Source: Pedobacter sp. (GTDB lineage: Bacteria > Bacteroidota > Bacteroidia > Sphingobacteriales > Sphingobacteriaceae). Taken from it: a stretch of DNA of 64,000 nucleotides. Positions 1 to 64,000 of the stretch are shown here, piece after piece. Positions within the stretch are counted from its first letter, which is position 1. Every line of letters starts with the position of its first letter. The notes below the pieces were generated by a model that was given only the letters and a program-made list of their open reading frames with translations, had not been told where the DNA came from and searched no databases. Location: the NCBI GenBank assembly GCA_036677005.1, contig JAKFBV010000069.1, positions 3,147 through 67,146 of the forward strand, given 5' to 3'. A program made the translations under genes and the position numbers.

Positions 1-18
1 CAGCTGAGCTAATCTCCC
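1..18 (-). tRNA. 5' end of a tRNA gene truncated by the window edge (isotype unknown)
   Basis: Reverse complement of nt 1-18 reads GGGAGATTAGCTCAGCTG, which is an acceptor stem followed by the conserved D-arm start TAGCTCAGCTG. A TAnnTTTG box lies 12 nt upstream on the same strand. Confidence 0.5.
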
Positions 19-30
19 TGATTGGGAGTG

Positions 31-38
31 CAAATATA
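31..38 (-). promoter_or_regulatory. Bacteroidota -7 box (TATATTTG) for the truncated tRNA
   Basis: Plus strand CAAATATA is TATATTTG on the minus strand and matches TAnnTTTG. It lies 12 nt upstream of the tRNA 5' end. Confidence 0.45.
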
Positions 39-150
39 GGCGTATGAAGGTAATAGGCAAAATAAAAATGAAAATAGCTTATAATTACCTTAAAGTGAGC
101 TACTTGCCGTTGTAACCCCTACTCTTTTTTGTGCCTTCAGTAAGTATGAA

Positions 151-504
151 ATGGCTTGTTCCGAAGTGTCGCGGGTTTTTCAAACAGAATATTTATATTT
201 ATTTAATATTCTGAATTATATGTCCAGAGATCTTGTAAGCAAGGCATTAACAGTATTCTGTGTTCCTGTCAGCCTTTTTATCCTCTTGCTTCCCTTCTCA
301 TTCCTAACAGGATGGAATTTAGCTAAAGCCCTTATTTACTGGTTTTTTATAAGTCCTTTTATGGCTGAGTATCTGCCAGCCGTCTTTTCTTATAGCAAAA
401 ATCAATTGGCACTACCCCAATTAAGCAGAACAGGACATTCCGGTCAAAGGAAATTTCCAGGAAATAACCTGGTGTTGAGTATTAAGAGATTATTGCCTGA
501 TTAA
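151..504 (+). CDS. hypothetical small membrane protein (doubtful)
   Basis: 117-aa ORF with hydrophobic segments. No recognisable family and an uncertain start. Confidence 0.25.
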   Translation: MACSEVSRVFQTEYLYLFNILNYMSRDLVSKALTVFCVPVSLFILLLPFSFLTGWNLAKALIYWFFISPFMAEYLPAVFSYSKNQLALPQLSRTGHSGQRKFPGNNLVLSIKRLLPD

Positions 505-630
505 TAATATTTTAGGAGGGGAAAGGAACCATGGATGGGTATGTGCCCGGGCAATGGGGCAGATTGAATTGAAAAAAATAAAGCATCAGGTTCCGGAATA
601 AAATATTTTAATCACATCAGTATTTGCAAC

Positions 631-1572
631 ATGTCAAAAATTATAACTATCACATTCAACCCCGCCATTGATAAGAGCACCACAGTGCCAGCCCTGATAC
701 CTGAAAAGAAATTAAAGTGCACTAAGCCGGTTTATGAGCCGGGCGGTGGAGGCATTAATGTGGCAAGGGCTATAAAAAAACTGGGGGGAACTGCAACTGC
801 TATTTATATGGCCGGGGGCTATACCGGCAAAGCATTTACCCAGCTGCTTAACAAGGAAGGCATAGATTCAATAGTTGCTGAAATAAAAGAGAATACAAGA
901 GAAAACCTTATTGTGTATGAAACCTCAACGAATCAGCAATACCGTTTTGGAATGCCGGGCCCGTCCATTCTTGAACAGGAGTGGCAGCAATGTCTGGCAC
1001 AAATTGAAAATATTAAAGAAGCAGACTTCATTATAGTAAGTGGCGCTTTACCGCAGGGAATACCCCTTGCTGTTTATTCAAAAATTGGATCTATAGCACG
1101 AAGTATAAATGCAAAACTGATTGTTGACACATCCGGTGAAGCTTTAATGGAGGCAGTGCAGGCAGGTCTTTATTTAATTAAACCCAACCTGGCTGAACTG
1201 AGTTCATTGCTGGGTAAAGAAGGTCTGAATATTGAACGGGTGGATGAAGCAGCGAGGGAAGTAATAAACAAAGGGAAATGTGAAGTGGTAGTGGTCTCAA
1301 TGGGTGCGGCAGGAGCCATGCTGGTAACGAAAAACCTGGCTATGCACATCATGCCCCCGGCTGTTAAAATAAAAAGTACAGTAGGCGCTGGTGACAGTAT
1401 GCTGGCCGGGATTGTGCTAAGCCTGGTACAAAATAAAAGCATTGAAGAAGCTGCACAGTATGGTGTAGCCTGCGGTACAGCCGCGACCATGAACGCAGGT
1501 ACTGAATTGTGCAGAAAAGAAGATGCAGACCATTTATATAATTTGATACAGCTGAATAAATTCAAAGGATAA
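631..1572 (+). CDS. PfkB-family carbohydrate kinase (1-phosphofructokinase / 6-phosphofructokinase II-like)
   Basis: N-terminal ITITFNPAIDK...GGGGINVAR and C-terminal GAGDSMLAG motifs are typical of the PfkB/ribokinase family. Confidence 0.9.
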   Translation: MSKIITITFNPAIDKSTTVPALIPEKKLKCTKPVYEPGGGGINVARAIKKLGGTATAIYMAGGYTGKAFTQLLNKEGIDSIVAEIKENTRENLIVYETSTNQQYRFGMPGPSILEQEWQQCLAQIENIKEADFIIVSGALPQGIPLAVYSKIGSIARSINAKLIVDTSGEALMEAVQAGLYLIKPNLAELSSLLGKEGLNIERVDEAAREVINKGKCEVVVVSMGAAGAMLVTKNLAMHIMPPAVKIKSTVGAGDSMLAGIVLSLVQNKSIEEAAQYGVACGTAATMNAGTELCRKEDADHLYNLIQLNKFKG

Positions 1573-1780
1573 ATCCCCTCATCAAAACGATTCGTCTAAA
1601 ATAGTGTAAAGCAATGATGCTGAATTGATTGGCGTTTACTGTGTTTCGGATTTTGGTTTGAAGCTTTGTGCTATCCGGGAAAGACCATGGCGGATAGCAC
1701 AGAAAGGAATGTTTCTAAATAAAGATGATATTCACCACTCTCATTTCATTATTCTAGCTTTACAGGAAATAAAAAAACAG

Positions 1781-2005
1781 ATGTCAAAGACAAAACTAAC
1801 AATCAATAGTAACGGCTCCGTCAGGATAGAAGGCGATTTTGAGATCGTAGATAAAAACGGGGGTGTTTACGGGCTTCAGGGCCGGACCGTACTTTCCATC
1901 TGCCGCTGCGGACTTTCGAAGAATAAGCCCTTTTGTGATGGCTCACATAACGGACATTTTGAGCATGAGGCCATTGCTTTTGATCTGCCGCCGAAGAAGG
2001 TATAG
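1781..2005 (+). CDS. CDGSH iron-sulfur domain protein
   Basis: CRCGLSKNKPFCDGSH matches the CDGSH 2Fe-2S motif. Start taken at the ATG at 1781 (MSKTKL); the longer tracked ORF from 1625 runs through a strong hairpin. Confidence 0.8.
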   Translation: MSKTKLTINSNGSVRIEGDFEIVDKNGGVYGLQGRTVLSICRCGLSKNKPFCDGSHNGHFEHEAIAFDLPPKKV

Positions 2006-2007
2006 GG

Positions 2008-2126
2008 AATAAGTTTTAGGTTATAAGTAATAAGTTGTAAGTAATAAGTTTTAAGTTGGGACTACTAATTTCAAATAAAGTACTCATTACTAACAACCAG
2101 CAACCAACAACTAACAACAACCAACC
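2008..2126. repeat. in-phase heptanucleotide mosaic tract (17 heptads)
   Basis: AATAAGT TTTAGGT TATAAGT AATAAGT TGTAAGT AATAAGT TTTAAGT TGGGACT ACTAATT TCAAATA AAGTACT CATTACT AACAACC AGCAACC AACAACT AACAACA ACCAACC, read directly in one register. Confidence 0.8.
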
Positions 2127-2163
2127 AAAAAAGCCTTCCGCAAGCCGGGGGGCTTTCTTTTTT
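2127..2163 (+). terminator. intrinsic terminator after the CDGSH gene
   Basis: AAAAAAGCC...GGCTTTCTTTTTT forms a GC-containing hairpin followed by a T-run. Confidence 0.6.
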
Positions 2164-2337
2164 AGCCCGGATCTGCCAGAAAATGAATGTTTCCGGCCCG
2201 GGCTTTCTGAGATTGGTCCCGGAGAGTTATTTAGCTGAAAAAAGAGCGGTAATTATTCTTTTTCCCGGAAAATGCTTAATTTCAATAACGCAAATGTTTA
2301 GTTGTTAATGTTTTAATTAAAACCAAACGCTCTCATC

Positions 2338-2820
2338 ATGGACCAGCAAAACTCTGCCCTAAGCCCCCGGGGCTTTTTCAAAACGCTTACATTGCTCTAT
2401 TTTTCATTTTTAACTGCCCAGCTCCTGTTCGCAGTGATGGCCTTCCTCAATCAGGGCAGCACGTACTTCGACTATACCGATACCAATGATGTGTTTATCT
2501 ATGCCGTTCCGGTGTTCGCTGTAGCTTCCATAGTGCTGGGTATCGTGCTGTATGGTCAGCAAACATCTGAACTGGGACGGAAAAACTCCCTGAAAGAAAA
2601 ACTGGCTGCTTATCAATCTGCAGTTTTGATCCGAATGGCCTTTCTGGAAGCGGCCTCGATCTTCGGGATCGTCGCTTTTATTCTGAAGGGAAATCTGTTC
2701 AGCCTCTTAATTACCGGGCTGGTCACCCTTTATTTTATAACGCTGAGGCCGGCTAAGGAAAGGGCGGAAGATTACCTGCATTTGAGTCATGATGAAAAAA
2801 GACAGTTTTATGAAGATTAA
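2338..2820 (+). CDS. hypothetical 4-TM membrane protein
   Basis: 160-aa ORF with four hydrophobic helices. No family recognised. Confidence 0.6.
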   Translation: MDQQNSALSPRGFFKTLTLLYFSFLTAQLLFAVMAFLNQGSTYFDYTDTNDVFIYAVPVFAVASIVLGIVLYGQQTSELGRKNSLKEKLAAYQSAVLIRMAFLEAASIFGIVAFILKGNLFSLLITGLVTLYFITLRPAKERAEDYLHLSHDEKRQFYED

Positions 2821-2880
2821 ATTATTGACGTTCTGATCCAGATCCTTTTTACAGGCCAGGGGTACAGCATGCCGGGCAGG

Positions 2881-4158
2881 CTATGCGGGCAGTTTGGTGA
2901 TCATGATCTTATCAATTCTCATTTCATCCATGTCGATGATCTCAAACTCAAAGTTTCCCCATTTCATCCGGTCGCCTATAACCGGGAAATTATTTAACTG
3001 ACTTAGAATTAGCCCCGCAAGTGTGGTAAAACCTTCGGCTTCCAGGGTGTCTGTTATGTGAAAATAGCTTACAAATTCATAGTAAGGGCATTGTCCCTCT
3101 GCCAGCCAGGAGTTTTCACCCCGCTGAACAATATTGCTGTCTCCGTTTTTCTGGTTGAAGGTATCCCCGATCAGGGCACTTACCAGGTCTCTGATCGATA
3201 GTACTCCCTGCATACTGCCATGTTCATCCACAACCACAACCAGGTGTACTTTGAACTCCCTGAATTTTTCGAGTACGCGATAGGCAGCCATATTTTCCTG
3301 AACGTAAACCGGTTTCAGGATCAGATCCTTAAGGCTGAAATCTGCTGCGTTGAAACTCTTCTGGAAGATCTGATTGACAGAAACAAGGCCCAGAAGCTCA
3401 TCCGCAGAATGGCCGCTTACCGGATAGGATGAGTGAGAATTCAGCTCGATCTTTGTGTGTATAGAATCCAGGTTATCATTAATATTGATCCAGGTAAGAT
3501 CAGAGCGGTGAGTCATTAATTCTGCAGCCTTCCTGTCGCCCAGAGCAAATACCCGCTGTACGATCTCTTTCTCAATTTCCTGAATTTCGCCGCTGCGGGT
3601 GCTTGCAGCAATAATCGACTGGATCTCTTCTTCACTGATGATACCATCCTGTTTCTCCCTGATGTTCAACAGTTTTAATAAAAGTTCATTGCTGTTCACC
3701 AGAAGCCAGATGAAGGGCCTGGTTAAACGGGAAATGAAATTCATCGGCCTGGCAACCATGGATGCTATTTTTTCGGGCGAGTTTAAACCAATGCGTTTGG
3801 GGAGCAGTTCTCCGAATACAATGGAGAAATAGGTCAGGATCAGCACCACAAATAATACCGAAAGGCTTTCAGAATAGAGGCTGATAAAGGGGATCCTGTC
3901 AAAAAATAATTCAAGATCTTTGGTCAGTTTTTCACCGCTGAAAATACCTGTCAGTATTCCGATCAGGGTTATCCCGATCTGTACAGTGGATAAAAAGGTA
4001 TTCGGTTTTCCTGCGAGTTCAAGCGCTTTTCTGGCATTTTTATTTCCTCTTTTTGCCGCACTTTCTAAAGTAAACCTGCGGGAAGCGATCAGGGCAACCT
4101 CACTCATTGAAAATATCCCGTTCAGAAGTATCAGAAAGGCTATGATAAGGATCTCCAT
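2881..4158 (-). CDS. CNNM/hemolysin-family transporter (DUF21 + CBS pair + CorC_HlyC)
   Basis: N-terminal DUF21 membrane domain (SMSEVALIASRR), a central CBS region and a C-terminal CorC/HlyC-like domain. Confidence 0.9.
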   Translation of the reverse strand: MEILIIAFLILLNGIFSMSEVALIASRRFTLESAAKRGNKNARKALELAGKPNTFLSTVQIGITLIGILTGIFSGEKLTKDLELFFDRIPFISLYSESLSVLFVVLILTYFSIVFGELLPKRIGLNSPEKIASMVARPMNFISRLTRPFIWLLVNSNELLLKLLNIREKQDGIISEEEIQSIIAASTRSGEIQEIEKEIVQRVFALGDRKAAELMTHRSDLTWININDNLDSIHTKIELNSHSSYPVSGHSADELLGLVSVNQIFQKSFNAADFSLKDLILKPVYVQENMAAYRVLEKFREFKVHLVVVVDEHGSMQGVLSIRDLVSALIGDTFNQKNGDSNIVQRGENSWLAEGQCPYYEFVSYFHITDTLEAEGFTTLAGLILSQLNNFPVIGDRMKWGNFEFEIIDMDEMRIDKIMITKLPA

Positions 4159-4163
4159 AAGAA

Positions 4164-4171
4164 CAAAGTTA
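4164..4171 (-). promoter_or_regulatory. -7 box TAACTTTG, 5 nt upstream of the CNNM start codon
   Basis: Plus strand CAAAGTTA; matches TAnnTTTG on the minus strand. Confidence 0.4.
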
Positions 4172-4324
4172 ATTTTTTAGCCATGGAATATCCCTTTTAA
4201 GGAATTAAATCAGGGACCGGATTAAAATAGTTCATGCCCTTAGCGGGCCGGAACTCTGCAGAGCCTTTAACACGTATATTATTTCGTAACTTTACCTTCA
4301 TTGTAAACCGTAAACATTACCTGC

Positions 4325-4828
4325 ATGCGCTCCAGTGTCCTGATATTCTTTCTGCTTTTGTTTTCTTTGGAATCATTCTCCCAGGCACCGGTATTGGCCG
4401 TAAACCGCGTTGATAAGCGTACCGGGGAAGTGATCAGGCAGACTTCTATGTATTCATTTAAGGATGGTGCTAACCTTACCCGCCTGAATGTTTCGGTCAG
4501 GGCAGTGGATGATGATTATTTCCTGCTGCTGAATGTTCCTGTTGCGGCCACTATAAAAAAGGGAACAGAGATCAGGATACTGATGGAAGACGGCAAGTCT
4601 TTGAAATTAATATCGAATAATGATATCATCTCCATGGGCGAGTCGGATATCAGTAAAAGAATGATCGTTTGCGACCTGGAACCCGGGAAGGAGCTGAATG
4701 AATTAATGAAGCAGCCGGTAAAAGCCATTTCCATACCTTCCAGCAATAAGGGCATTATTGAGCTTAATTTAATTGCCAGGGATAAGGGACTTATCCGGTC
4801 CGGATTGATGCTGGTTCAGAAAAAGTAA
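4325..4828 (+). CDS. hypothetical secreted protein
   Basis: 167-aa ORF with an N-terminal signal peptide (LLLFSLESFSQA). Confidence 0.6.
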   Translation: MRSSVLIFFLLLFSLESFSQAPVLAVNRVDKRTGEVIRQTSMYSFKDGANLTRLNVSVRAVDDDYFLLLNVPVAATIKKGTEIRILMEDGKSLKLISNNDIISMGESDISKRMIVCDLEPGKELNELMKQPVKAISIPSSNKGIIELNLIARDKGLIRSGLMLVQKK

Positions 4829-4984
4829 CAGGATCAATGTTCTGTTAGTTGGCAGGGCCATCCCCGGGAGGTATTACCCGATGAAATTTATATTTTACCA
4901 TTCTTTAAATATCCCAATCCCGCCTAAATCTTGCTTTTCTCTTTATTTATTTTACATTTACTTAAATAAACTAACCAAAATTTC

Positions 4985-5626
4985 ATGAAAAGAATACTTT
5001 ACATGGCATTAATTTTAATGCCGGATTTATTGTTTGCTCAGTTCGAAGGCTCCAAACAAACCTTTGAAAGTCCCAAATTAAAATCATCGATTGCCAGCCA
5101 CAAAACGGCAGCGATCCTTCCTTTTGATGTAAAGATCACTTATCGCAAGCAGCCAAAGAATTTCAATTCTGATGCGAATAAAGATCAGGAAAAAACAATG
5201 TCGAAATCAATTCAGGCGAGTATGTACACCTTTCTTTTAAGACGGGTGGAAGATTATTCTGTTTCATTTCAGGATGTAGATAAAACTAATATCCTGCTCA
5301 AAAAGGCCGGAGTGGAAAACAAACTCGATGAATACACGAAGGATGAACTGGCAAAGATACTGGGGGTAGATGCCATCCTTGGAGGGAGATTTGAAACAGA
5401 ACAAACAAAATCAGAGGGGGCTGCGATCGCAACGGTATTGCTGACCGGAGGATTTGGAGGAAAGACAGGTACAGGGAGCTTATTTCTGACTATAAATAAT
5501 GGTTCGGATGGGGAATTGTTATGGCGGTTTTTTAAGACTATGGACGACGGGATTGGCGGCTCTACCGATGATCTGGTAGAACGGATGATGCGCAAGGTTT
5601 CCAGAAACTTCCCTTATTCAAAATAA
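4985..5626 (+). CDS. hypothetical secreted protein (possibly LpoB/CsgG-like fold)
   Basis: Signal peptide, an AILPFDV motif and a Gly-rich C-terminal half. The family assignment is a guess. Confidence 0.6.
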   Translation: MKRILYMALILMPDLLFAQFEGSKQTFESPKLKSSIASHKTAAILPFDVKITYRKQPKNFNSDANKDQEKTMSKSIQASMYTFLLRRVEDYSVSFQDVDKTNILLKKAGVENKLDEYTKDELAKILGVDAILGGRFETEQTKSEGAAIATVLLTGGFGGKTGTGSLFLTINNGSDGELLWRFFKTMDDGIGGSTDDLVERMMRKVSRNFPYSK

Positions 5627-5871
5627 GCGATTGATCCGGTGAATTTAACAGAGTTTTGAAGTACAGAATAAGGAACAAAGAACAAAGACGAATTGGTTTG
5701 AATTAATGAATCAGCAGGTCCTTGTTCTTTACTCCCTGCTCCGGGAAGGGTCTCGTTCTCTTCCAGCTTATCAATAAGTTCTGAAATCTCTTTTTTCATG
5801 AAAAAGCCGACCATCCTCCTGAGCTTTTTTAATAATTCAATAGCAGCGCTGATTTTTTCCCGGTCATTCAT
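5614..5871 (-). CDS. doubtful small ORF
   Basis: The first ~45 aa look helical and protein-like. The C-terminal half is read through a period-7 non-coding tract. Confidence 0.25.
   Translation of the reverse strand: MNDREKISAAIELLKKLRRMVGFFMKKEISELIDKLEENETLPGAGSKEQGPADSLIQTNSSLFFVPYSVLQNSVKFTGSIAYFE
5670..5746. repeat. weaker in-phase heptanucleotide tract (11 heptads)
   Basis: AAGGAAC AAAGAAC AAAGACG AATTGGT TTGAATT AATGAAT CAGCAGG TCCTTGT TCTTTAC TCCCTGC TCCGGGA. It shares the 12-mer TCCTTGTTCTTT with the 62.4-kb tract. Confidence 0.45.
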
Positions 5872-5955
5872 ACACGCAAATCTATACTAAAAATATTAGT
5901 ATTACAATTGCTCCGGAATATTATTTTAATCGCAATATTTCTATATTTGGCCTCT

Positions 5956-6030
5956 ATGAAAATCATGCTTATTTTCGCATTTCTGCTTATCGCTGTCATC
6001 ATGATGGCCAGGTACAGAAAATTTTTTTAG
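5956..6030 (+). CDS. candidate 24-aa hydrophobic micro-ORF (MKIMLIFAFLLIAVIMMARYRKFF)
   Basis: ATG to TAG read by hand; a single TM helix with a basic tail. Not in the ORF track because it is too short. Confidence 0.3.
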   Translation: MKIMLIFAFLLIAVIMMARYRKFF

Positions 6031-6051
6031 CCGGTACCGGTCTTTGATGGC

Positions 6052-6171
6052 CTAGTTACACTGCCCCAATGCGAACCAGATCAATGCAAATATCAGGATC
6101 GTTCCGAGGCAGCCGCCACCTAGTTTTGAGGCTCCGTAGCCAGCTATTAATCCGCGAAATATATTATTCAT
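6052..6171 (-). CDS. candidate 39-aa membrane micro-protein (MNNIFRGLIAGYGASKLGGGCLGTILIFALIWFALGQCN)
   Basis: Read by hand on the minus strand; a Gly-rich segment followed by a TM helix. Confidence 0.35.
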   Translation of the reverse strand: MNNIFRGLIAGYGASKLGGGCLGTILIFALIWFALGQCN

Positions 6172-6331
6172 AGAAGTATAAATAAGGTTTAAATTTTAGT
6201 TTTTTAATGAAACCGGAAACAGGGGGAAATGTTTTATTTTAATTAGCATTCTGTTTTTGTTTAATTTAATTAATTTTAAATTATATACCTTGAAATAATT
6301 GAGTTTGAGGAGGTTTTATAAATAGCATATT

Positions 6332-6697
6332 ATGGGAAAGCGTATTTTAATTTGCGATGATGATGAAGATATTCTTTCCATTTGTACCTATATTCTTGAA
6401 GAAAACGGATGGGAGGTCCATACACGTACCCATTGTAAAAACATTGTTGAGGCTGTAAAGGAGATCAGTCCGGATATTATTATGATGGATAACTGGATTC
6501 CTGATGTGGGCGGGATAAAAGCTACTCAGGCAATTAAAAGCTCAGCCGAACTCAGGCATATTCCCATCATTTATTTTTCTGCAAATAATGATGTCAAGGC
6601 CCTCGCTCAGGTTGCCGGTGCTGATAAATACCTGGCAAAACCCTTCGATATTGATGAGCTTGAAAAAATGGTTTCCAGCGTTCTTAAGGAAAAATGA
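6332..6697 (+). CDS. stand-alone response-regulator receiver domain protein (CheY-like)
   Basis: ILICDDDEDI...IIMMDNWIPDVGG...KPF matches the receiver-domain pattern. There is no output domain. Confidence 0.85.
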   Translation: MGKRILICDDDEDILSICTYILEENGWEVHTRTHCKNIVEAVKEISPDIIMMDNWIPDVGGIKATQAIKSSAELRHIPIIYFSANNDVKALAQVAGADKYLAKPFDIDELEKMVSSVLKEK

Positions 6698-6807
6698 GCC
6701 ATAATTCAAGACCTTCGGCTGCAAATTGTTGATAACACAACAAATTGATAATCAATTTGTTAATTTTATTTTAGCTTTAAAATTTCCGTCTAATTAGCAA
6801 TAGCCCT

Positions 6808-6815
6808 TATATTTG
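6808..6815 (+). promoter_or_regulatory. -7 box TATATTTG upstream of the 2OG oxygenase gene
   Basis: Matches TAnnTTTG, 23 nt before the ATG at 6839. Confidence 0.4.
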
Positions 6816-6838
6816 TCGGTTTAATTAACTAATTAATT

Positions 6839-7804
6839 ATGTCAGCAGAAGTAAATATCCCGCGCCTTGATCTTAATGATTATATCAAAGGGACACCGGA
6901 ACAAAAAAAGAAATTTTCTGATCATATAGGAAAAGCATTTAATGAAACAGGCTTTGTAACCATTGCGAATCATGGCTTGACCAGGGAGCTGATGGATGAA
7001 CTATATGCCGAAGTGAAGAAATTCTTCAGCATGACTGATGAGCAGAAGTTAAAATATGAAAAGGCCGAACTGGCAGGTCAGCGCGGTTATACAAGTAAGG
7101 GCAGGGAGAAGGCCAAGGATTCTAAAACGCCCGATCTGAAGGAATTCTGGCAAAGCGGGCAGGTAGTTAGCGATGGGGATCCTGTGAAAGAGGAATACCC
7201 CGACAATATCATTGTAAATGAATTGCCCCGGTTCAATGAGATCACCCGTGAAGTTTATCAGCGCCTGGAAAGTGCCGGAAAGCATCTCCTGCATGCCATT
7301 GCAGTATATTTAAATCTTCCTGAAAATTATTTTGATGATAAAGTGCATAATGGCAACTCTATTTTAAGGGCTATCCATTATTTCCCGATAGAAGATCCGG
7401 ATAGTTTACCTGATGATGCGGTTCGTGCCGGAGCTCATGAAGATATTAACCTGATCACGCTTCTGATCGGCGCAAGTGCCGATGGCCTTGAGGTTTTAAC
7501 CCGCGACGGACAATGGTATCCTGTTAAAGCCAATGCAGAGGATATAGTGGTTAATGTGGGTGATATGCTGCAGCGCTTAACAAATAATAAATTAAAATCA
7601 ACCACTCACCGTGTGGTTAATCCGCCGCGCGAGCTGATGAAGACCTCCCGGTTCTCTGTGCCTTTCTTTCTGCATCCCAGGGCCGGTATGGATCTGACAG
7701 CCCTCGGTTCTTGTATTGATGAGAATCATCCTAAAGCTTTTGAAGATATCACAGCAGGAGAGTACCTGGATGAGCGCTTAAGGGAAATAGGATTGAAAAT
7801 GTAG
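6839..7804 (+). CDS. 2-oxoglutarate/Fe(II)-dependent oxygenase (isopenicillin N synthase family)
   Basis: Contains HEDINLITLL and STTHRVVNP motifs, which give the H-x-D...H iron triad and RxS. Confidence 0.85.
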   Translation: MSAEVNIPRLDLNDYIKGTPEQKKKFSDHIGKAFNETGFVTIANHGLTRELMDELYAEVKKFFSMTDEQKLKYEKAELAGQRGYTSKGREKAKDSKTPDLKEFWQSGQVVSDGDPVKEEYPDNIIVNELPRFNEITREVYQRLESAGKHLLHAIAVYLNLPENYFDDKVHNGNSILRAIHYFPIEDPDSLPDDAVRAGAHEDINLITLLIGASADGLEVLTRDGQWYPVKANAEDIVVNVGDMLQRLTNNKLKSTTHRVVNPPRELMKTSRFSVPFFLHPRAGMDLTALGSCIDENHPKAFEDITAGEYLDERLREIGLKM

Positions 7805-7826
7805 AGTCCTGCCAGAACCAATCTGC

Positions 7827-7896
7827 CGGAGATTTCTCGACGCGATAAAATTACCATAAATGGAAGCGAATATTCATCGCGTGTTCGAAACGAACG
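7827..7896 (+). repeat. dispersed ~70-nt hairpin element, copy 1
   Basis: About 59 of 68 hand-aligned positions are identical to the reverse complement of 30420-30488. Contains ACGCGAT/ATCGCGT and GTTCG-AAA-CGAAC stems. Confidence 0.75.
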
Positions 7897-7946
7897 CCCA
7901 GGAATTCTCCTGTGCTTCATCTAATACCTTACCGCCCGCTTCAGCC

Positions 7947-8432
7947 TTATTTCTTCATCTCCGCTTTGATACTCTGCTCCAGCTCTGAAGGGCGCAGGGT
8001 TCCTATGATATATAACAGGCCATCCCTGTCAGTAAGTTTCACTGCATCTTTGCCGCCTGCATAAAAGCGAACCGTTCCCTTCTGGTGTAAATTATAAACC
8101 GGGTTATTGATGACATAAGCACTGTATGGGGTACGTTCTACTTTAACGATGCTGTTCAGGTCGATCTTGACCATTTTCGTGGTCCATAATCCATCCAGCA
8201 CAATACTTTTATTATTTACCGTGGTTTTGTAATGCAACAAAAACATCATGATCACCGAAACGATCAGAATACCGCAGCCTGCAACCAGGAACAGTCCGGC
8301 ATTCTGTTCCCGCCTCTCTGTAATATAATAGGCAGCAAAACAAAATAATGCCAGCACCAGCCTGATACTGATTCGGCTGTGATCACGGCCCAAATATTGT
8401 TTTTCCAGAAAAGCTGGCTGTATTTCCTGCAT
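7947..8432 (-). CDS. hypothetical membrane protein (2 TM + PH-like C-terminal domain)
   Basis: 161-aa ORF starting 2 nt downstream of tilS, so probably co-transcribed. Confidence 0.65.
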   Translation of the reverse strand: MQEIQPAFLEKQYLGRDHSRISIRLVLALFCFAAYYITERREQNAGLFLVAGCGILIVSVIMMFLLHYKTTVNNKSIVLDGLWTTKMVKIDLNSIVKVERTPYSAYVINNPVYNLHQKGTVRFYAGGKDAVKLTDRDGLLYIIGTLRPSELEQSIKAEMKK

Positions 8433-8433
8433 G

Positions 8434-9771
8434 TCAGATGTATTGTTCGAAGATAAAAACTTTTTTGGTGTCCGCGGTAATTTTATAACGCTCGTCTATT
8501 CGTAAACCCGCCACCCATAAAATATCTCCGTTATTGTTTTCCAGGATCCCGATGTCTTTTTTACGATTCAGAGGGATCTTTTTCTCAACAAAAAGATCGC
8601 TCAGTTTCTTTTTACTTTTCATTCCCAGGGGATGAAAATGGTCACCGCTTTTCCAGCTCCTTAATTTCAGGGGAAATCCAAGGAGATCAAGATCAATCTG
8701 AGCAATACTTGCCTCCCGGCTTAAATTAAACTCCCCGACCGGAATTATTCTGCTCCCGAATTTCTGAACATTCCATGTGCACAGCAAAGTGTTTTTATCG
8801 ATTAGTATATCCTCAGGCTGCTTCAGTTCTATTCTACTCAGAATGACCCTGTTGCGGTCAAGCAGTAACTGATGTGTTGCCGAGAAAAATAGCTTACCCG
8901 GTGAACCTTCCCAGGAATTTATCAGATTGTTCAGCACACTCTCTGTAAACCCAAAAGGGTGGAACAGTCCGTAAAGTAGTGTTTTTAATGGAACTAAGGT
9001 CATTAAAGCAGGAAGGCTGATCGTGTATTCATCCCCGTTCAATTTTTTTAAAAGCTTCTCCTTCAGTTCTTTTACCCGCTGTTCAAGTAAGGTTTCGAGT
9101 TCGGCAAAGCGTTTCCTGTTGGCTTCGAAGGTTTGCTCCAGGCTGGGGTTTAATTCCTTTAAAACGGGAATAACTTCCAGCCTGATCTTGTTTCGGGCAT
9201 ATTTAACTGAAAGATTTGAACTGTCCTCGCGGTAAGGGAATGCCGTTTGAAGGAATATTTCATCGATCTCCTCCCTGGTTAAAAACAGAAGGGGCCTGAT
9301 GAGCTTATTCTTTTTAGGCAGAATGCCATGCAATCCTGAAATGCCTGTCCCCCGGGTGAGATTTAGCAGCATAGTTTCTATGACATCGTTCTGATGATGA
9401 GCCAGCGCAATATACTGGAAGTCAAAATCGTTCCTGATCTCTTCCAGCCACTGATAGCGCAGTTCTCTGGCTGCCATTTGAACAGAGACATGATTTTTGG
9501 AGGCATATTCTCCGGTATCAAATCTGGTTGCGAAAAAGGGAACCCCTAATTCCAGGGCAAGATCTGAAGTAAAGTTCTCATCTTCATCAGCATCAACAGG
9601 TCTCAGGTTGAAATTACAATGGGCTATCCCGAAATTAAAACCGGCAGCCTTAAACAAATGCGCCATCAGCACCGAGTCGCGGCCGCCGCTTACTGCAAGC
9701 AGTACACGCTCTTCCGGAAGGAAAAGGGCATACTGTTTGATAAAAGAGTACAGGCGGTTAAGGGCTACCAT
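8434..9771 (-). CDS. tilS: tRNA(Ile)-lysidine synthase
   Basis: Has the PP-loop SGGRDS and the usual TilS N-terminal and C-terminal domains. Confidence 0.92.
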   Translation of the reverse strand: MVALNRLYSFIKQYALFLPEERVLLAVSGGRDSVLMAHLFKAAGFNFGIAHCNFNLRPVDADEDENFTSDLALELGVPFFATRFDTGEYASKNHVSVQMAARELRYQWLEEIRNDFDFQYIALAHHQNDVIETMLLNLTRGTGISGLHGILPKKNKLIRPLLFLTREEIDEIFLQTAFPYREDSSNLSVKYARNKIRLEVIPVLKELNPSLEQTFEANRKRFAELETLLEQRVKELKEKLLKKLNGDEYTISLPALMTLVPLKTLLYGLFHPFGFTESVLNNLINSWEGSPGKLFFSATHQLLLDRNRVILSRIELKQPEDILIDKNTLLCTWNVQKFGSRIIPVGEFNLSREASIAQIDLDLLGFPLKLRSWKSGDHFHPLGMKSKKKLSDLFVEKKIPLNRKKDIGILENNNGDILWVAGLRIDERYKITADTKKVFIFEQYI

Positions 9772-9776
9772 GGTGT

Positions 9777-9784
9777 CAAAAATA
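9777..9784 (-). promoter_or_regulatory. -7 box TATTTTTG, 5 nt upstream of the tilS ATG
   Basis: Plus strand CAAAAATA. Confidence 0.4.
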
Positions 9785-9812
9785 TTTAATTAAAAATCCT
9801 TAGCCAAAAAAC

Positions 9813-9820
9813 TATTTTTG
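9813..9820 (+). promoter_or_regulatory. -7 box TATTTTTG, 4 nt upstream of the GTG start at 9825
   Basis: Matches TAnnTTTG; divergent from the tilS promoter. Confidence 0.4.
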
Positions 9821-9824
9821 CAAG

Positions 9825-11885
9825 GTGAGAGGATTCATTGTTTCAGTTCTGTTTTCAGTTTTATCACTTGCAGCTTTTGCCCAGGGACGCCAGATCGAGA
9901 TCAGGTCGTCTGAACTGGTCAAAGGCTTTCAGGCCTCCGGCTTTGTCAGGATCATCCGGCCTGTATTTGCCCAGGAAGGTTCCACGCTCGCTGCCGACAG
10001 TGCTGATTTTAACCAGGCGGCCAATACTTTTGATGCTTTCGGGCATGTGGTCATCACTCAACCATCCGGAACAACCATCTATTCAGACCTTCTGAATTAT
10101 AATGGAAACAGCAAACTGGCTATTTTAACGAACAATGTAAGATTAATTGACGGGGATGCTACTTTAACCACCAATCTTTTAACCTATAATATGTCAACCC
10201 GCATCGGTACATACAATGGCGGCGGGAAGGTCGTTAACGGAGAAAATGTACTGACCAGTAAGAATGGCTATTATTTTGCCGCTTCGCGCGATGCTTATTT
10301 CAGGTATAACGTAGTACTTACCTCACCGGATGTACTGATCAAAACCGATACCTTAAGGTATAATTCAAACTCTAAAATTGCTTATTTCTATGGTCCTACC
10401 AATATTTACGGCAAGGACGATACCCTTTATACGGAGAATGGTACTTATAATACCAATACAGATCAGGCCCGTTTCGGCAAAAAGAATTTATACACCCAGG
10501 GCAGCAAATCGCTTACGGGAGACAGCCTTTTCTATGACCGCAAGGCAGGATATGGCAGGGCCATCGGAAATATAATTTTTATTGATACTGCCGAAAAGGC
10601 ATTGCTCAAAGGGGGGATTGGTTTTTATAAGAAATCTGATGAAAGTATTTTAGTGACTCTTAATCCCTATGTTGTGATCACCTCGGAATCTGATTCTGCC
10701 AAAGTGGACTCCATCTGGATGACTGCAGATACCTTATTCAGTAAGGTTGTATTTACCCGCGATCTGATTCCTTATAAAAAGGAAGAATTTGTTCCCGATG
10801 ATAAAATTGCTGTTCCGGCTGCCGGGGCAGCTGCCGGCCAGGGAGATCCGGCTGATCCTTTAAAACCGCTGACAGCAAATGTCAAAGATAAAGAGCCGGC
10901 AATCCTGGATACCATACAAATACCTGCCAGGGATAATTTGCCGGATAAGAAGATCATTCCTCCGGATAAGACCAAACTGCCTGTAACAGCAGATACGGTA
11001 TCTGCAAAAAAGCTCAAAAGAGCGGATCGTATTAAGGTCCGGGATACACTTTCCAAATCTATGGCTGATACGCTCAAAACAAGGGCATTGCCTGCTGATT
11101 CCGTATCGACCGATACCACAAAGGCCAGGATTGTCATTGCTTATCACCGGGCGAAAATATTCAAGTCGGATCTGCAGGCCAGGGCGGATTCCATGTTTTT
11201 CTCTTATTCTGATTCGACGGTCAGGTGTTATGTCAACCCCATGATATGGGCCCAGGGATCCCAGCTGTCAGGAGATACGGTGTATCTGCAGATGAAAAAC
11301 AAGAAACTGGATAATATGCTTCTTCAGCATAACAGTTTCATTGTAAACACGGAAGGTACCGATTCGACCAATTTTAACCAGATCAAAGGAAAGGTGATCA
11401 CCGGATATTTCCGGGATAATAAACTGAACAGCATGTTTGTTGACGGTAATGCCGAGAGCGTTTACTATCTGAAGGAAGATACTGCATACACTGGTTTGAA
11501 CCATCTGGTAAGCGGACGATTAAAGGTTTTGCTTAAGGAAAGCAAGCTTCAAAGTATTACGGCAATACGGTCAATTGAAGCATCCATCACGCCGATGAAA
11601 GATCTGAAAGAAGAGGAGAAAGTATTAAAGGGCTTTATCTGGAAACCCAGAGACCGGCCTAAATCAAAGGAGGAGATCATTCCGCAGCTGGCAAAATTGG
11701 AGAACAAGCCTGCCGCAGCGAAGAAAACCCAAACAAAGGGTCCTGTAAAAACTCCTGTAAAGACTCCTGTGAAAACCCCAGCAAAGACACCAGCCAGGGA
11801 AGGGGCAAAGGAACAAGTCAAAGATCAGCCTGAACCTGCTCCCAAAACGGAGACTAAGCAGTTATTGCGTAAGAAGCAGACTTAA
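9825..11885 (+). CDS. OstA/LptD-like large secreted protein with a Lys/Pro-rich C-terminal tail
   Basis: Signal peptide, repeated beta-rich OstA-like segments and a C-terminal KTPVKTPVKTPAKTP repeat. The product name is tentative. Confidence 0.75.
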   Translation: MRGFIVSVLFSVLSLAAFAQGRQIEIRSSELVKGFQASGFVRIIRPVFAQEGSTLAADSADFNQAANTFDAFGHVVITQPSGTTIYSDLLNYNGNSKLAILTNNVRLIDGDATLTTNLLTYNMSTRIGTYNGGGKVVNGENVLTSKNGYYFAASRDAYFRYNVVLTSPDVLIKTDTLRYNSNSKIAYFYGPTNIYGKDDTLYTENGTYNTNTDQARFGKKNLYTQGSKSLTGDSLFYDRKAGYGRAIGNIIFIDTAEKALLKGGIGFYKKSDESILVTLNPYVVITSESDSAKVDSIWMTADTLFSKVVFTRDLIPYKKEEFVPDDKIAVPAAGAAAGQGDPADPLKPLTANVKDKEPAILDTIQIPARDNLPDKKIIPPDKTKLPVTADTVSAKKLKRADRIKVRDTLSKSMADTLKTRALPADSVSTDTTKARIVIAYHRAKIFKSDLQARADSMFFSYSDSTVRCYVNPMIWAQGSQLSGDTVYLQMKNKKLDNMLLQHNSFIVNTEGTDSTNFNQIKGKVITGYFRDNKLNSMFVDGNAESVYYLKEDTAYTGLNHLVSGRLKVLLKESKLQSITAIRSIEASITPMKDLKEEEKVLKGFIWKPRDRPKSKEEIIPQLAKLENKPAAAKKTQTKGPVKTPVKTPVKTPAKTPAREGAKEQVKDQPEPAPKTETKQLLRKKQT

Positions 11886-12457
11886 ATACGGGTTTTCAGG
11901 AAATTGATCAGCTTCCTGATCGCAATAGCCCGGTGACTGATCCTGTTTTTCTCTGCCGGGTCCATTTCTGCAAAGCTGATATCGTACCCATCAGGTTTGA
12001 AAATAGGATCATAACCAAAGCCCCTGCTGCCTGAGGGCTGTCTGGTAATGGCACCTTCAACGCTTCCCTCAAAGAGATATTCTTTTCCACCCAGCAGCAG
12101 TGATATTACGGTCTTAAACCGTGCCTTACGGTCGCTCTTTGCAGCCAGGCGGTCGAGTACAAGCTGCATATTCTTTTCAAAATCACGGCTGCCTGAGTAC
12201 CAGGCCGAATGAACTCCCGGCTCAGCATTTAAGGCATCTATTTCAAGGCCTGAGTCATCGGCGAAACAATCGCAATGATAGCGCTCATAAACATACCTGC
12301 TCTTTTGCCCTGCATTTTCGGCAAAGGTATTTCCTGTTTCGGGGATCTCATCAAAGCATCCAATATCGTTCAGGCTTTTCAGGATAATATCTTTCCCGAT
12401 CATTTCCTGTATCTCTTCCACTTTGTGCTGATTATTACTTGCGAATACCAGTTCCAT
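11882..12457 (-). CDS. rdgB: non-canonical purine NTP pyrophosphatase (dITP/XTP)
   Basis: FASNNQHK...GFGYDPIF...ISHR are HAM1/RdgB motifs. Confidence 0.92.
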   Translation of the reverse strand: MELVFASNNQHKVEEIQEMIGKDIILKSLNDIGCFDEIPETGNTFAENAGQKSRYVYERYHCDCFADDSGLEIDALNAEPGVHSAWYSGSRDFEKNMQLVLDRLAAKSDRKARFKTVISLLLGGKEYLFEGSVEGAITRQPSGSRGFGYDPIFKPDGYDISFAEMDPAEKNRISHRAIAIRKLINFLKTRI

Positions 12458-12458
12458 A

Positions 12459-12992
12459 CTAAAATCCTTTCATCACATTCCAGAACTCTCTTTTTTTAGC
12501 AATATCAGTGTTCATTTCTTCCAAACTGAAAGTGGGTAAAACCCTGACATCCATATACTTCCCAACCTGGTTGGCTCCAATTGCCGGTAATTCAATTCTT
12601 TTAGGATCAATGCCGAATAATGCTGCCCTGCTGCAACTGAAAAAATCTTTCAGTTCGCTGAATTGCAGTCCCGGGTATTGGGCTATATTAAGTATGGCCA
12701 GGTCACGTAATTCAAGGCCTTTTGCCGACATGATCTTAAGCAGCGTTTCTTTATCCTGGCTGCTTATTTCTTTGCGGGTATGATCGTCAAACAGGATAAG
12801 AAAGTATTTGTTGTTTTCGCCGATATAGGAAAACCCGTTGGTTTTTACCGTTTCAGCAGGTTTTTGAATGGGATCAGCCTCCTGCTTTTCAGGTATAATT
12901 TCTGCTGCTTTTTTCTGTTCAGGCAAAATATAAAGATCCTCCGTCATTAATAGCCTGAGTGCATTGGGGTCACGTGTAAGTAGGTTTGACAT
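12459..12992 (-). CDS. conserved hypothetical protein (possible DNA polymerase III psi-like fold)
   Basis: 177-aa ORF 1 nt upstream of rdgB. Its layout resembles HolD from memory only. Confidence 0.7.
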   Translation of the reverse strand: MSNLLTRDPNALRLLMTEDLYILPEQKKAAEIIPEKQEADPIQKPAETVKTNGFSYIGENNKYFLILFDDHTRKEISSQDKETLLKIMSAKGLELRDLAILNIAQYPGLQFSELKDFFSCSRAALFGIDPKRIELPAIGANQVGKYMDVRVLPTFSLEEMNTDIAKKREFWNVMKGF

Positions 12993-13025
12993 TCGTATAA
13001 TTGTTTATTCCTGAGGTGCTTGCTG

Positions 13026-13033
13026 CAAACTTA
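13026..13033 (-). promoter_or_regulatory. -7 box TAAGTTTG upstream of the 12992 operon
   Basis: Plus strand CAAACTTA, 34 nt from the ATG. Confidence 0.4.
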
Positions 13034-13326
13034 ACAAAGCATCTGTTAAAATTAGTTAAATGGGTTCAGCTTCTTTTTCAAAAGGTTAACTTAGCCCTCA
13101 TCCGGAAAACCCGGATTATACAGGCTGAATAGCTTAAGCGTAACAATTCCGTTCGGGCCATAAATGCTGTTCAGGAATGCTTAATTTAGGATATTGCTGC
13201 AATTTCAATTCAGTATGAATAGTTCAAAAACATGCAATAAAGAGTTAAATGCCGGATTTATTTTTTAAAATGCAGGCTTAGCCAAAACCTATTTATTTAA
13301 ATAATTGAATTATGGATTTTATCTGA

Positions 13327-13334
13327 TAATTTTG
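13327..13334 (+). promoter_or_regulatory. -7 box TAATTTTG upstream of the SurA-like gene
   Basis: Matches TAnnTTTG, 118 nt before the ATG at 13452. Confidence 0.3.
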
Positions 13335-13451
13335 CAGAATTCAATTTTTAAAGAAGCTCTTTCAGGGGCTTATGTTTTTTATAGAGATTGGATCAAAAAC
13401 ACAATGAAATTTTGCAGATCAATTCTGCATTAAATAAGAGAACTACAAGAA

Positions 13452-14810
13452 ATGAGAAAGACCTTAGGGATATTAACCGGACTGCTTTTTATTACCCTCG
13501 TCCAGGTAAGTGCACAGAAGAAATCCCTAGATAAAGTTGCCGCGGTGGTTGGAAGTTCGATCATTTTACAATCAGAAATTGAATTACAGTACGCACAATA
13601 CCTGGCACAGGGCAATACTGCCAATCCCGATGTGAAATGCAGTATTTTACAAGGATTGCTTTCGCAGAAGATCCTTGGTCAGCAGGCTATTATCGACTCT
13701 GTTACTGTGACCGATGATCAGATCGACAGTGAGATCGAAAGGCGCTTACGTGCTATGACAGGCCGTGCAGGAGGACAGGAACGTCTGGAACAATTCCTTG
13801 GCCGTTCATTGATCCAGTATAAGGATGAGATCAGGCCCGATATACGGGAAATGCTGGTGGCTCAAAAGATGCAGGCCAAGATTACCGAGAATATAGCCGT
13901 TACACCTCTGGAGGTAAAGCGTTATTTTGATGCGATACCAAAAGACAGTCTGCCATTTTTTAATACCGAGGTGGAAATTGCTGAGATCGTAGTCTATCCA
14001 AAACTTAATAAGCTTGAAAAGGAGGCTTTTCATGATAAAGCAGAGGCTTTACGCCTGAGGATCAAGGGCGGTGAAGATTTTGCCACCCTGGCAAAATTGT
14101 ACTCTCAGGATCCTGGTTCTGCCCGTGATGGCGGAGATCTGGGATTTATGGACCGCGGGAGTTTGGTAAAGGAGTTTGCTGCAACAGCATTTAAACTGAA
14201 GGCGGGCGAACTTTCATCCGTTATTGAAACAGAATTCGGGTTCCATGTGCTGCAGCTTATTGAACGGCGCGGTGAGCAGGTGAATGTGAGGCATATCCTG
14301 ATCAAAACAGAATCTACTCCAGCAAGTATGCAGCGGGCAAAAGCACATATTGATAGTGTTTATCAGCAGGTAATGGAAAAGAAAATAGACTTTGGGGCAG
14401 CAGCCTCCCTCTATTCTGATAATAAGGATACGAAATATAACGGCGGGATGATGTTGAACGCTGAGAATGTTCAGAGTCGCACCACGTATATTCCAACTGA
14501 TAAACTGGACCCGCAAATATTTCTTACCGTTGATACCATGAAGGTGGGCTCTATTTCAAAACCTTCTATTTTTACAGGAGCAGACGGAAAGCAGGGGTAT
14601 CGCTTTTTAACTCTTAAATCGAAGACAGGTCCTCATCAGGCCAGCCTGGCAGTTGATTATCCGAAGATTAAGGAAGTTGCTTTTGAAGATAAAAATAACC
14701 GAACGATCAGCGAATGGTTTGAAAAGCGCAGAAAAATTACTTTTATTAAAATTGACGCCGAATTCCAAACCTGTCCTGAACTGGCGGGCTGGACCACAGC
14801 AAAAAATTGA
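13452..14810 (+). CDS. SurA-like peptidyl-prolyl isomerase (parvulin/PpiC domain)
   Basis: Signal peptide, a SurA N-terminal-like region and the rotamase core GGDLGFM...FGFHVLQ. Confidence 0.88.
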   Translation: MRKTLGILTGLLFITLVQVSAQKKSLDKVAAVVGSSIILQSEIELQYAQYLAQGNTANPDVKCSILQGLLSQKILGQQAIIDSVTVTDDQIDSEIERRLRAMTGRAGGQERLEQFLGRSLIQYKDEIRPDIREMLVAQKMQAKITENIAVTPLEVKRYFDAIPKDSLPFFNTEVEIAEIVVYPKLNKLEKEAFHDKAEALRLRIKGGEDFATLAKLYSQDPGSARDGGDLGFMDRGSLVKEFAATAFKLKAGELSSVIETEFGFHVLQLIERRGEQVNVRHILIKTESTPASMQRAKAHIDSVYQQVMEKKIDFGAAASLYSDNKDTKYNGGMMLNAENVQSRTTYIPTDKLDPQIFLTVDTMKVGSISKPSIFTGADGKQGYRFLTLKSKTGPHQASLAVDYPKIKEVAFEDKNNRTISEWFEKRRKITFIKIDAEFQTCPELAGWTTAKN

Positions 14811-14814
14811 TCAG

Positions 14815-15780
14815 ATGAAAACCTACAGTACTGATGTGGAGGCCGTTGATGCTTTGCACCTGTCATATAAAATGATAAGGGAGGAAATTGCACAGATCAT
14901 CGTCGGCCAGGATGACGTAGTAAAATCAGTGCTTATTTCAATTTTCAGTAATGGTCATTGCCTGCTGGTAGGTGTACCGGGATTAGCAAAAACATTGCTG
15001 GTTCAAACCGTTGCACAGGTTCTGGATCTGAGCTATAACCGGATTCAGTTTACGCCCGATCTGATGCCTTCGGATATTATCGGATCGGAAATTCTTGGAG
15101 AGGACCGGACATTTAAATTTATCCGCGGACCGGTATTCTCAAATATTATCCTGGCCGATGAAATCAACCGGACCCCGCCGAAAACCCAGGCTGCCCTCTT
15201 AGAGGCCATGCAGGAAAAAATGGTTACAGTTGGCGGACAGACCCATCACCTGCCAAAACCATTTTTCGTACTGGCTACACAAAATCCTATTGAACAGGAA
15301 GGCACTTATCCCTTACCTGAAGCACAGCTTGACCGTTTTATGTTCAATGTCTTCCTGACCTATCCATCATTCGAAGAAGAGCTGCAGGTGGTTAGAAATA
15401 CTACTGCCAATCGTAGTGTAGAACTGAAGAAAATATTGAATGCTGCTGAGATCAGCTACTTTCAGCAGCTTGTGAGAAATATACCTATTACAGATAATGT
15501 TCTTGAATATGCCGTTTCACTGGCAGCTAAGACACGTCCCGGCACCGCATCCGCAACAGATGAGGTAAATAAGTTTTTAAGCTGGGGAGCCGGGCCGAGG
15601 GCATCCCAGTTTCTAGTGCTCGGTGCAAAGTGTCATGCAGCGATCTCTGGTAAATACTCCCCGGATAAGGAAGATGTTCAGGCAGTGGCCGAATCCATTT
15701 TAAGGCACCGGATCGTGCGGAATTATAAAGCTGAAGCAGAAGGAATAAGCACAGAAAAACTGATCAGTAACCTGCTTTAA
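14815..15780 (+). CDS. MoxR-family AAA+ ATPase
   Basis: GVPGLAKT (Walker A), ILADEINR (Walker B) and the rest of the sequence is MoxR-like. Start taken at MKTYST. Confidence 0.92.
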   Translation: MKTYSTDVEAVDALHLSYKMIREEIAQIIVGQDDVVKSVLISIFSNGHCLLVGVPGLAKTLLVQTVAQVLDLSYNRIQFTPDLMPSDIIGSEILGEDRTFKFIRGPVFSNIILADEINRTPPKTQAALLEAMQEKMVTVGGQTHHLPKPFFVLATQNPIEQEGTYPLPEAQLDRFMFNVFLTYPSFEEELQVVRNTTANRSVELKKILNAAEISYFQQLVRNIPITDNVLEYAVSLAAKTRPGTASATDEVNKFLSWGAGPRASQFLVLGAKCHAAISGKYSPDKEDVQAVAESILRHRIVRNYKAEAEGISTEKLISNLL

Positions 15781-16091
15781 TCAATAACTGTAATATTTGA
15801 AAGGAATGCTGATTTGTGCTCGTCTGAGTATGCGCCATAGGCATCTATGATGATTCCTTTATGCCCTTTATTACTCTCAATGGCATAGATCACAGAATTG
15901 TCTTCCGGATCGCTCATACCTTCAAACCTGTAATATTCTGTGATCTTAAGATCGCTTGCCTGAAATTTTTCGCTTATTTTTTCACAAAAAAGGCATGCAT
16001 TCTCATAATTAAAATCATAAATATATCCCCTGTTCCGCAAACCATTTACTGCTTCAAGAAGATTTTGGTAATTGTGTGGACTCGCGCTCAT
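15777..16091 (-). CDS. conserved hypothetical 104-aa protein
   Basis: Clean ORF that converges on the MoxR gene with a shared TTAA stop overlap. Confidence 0.6.
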   Translation of the reverse strand: MSASPHNYQNLLEAVNGLRNRGYIYDFNYENACLFCEKISEKFQASDLKITEYYRFEGMSDPEDNSVIYAIESNKGHKGIIIDAYGAYSDEHKSAFLSNITVID

Positions 16092-16105
16092 GGCTGTAGT
16101 AGGTT

Positions 16106-16238
16106 TAGTTATCAGTTATCAGTTATCGGTTGTCAGTTATCAGTTATCAGTTATCAGTTGTCAGTTGTCAGTTGTCAGTTGTCAGACCTCAGACCTCAAT
16201 ACTCAATACTCAATACTCAATACTCAATACTCAGTTTG
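16106..16238. repeat. in-phase heptanucleotide mosaic tract (19 heptads, 4 blocks)
   Basis: TAGTTAT, CAGTTAT x2, CGGTTGT, CAGTTAT x3, CAGTTGT x4, CAGACCT x2, CAATACT x5, CAGTTTG. Counted base by base with the register unbroken. Confidence 0.95.
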
Positions 16239-16289
16239 AACAAGTAAATTTACTAAAAAGTACTATGTTCTGCTAACGACCAGCAAGCA

Positions 16290-17162
16290 TCAAAAGATTT
16301 TTGCGGGAGAAAATATCTCAAGTATCACATTCCATTTAAATCCTTCCTGTGATTCCCAGATCCTGACATAATTGTAGGCAGAGCTGACATTATTTTTGGT
16401 GATATGCGCCGTTCCATAGGTGTAGGCCAGATCGCTTCCTAAAGCCCTGTTTGCTTGAACCGGCTCGGTAATAATGCTCAGTTCATGCTCATTGCGGAAA
16501 TTACTGATGTTGGCCTTCCCAATAATGGGTTCATATCCGGGGAAAAGTAAGCGGGCTTCATTCGCCGTGAATACCTCATAGGCCGTATCCTGGTTTTTTC
16601 TGAGGGTATTTGAAAACAACTGGTCGGTGGTCATGATCATATCTTCCCTTTGCTTTAACCTGGCAGGGGATAATTGCTGGAAGAATTTAAAGTTCCTGGG
16701 ATCTTTAAAATTCAATTCTGGTTTTTGCTGCGGTTTGGGATGCGAAATTCCCAGATCCAAAGCTAATTTCCATACCCCTTTTTTATTAGCCCGCCAGACA
16801 GACAGGTATTGCCCGAATGTTGGGACTGCATTTTCGGGGGCAGTATGGGTATATGGACCGGTAGTAAAACCCCAGTCGCCGCTTCGGGATAATCTGGCAT
16901 AAGCAGGCTCCCAGCTTAGTCCGCCCTGATCTTCAGACTTTTTATCAAAGAATTCTTCAGCTTTTACCGGGTTGGGTCTGAAAAGCAGTGTTTCGCTGTC
17001 TGAAACTTTTAAAAAAGCCTCTCTGATCCCTTTCTCCTTTGCAAAAGCTGCAAAATAATTTTCTGCGGCAAGCAGGGAATTCATTCTGCCGTTGCTGGCC
17101 TGACCGAAACTATTACATGCGAATGCGAATACTATGCTAAGCGGTAAAAAAAAATGCTTCAT
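16290..17162 (-). CDS. hypothetical secreted protein
   Basis: Start set at MKHFFLPLSIVFAFA (signal peptide) rather than the upstream Met at 17240. Confidence 0.7.
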   Translation of the reverse strand: MKHFFLPLSIVFAFACNSFGQASNGRMNSLLAAENYFAAFAKEKGIREAFLKVSDSETLLFRPNPVKAEEFFDKKSEDQGGLSWEPAYARLSRSGDWGFTTGPYTHTAPENAVPTFGQYLSVWRANKKGVWKLALDLGISHPKPQQKPELNFKDPRNFKFFQQLSPARLKQREDMIMTTDQLFSNTLRKNQDTAYEVFTANEARLLFPGYEPIIGKANISNFRNEHELSIITEPVQANRALGSDLAYTYGTAHITKNNVSSAYNYVRIWESQEGFKWNVILEIFSPAKIF

Positions 17163-17285
17163 TTTAAATCTGCTGAATTTCTGAATATTATACATGAATG
17201 ATGCCATAATTATATAAGATTCTTCACTTATAGCCACCATATTCGTATATTTAATTAACTACCAAAAATAATTCCGGAATTTTAA

Positions 17286-17963
17286 ATGAAGAACTTTACT
17301 AAAATACTATTCGCCCTCCTGTTTACTTTCAGCTGGACTATTCAAACCATTCAGGCACAGTATGTTGAGGATTTCAGGGCTAAAACGGTGCTTGAAAAAC
17401 ATTATACTGATGTCAAAGGCAGCCCCTGGCTTAGCGATGACTGGGTAATGGGTATGGTAAAATTGGGGAATGGATCCACCTATAAAGATGTCCCTTTAAA
17501 ATATGACCAGGTTTCCGGTGAACTCATTTTCAGGGATAAATCAGGTAAGTCTCTTGCTTTTGCTGACCCGGTATCAGAATTTAAAATTTCTGATGCCCGG
17601 AAAGGTGAAATGTTATTCAGAAGCGGATTCAAGGCTGTTGATTCCAACACAGGACAGTCATTTTATCAGGTACTTTATGATGGGGGAACAATCCTGTTGA
17701 AGGATATAAAAAAAAATATCATTGAGCACAGAGCATATAATTCTGCAAGCACTGTGAAGTCGATCGTTGAAACTCCTGCTTATTATCTGATATTGAAAGG
17801 GCAGCCGGTAAAGATCAGGAAAGATAAAAAGGCTGTTCTGTCAGTTTTATCTCAAACCGATCAGCTTGAAAAATACATTAAAGACAATAACCTGAACCTG
17901 AAAGATGACCCGGATCTCATTAAGCTGATCAGCTTTTACGACAGCGTGAAGGATCTGACCTAG
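17286..17963 (+). CDS. hypothetical secreted protein
   Basis: 225-aa ORF with a signal peptide (TIQTIQAQ). Confidence 0.7.
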   Translation: MKNFTKILFALLFTFSWTIQTIQAQYVEDFRAKTVLEKHYTDVKGSPWLSDDWVMGMVKLGNGSTYKDVPLKYDQVSGELIFRDKSGKSLAFADPVSEFKISDARKGEMLFRSGFKAVDSNTGQSFYQVLYDGGTILLKDIKKNIIEHRAYNSASTVKSIVETPAYYLILKGQPVKIRKDKKAVLSVLSQTDQLEKYIKDNNLNLKDDPDLIKLISFYDSVKDLT

Positions 17964-19420
17964 ATCTTGTTCCAGATTGTACCGTCTTTATTATCCTTAA
18001 GTTGAATTCCTATTGAGTTTAAGCCTATCCTGATCTTATCTGAAGTAGCATAATCTTTATTTGCTTTCGCTTCAGATCGCAGCTCGATGATAAATTCGAG
18101 CAGTTTACTCATATCGTCAGTTTGGGTACTTTCTTCCTTCAAGCCCAAAACCCCAAAAACGAAATCGTTCATCAGTTTTTTCAATCCCTCCAGGTCTTTT
18201 GCTGTTGCGGCGGTCTTGCCGTCAAAGATGCTATTGATGAGATGTACCGCTTCGAATAATTCGGCAATAAGAACCGGACTGTTAAAGTCATCGTTCATGG
18301 CTGCATAGCATCGTTCGGAAAGGCTTTTAAGATCCATTTCAGAATTGCCGGAAGGAATTAGTTTATCAAGCAGGGCATAGGCATTCATCAGGCGCTTAAA
18401 TCCTTTGTCGGAGGCTTCTAATGCCTCATTTGAGAAATCCAGGGTACTTCTGTAATGTGCCTGAAGCATAAAAAAGCGAACAGACATAGGCGGGTAGCCG
18501 CGTGATAACAGTTCATGCTTACCGGTAAATAATTCATGGGGTAAAAAACCATTTCCCTTAGATTTCGACATCCGGGTACCATTTACAGTCAGCATATTGG
18601 TGTGCATCCAGTATTTTGCCGGCTGCAAATGGTTGCATGCCTGTGATTGTGCGATCTCATTGGTATGATGAGTTGCGGCAAGGTCCATTCCTCCTCCATG
18701 AATATCAAAGCTGTCACCAAGGTATTTACTGCTCATAGCGGAACATTCGATATGCCATCCAGGAAAACCAATTCCCCAGGGTGATGGCCAGCGCATTATA
18801 TGTTCGGGTTTTGCCTTGATCCAGAGTGCAAAATCCAGCCGGCCGCGTTTTTCATTCTGGCCTCCAAGTTCCCTTGTGTTTTCTAACAGATCATCTAACT
18901 GCCTGTTTGTCAGGATAGTATAATTATATTCTTTGCAATATTTTTCAACATCAAAATAGACTGTCCCATTCACTTCATAAGCATATCCGTTCTTTAAGAT
19001 CTGCTTAATCATCTCGATCTGCTCAAGGATATGCCCGGTTGCAGTAGGTTCGATCCCCGGAGGCAGTGCATTGAACAGCCGCATGACCTCATGAAAGCCT
19101 AAGGTGTATTTCTGGACAATCTCCATAGGCTCTAACTGCTCCAGCCTGGCTTTCTTGGCAAACTTATCCTCACCTTCATCCATATCGCCTTCAAGGTGTC
19201 CTGCATCTGTAATATTGCGCACATATCTCACCTTAAAACCCAGGTGAAGCAGGTAGCGGTAAATCAGGTCGAATGAAATAAAGGTGCGGCAGTTTCCTAA
19301 ATGAACATCACTGTAAACGGTGGGTCCGCATACATATAAACCGACCAGTGGTGGATGAAGAGGCTCGAATTTCTCTTTAGTTCTTGAAAGGGTGTTATAG
19401 ATGACCAGGTTATAATCCAT
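17960..19420 (-). CDS. cysS: cysteine--tRNA ligase
   Basis: Has the HLGNCRT (HIGH) and KMSKS motifs at full length. Confidence 0.95.
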
Positions 19421-19424
19421 GCTG

Positions 19425-19432
19425 CAAACTTA
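19425..19432 (-). promoter_or_regulatory. -7 box TAAGTTTG, 4 nt upstream of the cysS ATG
   Basis: Plus strand CAAACTTA. Confidence 0.4.
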
Positions 19433-19470
19433 AAAATTGATATTCGATTTTTCGGGGATAATGAAAGCTT

Positions 19471-20595
19471 TTATTTTAATTCCAGATCGGTTCTGACGGG
19501 GTAGTGATCGGATAATTTTTTGTCAATGATCAGGTAATTTTTTACAATGAATTCCGGTGATGTGAAAATATAATCGATCTGGAAGTTTGGAAATGCGCCG
19601 TTATAAGTGATGCCGAAGCCGCTGCCTTTCTCCCGGAAACTATTGTTCATTCCTTTTGAAATTGTTTTCACAGTATAGGAGATCGGGGTGTCATTAAAAT
19701 CACCTGCAACTATAAAAGGAATTGAGCATTTATCCGTGTTCTCTTTCACTATTTTAACCTGTTCAGCCCTTTTAATAAAGGCGCGTTTCAGCCTGCTTCC
19801 GATCTTTTTTGATGATTGTACATCCGTATCGATCTTACTGGTGACCTTTTTAAGATATTGATAATCCTCAGGCTGGAAATTGATTGACTGGAAATGCACA
19901 TTATAAACCCTGAATGTTTTTGCGCCCCTTTTAATATCTGCAAACACGGCTTCATTCCAGTTCATTTTTTTTGCAAACTGAATATTCCCATGATCAACGA
20001 TCGGAAACTTGGAAAAGATCGCCATTCCGATCGCCTCATAACCATTGTCTGTTGATGGCTTGAAATAGTAATGTTCGGTTTTGAGGATATCTAAGATTAG
20101 TTTCCTGAAATTAAACTCCCCTTTTTTTCTGCTGAAGAATTCCTGAAAGCATATAATATCAGGCTGCTCATTACGGATTATATCCAGGATCTGATCCTTG
20201 GTGAATTTATCATTCTTATCCCCGAACTGTTTAAAATTATGCACGTTATAGGTCATCACACGGATAAAGCTTTCGGAAGATTTAGGAACCATTATGGCCG
20301 TACTTTCTCTGAAGCCAACATAATTAAGCAAAACACTCCAGCCTGCAAGAATGGCCAGAGCCGAAATTAAGGCAAGACGGGGTAAACGGATAAGCCAGTA
20401 TAAAATGAAGAGGATATTTATAAAGAGAATTCCGGGGTAAGCGAGCCCAAAGAAAGCAGCGGGCCAGAAAGTACCCGGATCTGTATAGGAGGCCAGGTAG
20501 CTCATCAGGATTGAAAATACAGCCAGTATATTCAGGCTAAGGATGAACTTGCTGAAAATATGGATACCTGATCTCTTTTTCCTTCTGCCGGCCAT
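19471..20595 (-). CDS. membrane-anchored endonuclease/exonuclease/phosphatase (EEP) family protein
   Basis: N-terminal TM helices plus an EEP domain (TYNVHNF...GDFND...SDHYPV). Confidence 0.85.
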   Translation of the reverse strand: MAGRRKKRSGIHIFSKFILSLNILAVFSILMSYLASYTDPGTFWPAAFFGLAYPGILFINILFILYWLIRLPRLALISALAILAGWSVLLNYVGFRESTAIMVPKSSESFIRVMTYNVHNFKQFGDKNDKFTKDQILDIIRNEQPDIICFQEFFSRKKGEFNFRKLILDILKTEHYYFKPSTDNGYEAIGMAIFSKFPIVDHGNIQFAKKMNWNEAVFADIKRGAKTFRVYNVHFQSINFQPEDYQYLKKVTSKIDTDVQSSKKIGSRLKRAFIKRAEQVKIVKENTDKCSIPFIVAGDFNDTPISYTVKTISKGMNNSFREKGSGFGITYNGAFPNFQIDYIFTSPEFIVKNYLIIDKKLSDHYPVRTDLELK

Positions 20596-21446
20596 TATTT
20601 TTTACTGGCTTTAAATAATTGCTCTTTTTCTGTTTTATTCAGGCTCTCATATCCTGATTTTGAGATCTTATCCAGTATCCTGTCGATCGTATCCTGATCC
20701 GTAGATCCGCTGTTCACCGGATTAGCATTTGTGTTTTTTACTACTTTCAACTTTGATCTTTTTTTCAGTATATCACTCAGGTCCCTGCCCATTTGTACCT
20801 GTTTGATATAAATAAAGCCCAGCAAAGCGCCTCCGATATGGGCGATGCTGCCCCCCGGATTTCCACCGCCCATACTGATAATATCAAGGATAAAATAGGC
20901 CAGTGCCAGGTATTTTAACCGTACAGTACCGAAAAGCAGCAGGCGGATACTGAAATCCGGAACCAGTGTAGCAGTAGCTGCCACAATAGCCATTACACTT
21001 GCTGATGAACCTAATATAAAGGAATTCTGTACTATTTCATTAAACACCGGCAGCAGGTTGTAAGCAAGCAGATAGAATAGAGCGCCCATTAATCCACCGG
21101 CCAGGTAAGTGAAGATGAATTGCCGCTTATTCAGAAAATCCAGAAAAATTATACCCATCCAGTATAACCAGAGCATATTGAACAGAATATGAAAGAACTC
21201 CCGCTGGGTAAACATATAGGTGATGATGGTCCAGAATTTAAAAGGGAGTTCCGGCAGGTAGGCAGGCATGGAAAGCTGCCTGGTCAGCCAGCCCGCAGCT
21301 GCCGTATGGCCGCTTAATAAGTATCCTCCGGCAGCGAAAAGGTTAATGACAATAAATATCAGGACATTGATTCCGATAAACAGGAAAAGAGGGTTACCCG
21401 AACGGAATACCTTGTAGTATAATTCGCTGAAAACGGACTTCTTCAT
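20595..21446 (-). CDS. rhomboid-family intramembrane serine protease
   Basis: GSSASV and AHIGGA motifs. It shares 1 nt (20595) with the EEP gene. Confidence 0.85.
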   Translation of the reverse strand: MKKSVFSELYYKVFRSGNPLFLFIGINVLIFIVINLFAAGGYLLSGHTAAAGWLTRQLSMPAYLPELPFKFWTIITYMFTQREFFHILFNMLWLYWMGIIFLDFLNKRQFIFTYLAGGLMGALFYLLAYNLLPVFNEIVQNSFILGSSASVMAIVAATATLVPDFSIRLLLFGTVRLKYLALAYFILDIISMGGGNPGGSIAHIGGALLGFIYIKQVQMGRDLSDILKKRSKLKVVKNTNANPVNSGSTDQDTIDRILDKISKSGYESLNKTEKEQLFKASKK

Positions 21447-22189
21447 AAAAAATGATCACGGCGTTTTAGGTGCCATATTTTTACTAAGATAAAACCAAAT
21501 AGTGCTCCGCCCAAATGTGCAAAGTGCGCCACCGAGTCGCCCGAAAAATTCTTGACCCCAAGGAAGAGCTCCAGTAATACATATATGGGTATAATGTACT
21601 TTGCTTTGACGGGTACAGGAATGAACATAATGAACAGTTCCGCATTCGGGAACAGCATTCCGAAGGCTATCAGTAAGCCGAAAATGGCCCCTGATGCGCC
21701 TACCATGGGAGTCAGGTAAATGCCTAAGAGGGTTGAGGCCTCTTTCTGACTGATCAGTTCAGGGTTAAATGAGATCGTCCTTTTCAGGCTGTCCACCAGA
21801 AATGACCCGTTCTGAGTGATGCTTCCGCTGATCGAATAAACTTCAATACTCTGGACTAAAAGCTGTAAGCCGAGAGCACCAAGGCCGGTGATCAGGTAAA
21901 AGTTTAAGAAACGCTTTGAACCCATGATATATTCAATGGCAGATCCAAAGGTGTAGAGGGCAAACATGTTGAACAGGATATGGAATAAGGAGGAGTAATC
22001 GTGCATGAACATGTAGGTGATCACCTGCCAGATCCTGAAATCAGGGCTGTCAAAGTAATGAACCCCCAAAACCTGAGTCATCATCGGGCCGCCGAACATC
22101 AGGGTAGCGACATAGAAAATAATATTGATGATCAGCAGGTTCTTTACTACCGGTGGGATATTTGCAAAAGGGGATGTTCCGTTATTCAT
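21443..22189 (-). CDS. rhomboid-family intramembrane serine protease
   Basis: GASGAIFG and AHLGGALFG motifs. It overlaps the downstream rhomboid gene by 4 nt. Confidence 0.88.
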   Translation of the reverse strand: MNNGTSPFANIPPVVKNLLIINIIFYVATLMFGGPMMTQVLGVHYFDSPDFRIWQVITYMFMHDYSSLFHILFNMFALYTFGSAIEYIMGSKRFLNFYLITGLGALGLQLLVQSIEVYSISGSITQNGSFLVDSLKRTISFNPELISQKEASTLLGIYLTPMVGASGAIFGLLIAFGMLFPNAELFIMFIPVPVKAKYIIPIYVLLELFLGVKNFSGDSVAHFAHLGGALFGFILVKIWHLKRRDHFL

Positions 22190-22207
22190 ATGGAGATAGC
22201 GCTGATA

Positions 22208-24061
22208 TTATTTTTCAAATCGTTGTAATAGTTCTTCAAGGGTAAAGGTACTGATCACCGGCTTTCCGCTAAGCGATGTGTTGGGCATTTCACAGCCAAA
22301 TAACTCATCGATAAGCTGATTCATCTCTTCTGATGAAAGAGTCATACCTGATTTTATCGAGGTATTGCGTGCCAGTGCACGGGCCAGGCTGTCGCGTTTA
22401 TTCAGTTTCAGGGCACTTTGGTTATTCTTAAATCCTTCGATCAGATGTTCCAGCATTTCCACCTCAGAGATATTGGCTCCGATATCTGCAGGAATTCCTT
22501 CGATGATCACCGTGTTTTTTCCGAATTCACGTATCTGGAAGCCCAGCGACTGAATATCAGGCAGCAGTTCTTTGACAAGCTCAAAATCACCGGAATTCAG
22601 GCTGACAGTTTGAGGGAATAAACTTTGCTGACTGGCGCCCTGCCGGTTTTCAAGGTGTTGTAAAAAACGCTCATACAAAATCCGTTCATGCGCTGCCTGC
22701 TGATCGATCAGCAGGAAGCCCGATTTGATCTGAGAAATGATATAGCGGCTATGCAGCTGAAATATCTGCTTCCCCGTACTCTGATATACCTGGTTTTCTA
22801 TTTCGATCCGGCGACCTCCGGGAAGATCAAAACCTTTCTGCTGCGTTTCGGGCTGTACAATCTCGTATAAGGATCCCCAGTTTTTTGTGATGCTTTTTCG
22901 TTCTTCCCCGCTATTTCTGAGAAAGGGGATCTCCCGTTCTGCCTTCCCCGGTCCGAAAGGATTGAAATCGGGGTTGAATGTAATGCCCGGAGGCACAATA
23001 TCTTCATGTGCTTTTGGACTGATCATCTGGCTGAAACCGGTCTCCTGATTAAAATCAAGGGTCGGACTGATATTGTAACGGCCCAGAGATCGCTTTACCG
23101 CTGAGCGGATAATGGCATAGATGGCCTTCTCGTCCTGGTATTTGATCTCTGTTTTTGTGGGATGGACATTAATATCGATCTTCGAGGGGTCAATTTCGAT
23201 GAACAAAACATACAGCGGGTAACTGTCGGCGCTTAATACTTCTTCAAAGGCATTCAGTACCGCATGATTGAGGTATGGATCTTTTATAAAACGATTATTC
23301 ACGAAGAAGAACTGTTCACCCCTGGTTTTTTTTGCAAACTCAGGCTTGCCTATGTAACCTTTAAGTCCGATAATAGAAGTTGTTTCTTCGACAGGCACTA
23401 ATTTTTGATTATAGGCATTCCCGAAAAGGTGTATAATCCGTTGTTTCAGGCTCCCTTTTGGCAGGTGAAAAACTTCATTCCCGTCATGGTGAAGGGTGAA
23501 AAAAACCTCCGGATTGGCCAGGGCGATGCGCTGGAACTCATCATTCAGGTGTCGCATTTCCACAGGATTACCTTTCAGAAAATTGCGGCGTGCAGGGGTA
23601 TTGTAAAAAAGATTTTTAACACTGATGCTTGTACCCGGCATGGCAGAAACAGGTTCCTGGCTGATGATCTCTGAACCTTCGATCCGTATGCTGGTTCCCA
23701 GTTCATCCTCATGGCGGCGGGTTTTTAACTCAACCTGTGAGATGGCAGCAATCGAAGCCATGGCTTCACCCCTGAAACCCATGGTCCGGATCGCGAAAAG
23801 ATCTTCTGCTTTACGGATCTTGGAGGTTGCATGACGTTCGAAGCACATACGCGCATCGGTCAGACTCATCCCGCATCCATTATCGATGACCTGAATAAGT
23901 GATTTCCCGGCATCTTTAATCAGGATCTGGATCTTATCAGCACCCGAATCAATGGCATTCTCTATCAGTTCCTTCAGGGCTGAGGCAGGCCTTTGTACCA
24001 CTTCTCCGGCTGCTATCTGATTGGCAACAGAATCTGGTAAAAGCTGTATTATATCAGACAA
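22208..24061 (-). CDS. mutL: DNA mismatch repair protein MutL
   Basis: ANQIAAGEVVQRPASALKELIENAIDSGA is the GHKL ATPase N-terminus, followed by a MutL C-terminal dimerisation domain. Confidence 0.95.
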   Translation of the reverse strand: MSDIIQLLPDSVANQIAAGEVVQRPASALKELIENAIDSGADKIQILIKDAGKSLIQVIDNGCGMSLTDARMCFERHATSKIRKAEDLFAIRTMGFRGEAMASIAAISQVELKTRRHEDELGTSIRIEGSEIISQEPVSAMPGTSISVKNLFYNTPARRNFLKGNPVEMRHLNDEFQRIALANPEVFFTLHHDGNEVFHLPKGSLKQRIIHLFGNAYNQKLVPVEETTSIIGLKGYIGKPEFAKKTRGEQFFFVNNRFIKDPYLNHAVLNAFEEVLSADSYPLYVLFIEIDPSKIDINVHPTKTEIKYQDEKAIYAIIRSAVKRSLGRYNISPTLDFNQETGFSQMISPKAHEDIVPPGITFNPDFNPFGPGKAEREIPFLRNSGEERKSITKNWGSLYEIVQPETQQKGFDLPGGRRIEIENQVYQSTGKQIFQLHSRYIISQIKSGFLLIDQQAAHERILYERFLQHLENRQGASQQSLFPQTVSLNSGDFELVKELLPDIQSLGFQIREFGKNTVIIEGIPADIGANISEVEMLEHLIEGFKNNQSALKLNKRDSLARALARNTSIKSGMTLSSEEMNQLIDELFGCEMPNTSLSGKPVISTFTLEELLQRFEK

Positions 24062-24318
24062 ATTAATTCAGTTTATTATTTTAATGAGGTCCAAGCCTGG
24101 CAACACTCATCCTAACTATAATTCCATGAAAAACGCATGTTTAAAATAACGAAAATTTTTCAGAGTTCTGTTATTTGTGTTTTCCTGAGCCAAAGATAAG
24201 GTGTTTTAGTCTTATGGCTGGTATAATTAGAATATTGGGACGCATAATGTAAAGTATGCAATATGAAATTATTCATACTGCATAATCAGGGAGTATTTAA
24301 AGAGAATTAGTCCGGAGA

Positions 24319-25308
24319 TCAATTGAGCTGCTCAGGACTGAATTTTATAACCTTGTTCTTAACAGGTTTTACAGTTCGCAGATAAGCATAGATCGCTTTC
24401 AGATCTTCCTGCTTCATCGTACCAAACATCAACCAGGGCATGACGGTATTAAACTCACCGGGTTTTACATCGGCAGGTTTATAGGTACTGTCAGCGTAGG
24501 TTTTAAAGCGGTTTACAAAAAATTCTTCAGTCCAGCTGCCTATACCTGTCTCCATATCCGGGGTTATATTAGCTGAACGAACCACTCCGCCGCCCGGCAG
24601 GTTAAATTCATATCCGCCTGCCAGCTCCAGGCCCGGAACCGGATCTCCTTTTTCTCTTTGGGTGTGGCATGCAATGCAATCAGCCGAATTAAAAATGTAG
24701 GCACCATAAGCTGCAGGATTGCTCTGGTCAGGAATCCTGGTAAACTGAGCCTTTTGAGGGATCGTATTGATAATAAAATTCATGGGAAAATCAGGTTCCG
24801 ATTCAGGAACTATATTTTCTATAGGTTCCAGTGTACGGATATAGGCTATAATCGAATACAGATCCTCACGATCTGATTTTCCGTAGTTCGGATGCGGCAT
24901 CAGAGGGAATAAGGCTTTACCATCTTTATTAACCCCCGTAGAAATAGCCCTCAGAATTTCTCCGTCAGTCCAGTCTTTCAGCGCAAATGGTGTGATGTTT
25001 TTGGAATAAAACTTACCCGGAAGCCCAAATTCCTGATTGAATTCCTGACCTCCCTGCCCGAATGTTCCTTCCACCACCGGTCCTCCCAGTTTTGTCCAGT
25101 CCCTTTTAGAATGACAGTCCATACAGGCATTTACACTATTTGCCAGGTACTTGCCCCTTTCTATCCTTTTAGCTGTCAGTTCAACGTTGATATTTTCAGG
25201 ATCTCCAACATCCGGAAGTGCAAAACTGACAAAACCAAGCAATCCTACAATAGCGACAATGACTAATAAAACGATGTATTTAACACCTTTTTTAATTTTT
25301 TGTTTCAT
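24319..25308 (-). CDS. membrane-anchored di-heme c-type cytochrome
   Basis: Two CxxCH motifs (CMDCH, CIACH) after an N-terminal TM helix. Confidence 0.85.
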   Translation of the reverse strand: MKQKIKKGVKYIVLLVIVAIVGLLGFVSFALPDVGDPENINVELTAKRIERGKYLANSVNACMDCHSKRDWTKLGGPVVEGTFGQGGQEFNQEFGLPGKFYSKNITPFALKDWTDGEILRAISTGVNKDGKALFPLMPHPNYGKSDREDLYSIIAYIRTLEPIENIVPESEPDFPMNFIINTIPQKAQFTRIPDQSNPAAYGAYIFNSADCIACHTQREKGDPVPGLELAGGYEFNLPGGGVVRSANITPDMETGIGSWTEEFFVNRFKTYADSTYKPADVKPGEFNTVMPWLMFGTMKQEDLKAIYAYLRTVKPVKNKVIKFSPEQLN

Positions 25309-25565
25309 GTTACTTCAATTAATATATTAAATTTTAACGAAATATAAGACGCTTAGAAAAATCAAAAGTTACCCTCTTTGTTAAAAAATTTCAAAATATA
25401 TATTAAAAATAAAAAAAAATTTGAAATAACAAATAAGGTCTCTTCCTGACTTTAGCCTGGGAAATCAAAAACTGAAGGGGTTCAATGCCAGGGTTTTAAG
25501 CCGGCTGTAAACTCCTTGCTGATTTATAGTTGATTATTTTAGGGCTGAATTGTCTGTTCAAGATT

Positions 25566-25573
25566 TATATTTG
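25566..25573 (+). promoter_or_regulatory. -7 box TATATTTG upstream of the amidohydrolase gene
   Basis: Matches TAnnTTTG, 32 nt before the ATG at 25606. Confidence 0.4.
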
Positions 25574-25605
25574 CCGGGAAAGATCATTTCATCAGCGCTC
25601 AGAAT

Positions 25606-27234
25606 ATGGTACAGAATTTTCTTGTTTTAATAATCTCTGTTATTTTGATTTCCTGTGGTACTCAAAAGGAGGCCGACCTGATCGTGCATAATGCGGTGCT
25701 TTATACGGTAAATGACCAATTCATCATTGCTGAAGCTTTTGCTGTGAAAGATGGTAAGATCCTGGAAGTTGGAACCTCTGACGATATTCTGAAGAAATAC
25801 AAAGGAGAAAAGCTGGATGCCGGAGGAAAAGCGGTATATCCCGGTTTTATAGACGGTCATTCGCATTTTTACAGCTATGGTGAAGGTTTGCAGCATGCCG
25901 GCCTGGTCGGAACCAAAAGCTGGGATGAGATCCTTGAAAAGCTGAAAGTATTCAGCCTTGAAAACCCTGAAGGATGGATCATAGGAAGAGGCTGGGACCA
26001 GAATGACTGGGCGGTTAAAGAATTCCCTGATAATATTGAACTGAATAAGCTTTTTCCGGGTCGTCCTGTGATATTATCGCGGATTGACGGTCACGCTGCA
26101 ATTGCAAATAAGGCTGCGTTGGATCTGGCAGGGATACAAGCCGGACAGAAGTTAAATGGTGGGGAGATAGAGCTTCGAAATGGAAAACTCAGTGGGATAC
26201 TGGTGGATAATGCACAGGGGCGGGTCTATTCAAAAATCCCTCCTGCTTCAGGGAAGCAGATCAGGGAGGCTTTTATGGATGCCCAAAAGAACTGCTTTGC
26301 AGCAGGCCTTACTTCTGTGACCGACTGTGGTATAAGTTCTGAAATGATCCCGGTGATCGATGAACTTCAAAAGAGCAGAGAGTTAAAAATGCGGATTTAT
26401 GGCATGCTATCAGATGATAAGGCCAATTATGATTATCTTTTCAAGAATGGGGCATTTAAAACAGAACGTTTAAATGTTCGTTCATTTAAGGTTTACGCGG
26501 ATGGGGCACTGGGTTCACGCGGAGCCTGCCTGCTCGAACCCTATAGTGATAAGCCGGGATATTCAGGGTTTCTATTGAGTGATAAAAAACATTTTGCAGA
26601 GGTAGCAAAAGAAATAGCCGATGCGGGTTTTCAGATGAACACCCATGCCATCGGCGATTCGGCTAACCGGGAGATACTGAAAGTATATGCCGGGGTTCTT
26701 AAAGGGAAAAATGATTATCGATGGCGTATTGAGCATGCACAGGTTGTCAATAAGGCTGATTTTAAATTGTTCGGGGATAATAATATCATTCCTTCGGTTC
26801 AGAGTACACATGCCACCTCTGATATGTATTGGGCAACAGACAGGCTTGGCCCTGAGCGTGTAAAAGGTGCTTATGCCTTTAAACAATTACTGGATCAGAA
26901 CGGATGGATTGTATTGGGAACTGATTTTCCGGTAGAGAACATCAATCCCTTATTCACGTTTTATGCAGCAGTGGTTCGTAAAGATATGAAGGGTTATCCT
27001 GCTAAGGGCTACCAGATGGAAAATGCGCTTAGCCGTGAGGAAGCCTTACGAGGAATGACCATCTGGGCAGCAAAGGGTAATTTTGAAGAAAATGAAAAAG
27101 GCAGCATAGAGAAAGGAAAGTTTGCTGATTTTGTGATCCTTGATCAGGATATTATGAAATCAGATGCTGCCGGGCTGTTTAAGGTCAATGTTTTAAAAAC
27201 TTATGTCAATGGTGAGAATGTATATTCCAGATAA
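25606..27234 (+). CDS. amidohydrolase-family metallohydrolase (YtcJ-like)
   Basis: FIDGHSHF metal-binding start and overall Amidohydro_3-like architecture, with a lipoprotein-like N-terminus. Confidence 0.85.
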   Translation: MVQNFLVLIISVILISCGTQKEADLIVHNAVLYTVNDQFIIAEAFAVKDGKILEVGTSDDILKKYKGEKLDAGGKAVYPGFIDGHSHFYSYGEGLQHAGLVGTKSWDEILEKLKVFSLENPEGWIIGRGWDQNDWAVKEFPDNIELNKLFPGRPVILSRIDGHAAIANKAALDLAGIQAGQKLNGGEIELRNGKLSGILVDNAQGRVYSKIPPASGKQIREAFMDAQKNCFAAGLTSVTDCGISSEMIPVIDELQKSRELKMRIYGMLSDDKANYDYLFKNGAFKTERLNVRSFKVYADGALGSRGACLLEPYSDKPGYSGFLLSDKKHFAEVAKEIADAGFQMNTHAIGDSANREILKVYAGVLKGKNDYRWRIEHAQVVNKADFKLFGDNNIIPSVQSTHATSDMYWATDRLGPERVKGAYAFKQLLDQNGWIVLGTDFPVENINPLFTFYAAVVRKDMKGYPAKGYQMENALSREEALRGMTIWAAKGNFEENEKGSIEKGKFADFVILDQDIMKSDAAGLFKVNVLKTYVNGENVYSR

Positions 27235-29050
27235 ACTGCTGAAGATAAGTCCTGCCGTGATAGCAGTATGCCTGGTCACCCTTCTTTCGGTTGCAGCCTG
27301 CGCCCAGACTGCCGAACACTTCAGGAATGTGGATTTTGTGAGGGAGGGGAAAAATCTTGAAAGATCCACGGTATTATTTAATAATCAGGATCAGCTGATA
27401 CCTTTAAAAAATTTACAGGATCTGACTATTGCCAGCATCAATATCGGCTCGGCCTATTCGACTGAATTCGACAGTATCTTAAATAAATATGCGCTGGTTC
27501 AGCGCTTTGCTTCAACAGACTATAATTATGATATGCTGACCTTCAATGATCTGAATGACGATCTGAAGTTTTACAATACCATTATCATACAGGTTACAGA
27601 CCAGTCCTTGCATGACCCCCGGACATTGCCCCTGCTTCTGGATCTGCAACGGAACAAACAGATTATTGTCAGTCTTTCCGGTGATGCAGGGAGTTTGAAA
27701 TTGCTTGATGCCCTGAAGGCCCCATTGATCTGGTCTGAAAGGAAATCGGCAGGATCGGCCAATTTTGCGGCACAGCTCCTGTTCGGCGGCGTTGCAGCAA
27801 TGGCTAAACTCAGGCAGAATGTTTCTGCAAAATACCCTGCCGGGGCAGGATTTGCCAGTACTTCAAACAGATTAAAATATTCGGTACCTGAAGATGCAGG
27901 AATAAATATCGCTGACCTGAAGGGGATTGATGATATCGCGGCGGAAGCAATACGCGAAAAGGCGACACCCAGTGCAGTGGTTATGGTTATTAAAGACGGG
28001 AAAATAATTTTTAATAAAGCATATGGTACACGAACTTATTTAGACCCTACTCCAACCAGGATCACGGATATTTATGATCTTGCCTCAGTTACGAAAATCT
28101 CGGCTACAACAATGGCAGTTATGCGGCTTTTTGAACAGGAAAAGTTAAAACTTGATACGAATGTGGGGGCCTATATTCCAAAGGCAAGAAATACGGATAA
28201 AAAGGATATCACTGTCCGTGAGGTGATGCTGCATCAGGCAGGTTTCATTCCTTATATTCCTTTTTACAGGAATATGGTATTAAGCGATTTCAGCCCCGAT
28301 TCCACCGCAGCATATCCAACAAAAGTGGCAGATAATTATTATATCCGGAAAGGTTATTTCGGGCAGGTGATGTGGCCTCAGATGCTGAACTCCACCCTTG
28401 CAAACCGGGGAAAGTATATTTATAGTGATCTGAGCATGTATTTCATGAAAGAAATGGTTGAGCGGCAGACGGGTAAGCCGATAGAGGATTATGTCATGAA
28501 TCAGTTCTATAAGCCCCTAGGCATGAACAGGGCAGGCTTTAATCCGCGAAGGCGTTTCGCTAAGGATCAGATCATACCTACTGAGGATGATCAGGTATTC
28601 AGAAAAACTTTATTGGAGGGTTATGTTCATGATCAGGGTGCAGCCATGGTTGGGGGCGTTTCAGGTCATGCCGGACTTTTTGCCAGCGCCAATGATCTTG
28701 CCATACTCTATCAGATGATCCTGAACAGGGGCACATATGGAGGAACCCGGTATTTTAAATCAGAGACGGTGGATATGTTCACTGCAAAACAGTCGGATGT
28801 GAGCAGGCGCGGACTTGGGTTCGACCGCTGGGACCCGGAAAGCACTAAAGGTTATCCCTCCAGGCTGGCTTCCCCGCAGACATTTGGCCATACCGGATAT
28901 ACCGGAACCTGTGTCTGGATCGACCCGAAGTACAATCTGGTCTATATATTTCTATCTAACAGGGTTAACCCCGGAGTTAGTACAAAATTGATTGACCTGA
29001 ATATCCGGGGGCGTATTCAGGATGTGATTTATGAGGCAATCGGGAAGTGA
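27203..29050 (+). CDS. serine hydrolase / beta-lactamase-family protein with an extra N-terminal domain
   Basis: SVTK (SxxK) motif in the C-terminal half. The start is ambiguous (Met at 27203, 27209 or 27218) and overlaps the upstream gene. Confidence 0.85.
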   Translation: MSMVRMYIPDKLLKISPAVIAVCLVTLLSVAACAQTAEHFRNVDFVREGKNLERSTVLFNNQDQLIPLKNLQDLTIASINIGSAYSTEFDSILNKYALVQRFASTDYNYDMLTFNDLNDDLKFYNTIIIQVTDQSLHDPRTLPLLLDLQRNKQIIVSLSGDAGSLKLLDALKAPLIWSERKSAGSANFAAQLLFGGVAAMAKLRQNVSAKYPAGAGFASTSNRLKYSVPEDAGINIADLKGIDDIAAEAIREKATPSAVVMVIKDGKIIFNKAYGTRTYLDPTPTRITDIYDLASVTKISATTMAVMRLFEQEKLKLDTNVGAYIPKARNTDKKDITVREVMLHQAGFIPYIPFYRNMVLSDFSPDSTAAYPTKVADNYYIRKGYFGQVMWPQMLNSTLANRGKYIYSDLSMYFMKEMVERQTGKPIEDYVMNQFYKPLGMNRAGFNPRRRFAKDQIIPTEDDQVFRKTLLEGYVHDQGAAMVGGVSGHAGLFASANDLAILYQMILNRGTYGGTRYFKSETVDMFTAKQSDVSRRGLGFDRWDPESTKGYPSRLASPQTFGHTGYTGTCVWIDPKYNLVYIFLSNRVNPGVSTKLIDLNIRGRIQDVIYEAIGK

Positions 29051-29211
29051 TTTACCGGGGGCTTAACAGGATAATTATTTGTTACATTATCCAAACAATA
29101 TTCTCCATTTAATCGATTTACTTTGTACAAAGCCTGAGGGTTTCTGTCTGTTGACCTGTTAGCGCTTTTCTCTGTTTAATTGTTAAATTTACCGGCGGTA
29201 TAATACATAAT

Positions 29212-30345
29212 ATGAAAATTGGAATTGTATGTTACCCTACCTTTGGTGGTAGCGGGGTGGTAGCCACCGAACTGGGTAAGGCCCTGGCTGATAATGGACA
29301 TCAGGTACATTTCATAACATACAGTCAGCCTGCGCGTCTGGATTTTTTTTCGGAGAATCTTTTTTATCATGAGGTTTCTGTTTCGAACTATCCTTTATTC
29401 GACTATCCGCCATATGAGCTTGCTTTAGCCAGTAAGCTGGTTGATGTGGTCAGGTTTGAAAAACTGGATCTTTTGCATGTACATTATGCCATACCGCATG
29501 CCTCAGCAGCATTTATGGCTAAACAGATTCTGGCCACTTATGGCATTCATATCCCGGTAGTCACTACGTTACACGGAACGGATATTACGCTGGTTGGAAA
29601 AGATCCTACCTATAAACCAGTAGTAACTTTTTCTATAAACCAGTCTGACGGGGTTACAGCTGTATCAGAAAATCTGAAGGAAGATACCTATAAGCACTTT
29701 GAAATTACAAGGAACATTAAAGTGATCCCTAATTTCATAGATATGCAGCGTTTTAGTTTAAAAGCTAAGGATCATTTTAAGTTAGCTATAGCACCGAATG
29801 ATGAACGCATTATTGTCCACACTTCCAATTTCAGAAAAGTAAAAAGGACCCAGGATGTGGTTCACATTTTCGAAAAGGTTCAAAAAGAGATCCCTTCGAA
29901 ATTGCTGATGGTTGGTGATGGCCCTGAACGGGTATATTGCGAACAGCTTTCCCGGGATCTTGAGATCTGTGATAGTGTACGCTTTTTAGGTAAACAGGAT
30001 GCTGTTGAGGAAATATTATCTGTTGCTGATTTGTTTATAATGCCATCCGAATCAGAGAGTTTTGGTCTGGCAGCCCTGGAAGCAATGGCCTGTAAAGTGC
30101 CTGTAATTACCTCGAATGCAGGCGGCCTTCCCGAGTTGAATATTAATGGGGTCACCGGCTTCATGGATAATGTAGGAGATATTGATGCGATGGCTGCCCA
30201 TGCAGTTTTTATATTAAAGGATGATAAACAATTAGCTGCCTTTAAAGAAGGGGCACTGAAGCGGGCCAAAGAATTTGATCTGAGCCTGATACTGCCTGTT
30301 TATGAGCAGTATTACAGGGATGTTCTTGAAAGCAGCAAGGCATAA
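29212..30345 (+). CDS. bshA: N-acetyl-alpha-D-glucosaminyl L-malate synthase (bacillithiol biosynthesis glycosyltransferase)
   Basis: MKIGIVCYPTFGGSGVVATELG N-terminus and a GT4 fold, which are characteristic of BshA. Confidence 0.85.
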   Translation: MKIGIVCYPTFGGSGVVATELGKALADNGHQVHFITYSQPARLDFFSENLFYHEVSVSNYPLFDYPPYELALASKLVDVVRFEKLDLLHVHYAIPHASAAFMAKQILATYGIHIPVVTTLHGTDITLVGKDPTYKPVVTFSINQSDGVTAVSENLKEDTYKHFEITRNIKVIPNFIDMQRFSLKAKDHFKLAIAPNDERIIVHTSNFRKVKRTQDVVHIFEKVQKEIPSKLLMVGDGPERVYCEQLSRDLEICDSVRFLGKQDAVEEILSVADLFIMPSESESFGLAALEAMACKVPVITSNAGGLPELNINGVTGFMDNVGDIDAMAAHAVFILKDDKQLAAFKEGALKRAKEFDLSLILPVYEQYYRDVLESSKA

Positions 30346-30419
30346 ACACATGCCTTCAATTATTGATTTAAATTCTGTCATATCTATAAAAAGCCTGAAT
30401 GGAAAAATCTCACCAGTCA

Positions 30420-30488
30420 CCATTCATTTCGAACACGCGGTGAATATTCTCTTTTATTTATGACAATTTTATCGCGTGGAGAAATCCG
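30420..30488 (-). repeat. dispersed ~70-nt hairpin element, copy 2 (inverted)
   Basis: Its reverse complement aligns to 7827-7896. Both C-to-T changes in the GTTCG-AAA-CGAAC hairpin keep pairing as G-U only on this strand. Confidence 0.75.
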
Positions 30489-30661
30489 TTAAAATTATCA
30501 TAAGCTTGATTTTAAGATAGTTATAGGAGATTGCCTCTCCGCCTTGGGCAGATCGCAATGACAACCTGCGTGTCATTTCTCTTTCAGAGTTCTCTAAATT
30601 TTAATCTCGGAATGAACTGTGTTTGGATGACAGGGTTTATTGGATAGGGACCTGCCGGCAC

Positions 30662-30697
30662 AAAAAAAACCTTCCGGAATATTCCGAAAGGTTTTCT
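30662..30697 (-). terminator. intrinsic terminator after the FKBP gene (possibly bidirectional)
   Basis: On the minus strand, ACCTTTCGGAATATTCCGGAAGGT is followed by T8. Confidence 0.75.
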
Positions 30698-30713
30698 GTT
30701 TGTTTTGAAACTT

Positions 30714-31673
30714 TTATTGTTGAGGTGCTACCGGCGGCGGCGGCGGCGCAACAAAAGATCCTGGCTTCGCTGGAATAATATTGACCATATCCACTTCAAA
30801 TACCAATGGTGTAAATGGAGGGATACCCTGATTTCCCTGCTCTCCATAGGCCAGACTTGAAGGCAAAATTAAAGTCGCTTTAGTACCTTTAGGCAATAGC
30901 ATTAATCCCTCTTCAAATCCCGGGATTGAACCATTCATTCCAACAGGAAGTTTTAGCGGTTCGTAAGGGCGCTGCGGATTAAAAGTTCCGCTCTTTTTAG
31001 CAATGTCAGCAAGGCTGCTGTCAAAAACTTTACCGCTTAAGAACATACCTGTATAATTTACCACGACAGTATCTCCTGGATTAGCTTTAGGACCGCTTCC
31101 CTCTTTAGAGACAACATAATTCAATCCTGATGCAGTTACTGCCGTCTTCAATCCTTTGGCAGAAACATAAGCTTTCATTTTTGCAGCTTCCCCAGATTTA
31201 GCCTGATCCATTTCTTTTTTCAGGAATTCATCGATTTTACCGCGGAACAGGCTGTCAGTTAATTTTCCTTTAGGAATTACCTTGTCTATTTTGATCGTGT
31301 AAACCAGGTATTTTTTGGTAGTATCTGCCGGCTGCGGGCGACCCATTTTAAGAACCATCGAGTCAATGTTGATCTTAAAGGTAGCGCTATCGCCTTCACT
31401 CAACAGACCCAATGCTGCGAAAAGATCACCTTTAAATACTGATTTTTCCTTTACCAGTAAAGATGGGCGGTCATAATCATATGAACTGTATAATACTGAA
31501 TCCCCTTCGGTTTTCTCGATAGCTTTAAAGGCTACAAAATCCCCCTCTTTAATTGTTTCACCTGATTTGTCAGTGTGGATCTTGTATAACATATCCCCCT
31601 CACCTTTTTCAAATTTGCTGCAACCGGTAAATCCCGTAACTGCCAGCCCTAATACGATTACTAATTTTTTCAT
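30714..31673 (-). CDS. FKBP-type peptidyl-prolyl isomerase lipoprotein
   Basis: Lipobox (FTGCS), an FKBP domain (GDTVVVNYTGMFLSGKVFDSS...IPGFEEG) and a Pro-rich tail. Confidence 0.9.
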   Translation of the reverse strand: MKKLVIVLGLAVTGFTGCSKFEKGEGDMLYKIHTDKSGETIKEGDFVAFKAIEKTEGDSVLYSSYDYDRPSLLVKEKSVFKGDLFAALGLLSEGDSATFKINIDSMVLKMGRPQPADTTKKYLVYTIKIDKVIPKGKLTDSLFRGKIDEFLKKEMDQAKSGEAAKMKAYVSAKGLKTAVTASGLNYVVSKEGSGPKANPGDTVVVNYTGMFLSGKVFDSSLADIAKKSGTFNPQRPYEPLKLPVGMNGSIPGFEEGLMLLPKGTKATLILPSSLAYGEQGNQGIPPFTPLVFEVDMVNIIPAKPGSFVAPPPPPVAPQQ

Positions 31674-31914
31674 TTGTTAATTTTGATTTTTAAATAGCTA
31701 TGAAGCTTGCATGGGCCTGCCTGCTTATGCAGATTATTTCTAAGCTCATGCAGATTTCATTTTGAAATATACATTTGTTTTTTGATTGAAGCTATCAGGA
31801 GCAGGATAATTTTTCCTGTTTTATCTGTTTAATAACCCGTGATAACTTCTTTTTTGTTTATTAATTTATTAATTATTTTCTGTGTTTAAAATTTTTCGCT
31901 GTTAATTTATGAGA

Positions 31915-32925
31915 TCACTGACCTAAAAGTGTTTTATATTCAGGTAAAATTACATTAACCTTTTCCCTGACCGCTTCAATTTTTTCTGCTGAAAAACCAC
32001 CAGCCGCATTTCTGTGCCCTCCGCCATTGAAATATTTTTTGCATATTTCATTTGCCGGAAAAGTGCCTGTTGAACGTAATGACAATTTAACCTGGTCAGG
32101 GCGTTCAATGATCAAAACCGCTAATCGAATTCCATTGATAGAAAGCGCATAATTTACAATTCCTTCTGTATCACCGGTACTTATTTTGTATTGATCCAGT
32201 TCTGCTTTTGTGATCACAATAATAGCAGAATTATATTCGTACAAAACCTCTAACTTATTAAGCAGGCAATGTCCCAGAAAACGAAGCCTGTTCTCAGAAA
32301 AGTTATCATAAACCAGCTGGTGTATCTTTGAGTTTTCGGCACCGCAATTGATCAGGTCGGCCACAATATGATGAACTTCAGCAGTTGTTGTTGGAAACCT
32401 GAATGAACCGGTATCTGTCATGATCCCGGTATAAAGGCAGGTTGCTACATCCTTATTGATCAGCTGTTTATCTCCCATAATATTCACGATGAAATCATAT
32501 ACCAGCTGGGCAGTTGAGCATGCATTGATGGTCCAGTGACGGTAATCATCAAAACTTTCAGGTTCCAGATGATGGTCAATCATCACTTTCTTTGCCTTTG
32601 ATTCACGAACAAAATTCCCCAGTTCGTTGATTCGTGCGAGGGAATTGAAATCCAGGCAAAAAATAAAATCGGCTTCGGCTACAAATTGTTTTGATTGCTC
32701 AGGCTTTTCAGTAAAAATGAGCACTTCCGGGTTATTGGGCAGCCATTGTAAAAAAGTCGGATAATCTGTCGGCGCAATTACACGTACCTGGTGCCCTTTT
32801 TGGATCAGGTAATTGTACAGGCCAAGGGAAGATCCCATCGCATCACCATCCGGTTTGGGATGTGTTGTGATCACAATGTGCTTTGGTTCAGCTAATAACT
32901 CTTTTAATGAGGCTAATTCTAACAT
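31915..32925 (-). CDS. nrnA: DHH/DHHA1 phosphoesterase (oligoribonuclease / pAp phosphatase NrnA-like)
   Basis: HPKPDGDAMGS, DHH and GGGH motifs. Start set at MLELASL because a -7 box at 32944-32951 lies inside the longer ORF. Confidence 0.85.
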   Translation of the reverse strand: MLELASLKELLAEPKHIVITTHPKPDGDAMGSSLGLYNYLIQKGHQVRVIAPTDYPTFLQWLPNNPEVLIFTEKPEQSKQFVAEADFIFCLDFNSLARINELGNFVRESKAKKVMIDHHLEPESFDDYRHWTINACSTAQLVYDFIVNIMGDKQLINKDVATCLYTGIMTDTGSFRFPTTTAEVHHIVADLINCGAENSKIHQLVYDNFSENRLRFLGHCLLNKLEVLYEYNSAIIVITKAELDQYKISTGDTEGIVNYALSINGIRLAVLIIERPDQVKLSLRSTGTFPANEICKKYFNGGGHRNAAGGFSAEKIEAVREKVNVILPEYKTLLGQ

Positions 32926-32943
32926 GTACGGACAAAAGAAATG

Positions 32944-32951
32944 CAAAGCTA
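32944..32951 (-). promoter_or_regulatory. -7 box TAGCTTTG upstream of nrnA
   Basis: Plus strand CAAAGCTA, 18 nt from the ATG at 32925. Confidence 0.4.
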
Positions 32952-33014
32952 TTAAAATAACTGATTTACTCAGTCTCATTTTTTAAAATCCTTTAAGCTT
33001 TGGTTTTTTAGCCG

Positions 33015-33022
33015 TACTTTTG
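33015..33022 (+). promoter_or_regulatory. -7 box TACTTTTG upstream of ndk
   Basis: Matches TAnnTTTG, 21 nt before the ATG at 33044. Confidence 0.45.
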
Positions 33023-33043
33023 CAGCAATTTTGAAATAATAAG

Positions 33044-33463
33044 ATGGCAACGAACAGAACTTTTACAATGATCAAGCCCGATGCAGTAGCCAATGGCCAC
33101 ACCGGAGCTATTTTGGATGATATTATCAAGGCAGGATTTAAAGTGATCGCTTTAAAATATACCCGCCTGAACAAGGATATTGCCGGACAGTTTTATGCGG
33201 TACACAGCGAGCGTCCCTTTTATAAGGACCTGGTTGATTTCATGTCTTCAGGCCCGATAGTGGCTGCAATACTTGAAAAGGATAATGCAGTGGAAGATTT
33301 CCGTAAACTGATCGGAGCTACCGATCCTTCGAAGGCTGAGCCAGGAACTATCCGTAACAAGTACGCAAAATCTATTGACGCGAATGCAGTACACGGATCC
33401 GATTCTGATGAAAATGCACAGATAGAAGGAAGTTTCTTCTTCACCGCATTCGAGCGTTTCTAA
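33044..33463 (+). CDS. ndk: nucleoside-diphosphate kinase
   Basis: [10 protein letters not shown]...NAVHGSDS are canonical NDK motifs. Confidence 0.95.
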
Positions 33464-33470
33464 GAACAGC

Positions 33471-33528
33471 ATTATCGCCCTGTACGGGACAGCAATTCTG
33501 TCTGTACAGGGCAATAATTTTTTTTAAG
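33471..33528 (+). terminator. intrinsic terminator after ndk
   Basis: Long hairpin (GCCCTGTAC...GTACAGGGC with inner GACAG/CTGTC) followed by T8. Confidence 0.8.
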
Positions 33529-33597
33529 CTACATTAGCCATAATAATCAAATAATAAGCTGTTGAAAATATTTCAAACCCGGTACCTTGTCTTTTTT

Positions 33598-33759
33598 ATG
33601 GTGATGCTGATCATCCCTGCCGCGGTTTCTTACTTCGGTGGCTGGGACCGCAATGTGGATCAGCTCTTTGTATTAAAAGCTTTCGCAATTGCTTTCTTTA
33701 TGACGGTTTTATATTATCTCCTGGTAAAAAATTATAAGGAACGCAAGAAGTTACTATAA
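33598..33759 (+). CDS. doubtful small 2-TM ORF
   Basis: 53 aa from the ATG at 33598 (the tracked ORF starts at a TTG at 33562). Its 3' end overlaps the DUF721 gene by 6 nt. Confidence 0.3.
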   Translation: MVMLIIPAAVSYFGGWDRNVDQLFVLKAFAIAFFMTVLYYLLVKNYKERKKLL

Positions 33760-34044
33760 GAAGATTATTTCATCAATAATGCTGCTCCCGGCACGCTCAT
33801 TCATTTTTTCAATGATGTTCGAGCGCATCATCATCAGATCATTTTTTATCACTGCCGATTCCAGTCGTATGAATAACTTACGGTCGCGGATAAAGATATC
33901 CTTCGTGCGGTTGGCAATGGCTTTTCCCATCATTTCGGGCCAGGCCACGATCAGGGATGTTTCATCAAACTTCCGCCTCAGCTTATAAACCTGAAGCATC
34001 TGTTCTATGGCATCCTTCAGGGATCTGTCGTTTGTGCGGCCCAT
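33754..34044 (-). CDS. DUF721 domain protein (DciA-like)
   Basis: 96 aa immediately downstream of recF, with the pattern W..MMGKAIA..T....I....L.I...S.V...L typical of DUF721. Confidence 0.8.
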   Translation of the reverse strand: MGRTNDRSLKDAIEQMLQVYKLRRKFDETSLIVAWPEMMGKAIANRTKDIFIRDRKLFIRLESAVIKNDLMMMRSNIIEKMNERAGSSIIDEIIFL

Positions 34045-34114
34045 TTATTTTTCGTGTTTGATTACTTCCTGAATAAGGAGATTAAAGTTATTAATTCCTT
34101 GCGGAATGTTTGGG

Positions 34115-35215
34115 CTAAACAGCAATGTTTCCTTTATCAATATCAAAAATGCTTACCTCAACCTCCAGTTCCCTGAATATAGTTTCAATTCTGTTCCGGC
34201 TTGTATCAGTAATAAAGATCTGACCAAAATCCTTGTCCGACACCATCTTCATCAGTTTGGTGGTTCTGGCATCATCCAGCTTGTCGAAAATATCGTCCAG
34301 AAGGAGCAGAGGCTCAAAGCCTTTCTGCTGATACAGAAAAGTATATTGGGCCAGTTTCAGTGCAATTAAGAAAGATTTCTGCTGTCCCTGTGAGCCGAAC
34401 TTTTTGAGCGGCATATTGTGGATAGTGAAACCCAGTTCATCCTTATGAATGCCGCTGGAGGTCCGCTCCAGGATCCTGTCCCGTTCCAGATTTTTGACCA
34501 GTATAGTTGAAAAATCTTCCTGCAGAAGGGGGGAATCGTAAACCAGTTCCACCTGTTCGGCATCCGCACTAAGGTATTGATAGTGTTTGTTAAAGATCTC
34601 TGTAAATTCAAGCATAAATGCCTTTCGCTTTTCGAAGATCTTATTTCCCGACTGGATAAGCTGCCCGTCATAGATATCCATCAATGCAGGATCATATTTA
34701 CCTGAAACTGCGGTCTGCCTTAATAAAGCATTTCTGTTCATCAGGTTCCGGTTATAAATGATCAGTTCATCGAGATATAAACTATCGGTTTGGGAGATCA
34801 CATTATCGATGAATTTTCTTCTTTCTTCACTTCCCTCTATGATCAGGCTGATATCATTCGGAGAAATCATCACCAGAGGAAATAGTCCGATATGATCGGC
34901 AAGACGCGGGTACTCCCTTTTATTTCGTTTGAATTTCTTTTTCTGTGTGCGCTTTAATCCGCAATAGATTACTTCATCTTTTTCTTCCTTCTGAAAGGTA
35001 CCCTGGATCATAAAAAGATCCTCTCCCTGCCGTATCTGCTGACTGTCGATCGGGTTGAAATAGCTTTTGCAGAGAGAAAGATAATGGATGGCATCTAAGA
35101 GATTTGTTTTTCCGGCTCCGTTATTTCCGGTAAAGGCATTTACTGTATCCGAGAAAACAAGTTCAGCTTCAGAATAATTCTTGAAATTTATTACAGATAA
35201 TTTTTGAAGCCACAT
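34115..35215 (-). CDS. recF: DNA replication and repair protein RecF
   Basis: LSVINFKNY...GNNGAGKTNLLDA (Walker A), the signature SQGQQK and LLLDD. Start at MWLQK, supported by a -7 box at 35246. Confidence 0.93.
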   Translation of the reverse strand: MWLQKLSVINFKNYSEAELVFSDTVNAFTGNNGAGKTNLLDAIHYLSLCKSYFNPIDSQQIRQGEDLFMIQGTFQKEEKDEVIYCGLKRTQKKKFKRNKREYPRLADHIGLFPLVMISPNDISLIIEGSEERRKFIDNVISQTDSLYLDELIIYNRNLMNRNALLRQTAVSGKYDPALMDIYDGQLIQSGNKIFEKRKAFMLEFTEIFNKHYQYLSADAEQVELVYDSPLLQEDFSTILVKNLERDRILERTSSGIHKDELGFTIHNMPLKKFGSQGQQKSFLIALKLAQYTFLYQQKGFEPLLLLDDIFDKLDDARTTKLMKMVSDKDFGQIFITDTSRNRIETIFRELEVEVSIFDIDKGNIAV

Positions 35216-35245
35216 AATTGATGCCTGTGCTGGGAAGCGCTTTTG

Positions 35246-35253
35246 CAAATTTA
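35246..35253 (-). promoter_or_regulatory. -7 box TAAATTTG upstream of recF
   Basis: Plus strand CAAATTTA, 31 nt from the ATG at 35215. It lies inside the longer tracked ORF, which argues against the 35248 start. Confidence 0.45.
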
Positions 35254-35300
35254 GTCTTTTCGCCTTGTTTTACTGCCCAAATTAAAAAATCGTTTGAATT

Positions 35301-35396
35301 GATTTACGAATTGCCCGGGCCTGGCGGAGAAGTAAATTCGTAAGTCTGAGTGTTTTTAGACTTAGGAAATCACCTGGGCGAGCGGAAAATGATTTC
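35301..35396. repeat. composite palindromic element, recF-upstream copy
   Basis: Arms GATTTACGAATT / AATTCGTAAGTC (35301-35346) plus GAAATCA-N17-TGATTTC (35366-35396). Both modules recur upstream of uvrA. Confidence 0.7.
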
Positions 35397-35464
35397 ACCG
35401 GCCGCTTGTTATTAAAAAAAAGCAATCTGCCTGATTTAAAAGTTGATACTTAACTCGAAAAATG

Positions 35465-35472
35465 TATTTTTG
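35465..35472 (+). promoter_or_regulatory. -7 box TATTTTTG upstream of the TPR gene
   Basis: Matches TAnnTTTG, 42 nt before the ATG at 35515. Confidence 0.4.
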
Positions 35473-35514
35473 CGGGATTGTTTCAGTGAAACAGCTTACA
35501 TTTTTTAAACACCA

Positions 35515-36195
35515 ATGTCAAAAGATCAAAAACATACCCTAACAGAAACTGACAACGAGCTTGGAAATACCGGCAAATTTGTACAGGAAAATGCAAAGAG
35601 CTTAGCCGTAATTGGTATTGCCATCATCGCCTTAGTGTTATTATATCTGGGATACCAGAATTTCTATCTTGCCCCGCGGGCAGAGAAAGCAGCTAATGAG
35701 ATGTTCAAAGCTGAAGAATATGCAACAATTGACTCTCTGAAAGATAAAGCAATAGCCGGAGATGGTTCATATCCGGGTTTTGAGAAGATCGCAGAGGAAT
35801 ATTCGAATACAAAATCAGCCAACATTGCCAATGCTTATCTCGGAGGCCTGTATCTTCAGAAAGGTGAGTTTAAAAAGGCTGCTGATGCACTTGGAAAGTA
35901 CAGCAGTACAGGTAGTCCGGTTATCGACCCCTTAGTGCTTGGCATGTTAGGCGACTCTTACAGTGAAATGAAGGAATATAATAAAGCCGTGACCTATTAT
36001 AAAAAGGCTGCTGATAAGAATAAGAATTCATTCACAAGTCCGCTGTTCCTTAAAAAACTCGGACTGGTTTATGAAGAACAAAAGGAATATAAATCAGCAG
36101 CAGATAGTTATAAAAAGATCAAAACCGATTTTCCTGAGAGTGTTGAAGCTGCCACAATTGATGCATATATCGCCCGTGCAGAAGCACGATTGTAA
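35515..36195 (+). CDS. membrane-anchored TPR-repeat protein (YfgM-like)
   Basis: One TM helix followed by TPR-like repeats (AYLGGLYLQKGEFKKA, GDSYSEMKEYNKA). Confidence 0.8.
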   Translation: MSKDQKHTLTETDNELGNTGKFVQENAKSLAVIGIAIIALVLLYLGYQNFYLAPRAEKAANEMFKAEEYATIDSLKDKAIAGDGSYPGFEKIAEEYSNTKSANIANAYLGGLYLQKGEFKKAADALGKYSSTGSPVIDPLVLGMLGDSYSEMKEYNKAVTYYKKAADKNKNSFTSPLFLKKLGLVYEEQKEYKSAADSYKKIKTDFPESVEAATIDAYIARAEARL

Positions 36196-36259
36196 ATGAG
36201 ATCTCTTCAGATGGTTGTTCCCGGTTCAGACTGGTAATAACCATTTATTATTTTTAGTC

Positions 36260-36754
36260 ATGGCTACAATTTTAAAAAGTTTATCCGATTTTTCTCATAT
36301 CGAAATACCCTCCGGAGAATCCTTCAGTTTTGGAATTGTGGTTTCCCAATGGAATTCGGAGGTAACCGGGGCCTTATATGACGGAGCTGTTACATCACTT
36401 CTTAAAAACGGTGTTTTAACTGAAAATATATTAAGCATTCAGGTTCCGGGAAGTTTTGAATTGACTTCCGGAGCGGACCTTCTTCTCGGATCCAAGGCTC
36501 TTGATGCGGTTATTTGCCTGGGTTGTGTGATACAGGGTGAGACCCCTCATTTTGGCTTTATTTGCAATGCTGTAGCCAATGGAATAACAAATGTTTCAAT
36601 TAAACATAACAAACCAGTGATCTTTGGCGTATTAACGACAGATAATTTACAGCAAGCCAAAGACCGGGCGGGAGGAAAGCATGGTAATAAGGGCGAAGAA
36701 GCGGCTGTCACTGCAATAATGATGGCGCAAATTCAAACCTCTCTGGATATGTAA
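36260..36754 (+). CDS. ribH: 6,7-dimethyl-8-ribityllumazine synthase
   Basis: VPGSFEL...GCVIQGETPHF...GVLT are lumazine synthase motifs. Start taken at MATILK. Confidence 0.92.
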   Translation: MATILKSLSDFSHIEIPSGESFSFGIVVSQWNSEVTGALYDGAVTSLLKNGVLTENILSIQVPGSFELTSGADLLLGSKALDAVICLGCVIQGETPHFGFICNAVANGITNVSIKHNKPVIFGVLTTDNLQQAKDRAGGKHGNKGEEAAVTAIMMAQIQTSLDM

Positions 36755-36804
36755 ATGATTTTGATTATTGAATTAAATTCGATAATTTTAAAAAAACTGC
36801 AAGT

Positions 36805-36918
36805 ATGAAAAAAGTAGTTATTGGCGTAATAGCCTTATTCTTAGTTACAACAGTATTACAGGCATGTTCGTCCCGATTATGCCCGGCCTATGGTACATAC
36901 CCTAAATCAAGGCGTTAA
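36805..36918 (+). CDS. candidate 37-aa lipoprotein micro-ORF
   Basis: MKKVVIGVIALFLVTTVLQACSSRLCPAYGTYPKSRR, with a signal peptide and lipobox Cys. Read by hand. Confidence 0.4.
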   Translation: MKKVVIGVIALFLVTTVLQACSSRLCPAYGTYPKSRR

Positions 36919-37016
36919 TTCCAATTTTCCCTTATTCTTTCAATTTGACCGGATGGTGACCGCTTATCTTCCCTGTTTTGGTATTTTTGTGGCTAAACAA
37001 TTCAATTGTATTAATC

Positions 37017-37346
37017 ATGAACTGGATCACACTGAGCAGCCCCGGGCAATTGCAGCAAATAAAAGATGCTGAAGGATATAGCGTCATTTTTAAGCATAGT
37101 ACTCGGTGCCCTGTGAGCATGATGGCTAAAAAACGATTTGAGTTTGACTGGGATGCCATCCCTGAGGGTACTTCAGTATATTTTCTTGACCTGATCAGCT
37201 ACAGGGAACTTTCTACTGCCATTGCAGAGCAATTCAGGGTGTACCATGAATCCCCTCAGGTTCTTCTGATCAAAAAGGGGGAATGCATTTATGAGACCTC
37301 ACATTCTGAGATCTCGGCAGAGGACCTTGCAGATCAGATCGTTTAA
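37017..37346 (+). CDS. ytxJ: bacillithiol-system redox-active protein YtxJ (DUF2847 thioredoxin-like)
   Basis: FKHSTRCPVS single-Cys TCP-type motif and about 110 aa in length. Start taken at MNWITL. Confidence 0.8.
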   Translation: MNWITLSSPGQLQQIKDAEGYSVIFKHSTRCPVSMMAKKRFEFDWDAIPEGTSVYFLDLISYRELSTAIAEQFRVYHESPQVLLIKKGECIYETSHSEISAEDLADQIV

Positions 37347-37753
37347 TCCTTAAAATTAAAGCTGATATTTTGAATCAGATCCGGGTGCAAACTCTTGGCT
37401 ACCGGGCAATTTCTTGCTGATCTTTCCAGAATTAATCTCTGTTTTTCGGTATATATTATATCCGGGAAATAAAAAATGATCTGTATTTCACTTACTCTCC
37501 TTGGCTCAGAAGCCATGATCTTGGTAATGGAACAGGTACTGCCGTCAATATTGAAACCATGCTCCCGTGCAGCAATTCCCATGATCGTAAACATGCAGCT
37601 ACCCAGAGATGCCGACATCAGATCGGTAGGTGAAAAAGCTTCCGCCTTACCCTTGTTGTCAAGTGGAGCGTCGGTAATGATCTTATTGCCGGAAAAAACG
37701 TGAGTCGCTTCAGTTCTCAGGTCGCCGGGGTAGGTGGTTTCTATAGTTGCCAT
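37343..37753 (-). CDS. OsmC-family peroxiredoxin-like protein
   Basis: Two conserved Cys (SLGSCM, ARNCPV) in an OsmC/Ohr-like arrangement. Confidence 0.85.
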   Translation of the reverse strand: MATIETTYPGDLRTEATHVFSGNKIITDAPLDNKGKAEAFSPTDLMSASLGSCMFTIMGIAAREHGFNIDGSTCSITKIMASEPRRVSEIQIIFYFPDIIYTEKQRLILERSARNCPVAKSLHPDLIQNISFNFKD

Positions 37754-37781
37754 TATTGGGGATATTAAACTTTTGTTATTT

Positions 37782-37789
37782 CAAAAATA
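37782..37789 (-). promoter_or_regulatory. -7 box TATTTTTG upstream of the OsmC-family gene
   Basis: Plus strand CAAAAATA, 29 nt from the ATG. Confidence 0.4.
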
Positions 37790-37930
37790 AAATAAATATC
37801 CACCTGTTTAAGATATAGGGGAAAAACAAAAATCAAACTCTGGTTTTTATTATTAAGTTCAGTCTAAAAACACTGCAATGTCAAAATAACAGAACTGTAT
37901 TCTCCCATCTCAATTCTTGTTAAAATTATT

Positions 37931-37938
37931 TACTTTTG
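37931..37938 (+). promoter_or_regulatory. -7 box TACTTTTG, 4 nt upstream of the lipA ATG
   Basis: Matches TAnnTTTG. The alternative lipA start at 37976 would give a 32-nt leader. Confidence 0.4.
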
Positions 37939-37942
37939 CCTT

Positions 37943-38821
37943 ATGATCGATTTACCGGTTATCCCAGTTAACCAAATGCAGCGTAAGCCAAACTGGCTGC
38001 GTGTGAAACTTCCGGTTGGAAAGGAATATGCACATGTAAGGAGTTTAGTTGATACCCACAAACTTCATACAATCTGTGAGAGCGGCAATTGCCCGAATAT
38101 GGGCGAGTGCTGGGGGGCCGGTACAGCAACTTTTATGATTCTGGGCAATATTTGTACCCGTTCCTGCTCTTTTTGTGCTGTGGCAACGGGGAGGCCCCTT
38201 GCGGTTGATACCGATGAACCGAAGCGGGTTGCCAATTCTGTTCGTTTAATGCAGGTGAAGCATTGTGTGATCACCTCGGTTGACCGTGATGACCTGAAGG
38301 ACGGAGGCTCTGTAATATGGGCTGAAACCATTAATACCATCCGTAAAGAAAGCCCTGAAACCACACTCGAAACCCTTATTCCTGATTTCAGGGGCATTTG
38401 GGAGAATCTTGACCGCGTTCTGGAAACCCGGCCAGAAGTGGTTTCCCATAATCTGGAAACGGTACGCCGCTTAACAAAGGAAGTCAGAATTCAGGCTAAA
38501 TATGACCGCAGCCTGGAATGTCTCCGGCGTATCAATGAAGCCGGTTTAAGGACCAAATCAGGCATTATGCTCGGATTGGGTGAAACGGAAGATGATGTGT
38601 TTGAGGCAATGGCCGACCTGCTGGATGCCGGTGTACATATTCTAACTCTGGGTCAATACCTTCAGCCTAGCCGGAATCATCATCCTGTGCTGGACTGGAT
38701 CACACCTGAGCAGTTTGAGAAGTATAAGGTCCGCGGATTGGAGATGGGATTCAGATACGTGGAGAGTGGCCCGCTGGTACGTTCTTCCTACCACGCAGAA
38801 AAACACCTTTTTGAATTTTAA
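37943..38821 (+). CDS. lipA: lipoyl synthase
   Basis: [12 protein letters not shown] and CTRSCSFC radical-SAM clusters. The start could alternatively be Met12 (37976). Confidence 0.95.
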
Positions 38822-38931
38822 ATAAGCAGGCCTGGCAATTCCCTGTTACACCTGTTACAGTCAGGCTTGAAGAAAGGAATAAACAACCCCCCGCCTCCCC
38901 CTTGAAAAAGGAGGGGAAAACTATAGAATTT

Positions 38932-40434
38932 TCACTCTGCGGGATAAGTATAGCCTTTTATGTTCCCGGGGATCAGTCTGGTGAGGTATCGCGGTGGGAT
39001 CGAATTCATTCCTTTTAATTCATCACCTGCTTTTCCGTGAATATAGACGGCCAGAACGGCAGCTTCATGTGGAGTATAAGCCTGCGCTAAAAATGCGGCT
39101 ATCATTCCTGTCAAAACATCCCCCATACCGCCAACTGCCATTGCCGGATTTCCTGTCGGATTGATCAGGATATCGCCCTCAGGTAATATAATAAAGGTGT
39201 ACTTATTCTTTAACAGGATGATAATTTTAAATTCTCTGGCTTTTTTCATCCCTAGTGTCAATCGGTCCCACCAGGAACCGGATTTACCGAAAAGGCCGTC
39301 AAATTCTTTTAAATGCGGACAAATAATGCACTGTTCAGGCAATGTATGAAGTAAATCAGGGTTAGAGGCCAGTATATTGAGTGCATCTGCATCAAGCACC
39401 ATGGGAGTTTTTTGGCTCTTAAGAATCAGTTTAAGTAATTCTTTTGAATCATGACCAGTTCCCAAACCCGGGCCAATAGCGATAGAACTGTACTTGCTTA
39501 ATGAGTCATCAGATCCTAACCCGGTTCTTGGGATAAACATGACCTCCGGCGCATAACTGTTCAGGGCAGTAAGGCCTTCTTGAGGAACTGATGCGGTGGT
39601 CAGTCCGGCGCCCGAATGCAGGCAGGCATCGGCGCAGAGCAATGCGGCACCCATAGTTTCGGTATTGCCGGCTATAATCAGGGCATGTCCATAAGTGCCT
39701 TTATGGCTGAATGCTTTCCGCGACTTGATGATGCCACGAATATCAGCTTCTTCAATGAGTTTCCATGGTCCCTGTTGAGATTGTATAAAACCTTCATCCA
39801 GCCCGATCCCGACAACCTTGAATCGATCTGTGGCATTGGCAGATTCGGGAAGGAAGAAATTAATCTTCGGGCGCTGAAAACTGATCGTCAGAGATGCCTT
39901 CAGGATTACTGCTTTCGGGTCAATTGGGCCATCGGATGGAAAACCGCTGGGGACATCAACGGCAATTACTTTTCTGTTGACCAGGTTGAGATGTTCAACA
40001 AGAACTTTCAGGTCCCCTTCCAGAGGCTTATTTAATCCTGAGCCGATCAAGGCATCAACAATGACAAGGGCATTTTCCCCGGAAAATTTATTGCCTGGTG
40101 ATAATTCGGTCAGTGTAATTCCTGTTAATTTCAGGCGATCCAGGTTAGCTTTGAAATCCCCGCTTTCTTTAGCTGAGAAGCGTGCGATTTTTACCGAAAG
40201 GCGGTCGTATGCAGCTTCTTTGAGTAAGCGGGCTATTGCCAGCCCATCACCTCCATTATTTCCTGTACCACAATAAACACTGATCGGGGTATCGATATCG
40301 GGTACCTCCTCCTTAAATGCTCTGACAAAGGCAAGAGCGGCCGTTTCCATAAGGTCCAGCGAGCTGATGGGCTTCGTTTTTATTGTATAGGCATCTGCCT
40401 CCCTGGTTTGGGAGGATGTGAGGAGTTGGAGCAT
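38932..40434 (-). CDS. nnr: bifunctional NAD(P)H-hydrate epimerase / ADP-dependent dehydratase
   Basis: YjeF N-terminal domain (GTGNNGGDG) fused to a carbohydrate-kinase-like C-terminal domain (GGMGDVLTG). Confidence 0.9.
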   Translation of the reverse strand: MLQLLTSSQTREADAYTIKTKPISSLDLMETAALAFVRAFKEEVPDIDTPISVYCGTGNNGGDGLAIARLLKEAAYDRLSVKIARFSAKESGDFKANLDRLKLTGITLTELSPGNKFSGENALVIVDALIGSGLNKPLEGDLKVLVEHLNLVNRKVIAVDVPSGFPSDGPIDPKAVILKASLTISFQRPKINFFLPESANATDRFKVVGIGLDEGFIQSQQGPWKLIEEADIRGIIKSRKAFSHKGTYGHALIIAGNTETMGAALLCADACLHSGAGLTTASVPQEGLTALNSYAPEVMFIPRTGLGSDDSLSKYSSIAIGPGLGTGHDSKELLKLILKSQKTPMVLDADALNILASNPDLLHTLPEQCIICPHLKEFDGLFGKSGSWWDRLTLGMKKAREFKIIILLKNKYTFIILPEGDILINPTGNPAMAVGGMGDVLTGMIAAFLAQAYTPHEAAVLAVYIHGKAGDELKGMNSIPPRYLTRLIPGNIKGYTYPAE

Positions 40435-40464
40435 ATACTAAATTAAGAAAAAGCAGGGGGGTTT

Positions 40465-43311
40465 TTAAGAAACTCCCATCTCAATTGCCAGATATTTCCC
40501 TGTATGACTGTCTTTTACCTTTACCAGATCCTCGGGGGTTCCTTCAAATAAGATCTGCCCGCCTCCTGAGCCTCCCTCCGGACCGAGATCGATCACCCAG
40601 TCGGCCACTTTGATCACATCCAGATTATGTTCGATAACGAGGATCGTATTCCCATGGTCCACCAGCCGGTTAAGTACACCAAGCAGTACATTGATATCCT
40701 CAAAATGGAGTCCGGTAGTGGGTTCATCCAGGATGTAGAATGTATTTCCGGTATCTTTTTTGGAAAGCTCAGTTGCCAGTTTTACCCGCTGCGCTTCACC
40801 GCCTGATAAGGTGGTGGAGGATTGTCCGAGACGGATATATCCCAGTCCGACATCCTGTAAGGTCTTGATCTTGCGGTAGATAGCAGGAATAGGCTCAAAG
40901 AATGCGACTGCTTCCTCAATACTCATATCCAGAACATCACTGATTGATTTTCCCCGGTAGCGTACCTCCAGCGTTTCGCGGTTATAGCGCTTGCCGCTGC
41001 ATTCCTCGCATGGAACCTGTACATCAGGCAGAAAGTTCATTTCGATGACCTTCAGGCCTGCGCCCTGACAGGTTTCGCAGCGCCCGCCTTTTACATTGAA
41101 TGAAAAACGGCCAGGTTTATAACCTCGGATCTTGGCTTCCGGAAGCATGACGAACAGATTCCTGATATCCGAAAAGACGCCGGTATAGGTTGATGGATTG
41201 GATCTTGGCGTACGCCCGATAGGGGCCTGATCAATTTCAATTACCTTATCGATATGCTCAAGTCCTTCGATTTTTTTATAGGCCATTGGTTTTTTCTTTG
41301 CCCTGAAAAAATGATGGTTAAGTATCGGGTAGAGTGTATCGGCGATCAGGGTTGATTTACCGCTGCCTGAAACCCCGCTAACGCAGATCAGTTTCCCGAG
41401 CGGGAATTCAACAGATACATCTCTGAGATTATTGCCGCTGGCATTCTTCAGGATCAGAAATTTTCCATTGCCCTTCCTCCGTTCAGCCGGAATTTTAATT
41501 TCTTTTCGGCCATTGAGGTAATCATTGGTTAGGGTTTTAGCTTTCGCAAATTCAGCAGGCGTTCCTTCACCCACTACCTCACCTCCATGTTCGCCGGCTG
41601 CCGGACCCATATCGATCACATGATCGGCATGCATGATCATGTCTTTATCATGTTCGACAACCAAAACCGTATTGCCGATATCCCGCAGGTTTTTTAACGC
41701 CGATATCAGCCGGGCATTATCCCGCTGATGCAGGCCAATACTGGGTTCATCCAGAATATACAATACGTTGACCAGCTGTGAACCGATCTGGGTTGCCAGA
41801 CGGATACGCTGGGCTTCGCCTCCTGATAATGTTTTGGCAGTGCGGTCCAGGGTGAGGTAGTTCAATCCCACGTCCAGAAGAAATCCAATTCTGGAACGGA
41901 TCTCCTTTAATATCTCTCTGGCTATGGTATTTTGCCTGTCGTTTAAGCGGCTTTCCAGATCTTCAAACCACTTGTAGAGATGGGAAATGTCCAGGCAGGC
42001 AAGCTCATAGATATTCTTATTGTCAACCTTAATATGCAGGGATTCCTTTTTCAGGCGTGCACCCATACATTCAGGGCATGTTTTCAAAACACGGTAGTTT
42101 TCCAGGTCTTCGCCAACGTCTTCCCCGCGGCGCTCGGTTTGCTCTTCCAGCATTTTGATGATTCCGTCAAAAGAGATCTGATAGTTCTGAACATTCCATT
42201 TATTATACTCGACCGGAACAGTTATGATATCATGAGAGCCATTAAGAATGATCTCTACAATATCTTCAGGGATCTTTTCAATGGGGGTGGAAAGCGAGAA
42301 ATTATACTTTTTCGCAAGCGCTTTCAGGATCTGGAAGACCCAGGTCTCACGGTATTCACCGAGCGGAGCGAGTCCCCCCTGCATAATACTCAGCCTGGGG
42401 TTTGGAATAACCGAATGCCGGTCAACCTCAAAGATATATCCCAAACCACCGCATCGTTCACAGGCACCATAGGGTGAATTGAAAGAGAAGGTATTGGGTT
42501 GGGGTTCATCATAGGAGATCCCGGATAGGGGATCCATGAGGAATTTACTGTAAAAAAATTCTTTATTTTCTTTATCGCTGATCTTGATAATCCCTTTTGA
42601 AACCTTTAGGGCCGATTGTATTGAATCATAAAGTCTTTTTTTATCATCCGGGCTTACCAGCAGCCTGTCGATAACCATTTCAATATCATGGATCTTATAT
42701 CGGTCGAGCTGCATTTTGGGACTGATATCCAGAATTTCTCCGTCAACCCGTACCTTAAGATAGCCCTGTTTACGGATCTGCTCGAATAATTCACGGTAAT
42801 GCCCTTTCCGGCCTTTAACTACCGGGGCAAGGATACTTACTGCCTGTCCTTCAAATTTTTCAAGGACACTTTTAAGGATCTGATCTTCGGTCATGCGTTC
42901 CATCTTTTCGCCGCTGACATAGGAATAGGCCTCCCCGGTTCGAGCAAAAAGCAGGCGCATAAAATCGTAGATCTCGGTAATGGTCCCCACGGTAGAGCGG
43001 GGATTTTTGCTGGTGGTTTTTTGTTCAATGGCGATCACCGGACTTAAGCCGGAGATTTTATCGACATCAGGACGCTCCATGCCTCCCAGGAACTGCCGGG
43101 AATAAGCGCTGAAAGTTTCCATATATCTCCGCTGTCCTTCTGCATAGATCGTATCGAATGCCAGCGATGATTTTCCGCTGCCGCTCAATCCGGTTATAAC
43201 AACCAGTTTATTGCGCGGAAAGGAAACATCGATATTTTTTAAATTGTGAACTCTGGCACCAAAAACTTCAACTTCACTTTGCTCGCCAAGATCGGGATTA
43301 GATTTATTCAT
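40465..43311 (-). CDS. uvrA: excinuclease ABC subunit UvrA
   Basis: Two ABC ATPase modules ([22 protein letters not shown]), zinc-finger Cys clusters and 948 aa in length. Confidence 0.97.
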
Positions 43312-43380
43312 AAATTGAATACTCGCTCAAAAAATTTATGCAAAGATGCGATTTTTTCTTCTAGTGAATATTTTTTCAGG

Positions 43381-43486
43381 AAGTAAAGACTTACCGAATT
43401 TACTTATACGTCATGCATTTAAATTCGTAGGTCGCCCGGATGGTTCGTGAAGACGAAATCGATTTTTCGCTCGCCCGGGTGATTTA
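43381..43486. repeat. composite palindromic element, uvrA-upstream copy
   Basis: GACTTACCGAATTTA / TAAATTCGTAGGTC arms (43388-43433) plus GAAATCGATTTTTCGCTCGCCCGGGTGATTT (43455-43485). The second module matches the reverse complement of 35366-35396 at about 27/31 positions. Confidence 0.7.
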
Positions 43487-43550
43487 AGTTAATCGATTAT
43501 AAACAGAAAAGGGCCGGATAAATCCAGCCCTCTCTGATTGGTTTAAATGG

Positions 43551-44375
43551 TTAGTTCTTTAAGATTTGCGGGTAAGAAGTGTTATTCCTTCCTGTATTGG
43601 CATCTAACAGTGATTTGCTTTCTGCATTTGCATTGGCTAACAGCCTGCTGGCTCTGTTGTTGTACCCATAACGGGTAGGATTTTCAATGATCTCCTTCAT
43701 TGAGATTAATTTATACACATAGGAAGCGGTTTCCCTGTTGAGTTTCATCTTAAAATAATTGTCCTGGTTCTGTTTGTTGATCTGGCGCTTAAGGCTGCCT
43801 TCACCTATATTATATGCTGCGGCAGCCAGTGTCCAGCTGTCAAATTCGCGATATAATGATTTAAGGTATTTAGCAGCCGCAATGGTGGATTTTTTAATAT
43901 TCTGACGCTCATCTACTTCGGCGTTTACACGCAGGCCAAAATCACGGGCGGTTTGCGGCATAAATTGCCAGTAACCCGATGCTCCTTTAGGTGAAGTACC
44001 GCTTTTAAGTCCGCTTTCTACCAGGGGCATGTATTTAAAATCGGCTGGAATTCCATATTTCTTTAAAATAGGTTCTATAATAGGGAACCACTTTTCGGCC
44101 TGCTTATGGAGACGGGAAGTCTGCAGTTTTGCATAGGAGTGAGCGTGAAGACTTGCATTCATTTTCGATTTGATCCTCTGGTCGCCCAGTGGAAGACCTT
44201 CGTTTGCGAAGGTCAGGGAGTTGAAATAGGGTTCAACAGGGATTTCAATATTTTGTGGCGACTGAATGATAGTTAAATACTTATCAAAGCTGGCCGGAGT
44301 ACTATAAATAAACAACTTGGCTGTTAACAGCAAGCCCAACATCACAGAACACGTTATCAAGTGTTTCTTTATCAT
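43551..44375 (-). CDS. lytic transglycosylase (SLT domain) protein
   Basis: ESGLKSGTSPKGASGYWQFM and AAAYNIG motifs. Start set at MIKKHL because a -7 box overlaps the upstream Met. Confidence 0.85.
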   Translation of the reverse strand: MIKKHLITCSVMLGLLLTAKLFIYSTPASFDKYLTIIQSPQNIEIPVEPYFNSLTFANEGLPLGDQRIKSKMNASLHAHSYAKLQTSRLHKQAEKWFPIIEPILKKYGIPADFKYMPLVESGLKSGTSPKGASGYWQFMPQTARDFGLRVNAEVDERQNIKKSTIAAAKYLKSLYREFDSWTLAAAAYNIGEGSLKRQINKQNQDNYFKMKLNRETASYVYKLISMKEIIENPTRYGYNNRASRLLANANAESKSLLDANTGRNNTSYPQILKN

Positions 44376-44414
44376 TTTTACCTCTCTTTTTAGTTCCAAA
44401 TACAATATTTTGTG

Positions 44415-44422
44415 CAAAGGTA
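44415..44422 (-). promoter_or_regulatory. -7 box TACCTTTG upstream of the transglycosylase gene
   Basis: Plus strand CAAAGGTA, 40 nt from the ATG at 44375. Confidence 0.35.
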
Positions 44423-44543
44423 CAAAATATATATCTAATTATCAAATAGTTATGAAATAGCCCTTGTAAAGCACATGTATTAATAGTAGATTTCTGGGTT
44501 ATATTTCCATCTTTAATTCTCAAGTAATCAGCGCTTTTTCCGG

Positions 44544-44561
44544 TAATTTTGATTAGATTTG
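44544..44561 (+). promoter_or_regulatory. two tandem -7 boxes (TAATTTTG, TAGATTTG) upstream of rluB
   Basis: Both match TAnnTTTG and are 10 nt apart, 33-43 nt before the ATG at 44594. Confidence 0.4.
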
Positions 44562-44593
44562 CGGTCCTCTTTTAAAGAGATAAAAAGCGTATC

Positions 44594-46048
44594 ATGCCAT
44601 TCAAAAACAAAAGGAACAGTCGCGACGACAAATCCGAAAAATCTACCCGTACTTCCAGGCCTGCTTCAGGCTCGTCTTCCAAAAGCAATTCTTATAAATC
44701 AGACCGACCCGAAGGTACCAACAGTACAAGGAAGAAATTGTTTTCGGATGATTCGAAGAGGCCGTTTAAAAGCGGCTTTAAAAAGGCCGATGATAAATCC
44801 GGGTCTGGTTTTTCTTCTGAAAAAAGAAGCCCTAAAAGCTTTGGCCGCTCTGCCGGCAGCGATGAGCGCCGTTCATCCGCTGAACGTCCTGAAAGAAAGC
44901 CATACGGAGAAAGACCTGCAGGAGAAAAAAGGCCATTCGGCGACAGGCCTTCAGGTGAGAAGAGAACTTTTTCTGATCGTAAGGAAACCGGAAGAAAGCC
45001 ATTTGCTGACAGAACTCCCGGAGAGAAAAAACCTTATTCAGACAGAGGCGAAGGGGGAAGGAAAACATTCGGAGACAGAGCACAGGGAGACAGGAAACCC
45101 TGGCCAGGCACCAATGAAACAGAAAAAAAACCATTTGCCGGTCGTGAAAGTAAATTTTCAGATAAGAAAGCACCAGTTAAAAGGTTCAATGACAAGCCAT
45201 TCAAATCACGTTCCACCGGAGATTCTCCATCATCTGATCGCCCGAAATACAGAACAGATGACAGGAAATGGAGTTCAGAAGAGCACTTAGGGAATAAACG
45301 CAGCAAAAAGCCGGTCGCAGATAAGGATGACGGGTTGATCCGCCTTAACCGTTTTATAGCCAATGCAGGAATTTGTTCAAGGCGAAAAGCCGATGAACTG
45401 ATCGCCGCTGGAGTGGTATCGGTCAACGGAGAACCTGTTACCGAACTGGGATTTAAAGTTGACCCGGCTAAGGATACGATCCGTTATAATGGCGAGGCCC
45501 TCAAGCGTGAAAAAAATGTTTATGTCTTATTAAATAAGCCCAAAGATTATATAACCACTACCGACGATCCTCAGGAGCGTAAAACTGTGATGAGCCTGGT
45601 TGAAAAGGCATCCCGCGAAAGGATCTACCCGGTAGGCCGGCTGGATCGGAATACAACCGGTTTATTACTGATGACCAATGACGGCGACCTTGCCGAGAAA
45701 TTGTCACACCCCCGGAATAATATCACCAAATTATATCAGGTAGAACTGAATAAAAGTTTATCCCAGGGCGACCTGAATAAGATCGCATTCGGAATTGAAC
45801 TGGAAGATGGCCTCATTAAACCAGATCAGGTAAGTTATGTTGCCGGCGGCAGTAAAAAGGAAGTCGGAATACAGATCCATAGCGGAAAGAACAGGGTTGT
45901 CAGAAGGATCTTCGAAAGCCTGGGCTACGAAGTGGTTAAACTTGACCGTGTAGTCTATTCACACCTGACCAAGAAAGATCTTCCGAGAGGCAGATGGAGA
46001 TACCTGGAAGAGAAAGAAATTATCCAGCTAAAACACCTGATTAAATAA
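44594..46048 (+). CDS. rluB: RsuA/RluB-family 23S rRNA pseudouridine synthase with a ~245-aa basic low-complexity N-terminal extension
   Basis: S4 domain (IRLNRFIANAGICSRRKAD), catalytic GRLDRNTTGLLL, and an N-terminus of degenerate (K/R)PF(G/A/S)DR..GEK repeats. Confidence 0.88.
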   Translation: MPFKNKRNSRDDKSEKSTRTSRPASGSSSKSNSYKSDRPEGTNSTRKKLFSDDSKRPFKSGFKKADDKSGSGFSSEKRSPKSFGRSAGSDERRSSAERPERKPYGERPAGEKRPFGDRPSGEKRTFSDRKETGRKPFADRTPGEKKPYSDRGEGGRKTFGDRAQGDRKPWPGTNETEKKPFAGRESKFSDKKAPVKRFNDKPFKSRSTGDSPSSDRPKYRTDDRKWSSEEHLGNKRSKKPVADKDDGLIRLNRFIANAGICSRRKADELIAAGVVSVNGEPVTELGFKVDPAKDTIRYNGEALKREKNVYVLLNKPKDYITTTDDPQERKTVMSLVEKASRERIYPVGRLDRNTTGLLLMTNDGDLAEKLSHPRNNITKLYQVELNKSLSQGDLNKIAFGIELEDGLIKPDQVSYVAGGSKKEVGIQIHSGKNRVVRRIFESLGYEVVKLDRVVYSHLTKKDLPRGRWRYLEEKEIIQLKHLIK

Positions 46049-46053
46049 GATTT

Positions 46054-46086
46054 AAAGCCTTTGGGATTACCCGGGGGCTTTTTTGT
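46054..46086 (+). terminator. intrinsic terminator after rluB
   Basis: AAAGCC...GGGGGCTTTTTTTG, a hairpin followed by a T-run. Confidence 0.6.
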
Positions 46087-46097
46087 TAATTTGCGGC

Positions 46098-46865
46098 ATG
46101 ATCCTGACTGATACACATACCCATTTATATTACGAAACAGATCCTGAGAAATTGTCGGGCCTGATGCAGAGAAGTCTGGATAAGGGAGTCAGCAGGTTGT
46201 TTCTGCCTAATGTTGATTCTAAATCAATTCCATTGGTTTTCAGACTGGCTGAACAATATCCTGAGAATTGTTACCCCATGCTGGGATTGCACCCCTGCGA
46301 TGTAAAGGAAAATTTCAGGGAGGAATTAGCACTCATTTATAAAGAAATTCCTGGCCGAAGGATCTATGCCATTGGCGAGATCGGTATCGATCTGTACTGG
46401 GATAAAACTACACTTGCAATACAGCAGGAAGCATTTCGTACCCAGATCAACCGGGCAAAGCAGATGAATCTGCCCATAGTTATTCATTGCCGTGAAGCTT
46501 TTGATGAGATATTTGAGATCCTGGAAGAATTAAAGGATGATAAACTGAGAGGGATATTCCATTGTTTTACGGGTGATGCTGCACAGGCAGAAAAAGTGAC
46601 CAGACTCGGCTTTTATCTTGGTATCGGTGGAGTGCTGACTTATAAGAATTCAGGTCTGGATAAAGTTGTGCAGGGTATTTCATTAGAGCATCTGGTGCTT
46701 GAAACTGATTCGCCATACCTTACACCGGTTCCCTTCCGCGGTAAACAGAATGAGAGCAGTTACCTGGTTTATGTTGCTCAGAAGCTGGCTGACCTGAAGC
46801 AGGTCCCTATTGAAGAAGTTGCTGAAATAACAACCAGGAACTCTGAAAGAGTCTTTGGTATATAG
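46098..46865 (+). CDS. TatD-family metal-dependent hydrolase
   Basis: LTDTHTHLY, GEIGID, HCR and ETDSPY are TatD motifs. Confidence 0.9.
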   Translation: MILTDTHTHLYYETDPEKLSGLMQRSLDKGVSRLFLPNVDSKSIPLVFRLAEQYPENCYPMLGLHPCDVKENFREELALIYKEIPGRRIYAIGEIGIDLYWDKTTLAIQQEAFRTQINRAKQMNLPIVIHCREAFDEIFEILEELKDDKLRGIFHCFTGDAAQAEKVTRLGFYLGIGGVLTYKNSGLDKVVQGISLEHLVLETDSPYLTPVPFRGKQNESSYLVYVAQKLADLKQVPIEEVAEITTRNSERVFGI

Positions 46866-46957
46866 AAATTGAATAATAATCAAATACAGGATCAGGAAAT
46901 GATCTCATTTGCTGTCTTTTTTTATCTTTACAATCCGGCAACCAATTAAATAACCCG

Positions 46958-47977
46958 ATGACTAATGTTCTGATTATCTATACCGGTGGAACCATTGGAA
47001 TGATCAATGATCCGCAATCGGGGGTACTCGTACCTTTTGATTTTGAACAGATCACTGATCATGTACCCGAACTGAAGAGGCTTGATTACCAGTTTAAAGT
47101 GCATTCATTCGATCCCCTGATTGATTCTTCCAATATGAGTCCGGAAGTTTATAAGGAGCTGGCAGAACTGATCAAACGCGATTATGAGAAGTACGATGGA
47201 TTTGTAGTTTTGCATGGATCAGATACGATGGCCTATACTGCTTCGGCCCTGAGCTTTATGATAGAGAATCTGGATAAGCCGATTATCTTTACAGGCTCTC
47301 AGTTACCTGTGAACGGGATCCGTACCGATGCCAAGGAAAATCTCATCACAGCTTTGGAAATAGCGGCAGAAAAGCGAAAAGGAAAGGCCATGGTGCCCGA
47401 AGTTTGTATCTACTTCGATTATAAACTATTCAGGGGAAACCGTTCATTCAAATATAATTCAGAAAAATTCGAGGCATTCAGGTCGCCGAATTACCCGATC
47501 CTTGCTGAAGCCGGAGTTTATCTGAAATTTAACCGGAATTATATATTGAAACCCAGTGGAGAACCGGTTAAATTTCACACGAAACTGGATAGCGCCATTG
47601 GTATTCTGAAGTTATATCCCGGCATAAGTCCGGCAATTGTAAAGGCCGCCCTTTTAGCAGAATGTAAGGCTGTGATCATGGAGACTTTCGGATCAGGCAA
47701 TACCTCCACTCAAAAATGGTTCCTGGATCTCTTAAGGGAGGCCATAAAAGGAGGTAAGCTTATCCTGAATATCTCACAGTGCAAGGTTGGAACTGTTGAA
47801 CTGGGGCGATATGAAACGAGTTCAGAACTCCTTGAAATGGGAGTGGTGAGCGGGTATGATATGACCTTTGAAGCGGCAGTAACCAAACTGATGTATCTCC
47901 TGGGCAATATAAAAAGTCATAAAAAGATAGCTGAATATCTTGAAACAGATCTGAGAGGCGAACTTACAGTTTATTAG
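46958..47977 (+). CDS. ansA: type I L-asparaginase
   Basis: IIYTGGTIGM (catalytic Thr) and HGSDTMAYTASAL motifs. Confidence 0.9.
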   Translation: MTNVLIIYTGGTIGMINDPQSGVLVPFDFEQITDHVPELKRLDYQFKVHSFDPLIDSSNMSPEVYKELAELIKRDYEKYDGFVVLHGSDTMAYTASALSFMIENLDKPIIFTGSQLPVNGIRTDAKENLITALEIAAEKRKGKAMVPEVCIYFDYKLFRGNRSFKYNSEKFEAFRSPNYPILAEAGVYLKFNRNYILKPSGEPVKFHTKLDSAIGILKLYPGISPAIVKAALLAECKAVIMETFGSGNTSTQKWFLDLLREAIKGGKLILNISQCKVGTVELGRYETSSELLEMGVVSGYDMTFEAAVTKLMYLLGNIKSHKKIAEYLETDLRGELTVY

Positions 47978-48065
47978 AAACACACAATACTTTTTATAGT
48001 TCTTAATTTTAATTTGAACTAAAGCTCGCGCCGGCGAGGTATAAGCTTTTCAAATACATAGCAAA

Positions 48066-48098
48066 TTAAGGACAATGAGCTAGACTCATTGTCCTTAA
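48066..48098. terminator. perfect 14-bp hairpin between ansA and the AT-rich cassette (possible bidirectional terminator)
   Basis: TTAAGGACAATGAG-CTAGA-CTCATTGTCCTTAA with T-rich flanks. Confidence 0.5.
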
Positions 48099-48102
48099 TC
48101 AT

Positions 48103-48354
48103 TTATTTTCCAAACCAAATTCTATTTCTAAGGTTAGAACCCCAAAATGGAACCATAGCTTTAAAACCTTCCTTAACTGTAAAGCCCAGGCTTCTCATTC
48201 TGAAAATAAGTAGTAAAGGTATATAGACAATTATCCAAAGACTTATTACGAGTTTGAAATATTTGTCTCCATAAATTTCATCCAAATAACCAATTAGAAT
48301 ACCAACAAGAAATGAGGGTATTATTAATAATATTAAAAATTTTATACGATTCAT
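48103..48354 (-). CDS. hypothetical 83-aa 2-TM protein (cassette gene 2)
   Basis: Start at MNRIKFL, 10 nt after the upstream stop. Two TM helices and a basic amphipathic tail. Confidence 0.6.
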   Translation of the reverse strand: MNRIKFLILLIIPSFLVGILIGYLDEIYGDKYFKLVISLWIIVYIPLLLIFRMRSLGFTVKEGFKAMVPFWGSNLRNRIWFGK

Positions 48355-48364
48355 AGCTGTGAAT

Positions 48365-49081
48365 TTATATTTGTAATTGATAATATGCTGTACCTGCACA
48401 AAGAACAGTTATAGCAGCAGCGCAATATCCCCCCCAAGCCATACAAAATAAGCCTGAAGCAGCGCCACTAAATGTACCATCTGTAAAATGCATGCCAACT
48501 TTTGTTACACATGCAACCCATCTTGAACCAAAATTTCCTGGTTTCATCTGAATTTGCTCATGTATAACAGCGGCAGTTAAAATGCCATTAACCACCGTAA
48601 AACGAGCTAATTCACTACCTTCCGAATCTAAATATTTTGTAACAAGTGCATCATTCTCGCTTGTTAACGTGGCGTAGAAATTTTCACCATTAATAACACT
48701 CCCATTTTCAACCAGATTCATGTATTGATACTGTGTACCCTCATAAATTCCTAAATTTACAACAATTGTACTTAAAGGATTGTTTTCATAAGTAATGATG
48801 ACAGGAGGCTCACCTTCTCCATCAATAGGCACTGGATTCAAGACCATTTGTTTTTCTATTTTAAGTTTCCTTTCAAATGGACTCTTCATTAAACCTAAAG
48901 ATATAGATTCTAGAAGTTTTTTATCCGTAACTTTTTCAACTGATTTGACTTTTGGTGCAACAAATTCAATCATGGCTTTGGAATTGGTTAGCTGCACTGG
49001 TTGATCCTTGCATGAAAATAATGTAAGACTAAATAGGCTTAAATAGCTTAATTTAAGCAGCTGTGAATTTTTGTTTTTCAT
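48365..49081 (-). CDS. hypothetical lipoprotein with a Gly/Ala/Cys-rich hydrophobic C-terminus (cassette gene 1)
   Basis: Lipobox LTLFSC and C-terminal FSGAASGLFCMAWGGYCAAAITVLCAGTAYY. Confidence 0.7.
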   Translation of the reverse strand: MKNKNSQLLKLSYLSLFSLTLFSCKDQPVQLTNSKAMIEFVAPKVKSVEKVTDKKLLESISLGLMKSPFERKLKIEKQMVLNPVPIDGEGEPPVIITYENNPLSTIVVNLGIYEGTQYQYMNLVENGSVINGENFYATLTSENDALVTKYLDSEGSELARFTVVNGILTAAVIHEQIQMKPGNFGSRWVACVTKVGMHFTDGTFSGAASGLFCMAWGGYCAAAITVLCAGTAYYQLQI

Positions 49082-49431
49082 ATAATTGGTTTTTAGTTAT
49101 ATTTCTTATACGTTTTTTGTAAAAAAAACGTTACGATTGTTTTATCAATCGTTTGATAGGTTGGCTTTGGAGTAAATAAGCCGATATTAGACTTGAGTAA
49201 ACTTCAATCCCAAACCCTGCTTGCCCGAGCGTGTAGTGGCTGTTGCACAACTCACATCTGTAGCTCCTGCCTTTGCTCTAAACGACTTTGAACACCTAGT
49301 ATTCCTACCCCGCTGCTATAATCAGCAAATTATTTTAGAAGTATTTTACAGGGGAAATACATTCATTATTTTTCCTTTGGATAAATAAATGCAAAATTTT
49401 TAATAGGTTTATTTACCAATCCCTTAAGTGT

Positions 49432-51087
49432 ATGCAAACGCCAGATTATATTGTATTTTTTATCTATTTCCTCATTGTAAGTACCTATGGATGGTATGTT
49501 TACAGGCGTAAGAAGCACGAAAATTCAAAAGATTATTTCCTGGCAAAGGATTCATTAACCTGGTGGGCTATCGGAGCCTCATTGATCGCTTCCAATATTT
49601 CTGCAGAGCAGTTTATCGGAATGAGCGGTTCGGGCTTTACCATGGGACTTGCCATAGCAGCTTATGAATGGCTTGCTGCTGTTACCTTATTGATCGTGGC
49701 TGTATTTTTCATTCCAATTTATCTCAAGAATAAGATCTATACCATGCCTCAGTTTCTTAAAACGAGGTATAATGAAACGGTAGCCATGATCATGGCTGTT
49801 TTCTGGCTTTTATTGTATGTTGTTGTTAACCTGACCTCTATACTCTTTCTTGGAGCCTTGGCAATCAGCAGTATTTCGGGACTGGATTTCGGACTTTGTA
49901 TGATTGCATTGGCTGTATTTGCCGTTATAATCACCCTTGGGGGGATGAATGTGATCGGCTATACCGATGTGATCCAGGTGGTGTTCCTTGTTCTGGGCGG
50001 ACTGGTAACCACTTACCTGGCACTGGATATGGTGGCCCAGCATTACGGATCAGCAGGAGCGATCAATGGTTTCAACCTGATGACAGAGAATTCTGCCGAT
50101 CATTTTAAAATGATATTTAAAAAGGATGACCCTTATTTCATGGACCTGCCCGGACTTGCCGTGCTGGTCGGAGGTATGTGGATAGTCAACCTGAATTACT
50201 GGGGATGTAATCAGTACATCACCCAGAGAGCCCTGGGTGCAGATCTGCATACTGCCCGCAGCGGAATCCTCTTTGCGGCTTTCATTAAATTATTGATGCC
50301 GCTTATTGTTGTTCTGCCGGGAATAGCTGCATTTGTATTGTATAAAGAGGGGGTTTTCAGTACGGAAATGACACTGAATGGTGAAGTGGTCGGCGACCGC
50401 GCCTATCCGGTCCTGCTGAACCTTTTGCCTGTGGGTTTAAAAGGCTTATCATTCGCCGCCCTGACTGCTGCGGTAGTGGCATCCCTTGCCGGGAAGGCAA
50501 ACAGTATTGCCACTATTTTCACCCTTGACATTTATAAGAAGAAAATAAACCCGGCTGCGGGTGAGCACAAACAGGTGCAGGTTGGGCGATGGGTTATTGT
50601 AATATCCATGATCATGGCCGTGGCCATTGCACCTTATCTGGGCATTGATAAAAAAGGAGGGTTTCAGTATATTCAGGAATATACAGGTTTCGTTTCACCG
50701 GGAATATTTGCTATGTTCCTGCTTGGATTTTTCTGGAAAAAGACCACTTCAAATGCAGCCTTATTTGCTACGATCGGCGGCTTCATTTTATCCGTTTTAT
50801 TCAAGGCCTCACCCAATTATGTGGATCTCGAATTCCTTTATTCTTTTGGTTTTGCCGTACCGAATGCAGAAGGAGTTTACGAAATCCCATTTATCGACCG
50901 TATGGGATTTGTATTTCTGATCTGTGTGTTCGTCATGTTCCTGATCAGTATGTATGAGAACCGTAATGGAGTTATCCCCAATGGGCTGGAAGTGGATAAG
51001 AGCATGTTCCGGACTTCCGCATCCTTTGCGGTTGGAGCATTGATCGTTCTGGGGATAATTGTGGCACTATATAGTATATACTGGTAG
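49432..51087 (+). CDS. sodium:solute symporter (SSS/SGLT family)
   Basis: About 13 TM helices with an SGLT-like N-terminal region (FLAKDSLTWWAIGASLIASNISAEQFIGMSG). Confidence 0.9.
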   Translation: MQTPDYIVFFIYFLIVSTYGWYVYRRKKHENSKDYFLAKDSLTWWAIGASLIASNISAEQFIGMSGSGFTMGLAIAAYEWLAAVTLLIVAVFFIPIYLKNKIYTMPQFLKTRYNETVAMIMAVFWLLLYVVVNLTSILFLGALAISSISGLDFGLCMIALAVFAVIITLGGMNVIGYTDVIQVVFLVLGGLVTTYLALDMVAQHYGSAGAINGFNLMTENSADHFKMIFKKDDPYFMDLPGLAVLVGGMWIVNLNYWGCNQYITQRALGADLHTARSGILFAAFIKLLMPLIVVLPGIAAFVLYKEGVFSTEMTLNGEVVGDRAYPVLLNLLPVGLKGLSFAALTAAVVASLAGKANSIATIFTLDIYKKKINPAAGEHKQVQVGRWVIVISMIMAVAIAPYLGIDKKGGFQYIQEYTGFVSPGIFAMFLLGFFWKKTTSNAALFATIGGFILSVLFKASPNYVDLEFLYSFGFAVPNAEGVYEIPFIDRMGFVFLICVFVMFLISMYENRNGVIPNGLEVDKSMFRTSASFAVGALIVLGIIVALYSIYW

Positions 51088-51125
51088 ATGATTATGGGTC
51101 ATCTTTATTTTCAATAAATTTCCTG

Positions 51126-52100
51126 ATGAGGCTTGATACGATTGAAGAGGTAAAAAAATATCTTATTGAACAAGGCATTGTCCATGAAGATTCAGAACCC
51201 ATTGTAGAACATCTTTCCGGCGGGGTATCATGCAGGGTATGGAAAATCAGCGTGGATCAGGATCGCTGGGTCATCAAACAGGCGCTTGAGAAACTTAATG
51301 TTAAAGCAGACTGGTTTTCTGATGTTGAGCGCATTCATCGTGAACATGAGGTGATGAAACAATTGGAACTGATCCTTCCTGATTGTCATGTACCGAAGGT
51401 ATTGCATGTTGATTATGTTAATCACATCTACCTGATGACCTGCGCCGAAGAAGGAGTTCAGACCTGGAAAGATCTGTTGATGCAGGGTATATTCAATGCG
51501 GATACAGCCAAAAGTGCCGCAGATATTCTTACCCGGATCCACAGCCAGAGCTTTAAAATTGATGAAAAGATAAAGGCGGGCTTTAGTGATCAGAAATATT
51601 TTATTCAGCTGCGCATTGATCCCTTCCACCGCTTTTTAATTCAAAAATATCCGGAGCTTTCGGCTGAGATCAATGGTTTGATAGAAGAACTGACCGGACA
51701 AAAGATCTGCCTGGTTCATGGGGATTTTTCTCCAAAGAACATGCTCGTTGAAAAGAGCGGGAGTATCGTTTTAATTGATTATGAGGTGGCGCATTGGGGA
51801 AATCCTGTTTTTGACCTGGCTTATTGTTTGGGTCATCTGATGTTAAAAGCCTGGCATCTGAAAAAACCGGATGAGATGCTTGAGCTGATCGGCGTGTTCC
51901 TTGCCAATTATAAAGGACAGGTCAATAATCTTTTGCCGCACCTGGGCTTGATGCTTCTGGCCCGGGTGGATGGGAAATCGCCGGTGAATTACATTGAGGA
52001 TGAAAATTTAAAACAAATTATCAGGGATACAGCCATTAACTGGATCAAAGGGAAGAACCTGGGTTTGAATGTTTTTGAGGCCATCAAAAAGCAATTTTAA
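51126..52100 (+). CDS. APH-fold kinase, methylthioribose-kinase (MtnK)-like
   Basis: VIKQAL.KL.V...W, HGDFSPKNMLV and IDYEVAHWGNPVFDLAY parallel the MtnK/APH catalytic motifs (comparison from memory). Confidence 0.8.
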   Translation: MRLDTIEEVKKYLIEQGIVHEDSEPIVEHLSGGVSCRVWKISVDQDRWVIKQALEKLNVKADWFSDVERIHREHEVMKQLELILPDCHVPKVLHVDYVNHIYLMTCAEEGVQTWKDLLMQGIFNADTAKSAADILTRIHSQSFKIDEKIKAGFSDQKYFIQLRIDPFHRFLIQKYPELSAEINGLIEELTGQKICLVHGDFSPKNMLVEKSGSIVLIDYEVAHWGNPVFDLAYCLGHLMLKAWHLKKPDEMLELIGVFLANYKGQVNNLLPHLGLMLLARVDGKSPVNYIEDENLKQIIRDTAINWIKGKNLGLNVFEAIKKQF

Positions 52101-52179
52101 GTTCAGATCTTTTAATATTTTTAATCACACAAATACTCCGTTTACCATTCGGGATCATCTCCCTCAATATTAAAATAAC

Positions 52180-53481
52180 ATGTCAAAAATAAGAGATATA
52201 AAAGCAAGGGAAATTTTCGATTCACGCGGTAATCCTACCGTTGAGGTTGATGTATTTCTGGAATCGGGTGTTATGGGAAGAATGATGGTGCCTTCAGGGG
52301 CATCTACCGGGCAGTTTGAAGCATTGGAGTTACGTGATGGCGGAAATCGTCACAGAGGTAAAGGAGTGAGGAAAGCTGTTGCGAATGTTAACTCGGATAT
52401 CAGAAATGTTTTGATCGGTCAGGATATCGGGGATCAGGATCGGCTGGATAATCTGATGATCGAACTGGATGGCACTCCCGAAAAATCCAGGCTGGGTGCG
52501 AATGCCATACTCGGCGCTTCATTCGCCTGTATTCATGCCGCTGCCAATGAAGCAGCTGAACCTTTATTCAGATATCTGGCTAAGAAATATCTTCCTGCCG
52601 GAGATGAGGTTTCGATGCCTGTACCCATGGTAAATATCATCAGCGGTGGATTGCATGCGGGAAAGAATATTGATCTGCAGGATTTTCTGATCATACCCGT
52701 ATCGCCCAAAAACTATCCGGATGCACTCGAAATGATCTATAATGTGTACTGGAAAACACGCGAATTACTCATAAAAAAAGGATATAACGCCTATCTGCTT
52801 GCTGATGAGGGGGGGTTCGGACCTGCTTTACCTTCGAATGAGGCAGCTCTTGAGGTTTTGGGAGAAGTATTTCATGCATGCGGTTACAAACCGCGTACTG
52901 ATATTGCAATCGCACTTGATGTCGCCTCCTCCCATTTCTATGATGAAGCTAAAGGAGTATATCACCTGCATTCAGAAGAGCGTTCGCTTAACTCTGAACA
53001 GATGATCGGTATGCTCGAAAAGTGGTGCAGGGAATATCCGGTGATCTCAATTGAGGATGGTCTTGCAGAAAATGATTGGGAGGGATGGCAGATTTTGACA
53101 GAAAGGCTTGGTAAACATATTCAGCTGATCGGCGATGATCTCTTTACAACGAATAAGCTGCGATTACAGAAAGGGTTTGATATGAAGGCCGGAAACTCAA
53201 TCCTTGTGAAAATGAATCAGATCGGGACACTGACCGAGACTGTTAACACACTCCGGATGGCAAAGAATGGAGGCTTCAGCACGGTGGTTTCTGCCCGTTC
53301 GGGTGAAACGGAAGATGCTACCCTGGCAGACCTCGCTGTAGGGTTGAACGGCGGACAGATCAAAATCGGCTCGGTGGCCGGATCTTCAAGACTTGCCAAA
53401 TACAATCAGTTGCTCAGGATCAATGAGGAGATCGGCCAGAATTATGCGGGGAGCGCTACTTTCAGTTCATTTGGTATATAA
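52180..53481 (+). CDS. enolase-family protein, divergent paralog (QEF to QDF and SHRSGETED to SARSGETED)
   Basis: Full-length enolase fold with SGASTG, DEGGF, SIEDG, GDDL, KMNQIGT and GQIKIG conserved, but two catalytic-site residues replaced. Confidence 0.88.
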   Translation: MSKIRDIKAREIFDSRGNPTVEVDVFLESGVMGRMMVPSGASTGQFEALELRDGGNRHRGKGVRKAVANVNSDIRNVLIGQDIGDQDRLDNLMIELDGTPEKSRLGANAILGASFACIHAAANEAAEPLFRYLAKKYLPAGDEVSMPVPMVNIISGGLHAGKNIDLQDFLIIPVSPKNYPDALEMIYNVYWKTRELLIKKGYNAYLLADEGGFGPALPSNEAALEVLGEVFHACGYKPRTDIAIALDVASSHFYDEAKGVYHLHSEERSLNSEQMIGMLEKWCREYPVISIEDGLAENDWEGWQILTERLGKHIQLIGDDLFTTNKLRLQKGFDMKAGNSILVKMNQIGTLTETVNTLRMAKNGGFSTVVSARSGETEDATLADLAVGLNGGQIKIGSVAGSSRLAKYNQLLRINEEIGQNYAGSATFSSFGI

Positions 53482-53489
53482 TCACAAAT

Positions 53490-54440
53490 ATGGAACGTAG
53501 AAAATTCATTACTCTGGGAGCAACAGCCGCTATTGCTGGCATTGCATTACCTGGTATTGCAGTGGGTGGTACAGCAGAAGTCCGGAAGAAAGAGAAAAGG
53601 TACCAGAAAGGCCGGAGTCCCTGGCCGGTGTGCCTGGATACTGCCACCATCAGGCCGGCTTCCTTAATAGAAAAGGTCAGGATCGCAGCTAATGCCGGTT
53701 ATGATGCAATCGAACCATGGGATGGGGAATTGCAAAAGTTCGAAGCAGAGGGTGGTAATCTGAAAGACCTGGGTAAAGAAATAAAAGATAAGGGTTTGTT
53801 TGTCCCCAGCGTGATCGGGCTTTGGAATGCGATACCCCCTACCCGGGAATTATGGGAAAAATCACTCGCAGATACACGTAACCGGATGCGTATGGCTTCA
53901 GATATTGGTGCTCAGCATATACAAACAATCCCGAATACTATCGGAGAAAATTATAATCAAAAGTGGGCCGCAGATCGCTACAGGGACATTATTGAAATGG
54001 GCATCAATGAGTATAAATTGAACCCGGCACTGGTTTTTGTAAAATATTTTCCCATTAAAACGATGGGGCAGGCCGCGGGTATTGCCCTGGATGCCAGCCA
54101 TCCCAAAGCAAAGATCATTCCTGATGTTTACCACATGTATATCAGTGAAGGAGGCTTTGAAGGAATTAAATTGCTTAGAGGTGAGATGATCGCTATTTTT
54201 CAGTTTAATGACGCTCCTGCTTCACCGCCATTAGCACAGCTTAAGGATGAGCACAGGGTGTATCCCGGTGATGGTATTTTGCCTCTGACTCAAATCTTCA
54301 AAGATCTGAAGGGAACCGGGTATAAGGGCTGTATCTCACTTGAGATGTATAATCCGGTCTATTGGAAGGAAGATCTGATGATGGTGGCAGAAACCGGACT
54401 CAGAAAAACATTGGAAGTTCTTCAAAAGGCTGATGTATAG
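53490..54440 (+). CDS. TAT-exported xylose-isomerase-like TIM-barrel protein (sugar phosphate isomerase/epimerase family)
   Basis: Twin-arginine signal MERRKFITLGATAAIAG followed by an AP_endonuc_2-like barrel. Confidence 0.85.
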   Translation: MERRKFITLGATAAIAGIALPGIAVGGTAEVRKKEKRYQKGRSPWPVCLDTATIRPASLIEKVRIAANAGYDAIEPWDGELQKFEAEGGNLKDLGKEIKDKGLFVPSVIGLWNAIPPTRELWEKSLADTRNRMRMASDIGAQHIQTIPNTIGENYNQKWAADRYRDIIEMGINEYKLNPALVFVKYFPIKTMGQAAGIALDASHPKAKIIPDVYHMYISEGGFEGIKLLRGEMIAIFQFNDAPASPPLAQLKDEHRVYPGDGILPLTQIFKDLKGTGYKGCISLEMYNPVYWKEDLMMVAETGLRKTLEVLQKADV

Positions 54441-54490
54441 GTTGGTACTTGTTTAAGCAACAATATAGAAGGTGACCGATTAATAAAAAG

Positions 54491-54521
54491 GGTCAGGATG
54501 TAGATATATTCTGACCTTTTT
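54491..54521 (+). terminator. intrinsic terminator ending the plus-strand operon
   Basis: GGTCAG-N14-CTGACC followed by TTTTT. Confidence 0.7.
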
Positions 54522-54620
54522 ATTTACGGGTTTTGACTATTAAAAACTCAAAGGAAATTAAAAATAGGAATTTTGGCGTTTTAACACGCTGTCCGCTGTA
54601 TCTTTTTGGCCTCAAAAAGC

Positions 54621-54648
54621 CAAAAAGCCTGCCTGACGGTAGGCAGGG
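54621..54648 (-). terminator. intrinsic terminator ending the minus-strand operon
   Basis: On the minus strand, CCTGCCT-ACCGTC-AGGCAGG is followed by CTTTTTG. Confidence 0.7.
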
Positions 54649-54735
54649 ATGCCGCTGCCATCGTTAACGCAGCCGGTACACTAAATATCTGCCTGTGCAA
54701 GATATAGCTGGAAAATCATAATCGAACTCAGTTTA

Positions 54736-55290
54736 TTAATCAACGTACGCAATACAATCAATTTGTAAAAGAATACCGTCTCTGCCCATTAAATCGGTCC
54801 CGCATCCGGTATAAGAACGTACCGGAGCCGGGTCAGGGAAATACCCTCTGTAAGCTTCATTCAGGGCAGCAATGTTTTTATTGGGTTCAGCTACAGTCAT
54901 GTGTACTTTAAGAACATTGGCCATTGATGATCCGGCTCCTTCGAGCACCTCTTTCATGGTATCCAGTGCGCTTCGGATCTGCACCTGAATATCTCCGGGT
55001 TCTTTGCGTCTTTCAGCATACCAGCCTCCGATACCCGAAAGGAATAAGAGATGTCCGGAGCGGATACACCCGGATAAAACCCCTCCCGGTCTTGGCGCTC
55101 CGCCTGCTGCAGGGGCAGCCACGGTAGGATTTGTATTGCCTCCGCTATTACTTCGGCGGATAACCTCCTTTTTTGGCGTCCACTGTCCCTTTTGCTTTTT
55201 GTTTTGGGCATTGGCTTCAGCTGGAATTGCTGCTGCTGCTCCTGCAAGTGGTAGGAGACTCAGACTTTTTAGAACCTTTCTGCGATCCAT
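54736..55290 (-). CDS. RidA/YjgF-family protein with a twin-arginine signal peptide
   Basis: MDRRKVLKSLSLLPLAGAAAA (TAT signal), then a RidA core (SGHLLFLSGIGG...PVRSY...IDCIAYV). Confidence 0.88.
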   Translation of the reverse strand: MDRRKVLKSLSLLPLAGAAAAIPAEANAQNKKQKGQWTPKKEVIRRSNSGGNTNPTVAAPAAGGAPRPGGVLSGCIRSGHLLFLSGIGGWYAERRKEPGDIQVQIRSALDTMKEVLEGAGSSMANVLKVHMTVAEPNKNIAALNEAYRGYFPDPAPVRSYTGCGTDLMGRDGILLQIDCIAYVD

Positions 55291-55324
55291 AAGATTGTTT
55301 TATTAAAATTAAAAATGAGTATAA

Positions 55325-55822
55325 TTAATCAACATAGGCGATACAGCTCACCTGACACAGAATACCATCCCTGCCCATCTGGCTGGTTTTAGATCCGCTG
55401 TATGAACGTACAGGTGGATTTTCAGGGAAAAATTCAGCATACGCTTCATTGAGCTTCGCCATATTCTTGTTTGGCTCCGCTACTGTCATCTGTATCTTCA
55501 GCACATTGGCCATAGATGATCCGGCACCTTCCAGAATTCCCTTCATGGTAGTCAGAACACTACGGATCTGAACCTGGATATCTCCCGGCTCAGCCCTCTG
55601 GTTGGCATACCAGCCGCCAATACCCCCAATGAACAATAAATGACCTGAACGAAGGCAGGAGCCTGCCGGTGTTTTGATCAGTTCTTTCTTTGGAAGCCAT
55701 TCTTCTGCAGCACCGGATGCCGGCTCTGAATCAGCTCCTGCATGATGCTTCGCAATAGCGGCAGTTGCAATTCCTGCCAGCGGAATGATGCTCAAGCCCC
55801 TTAGTATTTCTCTGCGTTTCAT
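55325..55822 (-). CDS. RidA/YjgF-family protein with a twin-arginine signal peptide (tandem paralog)
   Basis: MKRREILRGLSIIPLAG, then the same RidA core (SGHLLFIGGIGG...PVRSY...VSCIAYV). Confidence 0.88.
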   Translation of the reverse strand: MKRREILRGLSIIPLAGIATAAIAKHHAGADSEPASGAAEEWLPKKELIKTPAGSCLRSGHLLFIGGIGGWYANQRAEPGDIQVQIRSVLTTMKGILEGAGSSMANVLKIQMTVAEPNKNMAKLNEAYAEFFPENPPVRSYSGSKTSQMGRDGILCQVSCIAYVD

Positions 55823-55890
55823 TGATTTTATTTGTCTTTTACTAGGTCTAAATATAAATAAAAATGAAAGAAATAATTATCAGAACCCAA

Positions 55891-57273
55891 CTATTTTGAA
55901 TCCGGAATCGCAAGCCCAATCTCCCGCGCTAATTTTAAAACTTCCCCCATGATCCCTGGCTCGATCGATTCCTTCCATTTGGCCGGCAATCCGAAGGCCA
56001 TTTGGGAGGTATGGCCTTCATATCCGCCTTCCCTTAAAATTTCCACCGTTGGAATATAAGCCATCACATCATTGGAGTAGCCCATCACAAACAGCTCAGG
56101 ACCAAAGATCTTTTTAAGCTTGATCGCATAGTCCACAACAGGTTCACCACCCAGAGCCACTATCGACTGATCCCCCAACTGCCAGAACTGAACTGGATAG
56201 GGATAGCTGCGTAACATGGGCTCATCCTTTTCATATTTCCGGATCATTTCCAATGCCCAGTTCCTGATGTAACCGCTTTCTTTGGCAAGCATCTGGTTTA
56301 ACTCTTCCTTGCCGGGTGGGTTTTCAAATTCAATACTCACTTCTGAATAGGCGGTACTCAAACGCGGTTCCAGATCCCGCATTTCCCCTTCAAGCACAGC
56401 TTCCACTGCCAATGCGAGTTCCTGACCATATTGCTTTGCCAGTGGGATCGATTTGCGCGGCAATGCATTCTGGTTTCCACCGCAACCCTGGAAAAATAGT
56501 GCAGTGGCTCCGGGATGTGCTTTTTCTACCTGGATCTGTGCATATCCGGCATAATCTCCCGACCAGTCATAACCCTGCAATACTGTATTATGGCAGGCAT
56601 ATCCGAAAGCTATGGCCAAAACTTTCCCCTTTTTATCAGTCACCCTGATCACCGGTACTGCGTAATCACTCGGACCTTTCAGATCTGTTTGTGCATCTAT
56701 TTTTGTCTCAATATTATTCCTCCTGTTTACCGCAAAGCGGCTTATCCCGTTCTGACTTGAAATATTAACAGGTTTCATTGATTTTAAGGCCTTTTTGACC
56801 ATAGCCCCGATCTGATCTTCAAACTTGATGGTATAAGTCCTGATCTGTTCTTTTTGCTGTTCATTCAAGGGATATAAGGCCAGAAGAGCGTCCTGCAATA
56901 CCGGTCCGGAATGGGTATGAGAAGTGTTGAAAATGATCTGACTGCGTGAAAGCCGGAAACTTTTTTCAAGGCGGTTCCGGATAGCATCTGAAATGCTTTT
57001 TGGAATACCGGAGAGGTCGGTAGTGATGAGTACAGCCTTTTTGCCTGCCGCATCTTCGATCACCAGAGCTTTTGCCCAAAGCTCATGAAGTTTACCTTCC
57101 GATGGTTTGGTGCGATGTGCAAATCCGGCCATCCACATGGACTCTTCAGGAGTAATGATTACACTGGCAACTCCGGCTTTCCAGCCAGCCTGATTTTTAT
57201 CCTGTGCCGATGAATTTTGAACGGATAGAATAATAAAAGAAAAAAAAGTAATTAAAAGGATATTCTTTTTCAT
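55891..57273 (-). CDS. neutral/alkaline ceramidase-like exported amidase
   Basis: Signal peptide; WKAGVASVIITPEE...LWAKALVIED...FNTSHTHSGP matches the ceramidase N-terminal domain pattern. Start taken at MKKNILL. Confidence 0.85.
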   Translation of the reverse strand: MKKNILLITFFSFIILSVQNSSAQDKNQAGWKAGVASVIITPEESMWMAGFAHRTKPSEGKLHELWAKALVIEDAAGKKAVLITTDLSGIPKSISDAIRNRLEKSFRLSRSQIIFNTSHTHSGPVLQDALLALYPLNEQQKEQIRTYTIKFEDQIGAMVKKALKSMKPVNISSQNGISRFAVNRRNNIETKIDAQTDLKGPSDYAVPVIRVTDKKGKVLAIAFGYACHNTVLQGYDWSGDYAGYAQIQVEKAHPGATALFFQGCGGNQNALPRKSIPLAKQYGQELALAVEAVLEGEMRDLEPRLSTAYSEVSIEFENPPGKEELNQMLAKESGYIRNWALEMIRKYEKDEPMLRSYPYPVQFWQLGDQSIVALGGEPVVDYAIKLKKIFGPELFVMGYSNDVMAYIPTVEILREGGYEGHTSQMAFGLPAKWKESIEPGIMGEVLKLAREIGLAIPDSK

Positions 57274-57440
57274 ATGTATTAAAAACAGCTCTGCCGGTAT
57301 TGGCAAAAGCAATTTATTGATTTAATAAACACAGTGTCCGCTTAAATATTTTTTTTCTTCGGTTCCGAAGCTGTCCAGATGAGAATTACAAAACATGCGA
57401 CCACATTCGGGATCAGGCTTATCTGTCTTATTCGGGGGGC

Positions 57441-59171
57441 TTATTGAAGTACCTGCTTATACTTCAAAAGATCGGCTTCTAATTCTTTATATGGAACATC
57501 CTGTACTCTGTAATTCTTGTCGATAGCAATACTGGCGGCAATTGCTGCGGATTGTCCCAGTACCATAAATACCGGCTCCATACGGATGGATCCAAAGGCG
57601 ATATGAGTTGCAGACAAGCAGGCGGGAGCAAACAGATTGTTTACTTCTGATTTTTTAGGAACGATCGATCTGTAACTTATCGGATAAGGACCTGCAACAT
57701 GCGCTTCCACATTGCCTTCATTTTTTACAAAACCATTCACATCCACATAGCGTTTAATGTTGTGCGAGTCCATACCATAAGCACCCATTCCAACCGGATC
57801 TTCAGCCACTACCAGACGTTCGCAATTTTTTTGTGTCATCACATAATCACTGATCATACGCCTTGCTTCCCGGATGTATAATTGCCCCTGCCAGCCGTCT
57901 TCCCTTTCATATTCATCCTTGCAGGTGCCCCATGTAGAAACCACATCCCGTACTTTTTTAGGAATACGGGGATGATAGGCAAGGGTCCACATTAAACCCT
58001 GCTGATATTTCCGGTGTCGTTCAACAATCTTTTCGCGCTCTTCATAACCCGCTTCAGGGTAGTCATAATTCTGACCTATAAAATCAGTTGAGAATCCTTT
58101 CTGGTTATTGGTATCTGTTTTACGGTTAGGCATATCCGAATTTATCCAGGGTACTAATGGGTCGCCATAGTCATACATTTTTTCGATGGGACCTTCGGCG
58201 GCCTCGTAGTTTCTCATTAATAATTCATAGTCCAGTTCTTTATAACCTGCAGGTTTAGCAAATGGAATTCGGTTATCAGGATGGTTGGTCAAGGTCATGC
58301 GGAAGCAGTAGGTCTGTATTTTATTGTCGCCTTTTCCATCAATTCCCGGCTTTCCCGGAGAAATAAATGGCAGCAAACCGCTTTTAGGATCACCTTTTTT
58401 AATGTAGGGGTCTACACCTTCAATGAAATTATGATTATACGTATTCATTGAGATGGTTCTGCGCAGAGTCAGGCTAATTTTGTTTGCCTGAATACCGTTT
58501 AATGTTTCTCCATACTGAGTGTTGGATTCACGGCCAACAGTATAGCTTACACCGGCGGCTGCCATTAAATCCCCTTCATAGGTAGCATCAATAAACATTT
58601 TTCCCTGATAAACCTGCCCGCTTTCCATTTGAATGGATGTTATTTTTCCTGAAGCTTTTTTAACCCCGCTTTTACGGTTTAAACGCTGATTATAGACCAG
58701 GCTAATGTTTTTTTCCTTACTTAACATCTCCTGAAAGATCTTCAAAGCCGCCGATGGTTCAAAGGTCCACATGGCATCTTCCTGAGCTGCGCTGGTGGTC
58801 TGCCCGCCGTCCTTATAGCTTTCCCTTTTTTGCCAGATCCAGTTTTCAGGTTTTTGGTAATAGGCTTTTACCTGTTGATAGAATTCTCTGGATAAACCGC
58901 CGATTGCCTGTTTGTTGCCGATATCCGTCTGCCCGAGTCCGCCGGTTGTTAGTCCGCCGATTCTGTTAGTTGGCTCAATTAATATCACTTTTTTGCCCAT
59001 TCTCGAGCTTTGAATGGCTGAGCTGATACCGGTAGAGGTAGCGCCATAGACCACAATGTCGAATTGCTGAGCCGTCTGACTTAAAGCCGTCTGATTCCCC
59101 CAGCAAACTAGAATTGCAAGCAGAATACCGAATTTCTTAAAGGATTTCGCAGTAAAATTCATCTTATACAT
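57441..59171 (-). CDS. exported FAD-dependent oxidoreductase
   Basis: Signal peptide followed by a [17 protein letters not shown] Rossmann dinucleotide motif. The start may be Met4 (59162). Confidence 0.85.
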
Positions 59172-59350
59172 AAAATCTGTTTGATCATTATTTTAAACCA
59201 ACTGAAATAAAACTAAGAAAATATTTGTGGTTTCTGAATAAATCTGTTACCGGCACTTTCTTACCTCTGTAACCTGGCTGAATGGGAACAGCAATTACCC
59301 TGTAGTCGGTGTTATCACCGTCCACATAACTTTGTATTTCAGCCACTTTA

Positions 59351-59386
59351 AAACAAAAAATGCCGTCCGCCTTTGGGCGGACAGCA
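59351..59386 (-). terminator. intrinsic terminator after tRNA-Ser
   Basis: On the minus strand, TGCTGTCCGCC-CAAA-GGCGGACGGCA is followed by TTTTTTGTTT. Confidence 0.8.
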
Positions 59387-59390
59387 TTTT

Positions 59391-59483
<93 letters not shown>

Positions 59484-59511
59484 TAAATTGGGCCTTTTTA
59501 TTATTCTTCTG

Positions 59512-59554
59512 TTCGGCCACTCTCCGAAGGAGTCCTTTGGACTGACACCTCTCC
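59512..59554 (-). other. duplicated tRNA-Ser 5' segment interrupted by a 20-nt hairpin insert
   Basis: The minus strand reads GGAGAGGTGTC[AGTCCAAAGGACTCCTTCGG]AGAGTGGCCGAAC. The gene itself has GGAGAGGTGTCAGAGTGGCCGAAC. Confidence 0.8.
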
Positions 59555-59564
59555 GGAAAGGATG

Positions 59565-59572
59565 CAAAAGTA
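59565..59572 (-). promoter_or_regulatory. -7 box TACTTTTG, 10 nt upstream of the duplicated tRNA 5' segment
   Basis: Plus strand CAAAAGTA. No comparable box lies between the fragment and the real tRNA. Confidence 0.45.
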
Positions 59573-59700
59573 TCAAAATTTTCATTAGTATAATACTGTT
59601 TTTTAAATGGCTCTAAGCTTCCATGGGCTTATATTCATAACATTGTGTGAGCGGCAGGCTCCTGCAGGTTCATCAACAACAAATGTTTACTTAAAATACA

Positions 59701-59720
59701 AATCCCACACTCTCCGCCGC
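59701..59720 (+). other. inverted copy of the tRNA-Ser 3' end (att-like scar)
   Basis: AATCCCACACTCTCCGCC on the plus strand against AATCCCACCCTCTCCGCC in the minus-strand gene (17/18). Confidence 0.65.
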
Positions 59721-59947
59721 TTAATTTTTTTTACAGGTTACGCTAATGCAGGAAAGCACTTCCACTAATTGGTTTGTAGAAACTTTCTGGCAAACATTGG
59801 CACTATCCTTCCCCAAATCGTGGTGTAAAATCCCCCTCTTTGGGTAATTAACTTTACTAAATGCGCCATTAGGTATTCTTTTGGCATTGGTCCTTTATTT
59901 GACTTACAGTTAACAGCAAATAAATTAACATTAAACAAATTTCAAAC

Positions 59948-60034
59948 ATGAAGAATTTAACTTACAATCATTTGGTCGCTTTGATCCCATTAGCTTTTAT
60001 TGTATTAGCAATATTCACTCTTATCTTGCAGTAA
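59948..60034 (+). CDS. candidate 28-aa hydrophobic micro-ORF
   Basis: MKNLTYNHLVALIPLAFIVLAIFTLILQ, read by hand. No supporting signals. Confidence 0.2.
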   Translation: MKNLTYNHLVALIPLAFIVLAIFTLILQ

Positions 60035-60269
60035 CTTTAGTCAATAGTTACTTATCCCATTTTCAGGAGCATATAATTGGATGCATTTGTTGTTATGTTC
60101 CTGAATATGATTTCTCCAGTAATTATTAGCTGTTCACACCAGGTTAATCGTCTTTTACTCTGCGGGTATGCGGGAAGGCTAGCAATCCTTCAAAAGTGCT
60201 ATTTGATCAGAAATACTGAAAAGCATGATCTGATCTTCATTTAGTTCTGAAAAATTCCGGCATTTTCAA

Positions 60270-60277
60270 TAAATTTG
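60270..60277 (+). promoter_or_regulatory. -7 box TAAATTTG upstream of the polyprenyl synthase gene
   Basis: Matches TAnnTTTG, 36 nt before the ATG at 60314. Confidence 0.45.
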
Positions 60278-60313
60278 CAGTAATAAATTCATATTAAACG
60301 GTTTCTGAAATTA

Positions 60314-61285
60314 ATGCTGAGTCTCGACGAGATCAAACAACCCATCGCCGGAGAACTGGATGCTTTTGAACAAAAGTTCAAGGCCTCGATGCAAAGCTCG
60401 GTTCCGCTTCTTGACCGGATTACACATTATATTGTAAAACGAAAAGGGAAGCAGATCCGTCCGATGTTTGTTTTCTTTGCCGCCAGCCTGTGCGGCGGAA
60501 TTACAGAAGCCACTCACCGCGGGGCAGCTCTGGTCGAATTATTGCATACCGCCACCCTGGTTCATGATGATGTGGTGGATAATTCCTACGAACGCCGCGG
60601 CTTTTTTTCTATCAATGCTTTATGGAAGAATAAGATCGCGGTTCTGGTGGGTGATTTTCTATTATCCAAAGGACTGCTGCTTTCGATCAATAATGGCGAC
60701 TTCGGCCTGCTGAAAATAGTCTCTGAAGCTGTAAAGCAGATGAGTGAGGGTGAACTATTGCAGATCGAAAAGGCCCGCCGCCTGGATATTGATGAAGCGG
60801 TCTATTATGAAGTGATCCGTCAGAAAACGGCATCACTGATTGCTTCATGCTGTGCCTGCGGTGCCGCTTCTGCGGGTGCGGATGCTGAAACTATTGAAAA
60901 AATGCGGCTTTTTGGAGAAAAGGTGGGCATAGCCTTCCAGATCAAGGATGATCTTTTTGATTTCGGAACGGATGATATCGGGAAACCGCTTGGCATAGAC
61001 ATCAAAGAAAAGAAGATCACTTTGCCCCTGATCTATGCCTTAAATAAGTCGGGTAGCGCTGAAAAAAGAAGGATCATCAACCTGGTAAAAAATCATAATG
61101 AGGAGGCTGATAAAGTGGCGGAGATCATCGATTATGTACGAAACAGCGGTGGCATGGATTATGCCAGCCGTCAGATGGAGATCTATCAGCAGGAAGCTTT
61201 CGATATTTTAAACGAATTACCGGAACATAGTTCACGCAATGCTTTGCAGCAGCTGGTCCGCTTCACTACAGAGCGCAAAAAATAA
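60314..61285 (+). CDS. all-trans polyprenyl-diphosphate synthase (IspB-like)
   Basis: Two Asp-rich motifs, LVHDDVVDN and FQIKDDLFD. Confidence 0.92.
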   Translation: MLSLDEIKQPIAGELDAFEQKFKASMQSSVPLLDRITHYIVKRKGKQIRPMFVFFAASLCGGITEATHRGAALVELLHTATLVHDDVVDNSYERRGFFSINALWKNKIAVLVGDFLLSKGLLLSINNGDFGLLKIVSEAVKQMSEGELLQIEKARRLDIDEAVYYEVIRQKTASLIASCCACGAASAGADAETIEKMRLFGEKVGIAFQIKDDLFDFGTDDIGKPLGIDIKEKKITLPLIYALNKSGSAEKRRIINLVKNHNEEADKVAEIIDYVRNSGGMDYASRQMEIYQQEAFDILNELPEHSSRNALQQLVRFTTERKK

Positions 61286-61286
61286 A

Positions 61287-62336
61287 ATGTCAAACGAGTA
61301 TATATTTTTCGGCAGTTTCCTGCTTTTTATTATTCTGATGCTGGCTATTGACCTGGGACTTTTTAACAAAAGGGAACATAAGGTCAGTATGAAAGAGGCT
61401 GCCATCATGAGTTTTATATGGGTCAGTTTTGCCATCGGATTTTACTTTTTATTGCTGACGGAGGGCGAAATACTGCATGGGATCAGCAATTTCGCCCAGC
61501 TTCAGGAAGCTACCATCCAGAATTTTCATAATATCACACTCATTCCGGGTAATTATGCCGAAAGCCTTTCGCTCTATAAGCAGAACCTCGCCCTTGAATT
61601 CCTTACCGGTTATGTCATTGAATATGCACTTTCAGTTGATAATATCTTTGTCATGGTCCTGATTTTTTCAGCATTTGGCGTGGATGAAAAGTACTATCAC
61701 CGGGTTTTGTTCTGGGGTATTATCGGTGCGGTGATGATGCGCTTTCTTTTTATTTTCCTGGGCTCTACCTTAATTAATGAGTTCGGCTGGATCCTTTATA
61801 TTTTCGGGGCATTCCTGGTTTACACCGGGATCACGATGTTCATGAGCCGTGATGAGGAAGAAAAGATCGATACCGAGAACCATAAGGTGGTCCTTTTTGC
61901 ATCCAGGTACTTTTCAGTTTATCCTGAATATGCGGGTAAAAAGTTCTTTATTAAGGTGGATGGGAAAAAAATGGTAACCCCGCTTTTCATTGTCCTTCTT
62001 ATCGTAGAATTTACCGATCTTATTTTTGCGGTTGATTCAATTCCGGCGATCTTTGCCGTGACCAAAGACCCCTACATTGTGTTTTTCTCGAATATATTCG
62101 CCATTCTGGGTTTACGTTCGATGTTTTTTCTGCTGGTGAACGTTATTCATAAATTCCATTACCTCAAAACAGGCTTATCCTTTCTGCTGCTATTCATCGG
62201 ACTTAAAATGCTGGCGCACCACTGGCTGACCCTATGGGGTTTTACCACCATGCATTCCCTGTTCATCATTCTGTTCATTCTTACCGCAAGTATTGTGGCA
62301 TCGCTTATGTTCCCGAAAAAGGGGAGCAAGGAATAA
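61287..62336 (+). CDS. TerC-family integral membrane protein
   Basis: EYALSVDNIFV and EFTDLIFAVDSIPA are TerC repeats. The ATG lies 1 nt after the upstream stop. Confidence 0.9.
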   Translation: MSNEYIFFGSFLLFIILMLAIDLGLFNKREHKVSMKEAAIMSFIWVSFAIGFYFLLLTEGEILHGISNFAQLQEATIQNFHNITLIPGNYAESLSLYKQNLALEFLTGYVIEYALSVDNIFVMVLIFSAFGVDEKYYHRVLFWGIIGAVMMRFLFIFLGSTLINEFGWILYIFGAFLVYTGITMFMSRDEEEKIDTENHKVVLFASRYFSVYPEYAGKKFFIKVDGKKMVTPLFIVLLIVEFTDLIFAVDSIPAIFAVTKDPYIVFFSNIFAILGLRSMFFLLVNVIHKFHYLKTGLSFLLLFIGLKMLAHHWLTLWGFTTMHSLFIILFILTASIVASLMFPKKGSKE

Positions 62337-62340
62337 GGAT

Positions 62341-62519
62341 TTACTCTTATCTGTTATCAGTTGTCTGTTACCTGTTGTCTGTTAGCTGTTGTCAGTAAAT
62401 TGTGCTGAATGTCAATGGGGTAGCTTATGTCTTTAATCTTTGCTCCTTGTTCTTTGCTCATAAATCTCCAATGAACCAAAATTTAATCCTGATACCTGAT
62501 ACCTGATACCTGATTCTTA
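62341..62519. repeat. in-phase heptanucleotide mosaic tract (about 25 heptads) filling a convergent intergenic gap
   Basis: TTACTCT TATCTGT TATCAGT TGTCTGT TACCTGT TGTCTGT TAGCTGT TGTCAGT ... TTATGTC TTTAATC TTTGCTC CTTGTTC TTTGCTC ATAAATC ... CCTGATA x3 CCTGATT, all in one register. Confidence 0.85.
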
Positions 62520-63995
62520 TTACAGCAATTTCAGGATCTCATCCACATACGCCCGGTCATTGGCAAGGCGGGGAACTTTATGCTGCCCGCCAAGTTTCCC
62601 CCTGGTTTTCATCCAGTGGTAGAATGTTCCATCCGGTGCTGCATGTATCAGTGGGCGGCGTAATGCCATGTCTTTATAACGTTTGGCATCATAATCTGAA
62701 TTTATTTCTCTTAAGGTTTGGTCGAGCAGATCGGTGAAGCGTTCCATATCATCAGGTTTTTGATCAAACTCGATGATCCACTCATGTCCGCCGGCATCAT
62801 TACCCTTAAAATAGATCGGGCAGGCGGTATAATCACGGATAATGGCATGGGTCTCCAGGCAGGCTTTTGCCAGGCCTTTTTCAGCATTGTCAATGATCAG
62901 CTCCTCGCCAAAAGCATTGATAAAATGTTTGGTGCGGCCTGTGATCTGAATTCGATGCGGCGAGAGTGAAGTGAATTTGATGGTATCGCCGATCATGTAC
63001 CTCCATAATCCGGCATTGGTTGAAATGATCAGGGCATAATTCTTATTAAGCTGCACCTCATCCAGGCCCAGGGTTTTCGGATTTTCTGCATGCAGATGCT
63101 CCATGGGAAGGAACTCATAATAGATCCCATAATCGAGCATGAGCAGCATCTCTTCCGAATTGGACTGGTCCTGAATACCGAAAAATCCTTCTGAGGCATT
63201 ATAAGTTTCCAGATAATACATATTATCTGAAGGAATGAGTTTTTTAAACTGCTCCCGGTAGGGGTTGAAATTAACGGCCCCGTGGAAATAGAATTCCAGG
63301 TTAGGCCATACTTCCAGTAAATTATCCTTGCCTGTTATTTCCAATATTCGTTTCGCCAGTACTAAATTCCAGGTGGGTACACCCGAAATATTGGTGACGT
63401 TTACTTCAATCGTTGCCCTGGCCATTTTTTCGACCTTTTCCTCAAAATTATCCATCAGGGCGATCGACATTTCAGGTGTGCGATAGAATTCAGCCCAGAA
63501 GGGTAAATTCTTGATCAGTACGGCAGACAGGTCGCCGCAATAGGAATCTGTATTCAGCTGGTTGATCTCGTGGCTTCCGCCCAATACAAGGCATTTTCCA
63601 GTAAATATCCTGGTATCGGGACGATTATTACAATACATTGATAAGAGATCTTTACCGCCCTTAAAATGACATTCTTCCAATGATTCCTCACTTACCGGAA
63701 TGAATTTGCTCCGGTCATTGGTAGTTCCCGATGATTTGGCAAACCATTTTATCTCTGAAGGCCAGAGTACATTTTGTTCACCATTGAGCATTTTTTCAAT
63801 GAATGGCTTCAGGCTGTCATAATTCTGGATCGGCACCTTTTCTTTGAACTGATCCTGACTATAGATTGAAGAATAGCCGTGTAATTTGCCCCATTCTGTA
63901 TGCTGGGCGGTGGATATCAGGGTCTGGAACCATTCTTCCTGTACATCATAGGGGTATTTAATGAAAAGCTCGATCTGATGCATCCGCTTTTTCAT
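62520..63995 (-). CDS. GH3 (auxin-responsive promoter) family acyl-adenylate-forming protein
   Basis: Length and motifs (FAKSSGTT, YNASEGFFG) are typical of bacterial GH3 proteins. The true start may lie beyond the window edge. Confidence 0.85.
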   Translation of the reverse strand: MKKRMHQIELFIKYPYDVQEEWFQTLISTAQHTEWGKLHGYSSIYSQDQFKEKVPIQNYDSLKPFIEKMLNGEQNVLWPSEIKWFAKSSGTTNDRSKFIPVSEESLEECHFKGGKDLLSMYCNNRPDTRIFTGKCLVLGGSHEINQLNTDSYCGDLSAVLIKNLPFWAEFYRTPEMSIALMDNFEEKVEKMARATIEVNVTNISGVPTWNLVLAKRILEITGKDNLLEVWPNLEFYFHGAVNFNPYREQFKKLIPSDNMYYLETYNASEGFFGIQDQSNSEEMLLMLDYGIYYEFLPMEHLHAENPKTLGLDEVQLNKNYALIISTNAGLWRYMIGDTIKFTSLSPHRIQITGRTKHFINAFGEELIIDNAEKGLAKACLETHAIIRDYTACPIYFKGNDAGGHEWIIEFDQKPDDMERFTDLLDQTLREINSDYDAKRYKDMALRRPLIHAAPDGTFYHWMKTRGKLGGQHKVPRLANDRAYVDEILKLL

Positions 63996-64000
63996 GATCC

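Follow-up and report, generated by a model that had tools for sequence, protein, structure and literature searches.

A TAACTGA-like heptamer array before a conserved small gene of a putative Sphingobacteriaceae-like bacterium, and its variation by whole units between strains

The window, by which we mean the whole 64-kb stretch of DNA that was analyzed, contains a tract of tandem heptamers lying between two genes that are both encoded on the minus strand (Table 1). The gene downstream of this tract is real and conserved, with 45 relatives in metagenome contigs sharing 40 to 89% identity, including one fragment of 27 residues. The 17 relatives that were fully examined are 104 to 105 residues long, and most of the closer ones retain the same upstream neighbor. 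Searches of Pfam, NCBIfam, and PDB sequences with the 104-residue protein returned no match. A preliminary description of this DNA had placed the tract 52 nt from one stop codon and 15 nt from the next start codon; the position between a stop and a start stands, but both figures were off by one and should read 51 and 14 nt. The same description had treated the ORF that runs through the tract on the plus strand as an artifact, and we agree, since this ORF crosses the conserved 104-residue gene in antisense and owes its open frame solely to the scarcity of stop codons on the plus strand of the array, where a single one is present, outside the frame of the ORF. Among 14 neighboring genes, 12 are syntenic with Mucilaginibacter straminoryzae (32 to 75% amino acid identity), and TAnnTTTG, the −7 box of Bacteroidota, is enriched upstream of genes (19 occurrences versus 3.4 expected). 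Based on this synteny and on the enrichment of the box, the host is assigned to the Bacteroidota, and its gene order points to an uncultured, Sphingobacteriaceae-like member of that phylum. The best match to the neighboring MoxR protein (76%), in a Saprospiraceae metagenome-assembled genome, proved misleading in this respect.

Table 1. Coordinates of the genes, heptamer arrays, unit blocks, and candidate promoter elements in the window.
Feature	Position	Strand	Remark
Upstream gene, 316 aa, DUF4440	16290..17240	-	TGA stop at 16290-16292, 51 nt from the array
Downstream gene, 104 aa	15777..16091	-	ATG at 16091-16089, 14 nt from the array
Unique 14-nt spacer AACCTACTACAGCC, array to ATG	16092..16105	-	Identical across strain alleles
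Spurious ORF, 128 aa	15861..16247	+	Antisense to the 104-aa gene; SYQLSVI-type repeat from the array
Two -7 box near-matches (7/8 positions), TACTTTTT at 16262-16255 and TAAATTTA at 16252-16245	16245..16262	-	Candidate promoter
Main heptamer array	16106..16238	-	Sequence count, TRF, lag-k self-match scan
CAAACTG (one unit)	16232-16238	-	Unit block of main array
(AGTATTG)5	16197-16231	-	Unit block of main array
(AGGTCTG)2	16183-16196	-	Unit block of main array
(ACAACTG)4	16155-16182	-	Unit block of main array
(ATAACTG)3	16134-16154	-	Unit block of main array
ACAACCG (one unit)	16127-16133	-	Unit block of main array
(ATAACTG)2	16113-16126	-	Unit block of main array
ATAACTA (one unit)	16106-16112	-	Unit block of main array
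(TAACTGA)3	16133-16153	-	Within main array
(TAACTGA)2	16112-16125	-	Within main array
Degenerate heptamer array (AAGTTTT / AGGTTAT / AAGTAAT / AAGTTGT)	2008..2059	+	Begins 2 nt past the CDGSH gene stop
Heptamer array (ACTAACA / ACCAGCA / ACCAACA / ACAACCA)	2079..2132	+	Imperfect inverted partner of 2008-2059
GGARYAA mini-array	62323-62339	+	Overlaps the TerC stop codon
CWGTTRY array	62340-62391	+	Follows the GGARYAA mini-array
(CCTGATA)4 array	62476..62526	+	Adjoins the stop codon of convergent GH3

Counted base by base, the main tract comprises 133 nt, i.e., 19 heptamers that keep a single 7-nt register throughout, and both this count and the order of the blocks reproduce exactly what had been described. 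Read on the plus strand, the units are TAGTTAT, CAGTTAT (twice), CGGTTGT, CAGTTAT (three times), CAGTTGT (four times), CAGACCT (twice), CAATACT (five times), and CAGTTTG. These heptamers had been called unrelated, which proved incorrect: on the minus strand, they share a common skeleton, A-N-N-A-Y-T-G, of which four positions are near-invariant (A at position 1 in 18 of the 19 units, A at position 4 in 17, T at position 6 in 18, and G at position 7 in 18) and a fifth, position 5, is always a pyrimidine (19 of 19). TGA is present at almost every unit junction, and stop codons in the array number 23 on the minus strand compared to one on the plus strand (1, 0, and 0 per frame). Base composition also changes along the sense strand, the ATG-proximal half being A/C-rich and the distal third, made of AGTATTG and AGGTCTG units, G/T-rich. 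At period 7, TRF reported the tract as three segments, at 16107-16185 (11.3 copies, 93% matches), 16182-16198, and 16195-16233 (100% matches).

According to lag-k self-match scans, 7 is the sole enriched period in the 64-kb window, together with its multiple 14. Five period-7 segments were detected, compared to none or one for each other lag between 4 and 13, and block shuffles yielded 0.0 segments in a comparison in which 3 to 5 were observed. Loci of 80 other species, mostly Bacteroidota, were retrieved via the neighboring MoxR gene and amounted to 1.38 Mb; they contained 0.6 period-7 tracts per 64 kb, which is not above the values for periods 6, 8, and 9. The enrichment is thus specific to the lineage of the window.

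Altogether, the window holds five heptamer arrays in three spacers (about 5 per 64 kb); TRF scores were 116 to 130. Three tracts had been listed previously in addition to the main one. Those at 2008-2126 and 62341-62519 are confirmed, although each really consists of two arrays, whereas the one at 5670-5746 was rejected as a heptamer tract, having only 3.4 copies (TRF score of 34); this region is instead an 18-nt imperfect inverted repeat (5672-5689 and 5718-5735). The array at 2079-2132 is directly followed by an intrinsic-terminator hairpin (approximately 2130-2165), and the one at 62476-62526 is partly complementary to 62349-62370. Apart from the main tract, the arrays of the window follow stop codons or separate convergent genes, with both orientations represented, and a start-proximal array is present at 1 of the 53 genes.

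We then considered how the main array is likely to be transcribed. Its two upstream −7 near-matches form a candidate promoter that would put the whole array into a 5′ leader, and the TAnnTTTG scan of the spacer revealed no other near-match, neither within the array nor between the array and the ATG. The TAAATTTA box is also found 16 to 21 nt before the ATG in three array-free orthologs (L106 to L108), and a perfect TAAATTTG is located upstream of a short array in another (L093). A sigma-70 promoter scan of the spacer, using a model that is not informative for Bacteroidota, returned nothing. The preliminary description had reported an intergenic position without a hairpin terminator, and this was borne out: no terminator-like hairpin was detected by a terminator scan between the 316- and 104-residue genes, and the inverted-repeat search at the main tract found 0 inverted pairs, which also rules out a hairpin or cruciform there. 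Because the −7 near-matches lie only upstream of the array and no terminator separates the two genes, transcription of the array in the ACAACUG sense is most likely, whether it makes up the greater part of a 5′ leader of roughly 150 nt or the spacer between two cistrons. The predicted fold of the main spacer is no more stable than those of shuffled sequences (z = −0.22), and the values obtained for the TerC-GH3 and CDGSH spacers are not significant either (z = −1.0 and −0.9, respectively). In the minimum free energy (MFE) structure of the main spacer, the ACAACUG/AUAACUG part is unpaired. At the gathering threshold, the sole Rfam match in the whole window is a tRNA (59397-59483). The main tract has neither the stable or conserved structure nor the Rfam match of a structured RNA element.

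Variation between strains was examined using 10 metagenomic contigs encoding an identical 104-residue protein, 6 of which span the spacer; the same species is also represented by a metagenome-assembled genome (MAG), GCA_964371635.1. The window and the six spanning contigs display three alleles that differ by whole heptamers only. Like the window allele, which has 19 units, that of the two contigs with flanks 99.8 to 99.9% identical to the window (L005 and L008) has 19 units, yet with AGGTCTG increased from two to three copies and ACAACTG reduced from four to three, i.e., a shifted block boundary at the same length. The four other contigs (L001, L002, L003, and L009), which are 97.5 to 98.6% identical to the window, carry 16 units, with seven copies of AGTATTG, a single AGGTCTG, and alternating ACAACTG and ATAACTG. 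Outside the array, the alleles are near-constant over the 14 nt that precede the ATG and the 51 nt that follow the stop codon, with one substitution, in L002. These copy numbers derive from short-read assemblies, but typical k-mers exceed each homogeneous block in length, and the same alleles were recovered from independent samples. The remaining 4 of the 10 contigs end within the main array, and 3 further contigs end within the arrays at 2008-2132, as expected for DNA that is repetitive and polymorphic.

A second locus, the TerC-GH3 spacer, was compared with that of a related strain (96.8% identical) reached via the neighboring polyprenyl synthase gene. All three arrays of this spacer differ from those of the window: the GGARYAA mini-array is longer by 14 nt, the CWGTTRY array is shorter by 14 nt, and the CCTGATA array has one extra unit (+7 nt) along with the deletion of 1 nt. 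Another indel, of 6 nt, is located in unique sequence, outside the arrays. The main array is a single family of related in-register units that changes by whole units between near-identical genomes. The strain comparison that had been proposed earlier as a check for unit-number polymorphism did reveal it, in the form of 19- and 16-unit alleles. Of the slipped-strand spacer put forward in the preliminary description, the part concerning length variation is confirmed, by the three whole-heptamer alleles and by the changes of +14, −14, and +7 nt at the second locus.

Between species, an array directly precedes the ATG at 11 of 11 orthologous loci in the closest clade (80 to 88% protein identity). 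All 11 arrays are A/C-rich on the sense strand and they are usually G-poor. Their units differ (CTAACCA, ACAACTG, GAGAACT, CAACTGT, ACTTACA, and ACGTATA), and one locus (L092) mixes 8-mers with 7-mers. None of the seven more distant orthologs (67 to 80% identity), syntenic ones included, has an array. An inverted partner array is found just past the upstream stop codon at four loci (L097, L101, L102, and L103), and L101 also contains a tight inverted array pair between convergent genes; a Saprospiraceae MAG and Spirosoma have similar heptamer-built hairpins as well. The main tract of the window lacks an inverted partner of this kind. The presence of TGA in every frame was considered as a conserved feature and rejected, since several orthologous arrays (CTTACAA and CAACTGT) are devoid of stop codons.

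Heptamer arrays have been known since the work on cyanobacterial STRR sequences, which reportedly goes back to an original description by Mazel et al. in 1990. The arrays of the window resemble STRR in being heptanucleotide repeats scattered over intergenic regions, here as five arrays distributed over three spacers. As in Nostoc PCC 7120, where tandem heptamers occupy many intergenic regions and are often close to start codons or promoters, several unit types coexist in one genome. They are best called STRR-like rather than members, since both the phylum (Bacteroidota here) and the unit sequences differ.

The preliminary description stated that no element class with this architecture had been described. 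This claim has to be withdrawn, as mixed intergenic TAACTGA arrays located before start codons and showing indels in 7-nt steps have been reported (PMC4679880; see also PMC4692102 and PMC2651432). TAACTGA direct repeats are abundant and intergenic in Beggiatoaceae, in 15 Cyanobacteria, and in 5 Bacteroidetes (MacGregor 2015, Front Microbiol, PMC4679880). In the Beggiatoaceae draft genome and in Flexibacter, most of them are in forward orientation a few nucleotides from start codons; in Flexibacter litoralis, this applies to 12 of 14 TAACTGA sets, at distances of 1 to 43 nt (PMC4679880). The same study found TAACTGA mixed with other heptamers in Microcystis, Gramella, Aequorivita, and Elizabethkingia, repeat indels “mostly in 7 nt increments” between Cyanothece strains, and an LSVISYQ-type repeat as the translation of the repeats when read in reverse. 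No RNA structure was predicted for these repeats, and a translational role via S1, Csp, or CsrA was proposed as possible (PMC4679880). The main tract shares the sequence, position, and variation of these repeats. Tandem TAACTGA is present as (TAACTGA)3 and (TAACTGA)2; the array is intergenic and forward, and its 14 nt to the ATG fall within the F. litoralis range; AGTATTG, AGGTCTG, ACAACTG, and ACAACCG blocks share the register with TAACTGA; strains differ in 7-nt steps at both loci; no RNA structure is predicted; and the reverse strand is an open, LSVISYQ-like frame. In contrast, the Sphingobacteriaceae-like host lies outside the five Bacteroidetes named in that study, and TAACTGA units make up only 5 or 6 of the 19 units; population-level alleles and retention across orthologous loci are, moreover, shown directly here. 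The main tract belongs to the described class of TAACTGA-type heptamer microsatellites and is a new example rather than a new kind of element. What is new is a member in a Sphingobacteriaceae-like Bacteroidota, the architecture of mixed in-register heptamer arrays being already known.

Other known repeats resemble the tract in part. In Xanthomonas and Nostoc, heptameric simple sequence repeats (SSRs) are over-represented specifically between genes (Rehm et al. 2015, PMC4692102). They include inverted pairs and have persisted between corresponding genes of two species while varying widely in length and sequence, and a polymerase-slippage hypothesis for period 7 is cited in that paper. The GGGAATC repeats of Xanthomonas are thus similar to the present arrays in their intergenic position, inverted array pairs, and same-gene retention with variable length and sequence, but they are G-rich and form G-quadruplexes, whereas the units found here lack G-runs. 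In Nostoc, heptamer repeats near start codons affect the regulation of recF and recO (preprint, bioRxiv 10.1101/2022.06.06.494920), and cyanobacterial heptamer repeats are variable enough to fingerprint strains (PMC5088731). According to the account in PMC2651432, where Dawid et al. 1999 is cited, (TGAAAGA)n upstream of hmw1A/hmw2A modulates expression in Haemophilus influenzae; in addition, (AACAACC)n precedes a TonB-dependent receptor gene by 13 bp (PMC2651432), its unit belonging to the same family as the ACAACCG and ACAACCA units of the window. The H. influenzae arrays separate the promoter from the start codon, and their number of units differs from strain to strain; the main tract shares this variation and would share the position if the candidate −7 boxes upstream of it are a promoter. 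In contrast, they are contingency loci for surface proteins of a host-adapted pathogen, while the array described here precedes the gene of a small protein without a recognizable family. Lastly, long simple sequence repeats (LSSR; Mrazek, Guo and Shah 2007), as summarized in PMC4679880 and PMC4692102, are arrays of 5- to 11-nt units longer than expected by chance, with heptanucleotides as the most abundant kind and polymerase slippage offered for period 7. The main tract exceeds the chance length for heptanucleotide LSSR, a category that is, in those summaries, purely statistical and silent on block structure and position.

On balance, we lean toward reading the tract as a largely passive, tolerated hypermutable microsatellite that is transcribed as the leader of the 104-residue gene. 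Slipped-strand mispairing or unequal exchange would add, remove, and homogenize units, and a new block would arise when a unit altered by point mutation is then amplified locally. As all such changes come in multiples of 7, the register would be kept across all block boundaries. The array would be tolerated in the spacer because a 7-nt period cannot sit in a coding sequence, the sense orientation presenting one TGA per 7 nt. In the minus-strand transcript, it would form an unstructured leader or intercistronic stretch without a Shine-Dalgarno sequence, and its effect on the 104-residue gene would be at most passive and quantitative, through leader length, rather than that of a dedicated switch, binding array, or terminator. 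This passive reading is favored because the other arrays occupy 3′ or convergent positions, arrays close to a start codon are limited to 1 of the 53 genes, the units are not conserved, and the orientation appears inconsistent in other array-rich contigs. Two observations speak against it. All 11 clade loci keep an array before the ATG despite differing units, as opposed to 0 of the 7 distant orthologs; given the compactness of the genome, selection could account for this persistence better than simple tolerance. Furthermore, the ACAACTG/ATAACTG/ACAACCG family recurs in contigs with GC contents from 0.28 to 0.70, and generic slippage does not obviously explain this recurrence of units across contigs.

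It is possible, if somewhat unlikely, that the array is instead a selected cis-acting leader, long, unstructured, and without a Shine-Dalgarno sequence, that promotes or sets translation initiation of the 104-residue gene. Such a leader could be read, for instance, by S1 of the ribosome or by a protein with a cold-shock domain whose footprint is about 7 nt, and the number of units might tune expression stepwise, by analogy with the 7-bp repeats upstream of hmw1A/hmw2A. The forward orientation of TAACTGA 14 nt from the ATG, as in most Beggiatoaceae and in 12 of the 14 F. litoralis sets, is consistent with this possibility, and so are the 11 of 11 clade orthologs with their A/C-rich, usually G-poor sense strands, the unpaired ACAACUG/AUAACUG part of the MFE fold, and the candidate −7 boxes upstream, which would place the array in the mRNA. 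Heptamer SSRs do modulate expression in H. influenzae (PMC2651432), and there are hints of the same for Nostoc recF and recO. However, the 11 orthologs represent one evolutionary origin and are not independent, such a leader is found at only 1 of the 53 genes in the window, and other arrays of the same family are reversed and lie at 3′ or convergent sites. The unit sequences are not conserved, and the distal third of the array is G/T-rich rather than A/C-rich. The array could also be a phased set of sites, repeated every 7 nt or 21 bp, for a sequence-specific DNA- or RNA-binding protein involved in regulation or nucleoid organization, a proposal that we consider quite improbable. The skeleton is kept across blocks, TGA is present at nearly every junction, YAAC occurs in the ATG-proximal units of most orthologs, distant genomes contain units of the same family, and the authors of the Nostoc and Beggiatoaceae studies have speculated on an unidentified binding partner. 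Even so, units differ between blocks, strains, and species, some orthologs have 8-nt units or no TGA, copy number is unconstrained, and no candidate binding protein is encoded beside the arrays.

A non-hairpin, Rho-type terminator or insulator between the transcription units of the 316- and 104-residue genes seems very improbable. Although the two genes are on the same strand without an intrinsic terminator between them, the region is unstructured, and the ATG-proximal arrays of several orthologs are C-rich, G-free, and rut-like, the excess of C over G is weak in the window array, whose sense strand has 21 C versus 27 G overall. Termination at this point would silence the 104-residue gene barring a later promoter, and no −7 box follows the array; the array at 2079-2132, for its part, has a normal hairpin terminator after it. 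A broader idea, which we regard as unlikely, is that ACAACTG/TAACTGA arrays are a selected, horizontally spread cis platform for Shine-Dalgarno-independent translation that is shared across phyla. This platform could be unstructured, present YAAC once per unit, and be bound by an OB-fold protein of the S1 or cold-shock type with a footprint of about 7 nt. If true, it would explain why a pre-ATG array is kept clade-wide despite unit turnover and why the units recur in Beggiatoaceae, Cyanobacteria, Bacteroidota, and virus-catalogue contigs, the latter being a possible missing vehicle of horizontal spread.

The locus is a natural experiment that combines whole-unit alleles, clade-wide retention with unit turnover, and array-free outgroups, and it can be used as a test case for whether heptamer arrays tune translation in bacteria without Shine-Dalgarno sequences. 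On the practical side, arrays of this kind yield spurious ORFs, such as the one at 15861-16247, and break short-read assemblies.

Arrays built from the same units were also found in IMG/VR contigs, with exact (TAACTGA)3 in 107 stretches and (ACAACTG)3 in 33. The 140 IMG/VR loci, whose GC contents range from 0.28 to 0.70, contain 348 period-7 arrays, compared to 6 to 38 for periods 5, 6, 8, and 9. A PHROGs scan of 10 ORFs flanking these arrays gave one weak domain match. If the contigs are truly viral, they bear on the cross-phylum distribution remarked by MacGregor (PMC4679880). Relative to co-directional genes, 35 of the arrays are forward and 125 reverse, the excess coming from one redundant contig group. 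The IMG/VR loci display the same mixed units and inverted pairs, as well as arrays abutting ATGs.

The 104-aa protein encoded downstream of the main array is conserved, with 45 metagenome relatives sharing 40 to 89% identity, and had no match in Pfam, NCBIfam, or PDB. At its 3′ end, the gene shares 4 nt with the convergently oriented MoxR gene, and it is missing at the syntenic Mucilaginibacter locus (L012). In the 150 nt preceding the start codons of the 53 ORFs of the window, the Bacteroidota −7 promoter box (TAnnTTTG) was strongly enriched in sense orientation, with 19 occurrences versus 3.4 expected. Since most of these boxes lie only 4 to 42 nt from the ATG, leaders appear to be short for most window genes, unlike the leader of approximately 150 nt implied for the 104-aa gene. 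In the spacer preceding one of its orthologues (L092), 8-nt units (CTAACCAA) are interspersed with 7-nt units (CTAACCC), indicating that a strict 7-nt register is not clade-wide.

Period-7 arrays were abundant in virus-catalogue contigs, numbering 348 in the 140 fetched IMG/VR loci (L137 to L276) versus 6 to 38 for other periods. As in the window, units were mixed, and these loci also carried inverted pairs and arrays adjoining ATGs; a single contig (42.5 kb, GC 0.62) harbored more than 15 heptamer arrays. When 10 ORFs were scanned against PHROGs, the viral nature of the array-bearing contigs was not confirmed. Exact (TAACTGA)3 and (ACAACTG)3 occurred in 107 and 33 stretches of IMG/VR contigs, respectively (GC 0.28 to 0.70).

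Inverted pairing was frequent among heptamer arrays and would give long hairpins made wholly of 7-nt repeats. Some of these pairs lie between convergent genes, an arrangement that would resemble bidirectional terminators. The two array pairs of the window are degenerate forms of this inverted-pair arrangement.

Coordinates of repeats and associated genes in the window and fetched loci
Feature	Locus	Position
104-aa gene (−)	window	15777-16091
Overlap with MoxR gene	window	15777-15780
Mixed 8-nt/7-nt array	L092	~2120-2197
Inverted heptamer pair	L014	2938-2990
Inverted heptamer pair	L041	9908-9989
Inverted heptamer pair	L101	621-695
Inverted heptamer pairs, spacers upstream of 104-aa orthologue	L097, L101, L102, L103	
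Degenerate inverted pairs	window	2008-2132; 62340-62526
Example IMG/VR arrays	L212	3245-3429
Example IMG/VR arrays	L252	456-567; 1700-1764
Example IMG/VR array	L137	3694-3795
Imperfect inverted repeat	window	5672-5689 / 5718-5735
Period-12/24 repeat	window	11723-11788
686-aa ORF	window	9825-11885
GGARYAA mini-array	window	62323-62339
GGARYAA mini-array	L280	2895-2935

What the preliminary description had listed as a heptamer tract at 5670-5746 is actually an imperfect inverted repeat whose 18-nt arms are 83% complementary and enclose a loop of 28 nt. It lies downstream of a gene ending at 5626 and possibly represents a terminator-like hairpin. The 686-aa ORF carries, close to its 3′ end, a tandem repeat of period 12/24 (TCCTGTAAAAAC ×3), presumably a coding repeat. 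Finally, a GGARYAA heptamer mini-array overlaps the end of the TerC coding sequence, including its final codons and stop. In a strain 96.8% identical to the window (L280), this mini-array is extended by 14 nt, which alters the C-terminal residues of TerC (…KKGSKE* versus …KKGNKE*).

What the first reader, a model, noticed from the sequence alone, without database searches (positions are those of the whole stretch)
52180..53481. Enolase paralog with two catalytic-site substitutions, embedded in a transporter-kinase operon
The protein is a full-length enolase. The substrate-lid SGASTG is conserved, as are the metal ligands in ALDVASS, SIEDG and GDDL. The base Lys in KMNQIGT, the acid Glu in DEGGF, and GQIKIG are also conserved. 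Two positions that are conserved in canonical enolases are changed, however. The QEF motif (Glu168 in yeast numbering) is QDF, and SHRSGETED (His373) is SARSGETED. I verified the numbering by counting along the yeast sequence from memory. Glu168 and His373 line the pocket around the C3 hydroxyl and the carboxylate of 2-phosphoglycerate. Together with the operon context (an SSS symporter and an MtnK-like kinase directly upstream), this suggests an enzyme acting on a different phospho-acid or phospho-sugar, rather than the glycolytic enolase. I therefore do not assign the symbol eno.
Basis: partly seen in the sequence, partly recalled or inferred. Interest (0 to 1): 0.6.

Follow-up and report, generated by a model that had tools for sequence, protein, structure and literature searches.

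The report
Kinase-coupled variant enolase paralog
This second enolase gene is not the glycolytic enzyme: it belongs to a large, unstudied branch of the enolase family with a remodelled substrate pocket and its own partner kinase. It probably turns a glycerate-like acid from sugar breakdown into phosphoenolpyruvate by a route not yet described.

Summary
Window 52180-53481(+) encodes a 433-aa enolase that keeps every metal, phosphate and acid/base residue but has Asp168 (QDF) and Ala372 (SARSGETED). The genome also has a canonical QEF/SHRSGETED enolase on another contig (51% identity).

Asp/Ala is not drift. All 58 enolases found next to a homologous MtnK-fold kinase, across many bacterial and archaeal phyla, carry Asp/Ala. 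All 108 sequences outside that branch that have the ordinary residue pair carry Glu/His. One well-supported tree branch (SH-aLRT 95) separates the two groups. The kinase gene directly precedes the enolase in 72 of 77 informative loci, and natural kinase-enolase fusions exist. Three further clade-specific changes (N155S, M170L, G208A) lie in the same active-site motifs.

Other neighbours vary. They are enriched for sugar-acid catabolism, and in Paenibacillaceae they form a complete 'Route III' oxidative sugar pathway whose leftover fragment would be glycerate.

The SSS symporter and the Tat-exported TIM barrel are specific to the window's genus and close relatives. The module occurs in 21 of 41 genomes of that genus but in only 8 of 401 sampled from the phylum.

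No paper or solved structure was found. This scan has flagged the same family on other DNA and reached the same reading. The substrate remains untested.

The parts
49432..51087 (+). Na+/solute symporter of the vSGLT type (551 aa), first gene of the local operon. It is linked to the module only in Daejeonella and other Sphingobacteriales.
   Evidence: Pfam SSF, E 4e-62. 482.6 bits to the Vibrio Na+/galactose transporter 2xq2. Found beside the kinase only in Sphingobacteriales loci L020-L029.
51126..52100 (+). MtnK-fold small-molecule kinase of the APH family (324 aa), the universal partner of the variant enolase.
   Evidence: Pfam APH, 65.3 bits. Only a weak N-terminal match to TIGR01767 MTRK. 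The AF2 model has pLDDT 95 and its best PDB matches are MTR kinases, TM 0.76-0.82 at 15-18% identity. Orthologues of 32-83% identity sit 5' of a D/A enolase in 72 of 77 informative loci. Invariant residues include K51, the HGDxSPKN catalytic loop, DxE, and several Arg/Lys (R69, K115, R163, K241, R280).
52180..53481 (+). Enolase paralog of the kinase-coupled Asp168/Ala372 family (433 aa). This is the finding itself.
   Evidence: The AF2 model has pLDDT 91.9.
52642..52689 (+). Active-site loop segment carrying three clade-specific changes (Ser155, Asp168, Leu170) next to the conserved His159 and Gln167.
   Evidence: Column profiles of 98 D/A sequences against 108 E/H sequences: N155S (89% vs 94%), E168D (100% vs 100%), M170L (86% vs 81%). 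Codons checked.
52801..52809 (+). Ala208-Asp209-Glu210. There is a clade-specific Gly-to-Ala change two residues before the conserved catalytic acid (yeast Glu211).
   Evidence: G208A: Ala in 88% of D/A sequences, Gly in 100% of E/H sequences. Glu210 is kept in 99%.
53293..53301 (+). Ala372-Arg373-Ser374. The His of SHRSGETED is replaced by Ala, while the phosphate-binding Arg and Ser are kept.
   Evidence: Ala in 100% of D/A sequences, His in 100% of E/H sequences. Arg and Ser are 100% conserved in the D/A family.
53490..54440 (+). Tat-exported xylose-isomerase-like TIM-barrel protein (316 aa), last gene of the local operon (8-nt gap). It is genus-level context, not part of the universal module.
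   Evidence: Pfam AP_endonuc_2, 92.7 bits. The N-terminus MERRKFITLGATAAIAG is a twin-arginine signal. The nearest solved relative is IolI 1i60, 49 bits. It is found beside the module in Daejeonella and other Sphingobacteriales loci and is missing in L029.

Best explanation
The kinase (51126-52100) and the Asp168/Ala372 enolase paralog (52180-53481) form an accessory two-step catabolic module.

Step 1 (inferred): the MtnK-fold kinase uses ATP to phosphorylate the 2-hydroxyl of a glycerate-type 2,3-dihydroxy acid. This acid is the small leftover fragment of oxidative, non-phosphorylative sugar or sugar-acid breakdown.

Step 2 (inferred): the enolase paralog binds the 2-phospho-acid through the conserved two-Mg2+, Arg and Ser site. 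It removes the alpha-proton with the conserved Lys344 and eliminates the C3 substituent with the conserved Glu210. The product is phosphoenolpyruvate or a close homologue, which enters central metabolism.

The remodelled C3-side pocket (N155S, E168D, M170L, G208A, H372A) means the intermediate is probably not handled as ordinary D-2-phosphoglycerate. It may be the other enantiomer, or a C3-modified or slightly larger analogue.

In this genome the module is probably co-transcribed with a vSGLT-like sugar importer and a periplasmic TIM-barrel enzyme.

Shown: paralogy, the clade signature, kinase coupling, fusions, retention of the catalytic core, and the gene contexts. Inferred: the substrate, the regiochemistry and the product.
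For: 1. A canonical enolase co-exists in this genome and in all five distant module-bearing genomes tested, including a 1.5-Mb Nanopelagicaceae genome and two archaea.
2. All 58 kinase-linked enolases carry Asp/Ala, and all 108 sequences with the canonical pair carry Glu/His. Every metal, phosphate and acid/base residue is at least 98% conserved in the D/A family.
3. One branch splits D/A from E/H: FastTree SH 79 with 97 of 98 D/A sequences on one side, and IQ-TREE LG+C20 SH-aLRT 95.
4. The kinase directly precedes the enolase in 72 of 77 loci from about 15 phyla, often with overlapping stop and start codons. Natural fusions exist: P0162, P0152 and P0172.
5. Flanking genes are heterogeneous (109 Pfam families in 128 genes), but the recurrent ones are MR_MLE and IlvD/Edd acid-sugar dehydratases, FAH hydrolases, SDRs, lactonases, D-2-hydroxyacid dehydrogenases, GntR/FCD regulators and sugar transporters.
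6. In Cohnella and Paenibacillus the pair sits inside GntR - MBL - KIN - ENO* - SDR - FAH - SDR - MR_MLE - DUF4432. This is the Route III scheme (dehydrogenase plus hydrolase giving pyruvate plus a 2-hydroxy acid) described in PMC6336799. I infer that a hexose taken through this route leaves glycerate.
7. Within the genus, module-bearing genomes carry more MR_MLE copies (about 8.6 against 3.3).
8. The kinase has many invariant Arg and Lys residues, which fits an anionic substrate.
Against: No enzyme of either family has been assayed, and no paper or solved structure was found.

In most loci the pair stands without informative neighbours, so the sugar-acid link rests on a minority of contexts.

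If the substrate is plain D-glycerate, the dedicated enolase is redundant. The genome already has a class-I glycerate kinase, as do 19 of 21 module-bearing genomes in the genus, and it has a canonical enolase.

The local transporter looks like a neutral-sugar importer, and the operon has no oxidising enzymes to turn a sugar into an acid.

In one congener (G006) the kinase is followed by a GNAT acetyltransferase instead of the enolase.

The genus-level correlations are not phylogenetically independent.
Confidence: 0.5

Rival explanations
1. This is a plain isoenzyme module. The kinase is a fourth, APH-fold class of D-glycerate 2-kinase, and the paralog is an ordinary 2-phospho-D-glycerate enolase. 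It is kept beside the kinase only for co-expression or flux. The Asp/Ala changes tune kinetics without changing the substrate.
For: The entire catalytic core is conserved. Contexts point to glycerate as the leftover fragment. D-2-hydroxyacid dehydrogenases (hydroxypyruvate-reductase-like) are neighbours in 8 loci. Paenibacillus locus L014 has a D-galactonate dehydratase equivalog (670 bits), which would lead to D-glycerate.
Against: Five active-site positions are fixed differently across Bacteria and Archaea, with no reversion to the canonical Glu/His pair in the D/A branch. From my recollection of the yeast mutagenesis literature, Glu168 is important for the dehydration step. D-2-PG equilibrates with the glycolytic pool, so a private enolase would be unnecessary. 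Classical glycerate kinase and canonical enolase co-occur with the module.
Confidence: 0.2
2. The paralog is a PEP-forming lyase for a 3-substituted 2-phospho-propanoate. Candidate substrates are 2-phospho-3-sulfolactate (releasing sulfite), 3-O-methyl-glycerate 2-phosphate or 3-sulfo-glycerate 2-phosphate. The enlarged C3 pocket would accommodate a bulkier leaving group than hydroxide.
For: The smaller residues on the C3 side (E168D, H372A, N155S) would make room. Paenibacillus locus L014 lies among sulfatase, porphyranase and GH2 genes, where 6-O-methyl or 6-sulfated galactose would leave such fragments. From memory, the chemistry is the reverse of phosphosulfolactate synthase.
Against: No sulfite exporter or oxidase, or other leaving-group-specific gene, recurs among 244 flanking genes. 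The module is widespread in habitats without an obvious common 3-substituted glycerate.
Confidence: 0.1
3. The paralog is not a dehydratase. It uses the conserved enolisation machinery for a 1,1-proton transfer (2-phospho-acid racemase or epimerase). The canonical enolase then finishes the job.
For: The two residues changed are those associated with the hydroxide-leaving half-reaction (from memory), while the proton-abstraction and enolate-stabilising residues are intact. The canonical enolase is always present.
Against: The general acid Glu210 is 99% conserved. No second base is gained on the opposite face. There is no precedent within the enolase subgroup.
Confidence: 0.05
4. The paralog is an inhibitor-resistant or moonlighting spare copy of enolase, unrelated to the kinase.
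For: Target duplication with active-site changes is a known self-resistance pattern (general knowledge).
Against: It is adjacent to one orthologous kinase family in 94% of loci across domains, and gene fusions exist. No biosynthetic clusters are nearby.
Confidence: 0.03

Closest known systems
Canonical enolase / phosphopyruvate hydratase (EC 4.2.1.11; TIGR01060; Pfam PF03952 + PF00113), e.g. B. subtilis 4a3r
   Same: Same two-domain fold (457 bits to 4a3r; AF2 pLDDT 91.9). Same Mg2+ ligands, Ser loop, His159, Gln167, catalytic Lys and Glu, Arg/Ser phosphate clamp and Lys395. It scores above the TIGR01060 cut-off, so databases name it enolase.
   Different: Glu168 is Asp and His373 is Ala, with further changes N155S, M170L, G208A and Thr/Ala396 to Ile/Val. 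It forms a separate clade. It is always a second copy. It is coupled or fused to a kinase. It is patchy and accessory: 8 of 401 genomes sampled from the phylum.
5-Methylthioribose kinase MtnK (TIGR01767; PDB 2pyw, 2pul, 2olc)
   Same: It is the closest solved fold to the partner kinase (TM 0.76-0.82). Same HGD...N catalytic loop and DxE metal motif. JGI sometimes labels family members 'MTR kinase'.
   Different: 15-18% identity. About 75-95 residues shorter than the listed chains. 47.7 bits against a cut-off of 275. No methionine-salvage genes were seen beside it. Its partner is an enolase, which has no role in that pathway.
Glycerate kinases of classes I-III (e.g. GlxK/GarK, PF02595)
   Same: Likely analogous role: ATP-dependent phosphorylation of glycerate at the end of sugar-acid pathways (inference).
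   Different: Unrelated fold. The window's kinase has no PF02595 hit. A class-I glycerate kinase exists separately in this genome at C77:30109-31215.
Route III non-phosphorylative sugar pathways (L-fucose, L-rhamnose, pentoses; PMC6336799)
   Same: In Cohnella and Paenibacillus the pair is embedded among the same enzyme types: SDR 4-dehydrogenase, FAH-family hydrolase, acid-sugar dehydratase and lactonase.
   Different: The described routes end in lactate or glycolate and contain neither a kinase nor an enolase. The module would add a new terminal branch for a glycerate-type product.

Membership tests
Canonical enolase (EC 4.2.1.11, TIGR01060) | Enolase_N plus Enolase_C TIM-barrel architecture, with a score above the family cut-off | tested here: met
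   PF03952 and PF00113. TIGR01060 561.7 bits against 300. AF2 pLDDT 91.9.
Canonical enolase (EC 4.2.1.11, TIGR01060) | Mg2+ ligands (yeast Asp246, Glu295, Asp320), Ser39 loop, and Arg374/Ser375 phosphate site | tested here: met
   D247, E292, D319, S42, R373 and S374 are present, and each is 100% conserved in the D/A clade.
Canonical enolase (EC 4.2.1.11, TIGR01060) | Catalytic base Lys345, acid Glu211 and carboxylate-binding Lys396 | tested here: met
   K344, E210 and K395 are 99-100% conserved.
Canonical enolase (EC 4.2.1.11, TIGR01060) | Glu168 (QEF) in the hydroxyl-side network | tested here: not met
   Asp168 here and in all 98 D/A clade sequences. Glu in all 108 sequences with the canonical pair.
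Canonical enolase (EC 4.2.1.11, TIGR01060) | His373 (SHRSGETED) | tested here: not met
   Ala372 here and in all 98 D/A clade sequences. His in all 108 sequences with the canonical pair.
Canonical enolase (EC 4.2.1.11, TIGR01060) | It is the organism's housekeeping glycolytic copy | tested here: not met
   A separate canonical copy lies at G000:C16. The paralog is present in 21 of 41 genus genomes and 8 of 401 genomes sampled from the phylum.
Canonical enolase (EC 4.2.1.11, TIGR01060) | Efficient interconversion of D-2-phosphoglycerate and PEP | not testable with these tools
   This needs an enzyme assay.
Kinase-coupled Asp168/Ala372 enolase family (uncharacterised; defined here and in earlier notes of this scan) | Asp at 168 and Ala at 372, with the catalytic core intact | tested here: met
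Kinase-coupled Asp168/Ala372 enolase family (uncharacterised; defined here and in earlier notes of this scan) | An orthologous MtnK-fold kinase immediately 5' on the same strand | tested here: met
   The window kinase is at 51126-52100, with a 79-nt gap. The same arrangement holds in 72 of 77 loci.
Kinase-coupled Asp168/Ala372 enolase family (uncharacterised; defined here and in earlier notes of this scan) | Falls on the D/A side of the tree bipartition | tested here: met
   SH-aLRT 95. The window sequence sits in a 99-supported subclade with Chitinophagaceae, Paenibacillaceae and Rhodothermales sequences.
MtnK, 5-methylthioribose kinase (TIGR01767), for the partner kinase | Score above the curated cut-off over the full length | tested here: not met
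   47.7 bits against 275; the best-scoring stretch covers residues 10-119 only.
MtnK, 5-methylthioribose kinase (TIGR01767), for the partner kinase | MtnK-type kinase fold | tested here: met
   Top Foldseek hits are 2pyw, 2pun, 2pul and 2olc, TM 0.76-0.82.
Class-I glycerate kinase (PF02595), for the partner kinase | Gly_kinase domain | tested here: not met
   Only APH-type Pfam hits. The genome's PF02595 gene lies elsewhere.

The most novel reading that the evidence does not exclude
The pair is an enantio-complementary end-route into glycolysis: an L-glycerate 2-kinase plus an L-2-phosphoglycerate dehydratase. This would be an enolase for the 'wrong' enantiomer, with the remodelled Glu168/His373 face allowing proton abstraction or hydroxide loss from the opposite side. 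It would close Route III-type oxidation of L-configured hexoses and of anhydro-L-galactose, which should leave L-glycerate that no known kinase or enolase handles. That would explain three things: why a private enolase is needed, why it co-exists with the classical glycerate kinase and enolase, and why it sits with FAH/SDR/MR_MLE genes and, in one Paenibacillus, with porphyran-degrading genes.
Probability: 0.2. Interest if true: 0.8.

Novelty: new variant of a known kind. Interest (0 to 1): 0.62.

Why it matters
As far as I recall, enolase proper is treated as essentially isofunctional, and annotation pipelines name every member 'phosphopyruvate hydratase'. Here a deep, monophyletic branch has a fixed five-residue remodelling of the substrate pocket and an obligate partner kinase. 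The kinase alone was found in at least 583 stretches of the species-genome collection, from Bacteroidota to Halobacteria and Nitrososphaerota.

If the pair converts a glycerate-type acid to PEP, it is a new kinase class and a new terminal branch of non-phosphorylative sugar catabolism. It would then correct many database annotations and metabolic reconstructions that count these genes as glycolytic enolase. If the substrate is L-glycerate or a 3-substituted analogue, it would be the first case known to me of changed substrate specificity or stereochemistry in the enolase subgroup. The hypothesis can be tested directly with two easily expressed soluble proteins.

Tried and rejected
- Complex prediction on the kinase and the enolase, using alignments A1 and A4, returned 'no answer'. 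It gives no information either way.
- Seven literature searches found nothing on this pair. They covered enolase paralogs and homologues, APH-type glycerate kinase, L-2-phosphoglycerate, 2-phospho-aldonates and the enolase subgroup.
- The only L-2-phosphoglycerate hit, the CpgD cytidylyltransferase of Caulobacter, merely used the compound as a test substrate.
- I looked for a universal third partner gene. There is none: 109 and 97 different Pfam families occur among the +/-1 and +/-2 neighbours.
- I tested whether the module replaces a missing classical glycerate kinase. It does not. PF02595 is present in G000 and in 19 of 21 module-bearing genomes of the genus, against 8 of 20 genomes without the module.
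- PDB sequence searches found no solved member of either family.
- NCBIfam could not assign a substrate to the MR_MLE dehydratases next to the pair, except for L014, which is a galactonate dehydratase.
- I rejected F420/2-phospholactate, methionine-salvage and phosphate-scavenging readings. The taxonomic spread, the missing pathway genes, or the chemistry (no beta-hydroxyl, or a kinase that consumes ATP) do not fit.
- The promoter and terminator consensus scan of 48900-55400 gave counts at shuffle level and did not define the operon ends.
Full report
**Observation.** The ORF at window 52180-53481(+) encodes a 433-aa protein. It has Enolase_N and Enolase_C domains and scores 561.7 bits against NCBIfam TIGR01060 'eno', whose cut-off is 300. 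The two deviations are real: QDF has Asp168 (GAT, 52681-52683) and SARSGETED has Ala372 (GCC, 53293-53295). Upstream on the same strand lie an SSS symporter (49432-51087) and an APH-family kinase (51126-52100). Downstream, after 8 nt, lies a xylose-isomerase-like TIM barrel (53490-54440).

**Is it the only enolase?** No. The assembly (4.46 Mb, 140 contigs, 100% complete) has a second enolase at C16:23959-25212. It is 51% identical and has canonical QEF and SHRSGETED. In the window's genus (Daejeonella, judging by the titles of the nearest loci), all 24 sampled congeners have a canonical-type copy or, in two incomplete assemblies, only the paralog recovered. About half also carry the paralog at 82-92% identity. 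The kinase is found in 21 of 41 genus genomes, but in only 8 of 401 high-quality genomes sampled across the phylum. The module is therefore an accessory trait.

**A distinct family.**
- The 120 best database relatives of the paralog (58-91% identity) all read SARSGETED, and almost all read QDF by a simple pattern match. They include Chitinophagaceae, Ginsengibacter, Paenibacillus and Cohnella.
- In an alignment of 227 enolases, all 58 that sit next to the partner kinase have Asp/Ala. The 108 sequences with the ordinary pair have Glu/His, including the canonical copies of six module-bearing genomes.
- FastTree places 97 of 98 D/A sequences, plus seven odd variants and no E/H sequence, on one side of a branch.
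- IQ-TREE (LG+C20 PMSF, 75 rows) recovers the same split with SH-aLRT 95.
- Inside the family, the window's protein lies in a strongly supported subclade that mixes Bacteroidota, Rhodothermales and Paenibacillaceae, which indicates horizontal spread. Haloarchaeal sequences form their own clade.

**What changed and what did not.** I compared 98 non-redundant D/A sequences with 108 E/H sequences. Only five positions are conserved in both groups yet different: N155S, E168D, M170L, G208A (two residues before the catalytic Glu) and H372A. The residue after the carboxylate-binding Lys also shifts, from Thr/Ala to Ile/Val. All of these lie in the active-site loops. Everything needed to bind a 2-phospho-carboxylate with two Mg2+, to abstract its alpha-proton and to protonate a leaving group is 98-100% conserved: the Ser loop, His159, Gln167, Glu210, Asp247, Glu292, Asp319, Lys344, Arg373, Ser374 and Lys395. 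From established enolase mechanism (my knowledge, not tested here), Glu168 and His373 sit on the C3-hydroxyl side. The pattern thus argues for an active enzyme whose C3 side has been re-tooled. It does not fit a pseudo-enzyme, or a phospho-sugar enzyme.

**The kinase is the constant partner.**
- Five look-ups of paralogs from long contigs each showed an APH kinase immediately 5', often overlapping, while all other neighbours differed.
- Searching 185,579 species genomes with an alignment of these kinases gave at least 583 relatives. The best 80 loci span Bacteroidota, Rhodothermota, Firmicutes, Actinomycetota (including 1.5-Mb Nanopelagicaceae), Acidobacteriota, Planctomycetota, Chloroflexota, Atribacterota, Verrucomicrobiota, Armatimonadota, Halobacteria and Nitrososphaerota.
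- In 72 of the 77 loci with enough downstream sequence, an enolase homologue follows the kinase on the same strand. Every full-length one entered in the alignment has Asp/Ala.
- Among 50%-identity representatives there are natural kinase-enolase fusion proteins: P0162 (770 aa), P0152 (745 aa) and P0172.
- Five distant module-bearing genomes each also have a canonical SHRSGE/QEF enolase.
- The kinase models confidently (pLDDT 95). Its closest solved folds are 5-methylthioribose kinases (TM 0.76-0.82, 15-18% identity), followed by PsiK and lanthipeptide kinases. By sequence it is far below the MtnK cut-off and has no significant PDB relative.
- Several Arg and Lys residues are invariant across 30 diverse orthologues, which would suit an anionic substrate.

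**Context and likely substrate.** There is no universal third gene: the 244 flanking genes examined fall into about 100 Pfam families on each side. The recurrent families are MR_MLE acid-sugar dehydratases (adjacent in 7 loci and within a few genes in 12), IlvD/Edd dehydratases (L-arabinonate-dehydratase-like), FAH-family hydrolases, SDRs, NAD epimerases, lactonases, aldo-keto and GFO reductases, D-2-hydroxyacid dehydrogenases, alpha-L-fucosidases, GntR/FCD regulators and sugar transporters.

The clearest cases are in Paenibacillaceae:
- Cohnella nanjingensis has GntR - MBL hydrolase - kinase - enolase* - SDR - FAH - SDR - MR_MLE - DUF4432.
- A Paenibacillus adds a monosaccharide ABC transporter to the same set.
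- Another Paenibacillus places FAH - ADH - kinase - enolase* - galactonate dehydratase - ADH beside a sulfatase, a GH2 enzyme and a porphyranase-like protein.

These are the enzyme types of the non-phosphorylative 'Route III'. In that route a 2-keto-3-deoxy acid is oxidised and then hydrolysed to pyruvate plus lactate (from 6-deoxyhexoses) or glycolate (from pentoses) (PMC6336799). By extension, and this is my inference, a hexose would leave glycerate. Kinase plus enolase* would then be the missing steps to PEP. Within the genus, module-bearing genomes carry on average about 8.6 MR_MLE hits against 3.3 in the others. This comparison is not phylogenetically independent.

**Why not simply D-glycerate to D-2-PG to PEP?** That reading is possible and is my main rival (0.2). 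But the genome already has a class-I glycerate kinase (C77:30109-31215), and so do 19 of 21 module-bearing congeners. It also has a canonical enolase. In addition, D-2-PG equilibrates with glycolysis, so a private enolase with a fixed, remodelled pocket would not be needed. I therefore favour an intermediate that the canonical enzyme handles poorly. The most interesting candidate is L-2-phosphoglycerate. L-configured sugars dominate the known Route III pathways and would leave L-glycerate. Other candidates are 3-substituted or four-carbon analogues. None of this can be decided without assays.

**Local features.** The symporter is closely related to the Vibrio Na+/galactose transporter (482.6 bits), so it probably imports a neutral sugar. 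The TIM barrel carries a twin-arginine signal and is most similar to IolI. Both accompany the module only in Daejeonella and other Sphingobacteriales. The operon contains no sugar-oxidising enzymes, so the link between the imported compound and the kinase substrate is open. In one congener the kinase (63% identical) is followed by a GNAT acetyltransferase instead of the enolase and TIM barrel.

**Known or new?** I found no paper and no structure for either family. Sources name the proteins 'phosphopyruvate hydratase/enolase' and 'aminoglycoside phosphotransferase family' or 'MTR kinase'. Earlier notes of this scan describe the same kinase-coupled SARSGETED enolases in at least eleven other genomes, and three follow-up reports reached the same reading. 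I treat those as agreement, not as independent evidence. Everything cited above was re-derived here.

**Verdict.** The gene is a member of an uncharacterised, kinase-coupled enolase family, best described as a new variant of a known kind. The substrate is unknown but is most likely glycerate-like.

Noticed in passing
window 54736-59171 (- strand): A block of four exported proteins faces the operon. It holds two RidA/L-PSP-like proteins with twin-arginine signals (MDRRKVL..., MKRREIL...), a signal-peptide protein with a neutral-ceramidase N-terminal domain (473 aa) and a signal-peptide PF12831 FAD oxidoreductase (576 aa). The block is conserved next to the module in several Daejeonella and related loci. 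Periplasmic RidA proteins are unusual, and the function is unknown.
   Followed up: partly
L115 (G006:C1:37000-53000), ORFs 8149-9804, 7154-8143 and 6632-7150 (- strand): In one congener the same symporter and a 63%-identical kinase are followed by a GNAT acetyltransferase in place of the variant enolase and the TIM barrel. That genome has only the canonical enolase.
   Followed up: partly
proteins P0162 (770 aa), P0152 (745 aa), P0172 (595 aa): These are natural single-chain fusions of the partner kinase (N-terminal) and the variant enolase (C-terminal), found among metagenomic representatives. P0152 has Gly instead of Ala at the His373 position.
   Followed up: partly
window 48365-49081 (- strand): A 238-aa ORF lies between the asparaginase gene and the operon, with no Pfam or NCBIfam match. 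A 350-nt non-coding stretch follows it, upstream of the symporter.
   Followed up: no
G016:C50:30381-40740, G049:C58:5918-14321, G054:C135:23-7985 (not fetched): Several congeners carry tandem arrays of six or more MR_MLE (enolase-superfamily) paralogs of 450-540 aa. Module-bearing genomes have more MR_MLE copies overall.
   Followed up: no
L002 190-1290 and 1501-2793: The canonical enolase of this genome directly follows a 366-aa ORF that looks like the small (glutaminase) subunit of carbamoyl-phosphate synthase. I judged this by eye from a GATase-type motif and did not check it with a profile. An earlier scan note reports a similar carA-eno pairing in another genome.
   Followed up: no
L018 and L019, positions 1-104 and 9547-15169: In two uncultured Bacteroidota the kinase-enolase* pair lies 8 kb downstream of the canonical eno-ftsB genes. 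It is immediately followed by a phosphate porin and the pstSCAB-phoU genes.
   Followed up: no

Follow-up and report, generated by a model that had tools for sequence, protein, structure and literature searches.

A candidate exported module for N-acylated amino compounds in a Daejeonella-like Pedobacter: ceramidase-fold amidase, PF12831 flavoprotein and a tandem pair of Tat-signal RidA proteins

Four minus-strand genes in a 64,000-nucleotide stretch of a Pedobacter sp. genome (GCA_036677005.1; the whole stretch is called the window below) encode an FAD-dependent flavoprotein, a ceramidase-fold amidase and two small RidA-type proteins, all with predicted export signals. Our preferred reading, to which we give a probability of roughly 0.4, is that they act as one module that breaks down an N-acylated amino compound in the periplasm, most likely an amino sugar or amino-sugar acid derived from a glycan. 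What the analysis establishes are the protein families and folds, the conservation of catalytic residues, the export signals, the fusions and the patterns of neighbouring genes; the chemical steps, their order and the substrate are inferred and would be as follows: the amidase, a zinc enzyme, would take off the N-acyl group; the PF12831 flavoprotein would oxidise the freed compound; and the two putatively Tat-exported Rid proteins would hydrolyse the resulting carboxylate-adjacent imine or enamine to a keto acid and ammonium. The carbon skeleton might then be taken up and finished by the products of the neighbouring operon, i.e., an exported TIM barrel, an SSS transporter, a kinase and an enolase paralog (Table 1).

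The host is a Daejeonella-like bacterium of soil and freshwater. An earlier note on this DNA had described a same-strand set of FAD oxidoreductase, ceramidase-like protein and two RidA proteins, which ORF coordinates and Pfam matches confirm. Export signals were judged by reading the translations, where those that the note had listed can be seen: probable Sec-type signals on the flavoprotein and the amidase and twin-arginine signals on both RidA proteins. The structure models of the flavoprotein and the amidase have a lone N-terminal helix at the signal position. A gap of 167 nt between the flavoprotein and amidase genes, as given in the note, is correct with the amidase start at ATG 57273 and becomes 128 nt with TTG 57312. 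This ATG is the likely start, and nearly all of 50 homologues keep its Met; from M14 the amidase begins MKKNILLITFFSFIILSVQNSSAQ, which reads as a Sec-type signal. On the 3' side of the RidA genes, the match to the Flavo-1 RNA motif (Rfam RF01705) scores 34.5 bits against a gathering score of 42 (E = 1.5e-4), and the terminator scan places a hairpin at 54647-54628 of the minus strand, followed by a T run. Predicted sigma-70 promoter sites were rarer than in shuffled sequence (6 vs. 10.2), and the intergenic gaps contain no exact Bacteroidetes TAnnTTTG motif. Metatranscriptome data yielded two perfect short contigs (54515-54737 and 55548-55700) that are too sparse to delimit transcription units; a second run, labelled "RNA?", may be DNA. 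No SusC/SusD pair adjoins the four genes among the ORFs examined around the set.

Table 1. Features of the four-gene set, its boundaries and the convergent operon (window coordinates).
Feature	Position	Strand	Remarks
RidA paralog 1, predicted Tat signal, 184 aa	54736-55290	minus	PF01042; Gly/Pro/Asn-rich linker after signal
RidA paralog 2, predicted Tat signal, 165 aa	55325-55822	minus	PF01042; RR motif and invariant R139
Ceramidase-fold zinc amidase, predicted exported	55891-57273 (ATG) or to 57312 (TTG; 473 aa)	minus	Pfam Ceramidase_alk N-terminal domain only
PF12831 (FAD_oxidored) flavoprotein, predicted Sec-type signal, 576 aa	57441-59171	minus	Pfam 382.8 bits
Terminator-like hairpin within sub-threshold Flavo-1 RNA motif match	54578-54678	minus	3' region of RidA genes
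tRNA-Ser(GGA) and terminator hairpin	59394-59483 (tRNA); 59357-59390 (hairpin)	minus	Upstream boundary of four-gene set (ARAGORN, Rfam tRNA, terminator scan)
SSS transporter	49432-51087	plus	Convergent operon (span 49432-54440; Pfam, NCBIfam)
APH-family kinase	51126-52100	plus	Convergent operon (Pfam, NCBIfam)
Enolase paralog, second in genome	52180-53481	plus	Convergent operon (Pfam, NCBIfam)
Xylose-isomerase-like TIM barrel, predicted Tat signal	53490-54440	plus	Convergent operon (Pfam, NCBIfam)

Both small proteins belong to the Ribonuc_L-PSP/Rid family PF01042 (5.6e-14 and 2.2e-11; 52.6 and 44.3 bits vs. a cut-off of 27.3). Their N-termini, MDRRKVLK and MKRREILR, each precede a hydrophobic stretch, and in the twin-arginine motif R3 is invariant and R4 at least 90% conserved across 20 family members, so that we predict export through the Tat pathway. 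With archetypal RidA proteins (E. coli YjgF/RidA, PH0854 2DYY) they have in common the Rid fold and the carboxylate-binding arginine of the substrate site: R139, invariant in the 20 members, aligns with the P-A-R motif of 2DYY, 2CSL and 1XRG as the equivalent of E. coli RidA Arg105, and both paralogs keep this catalytic arginine. Unlike the archetypes, the window proteins carry a predicted Tat signal, always occur as a tandem pair and have subfamily-specific invariant residues (Cys56, Arg58, Trp71 and Gln157) in place of the usual ones. They score below the cut-off of the TIGR00004 RidA subfamily (45.5 and 38.2 bits vs. 106.25) and, judged by their sequences, are a separate subfamily. This subfamily is small, with 274 proteins found among 5.8 billion and none in 400 other Bacteroidota genomes at 1e-25.

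The amidase matches the N-terminal domain of Pfam Ceramidase_alk (9.7e-16), and in a Foldseek search its model had significant matches to the neutral ceramidases of P. aeruginosa (2ZWS, 2ZXC) and human (4WGK) only, with E from 2e-29 to 4e-26 and TM scores of 0.63-0.70. Likeness extends from the fold of the catalytic domain to the constellation of His-x-His, Arg, His, Glu and two Tyr: H132, H134, R197, H241, E390, Y419 and Y431 show little or no variation among 50 homologues, correspond in the alignment to the equivalent motifs of 2ZWS and presumably serve zinc binding and catalysis as in ceramidases. A true ceramidase acting in sphingolipid catabolism, with the sphingoid base then oxidised by the flavoprotein, would suit this fold and these residues, and Sphingobacteria do make sphingolipids. 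However, the window amidase is about 170 residues shorter than neutral ceramidases (473 aa vs. 646-688) at 16-19% identity, has no Pfam match to the C-terminal ceramidase domain and, with 37.6 bits, stays far below the equivalog cut-off of NCBIfam neutral ceramidase (1200). Furthermore, the 4.46-Mb genome encodes 18 exported copies of the amidase family, many of which have gene pairs of SusC/SusD size or glycan-active enzymes as neighbours, heparinase-like lyase and glucuronyl-esterase-like genes among them, and the Rid arginine calls for a carboxylate adjacent to the imine, a group that sphingoid bases do not have. For these two reasons we regard a sphingoid base as unlikely and ceramide catabolism as a whole as very improbable indeed. 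Of the substrates suggested in the earlier note, the amino sugar fits better: an amino sugar or amino-sugar acid released from a glycan.

The flavoprotein is a strong match to PF12831 (FAD_oxidored; E = 3.5e-114, with the bit score in Table 1). Its model (pLDDT 88.7) matches solved structures through the generic FAD domain only (Foldseek, VIA-align) and reaches Z 15-17 against this domain in numerous flavoproteins; thioredoxin reductases match it at least as well as L-aspartate oxidase, aminoacetone oxidase and proline dehydrogenase do, and protein atlas matches are confined to its own family. Neither PF01593 nor PF01266 was found by Pfam at E 0.01. Beyond the generic FAD domain, Pfam and structure comparison thus revealed no likeness to amine or amino-acid oxidases. 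Homologues with 72-92% identity are very common in metagenomes, and members of the family are fused to GH20, DUF4838, BNR sialidase, NanM, SGNH esterase, sulfatase and other glycan enzymes. Elsewhere, orthologs belong to SusC/SusD loci that also encode BNR_2 proteins and SGSH-type sulfatases, and the window copy shares 46-70% identity with these and is of one family with the PUL-associated PF12831 "FAD-dependent oxidoreductases" of Bacteroidota and the PVC group, but it lies outside any PUL and adjoins Rid genes. PUL-associated PF12831 proteins are often mislabelled as xanthan lyase. Amine oxidation, the role suggested in the earlier note, has no support in these comparisons, and the family context is glycan degradation, close to the sugar or glycoside oxidoreductase that the note itself had named as the counter-case. 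Since family fusions also include GH78, GH92, GH2 and PL8, i.e., enzymes for nitrogen-free sugars, a general role in sugar oxidation is at least as likely.

Fusion proteins connect the families directly. One (P0263) joins a flavoprotein (60% identity), an amidase (42%) and an alpha/beta hydrolase (esterase), with flavoprotein and amidase in the same order as in the window. Three separate clusters combine the amidase with three Rid domains in both orders, namely amidase first (P0377, P0386) or Rid domains first (P0455, with 13 members, each on a contig of its own). Further fusions pair amidase homologues with a module of DUF7133 and cytochrome c, with an acetyl esterase or with a heparinase II/III domain, and the expansion to 18 copies and fusion to Rid, heparinase-like, esterase and dehydrogenase modules also set the family apart from neutral ceramidases. 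In the genome itself, all 8 exported small Rid paralogs (7 loci) lie at most 6 genes from a Tat-PLP or PF12831 enzyme (background 5.5%) and 6 of the 8 are near an amidase (background 7.2%), while none of the 3 cytoplasmic Rids has such neighbours. Across 400 other Bacteroidota genomes, the amidase subfamily occurs in 5, and each of these also encodes the flavoprotein (base rate 19/400), although a shared glycan-foraging lifestyle may be the cause. Because of the fusions, the neighbours of Rid genes and this co-occurrence, we consider the amidase, flavoprotein and Rid families to be functionally tied. The proposal of the earlier note that deacylation, imine formation and hydrolysis follow each other outside the cytoplasm is partly supported by these ties; the flavoprotein of its middle step matches amine oxidases in neither domain nor fold beyond the generic FAD domain.

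Gene neighbourhoods, rebuilt from the loci with our own ORF calling and phmmer, are less uniform. Adjacency of flavoprotein, amidase and Rid genes is restricted to close relatives (Daejeonella-like genomes, RidA identity at least 79%), with the full set in 13 species and the amidase missing in 2 more, whereas in 12 species whose flanking sequence is long enough the Rid pair occurs without either of the other genes. The conserved core of the locus is the RidA pair alone: paralog 1 follows paralog 2 in 34 of 36 species-level loci, and the remaining two are cut by contig ends. Amidase subfamily and flavoprotein go together at the level of genomes (5/5), but physical linkage of the trio is limited to Daejeonella-like genomes. 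It is a real possibility, though on the unlikely side, that the neighbourhood was assembled locally, with a glycan-foraging flavoprotein and amidase having come to lie upstream of a Rid pair that is older, forms a unit of its own and serves another process such as the sialic-acid locus adjoining it in relatives or the SSS-kinase-enolase-TIM operon. The constancy of the Rid pair agrees with this, as does the finding that in D. rubra and a related species (L054, L055) a locus with a GntR/FCD regulator, SusC/SusD, NanA-like DHDPS, NanM and MFS genes replaces flavoprotein and amidase. In one further locus (L058) the flavoprotein is 8 genes away; elsewhere in the phylum no Rid gene was found near 20 flavoprotein and 7 amidase loci; and the 167-nt gap leaves room for a separate promoter. 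Against mere local assembly stand the flavoprotein-amidase and amidase-Rid fusions, the regular placement of exported Rid genes beside candidate imine-making enzymes (8/8 in the genome) and a second link of PF12831 with the same Rid subfamily (C127-type locus). A second locus, kept in 18 species, comprises GlcNAc 2-epimerase-family, MFS, Tat-PF12831, (BNR_2) and Tat-RidA genes.

Convergence on the SSS-kinase-enolase operon, already pointed out in the earlier note, is conserved: in 12 related species the operon lies next to the two RidA genes, with or without flavoprotein and amidase. The other enolase gene of the genome is located on contig C16, and the kinase-enolase pair is conserved in other Bacteroidota beside aldonate dehydratase, lactonase, FAH and GntP genes. 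These genes could also belong to the deamination of N-acyl amino acids, lipoamino acids or peptide-released amino acids, e.g., a serine derivative, in which the amidase would free the amino acid, the flavoprotein would form a 2-imino acid and Rid would release the 2-keto acid (hydroxypyruvate), with TIM barrel, transporter, kinase and enolase leading via glycerate and 2-phosphoglycerate to PEP. The conserved Rid arginine suits 2-imino acids, the TIM barrel is weakly similar to hydroxypyruvate isomerase (NCBIfam, 1.2e-7), the kinase-enolase context fits such an ending, and the known extracytoplasmic systems of flavin oxidase and RidA use amino acids. Nevertheless, we deem this route improbable: a reductase gene for the hydroxypyruvate/tartronate semialdehyde step is absent, the kinase is not of a known glycerate kinase type, and the fusion partners and neighbours of the flavoprotein and amidase families point to glycans, not to peptides or lipids.

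Those known systems are the closest precedent for the amino-sugar reading. The lao-cccA-ridA cluster of Gluconacetobacter diazotrophicus encodes a Tat-signal L-amino-acid oxidase together with ridA, and in Chlamydomonas the periplasmic catalytic subunit LAO1 is accompanied by a Rid-like subunit (PMC5053998). As in the window set, where export is predicted, a flavoenzyme is encoded along with a Rid protein and both are located outside the cytoplasm, with ammonium release from external amino compounds as the proposed role (PMC5053998). The window set differs in having a PF12831 flavoprotein instead of one of the PF01593 amine-oxidase family, two tandem, predicted Tat-exported Rid paralogs, a ceramidase-fold amidase and a wider context of glycan degradation; it is an uncharacterised variant of this extracytoplasmic arrangement of amino-acid oxidase and RidA. 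Sialic acid was considered as a candidate substrate of the window copy because relatives have the Rid pair beside a NanA/NanM/GntR locus; the host genome contains no orthologs of the NanM, NanA-like and GntR genes of that locus.

More broadly, the data bring to mind a periplasmic amino-sugar route of Bacteroidota that has so far not been described, in which ceramidase-fold zinc amidases would be glycan N-deacylases, PF12831 flavoproteins or Tat-PLP enzymes would make the imine or enamine and exported Rid proteins would hydrolyse it, so that ammonium would be released outside the cytoplasm; its substrates might include sialic-type or N-sulfated/N-acetylated hexosamines. We rate this generalisation as distinctly unlikely. 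The literature searched contained nothing relevant on PF12831/FAD_oxidored, on ceramidase with RidA or PULs, or on sialic acid with flavoprotein and RidA; no characterised PUL-type PF12831 flavoprotein; and no described function for these flavoproteins, for signal-bearing Rid proteins or for the hydrolases with only the ceramidase N-domain, which form more than 11,000 sequence clusters. Fusions and repeated gene sets tie these three large exported families together. If the amino-sugar route were true, it would give all three, as yet uncharacterised, a first function and put right the annotation of such proteins as "ceramidase" or "xanthan lyase", which is spreading among genomes, and it would show how glycan-foraging bacteria recover the nitrogen of amino sugars before uptake.

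The four minus-strand reading frames proposed in the earlier note are all present in the window (contig C69 of a 4.46 Mb genome in 140 contigs, that is closest, among named relatives, to Daejeonella and other Sphingobacteriaceae assemblies of soil, groundwater and freshwater origin). Both Rid proteins carry N-terminal RR motifs, kept across their subfamily, that would act as the previously suggested twin-arginine signals, and the N-termini of the flavoprotein and the amidase are of the predicted Sec type. The ATG at 57273 is the most likely start of the amidase, and with this start the 167-nt gap to the flavoprotein gene is indeed obtained; the gaps between amidase and Rid genes and between the two Rid genes measure 68 and 34 nt. 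Upstream, the set is bordered by tRNA-Ser and its terminator; a 96-aa ORF in this region (59295-59585, minus strand) overlaps tRNA-Ser(GGA) (59394-59483) and can almost certainly be dismissed as a gene. Downstream of the last Rid gene, a terminator-like hairpin lies within a sub-threshold Flavo-1 motif (54578-54678, minus strand; 34.5 bits vs. 42), and a metatranscriptome contig with a perfect match spans 54515-54737 over this Flavo-1-like region.

Coordinates of the four minus-strand genes in the window
Feature	Position	Strand	Basis of assignment
PF12831 FAD_oxidored flavoprotein	57441-59171	-	Pfam, 3.5e-114
Ceramidase-fold amidase	55891-57312	-	match to neutral ceramidase N-terminal domain only
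Rid-family protein	55325-55822	-	Pfam
Rid-family protein	54736-55290	-	Pfam

The Rid proteins belong to a small subfamily of their own (274 proteins among 5.8 billion) that was not found in any of 400 other genomes of the phylum. We fetched and classified 80 species-level loci holding this Tat-Rid subfamily, of which 36 have the Rid type of the window. The two paralogs stand in tandem in 34 of these 36, with the remaining two loci being cut by contig ends. The flavoprotein and the amidase lie directly upstream of the Rid pair in 13 loci, while the flavoprotein occurs without the amidase in two and eight genes away in one; neither gene is found in 12 Rid-pair loci with sufficient flank. A cultured Daejeonella isolate (L062) is among the carriers. 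Every locus with a flavoprotein or amidase has Rid proteins at least 79% identical to those of the window. In Daejeonella rubra (DSM 24536), which has the Rid pair without the other two genes, and in one relative, the flavoprotein/amidase position is taken by a GntR/FCD regulator and a divergent locus of SusC/SusD, DHDPS, NanM and MFS genes. Outside the Daejeonella-like clade, no Rid, PLP enzyme or partner gene was found near flavoprotein orthologs of 46-70% identity (20 loci) or near amidase orthologs (7 loci). The physical trio is thus a lineage-specific arrangement, and its stable core is the Rid pair. As noted earlier, the set converges on an operon for an SSS transporter, a kinase and an enolase. 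This operon, which also encodes a TIM-barrel protein, adjoins the Rid pair in 12 loci, regardless of the genes upstream of the pair.

The families themselves are nonetheless tied to each other in other ways. Among the long relatives of the flavoprotein, the fusion P0263 joins flavoprotein, amidase and an alpha/beta hydrolase in the order seen in the window, and three of the best 150 amidase representatives are fusions of the amidase with a triple-Rid module, which occur in both orders (one such cluster has 13 members on separate contigs). Other fusions among these 150 join the amidase to a DUF7133 and cytochrome c module, a heparinase II/III domain or an acetyl esterase. The same triple-Rid module forms a 429-aa exported protein of the window's own genome (C23:78501-79790; L016:1462-2751, minus strand), encoded in a SusC/SusD-type gene run ca. 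13 kb from a ceramidase-fold paralog.

A second locus of this genome, kept in 18 species, combines a GlcNAc 2-epimerase family gene, an MFS gene, a Tat-PF12831 gene, an optional BNR_2 gene and a Tat-RidA gene (C127:5384-11347, with the BNR_2 propeller; L090:3457-10492 in another fetched locus). Neither a NanA-like lyase nor a NanM ortholog was found in this genome, so this cluster is no standard sialic-acid route. Each of the eight exported small Rid paralogs of the genome (seven loci) lies within six genes of a Tat-signal PLP enzyme or PF12831 protein (genome background 5.5%), and six of the eight are equally near an amidase (background 7.2%); no such neighbors accompany the three Rid proteins that lack signals. 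The recurring combination of an amidase with a candidate imine-making enzyme and an exported Rid agrees with the logic of the earlier note, and extracytoplasmic systems of amino-acid oxidase and Rid provide a precedent for it. Exported families are much expanded in the genome (C16, C27, C47, C127; L121-L126), with 18 ceramidase-fold hydrolases, 28 amidohydrolases and, in two types related to Tat-signal members, 21 PLP enzymes, and these families cluster repeatedly with signal-bearing Rid proteins.

Among the 400 other Bacteroidota genomes, the flavoprotein occurs in 19 and the amidase subfamily of the window in five (five genera), all five of which also have the flavoprotein. Seven genomes have the kinase of the convergent operon, and the flavoprotein is present in six of these seven. 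Genomes that are related do not count as independent cases, however, and such co-occurrence could also stem from a shared foraging lifestyle. Overall, the interpretation in the earlier note is partly supported. The main rival explanation, a chance neighborhood around an independent Rid pair, is in our view only somewhat less likely than our best reading.

The predicted structure of the amidase (pLDDT 93.5) matches neutral ceramidases only (TM 0.63-0.70), with conserved His-x-His, Arg, His, Glu and two Tyr positions, but the ceramidase C-terminal domain is absent and the score falls far under the ceramidase equivalog cut-off. The family is large (11,282 cluster representatives), and several of its 18 copies with predicted export in this genome adjoin SusC/SusD-sized pairs, a heparinase-like lyase, glucuronyl-esterase-like proteins or Tat-signal enzymes. 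In the window, tandem ORFs of 948 and 500 aa (38932-43311, minus strand) match a SusC/SusD pair in size and lie ca. 6 kb from the transporter operon.

The flavoprotein model (pLDDT 88.7) resembles solved structures through its FAD domain only. Fusion partners in its family comprise GH20 and DUF4838 modules, BNR sialidase-type propellers, NanM, SGNH esterases, sulfatases, GH2, GH78, GH92 and PL8. Its orthologs occur in loci that were confirmed to have SusC/SusD and that also encode SGSH-type sulfatases and BNR_2 proteins. At L031:4789-6357 and L034:13073-17858, orthologs adjoin sulfatases with an N-sulphoglucosamine sulphohydrolase C-terminal domain, a family that includes enzymes freeing the amine of glucosamine. 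Signal types vary among orthologs, with Tat in some genomes and Sec/lipoprotein-type in others (L028, L031, L034 vs. the window); the window protein has the latter type. The amine oxidation that had been proposed for the flavoprotein is a hypothetical role, and since enzymes acting on sugars without nitrogen are among its fusion partners, a general oxidation of sugars is a serious alternative. If true, the activity would be unrelated to amines, the outcome that the earlier note itself had named as refuting its FAD step.

The Rid pair retains an arginine aligned with the catalytic Arg of RidA, which, judging from this alignment, would call for a carboxylate beside the imine. Amino-sugar acids and amino acids fit this demand, but the sphingoid base that had been offered as an example does not. 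Together with the fusion partners of the flavoprotein and the SusC/SusD loci of its orthologs, the arginine makes a sugar-derived substrate more likely than a lipid-derived one. In the convergent operon, the enolase is a second paralog in the genome, and kinase and enolase (51126-53481, plus strand) form a two-gene unit conserved across distant Bacteroidota (L128-L134). Elsewhere this pair often adjoins genes for an aldonate dehydratase (IlvD/Edd), SGL lactonase, FAH and GntP, which suggests that it may end a sugar-acid route from glycerate via 2-phosphoglycerate to PEP. In our best reading, to which we assign a probability of about 0.4, the four genes would form an exported module by which a glycan-derived amino compound is deacylated, then oxidized and then deaminated.
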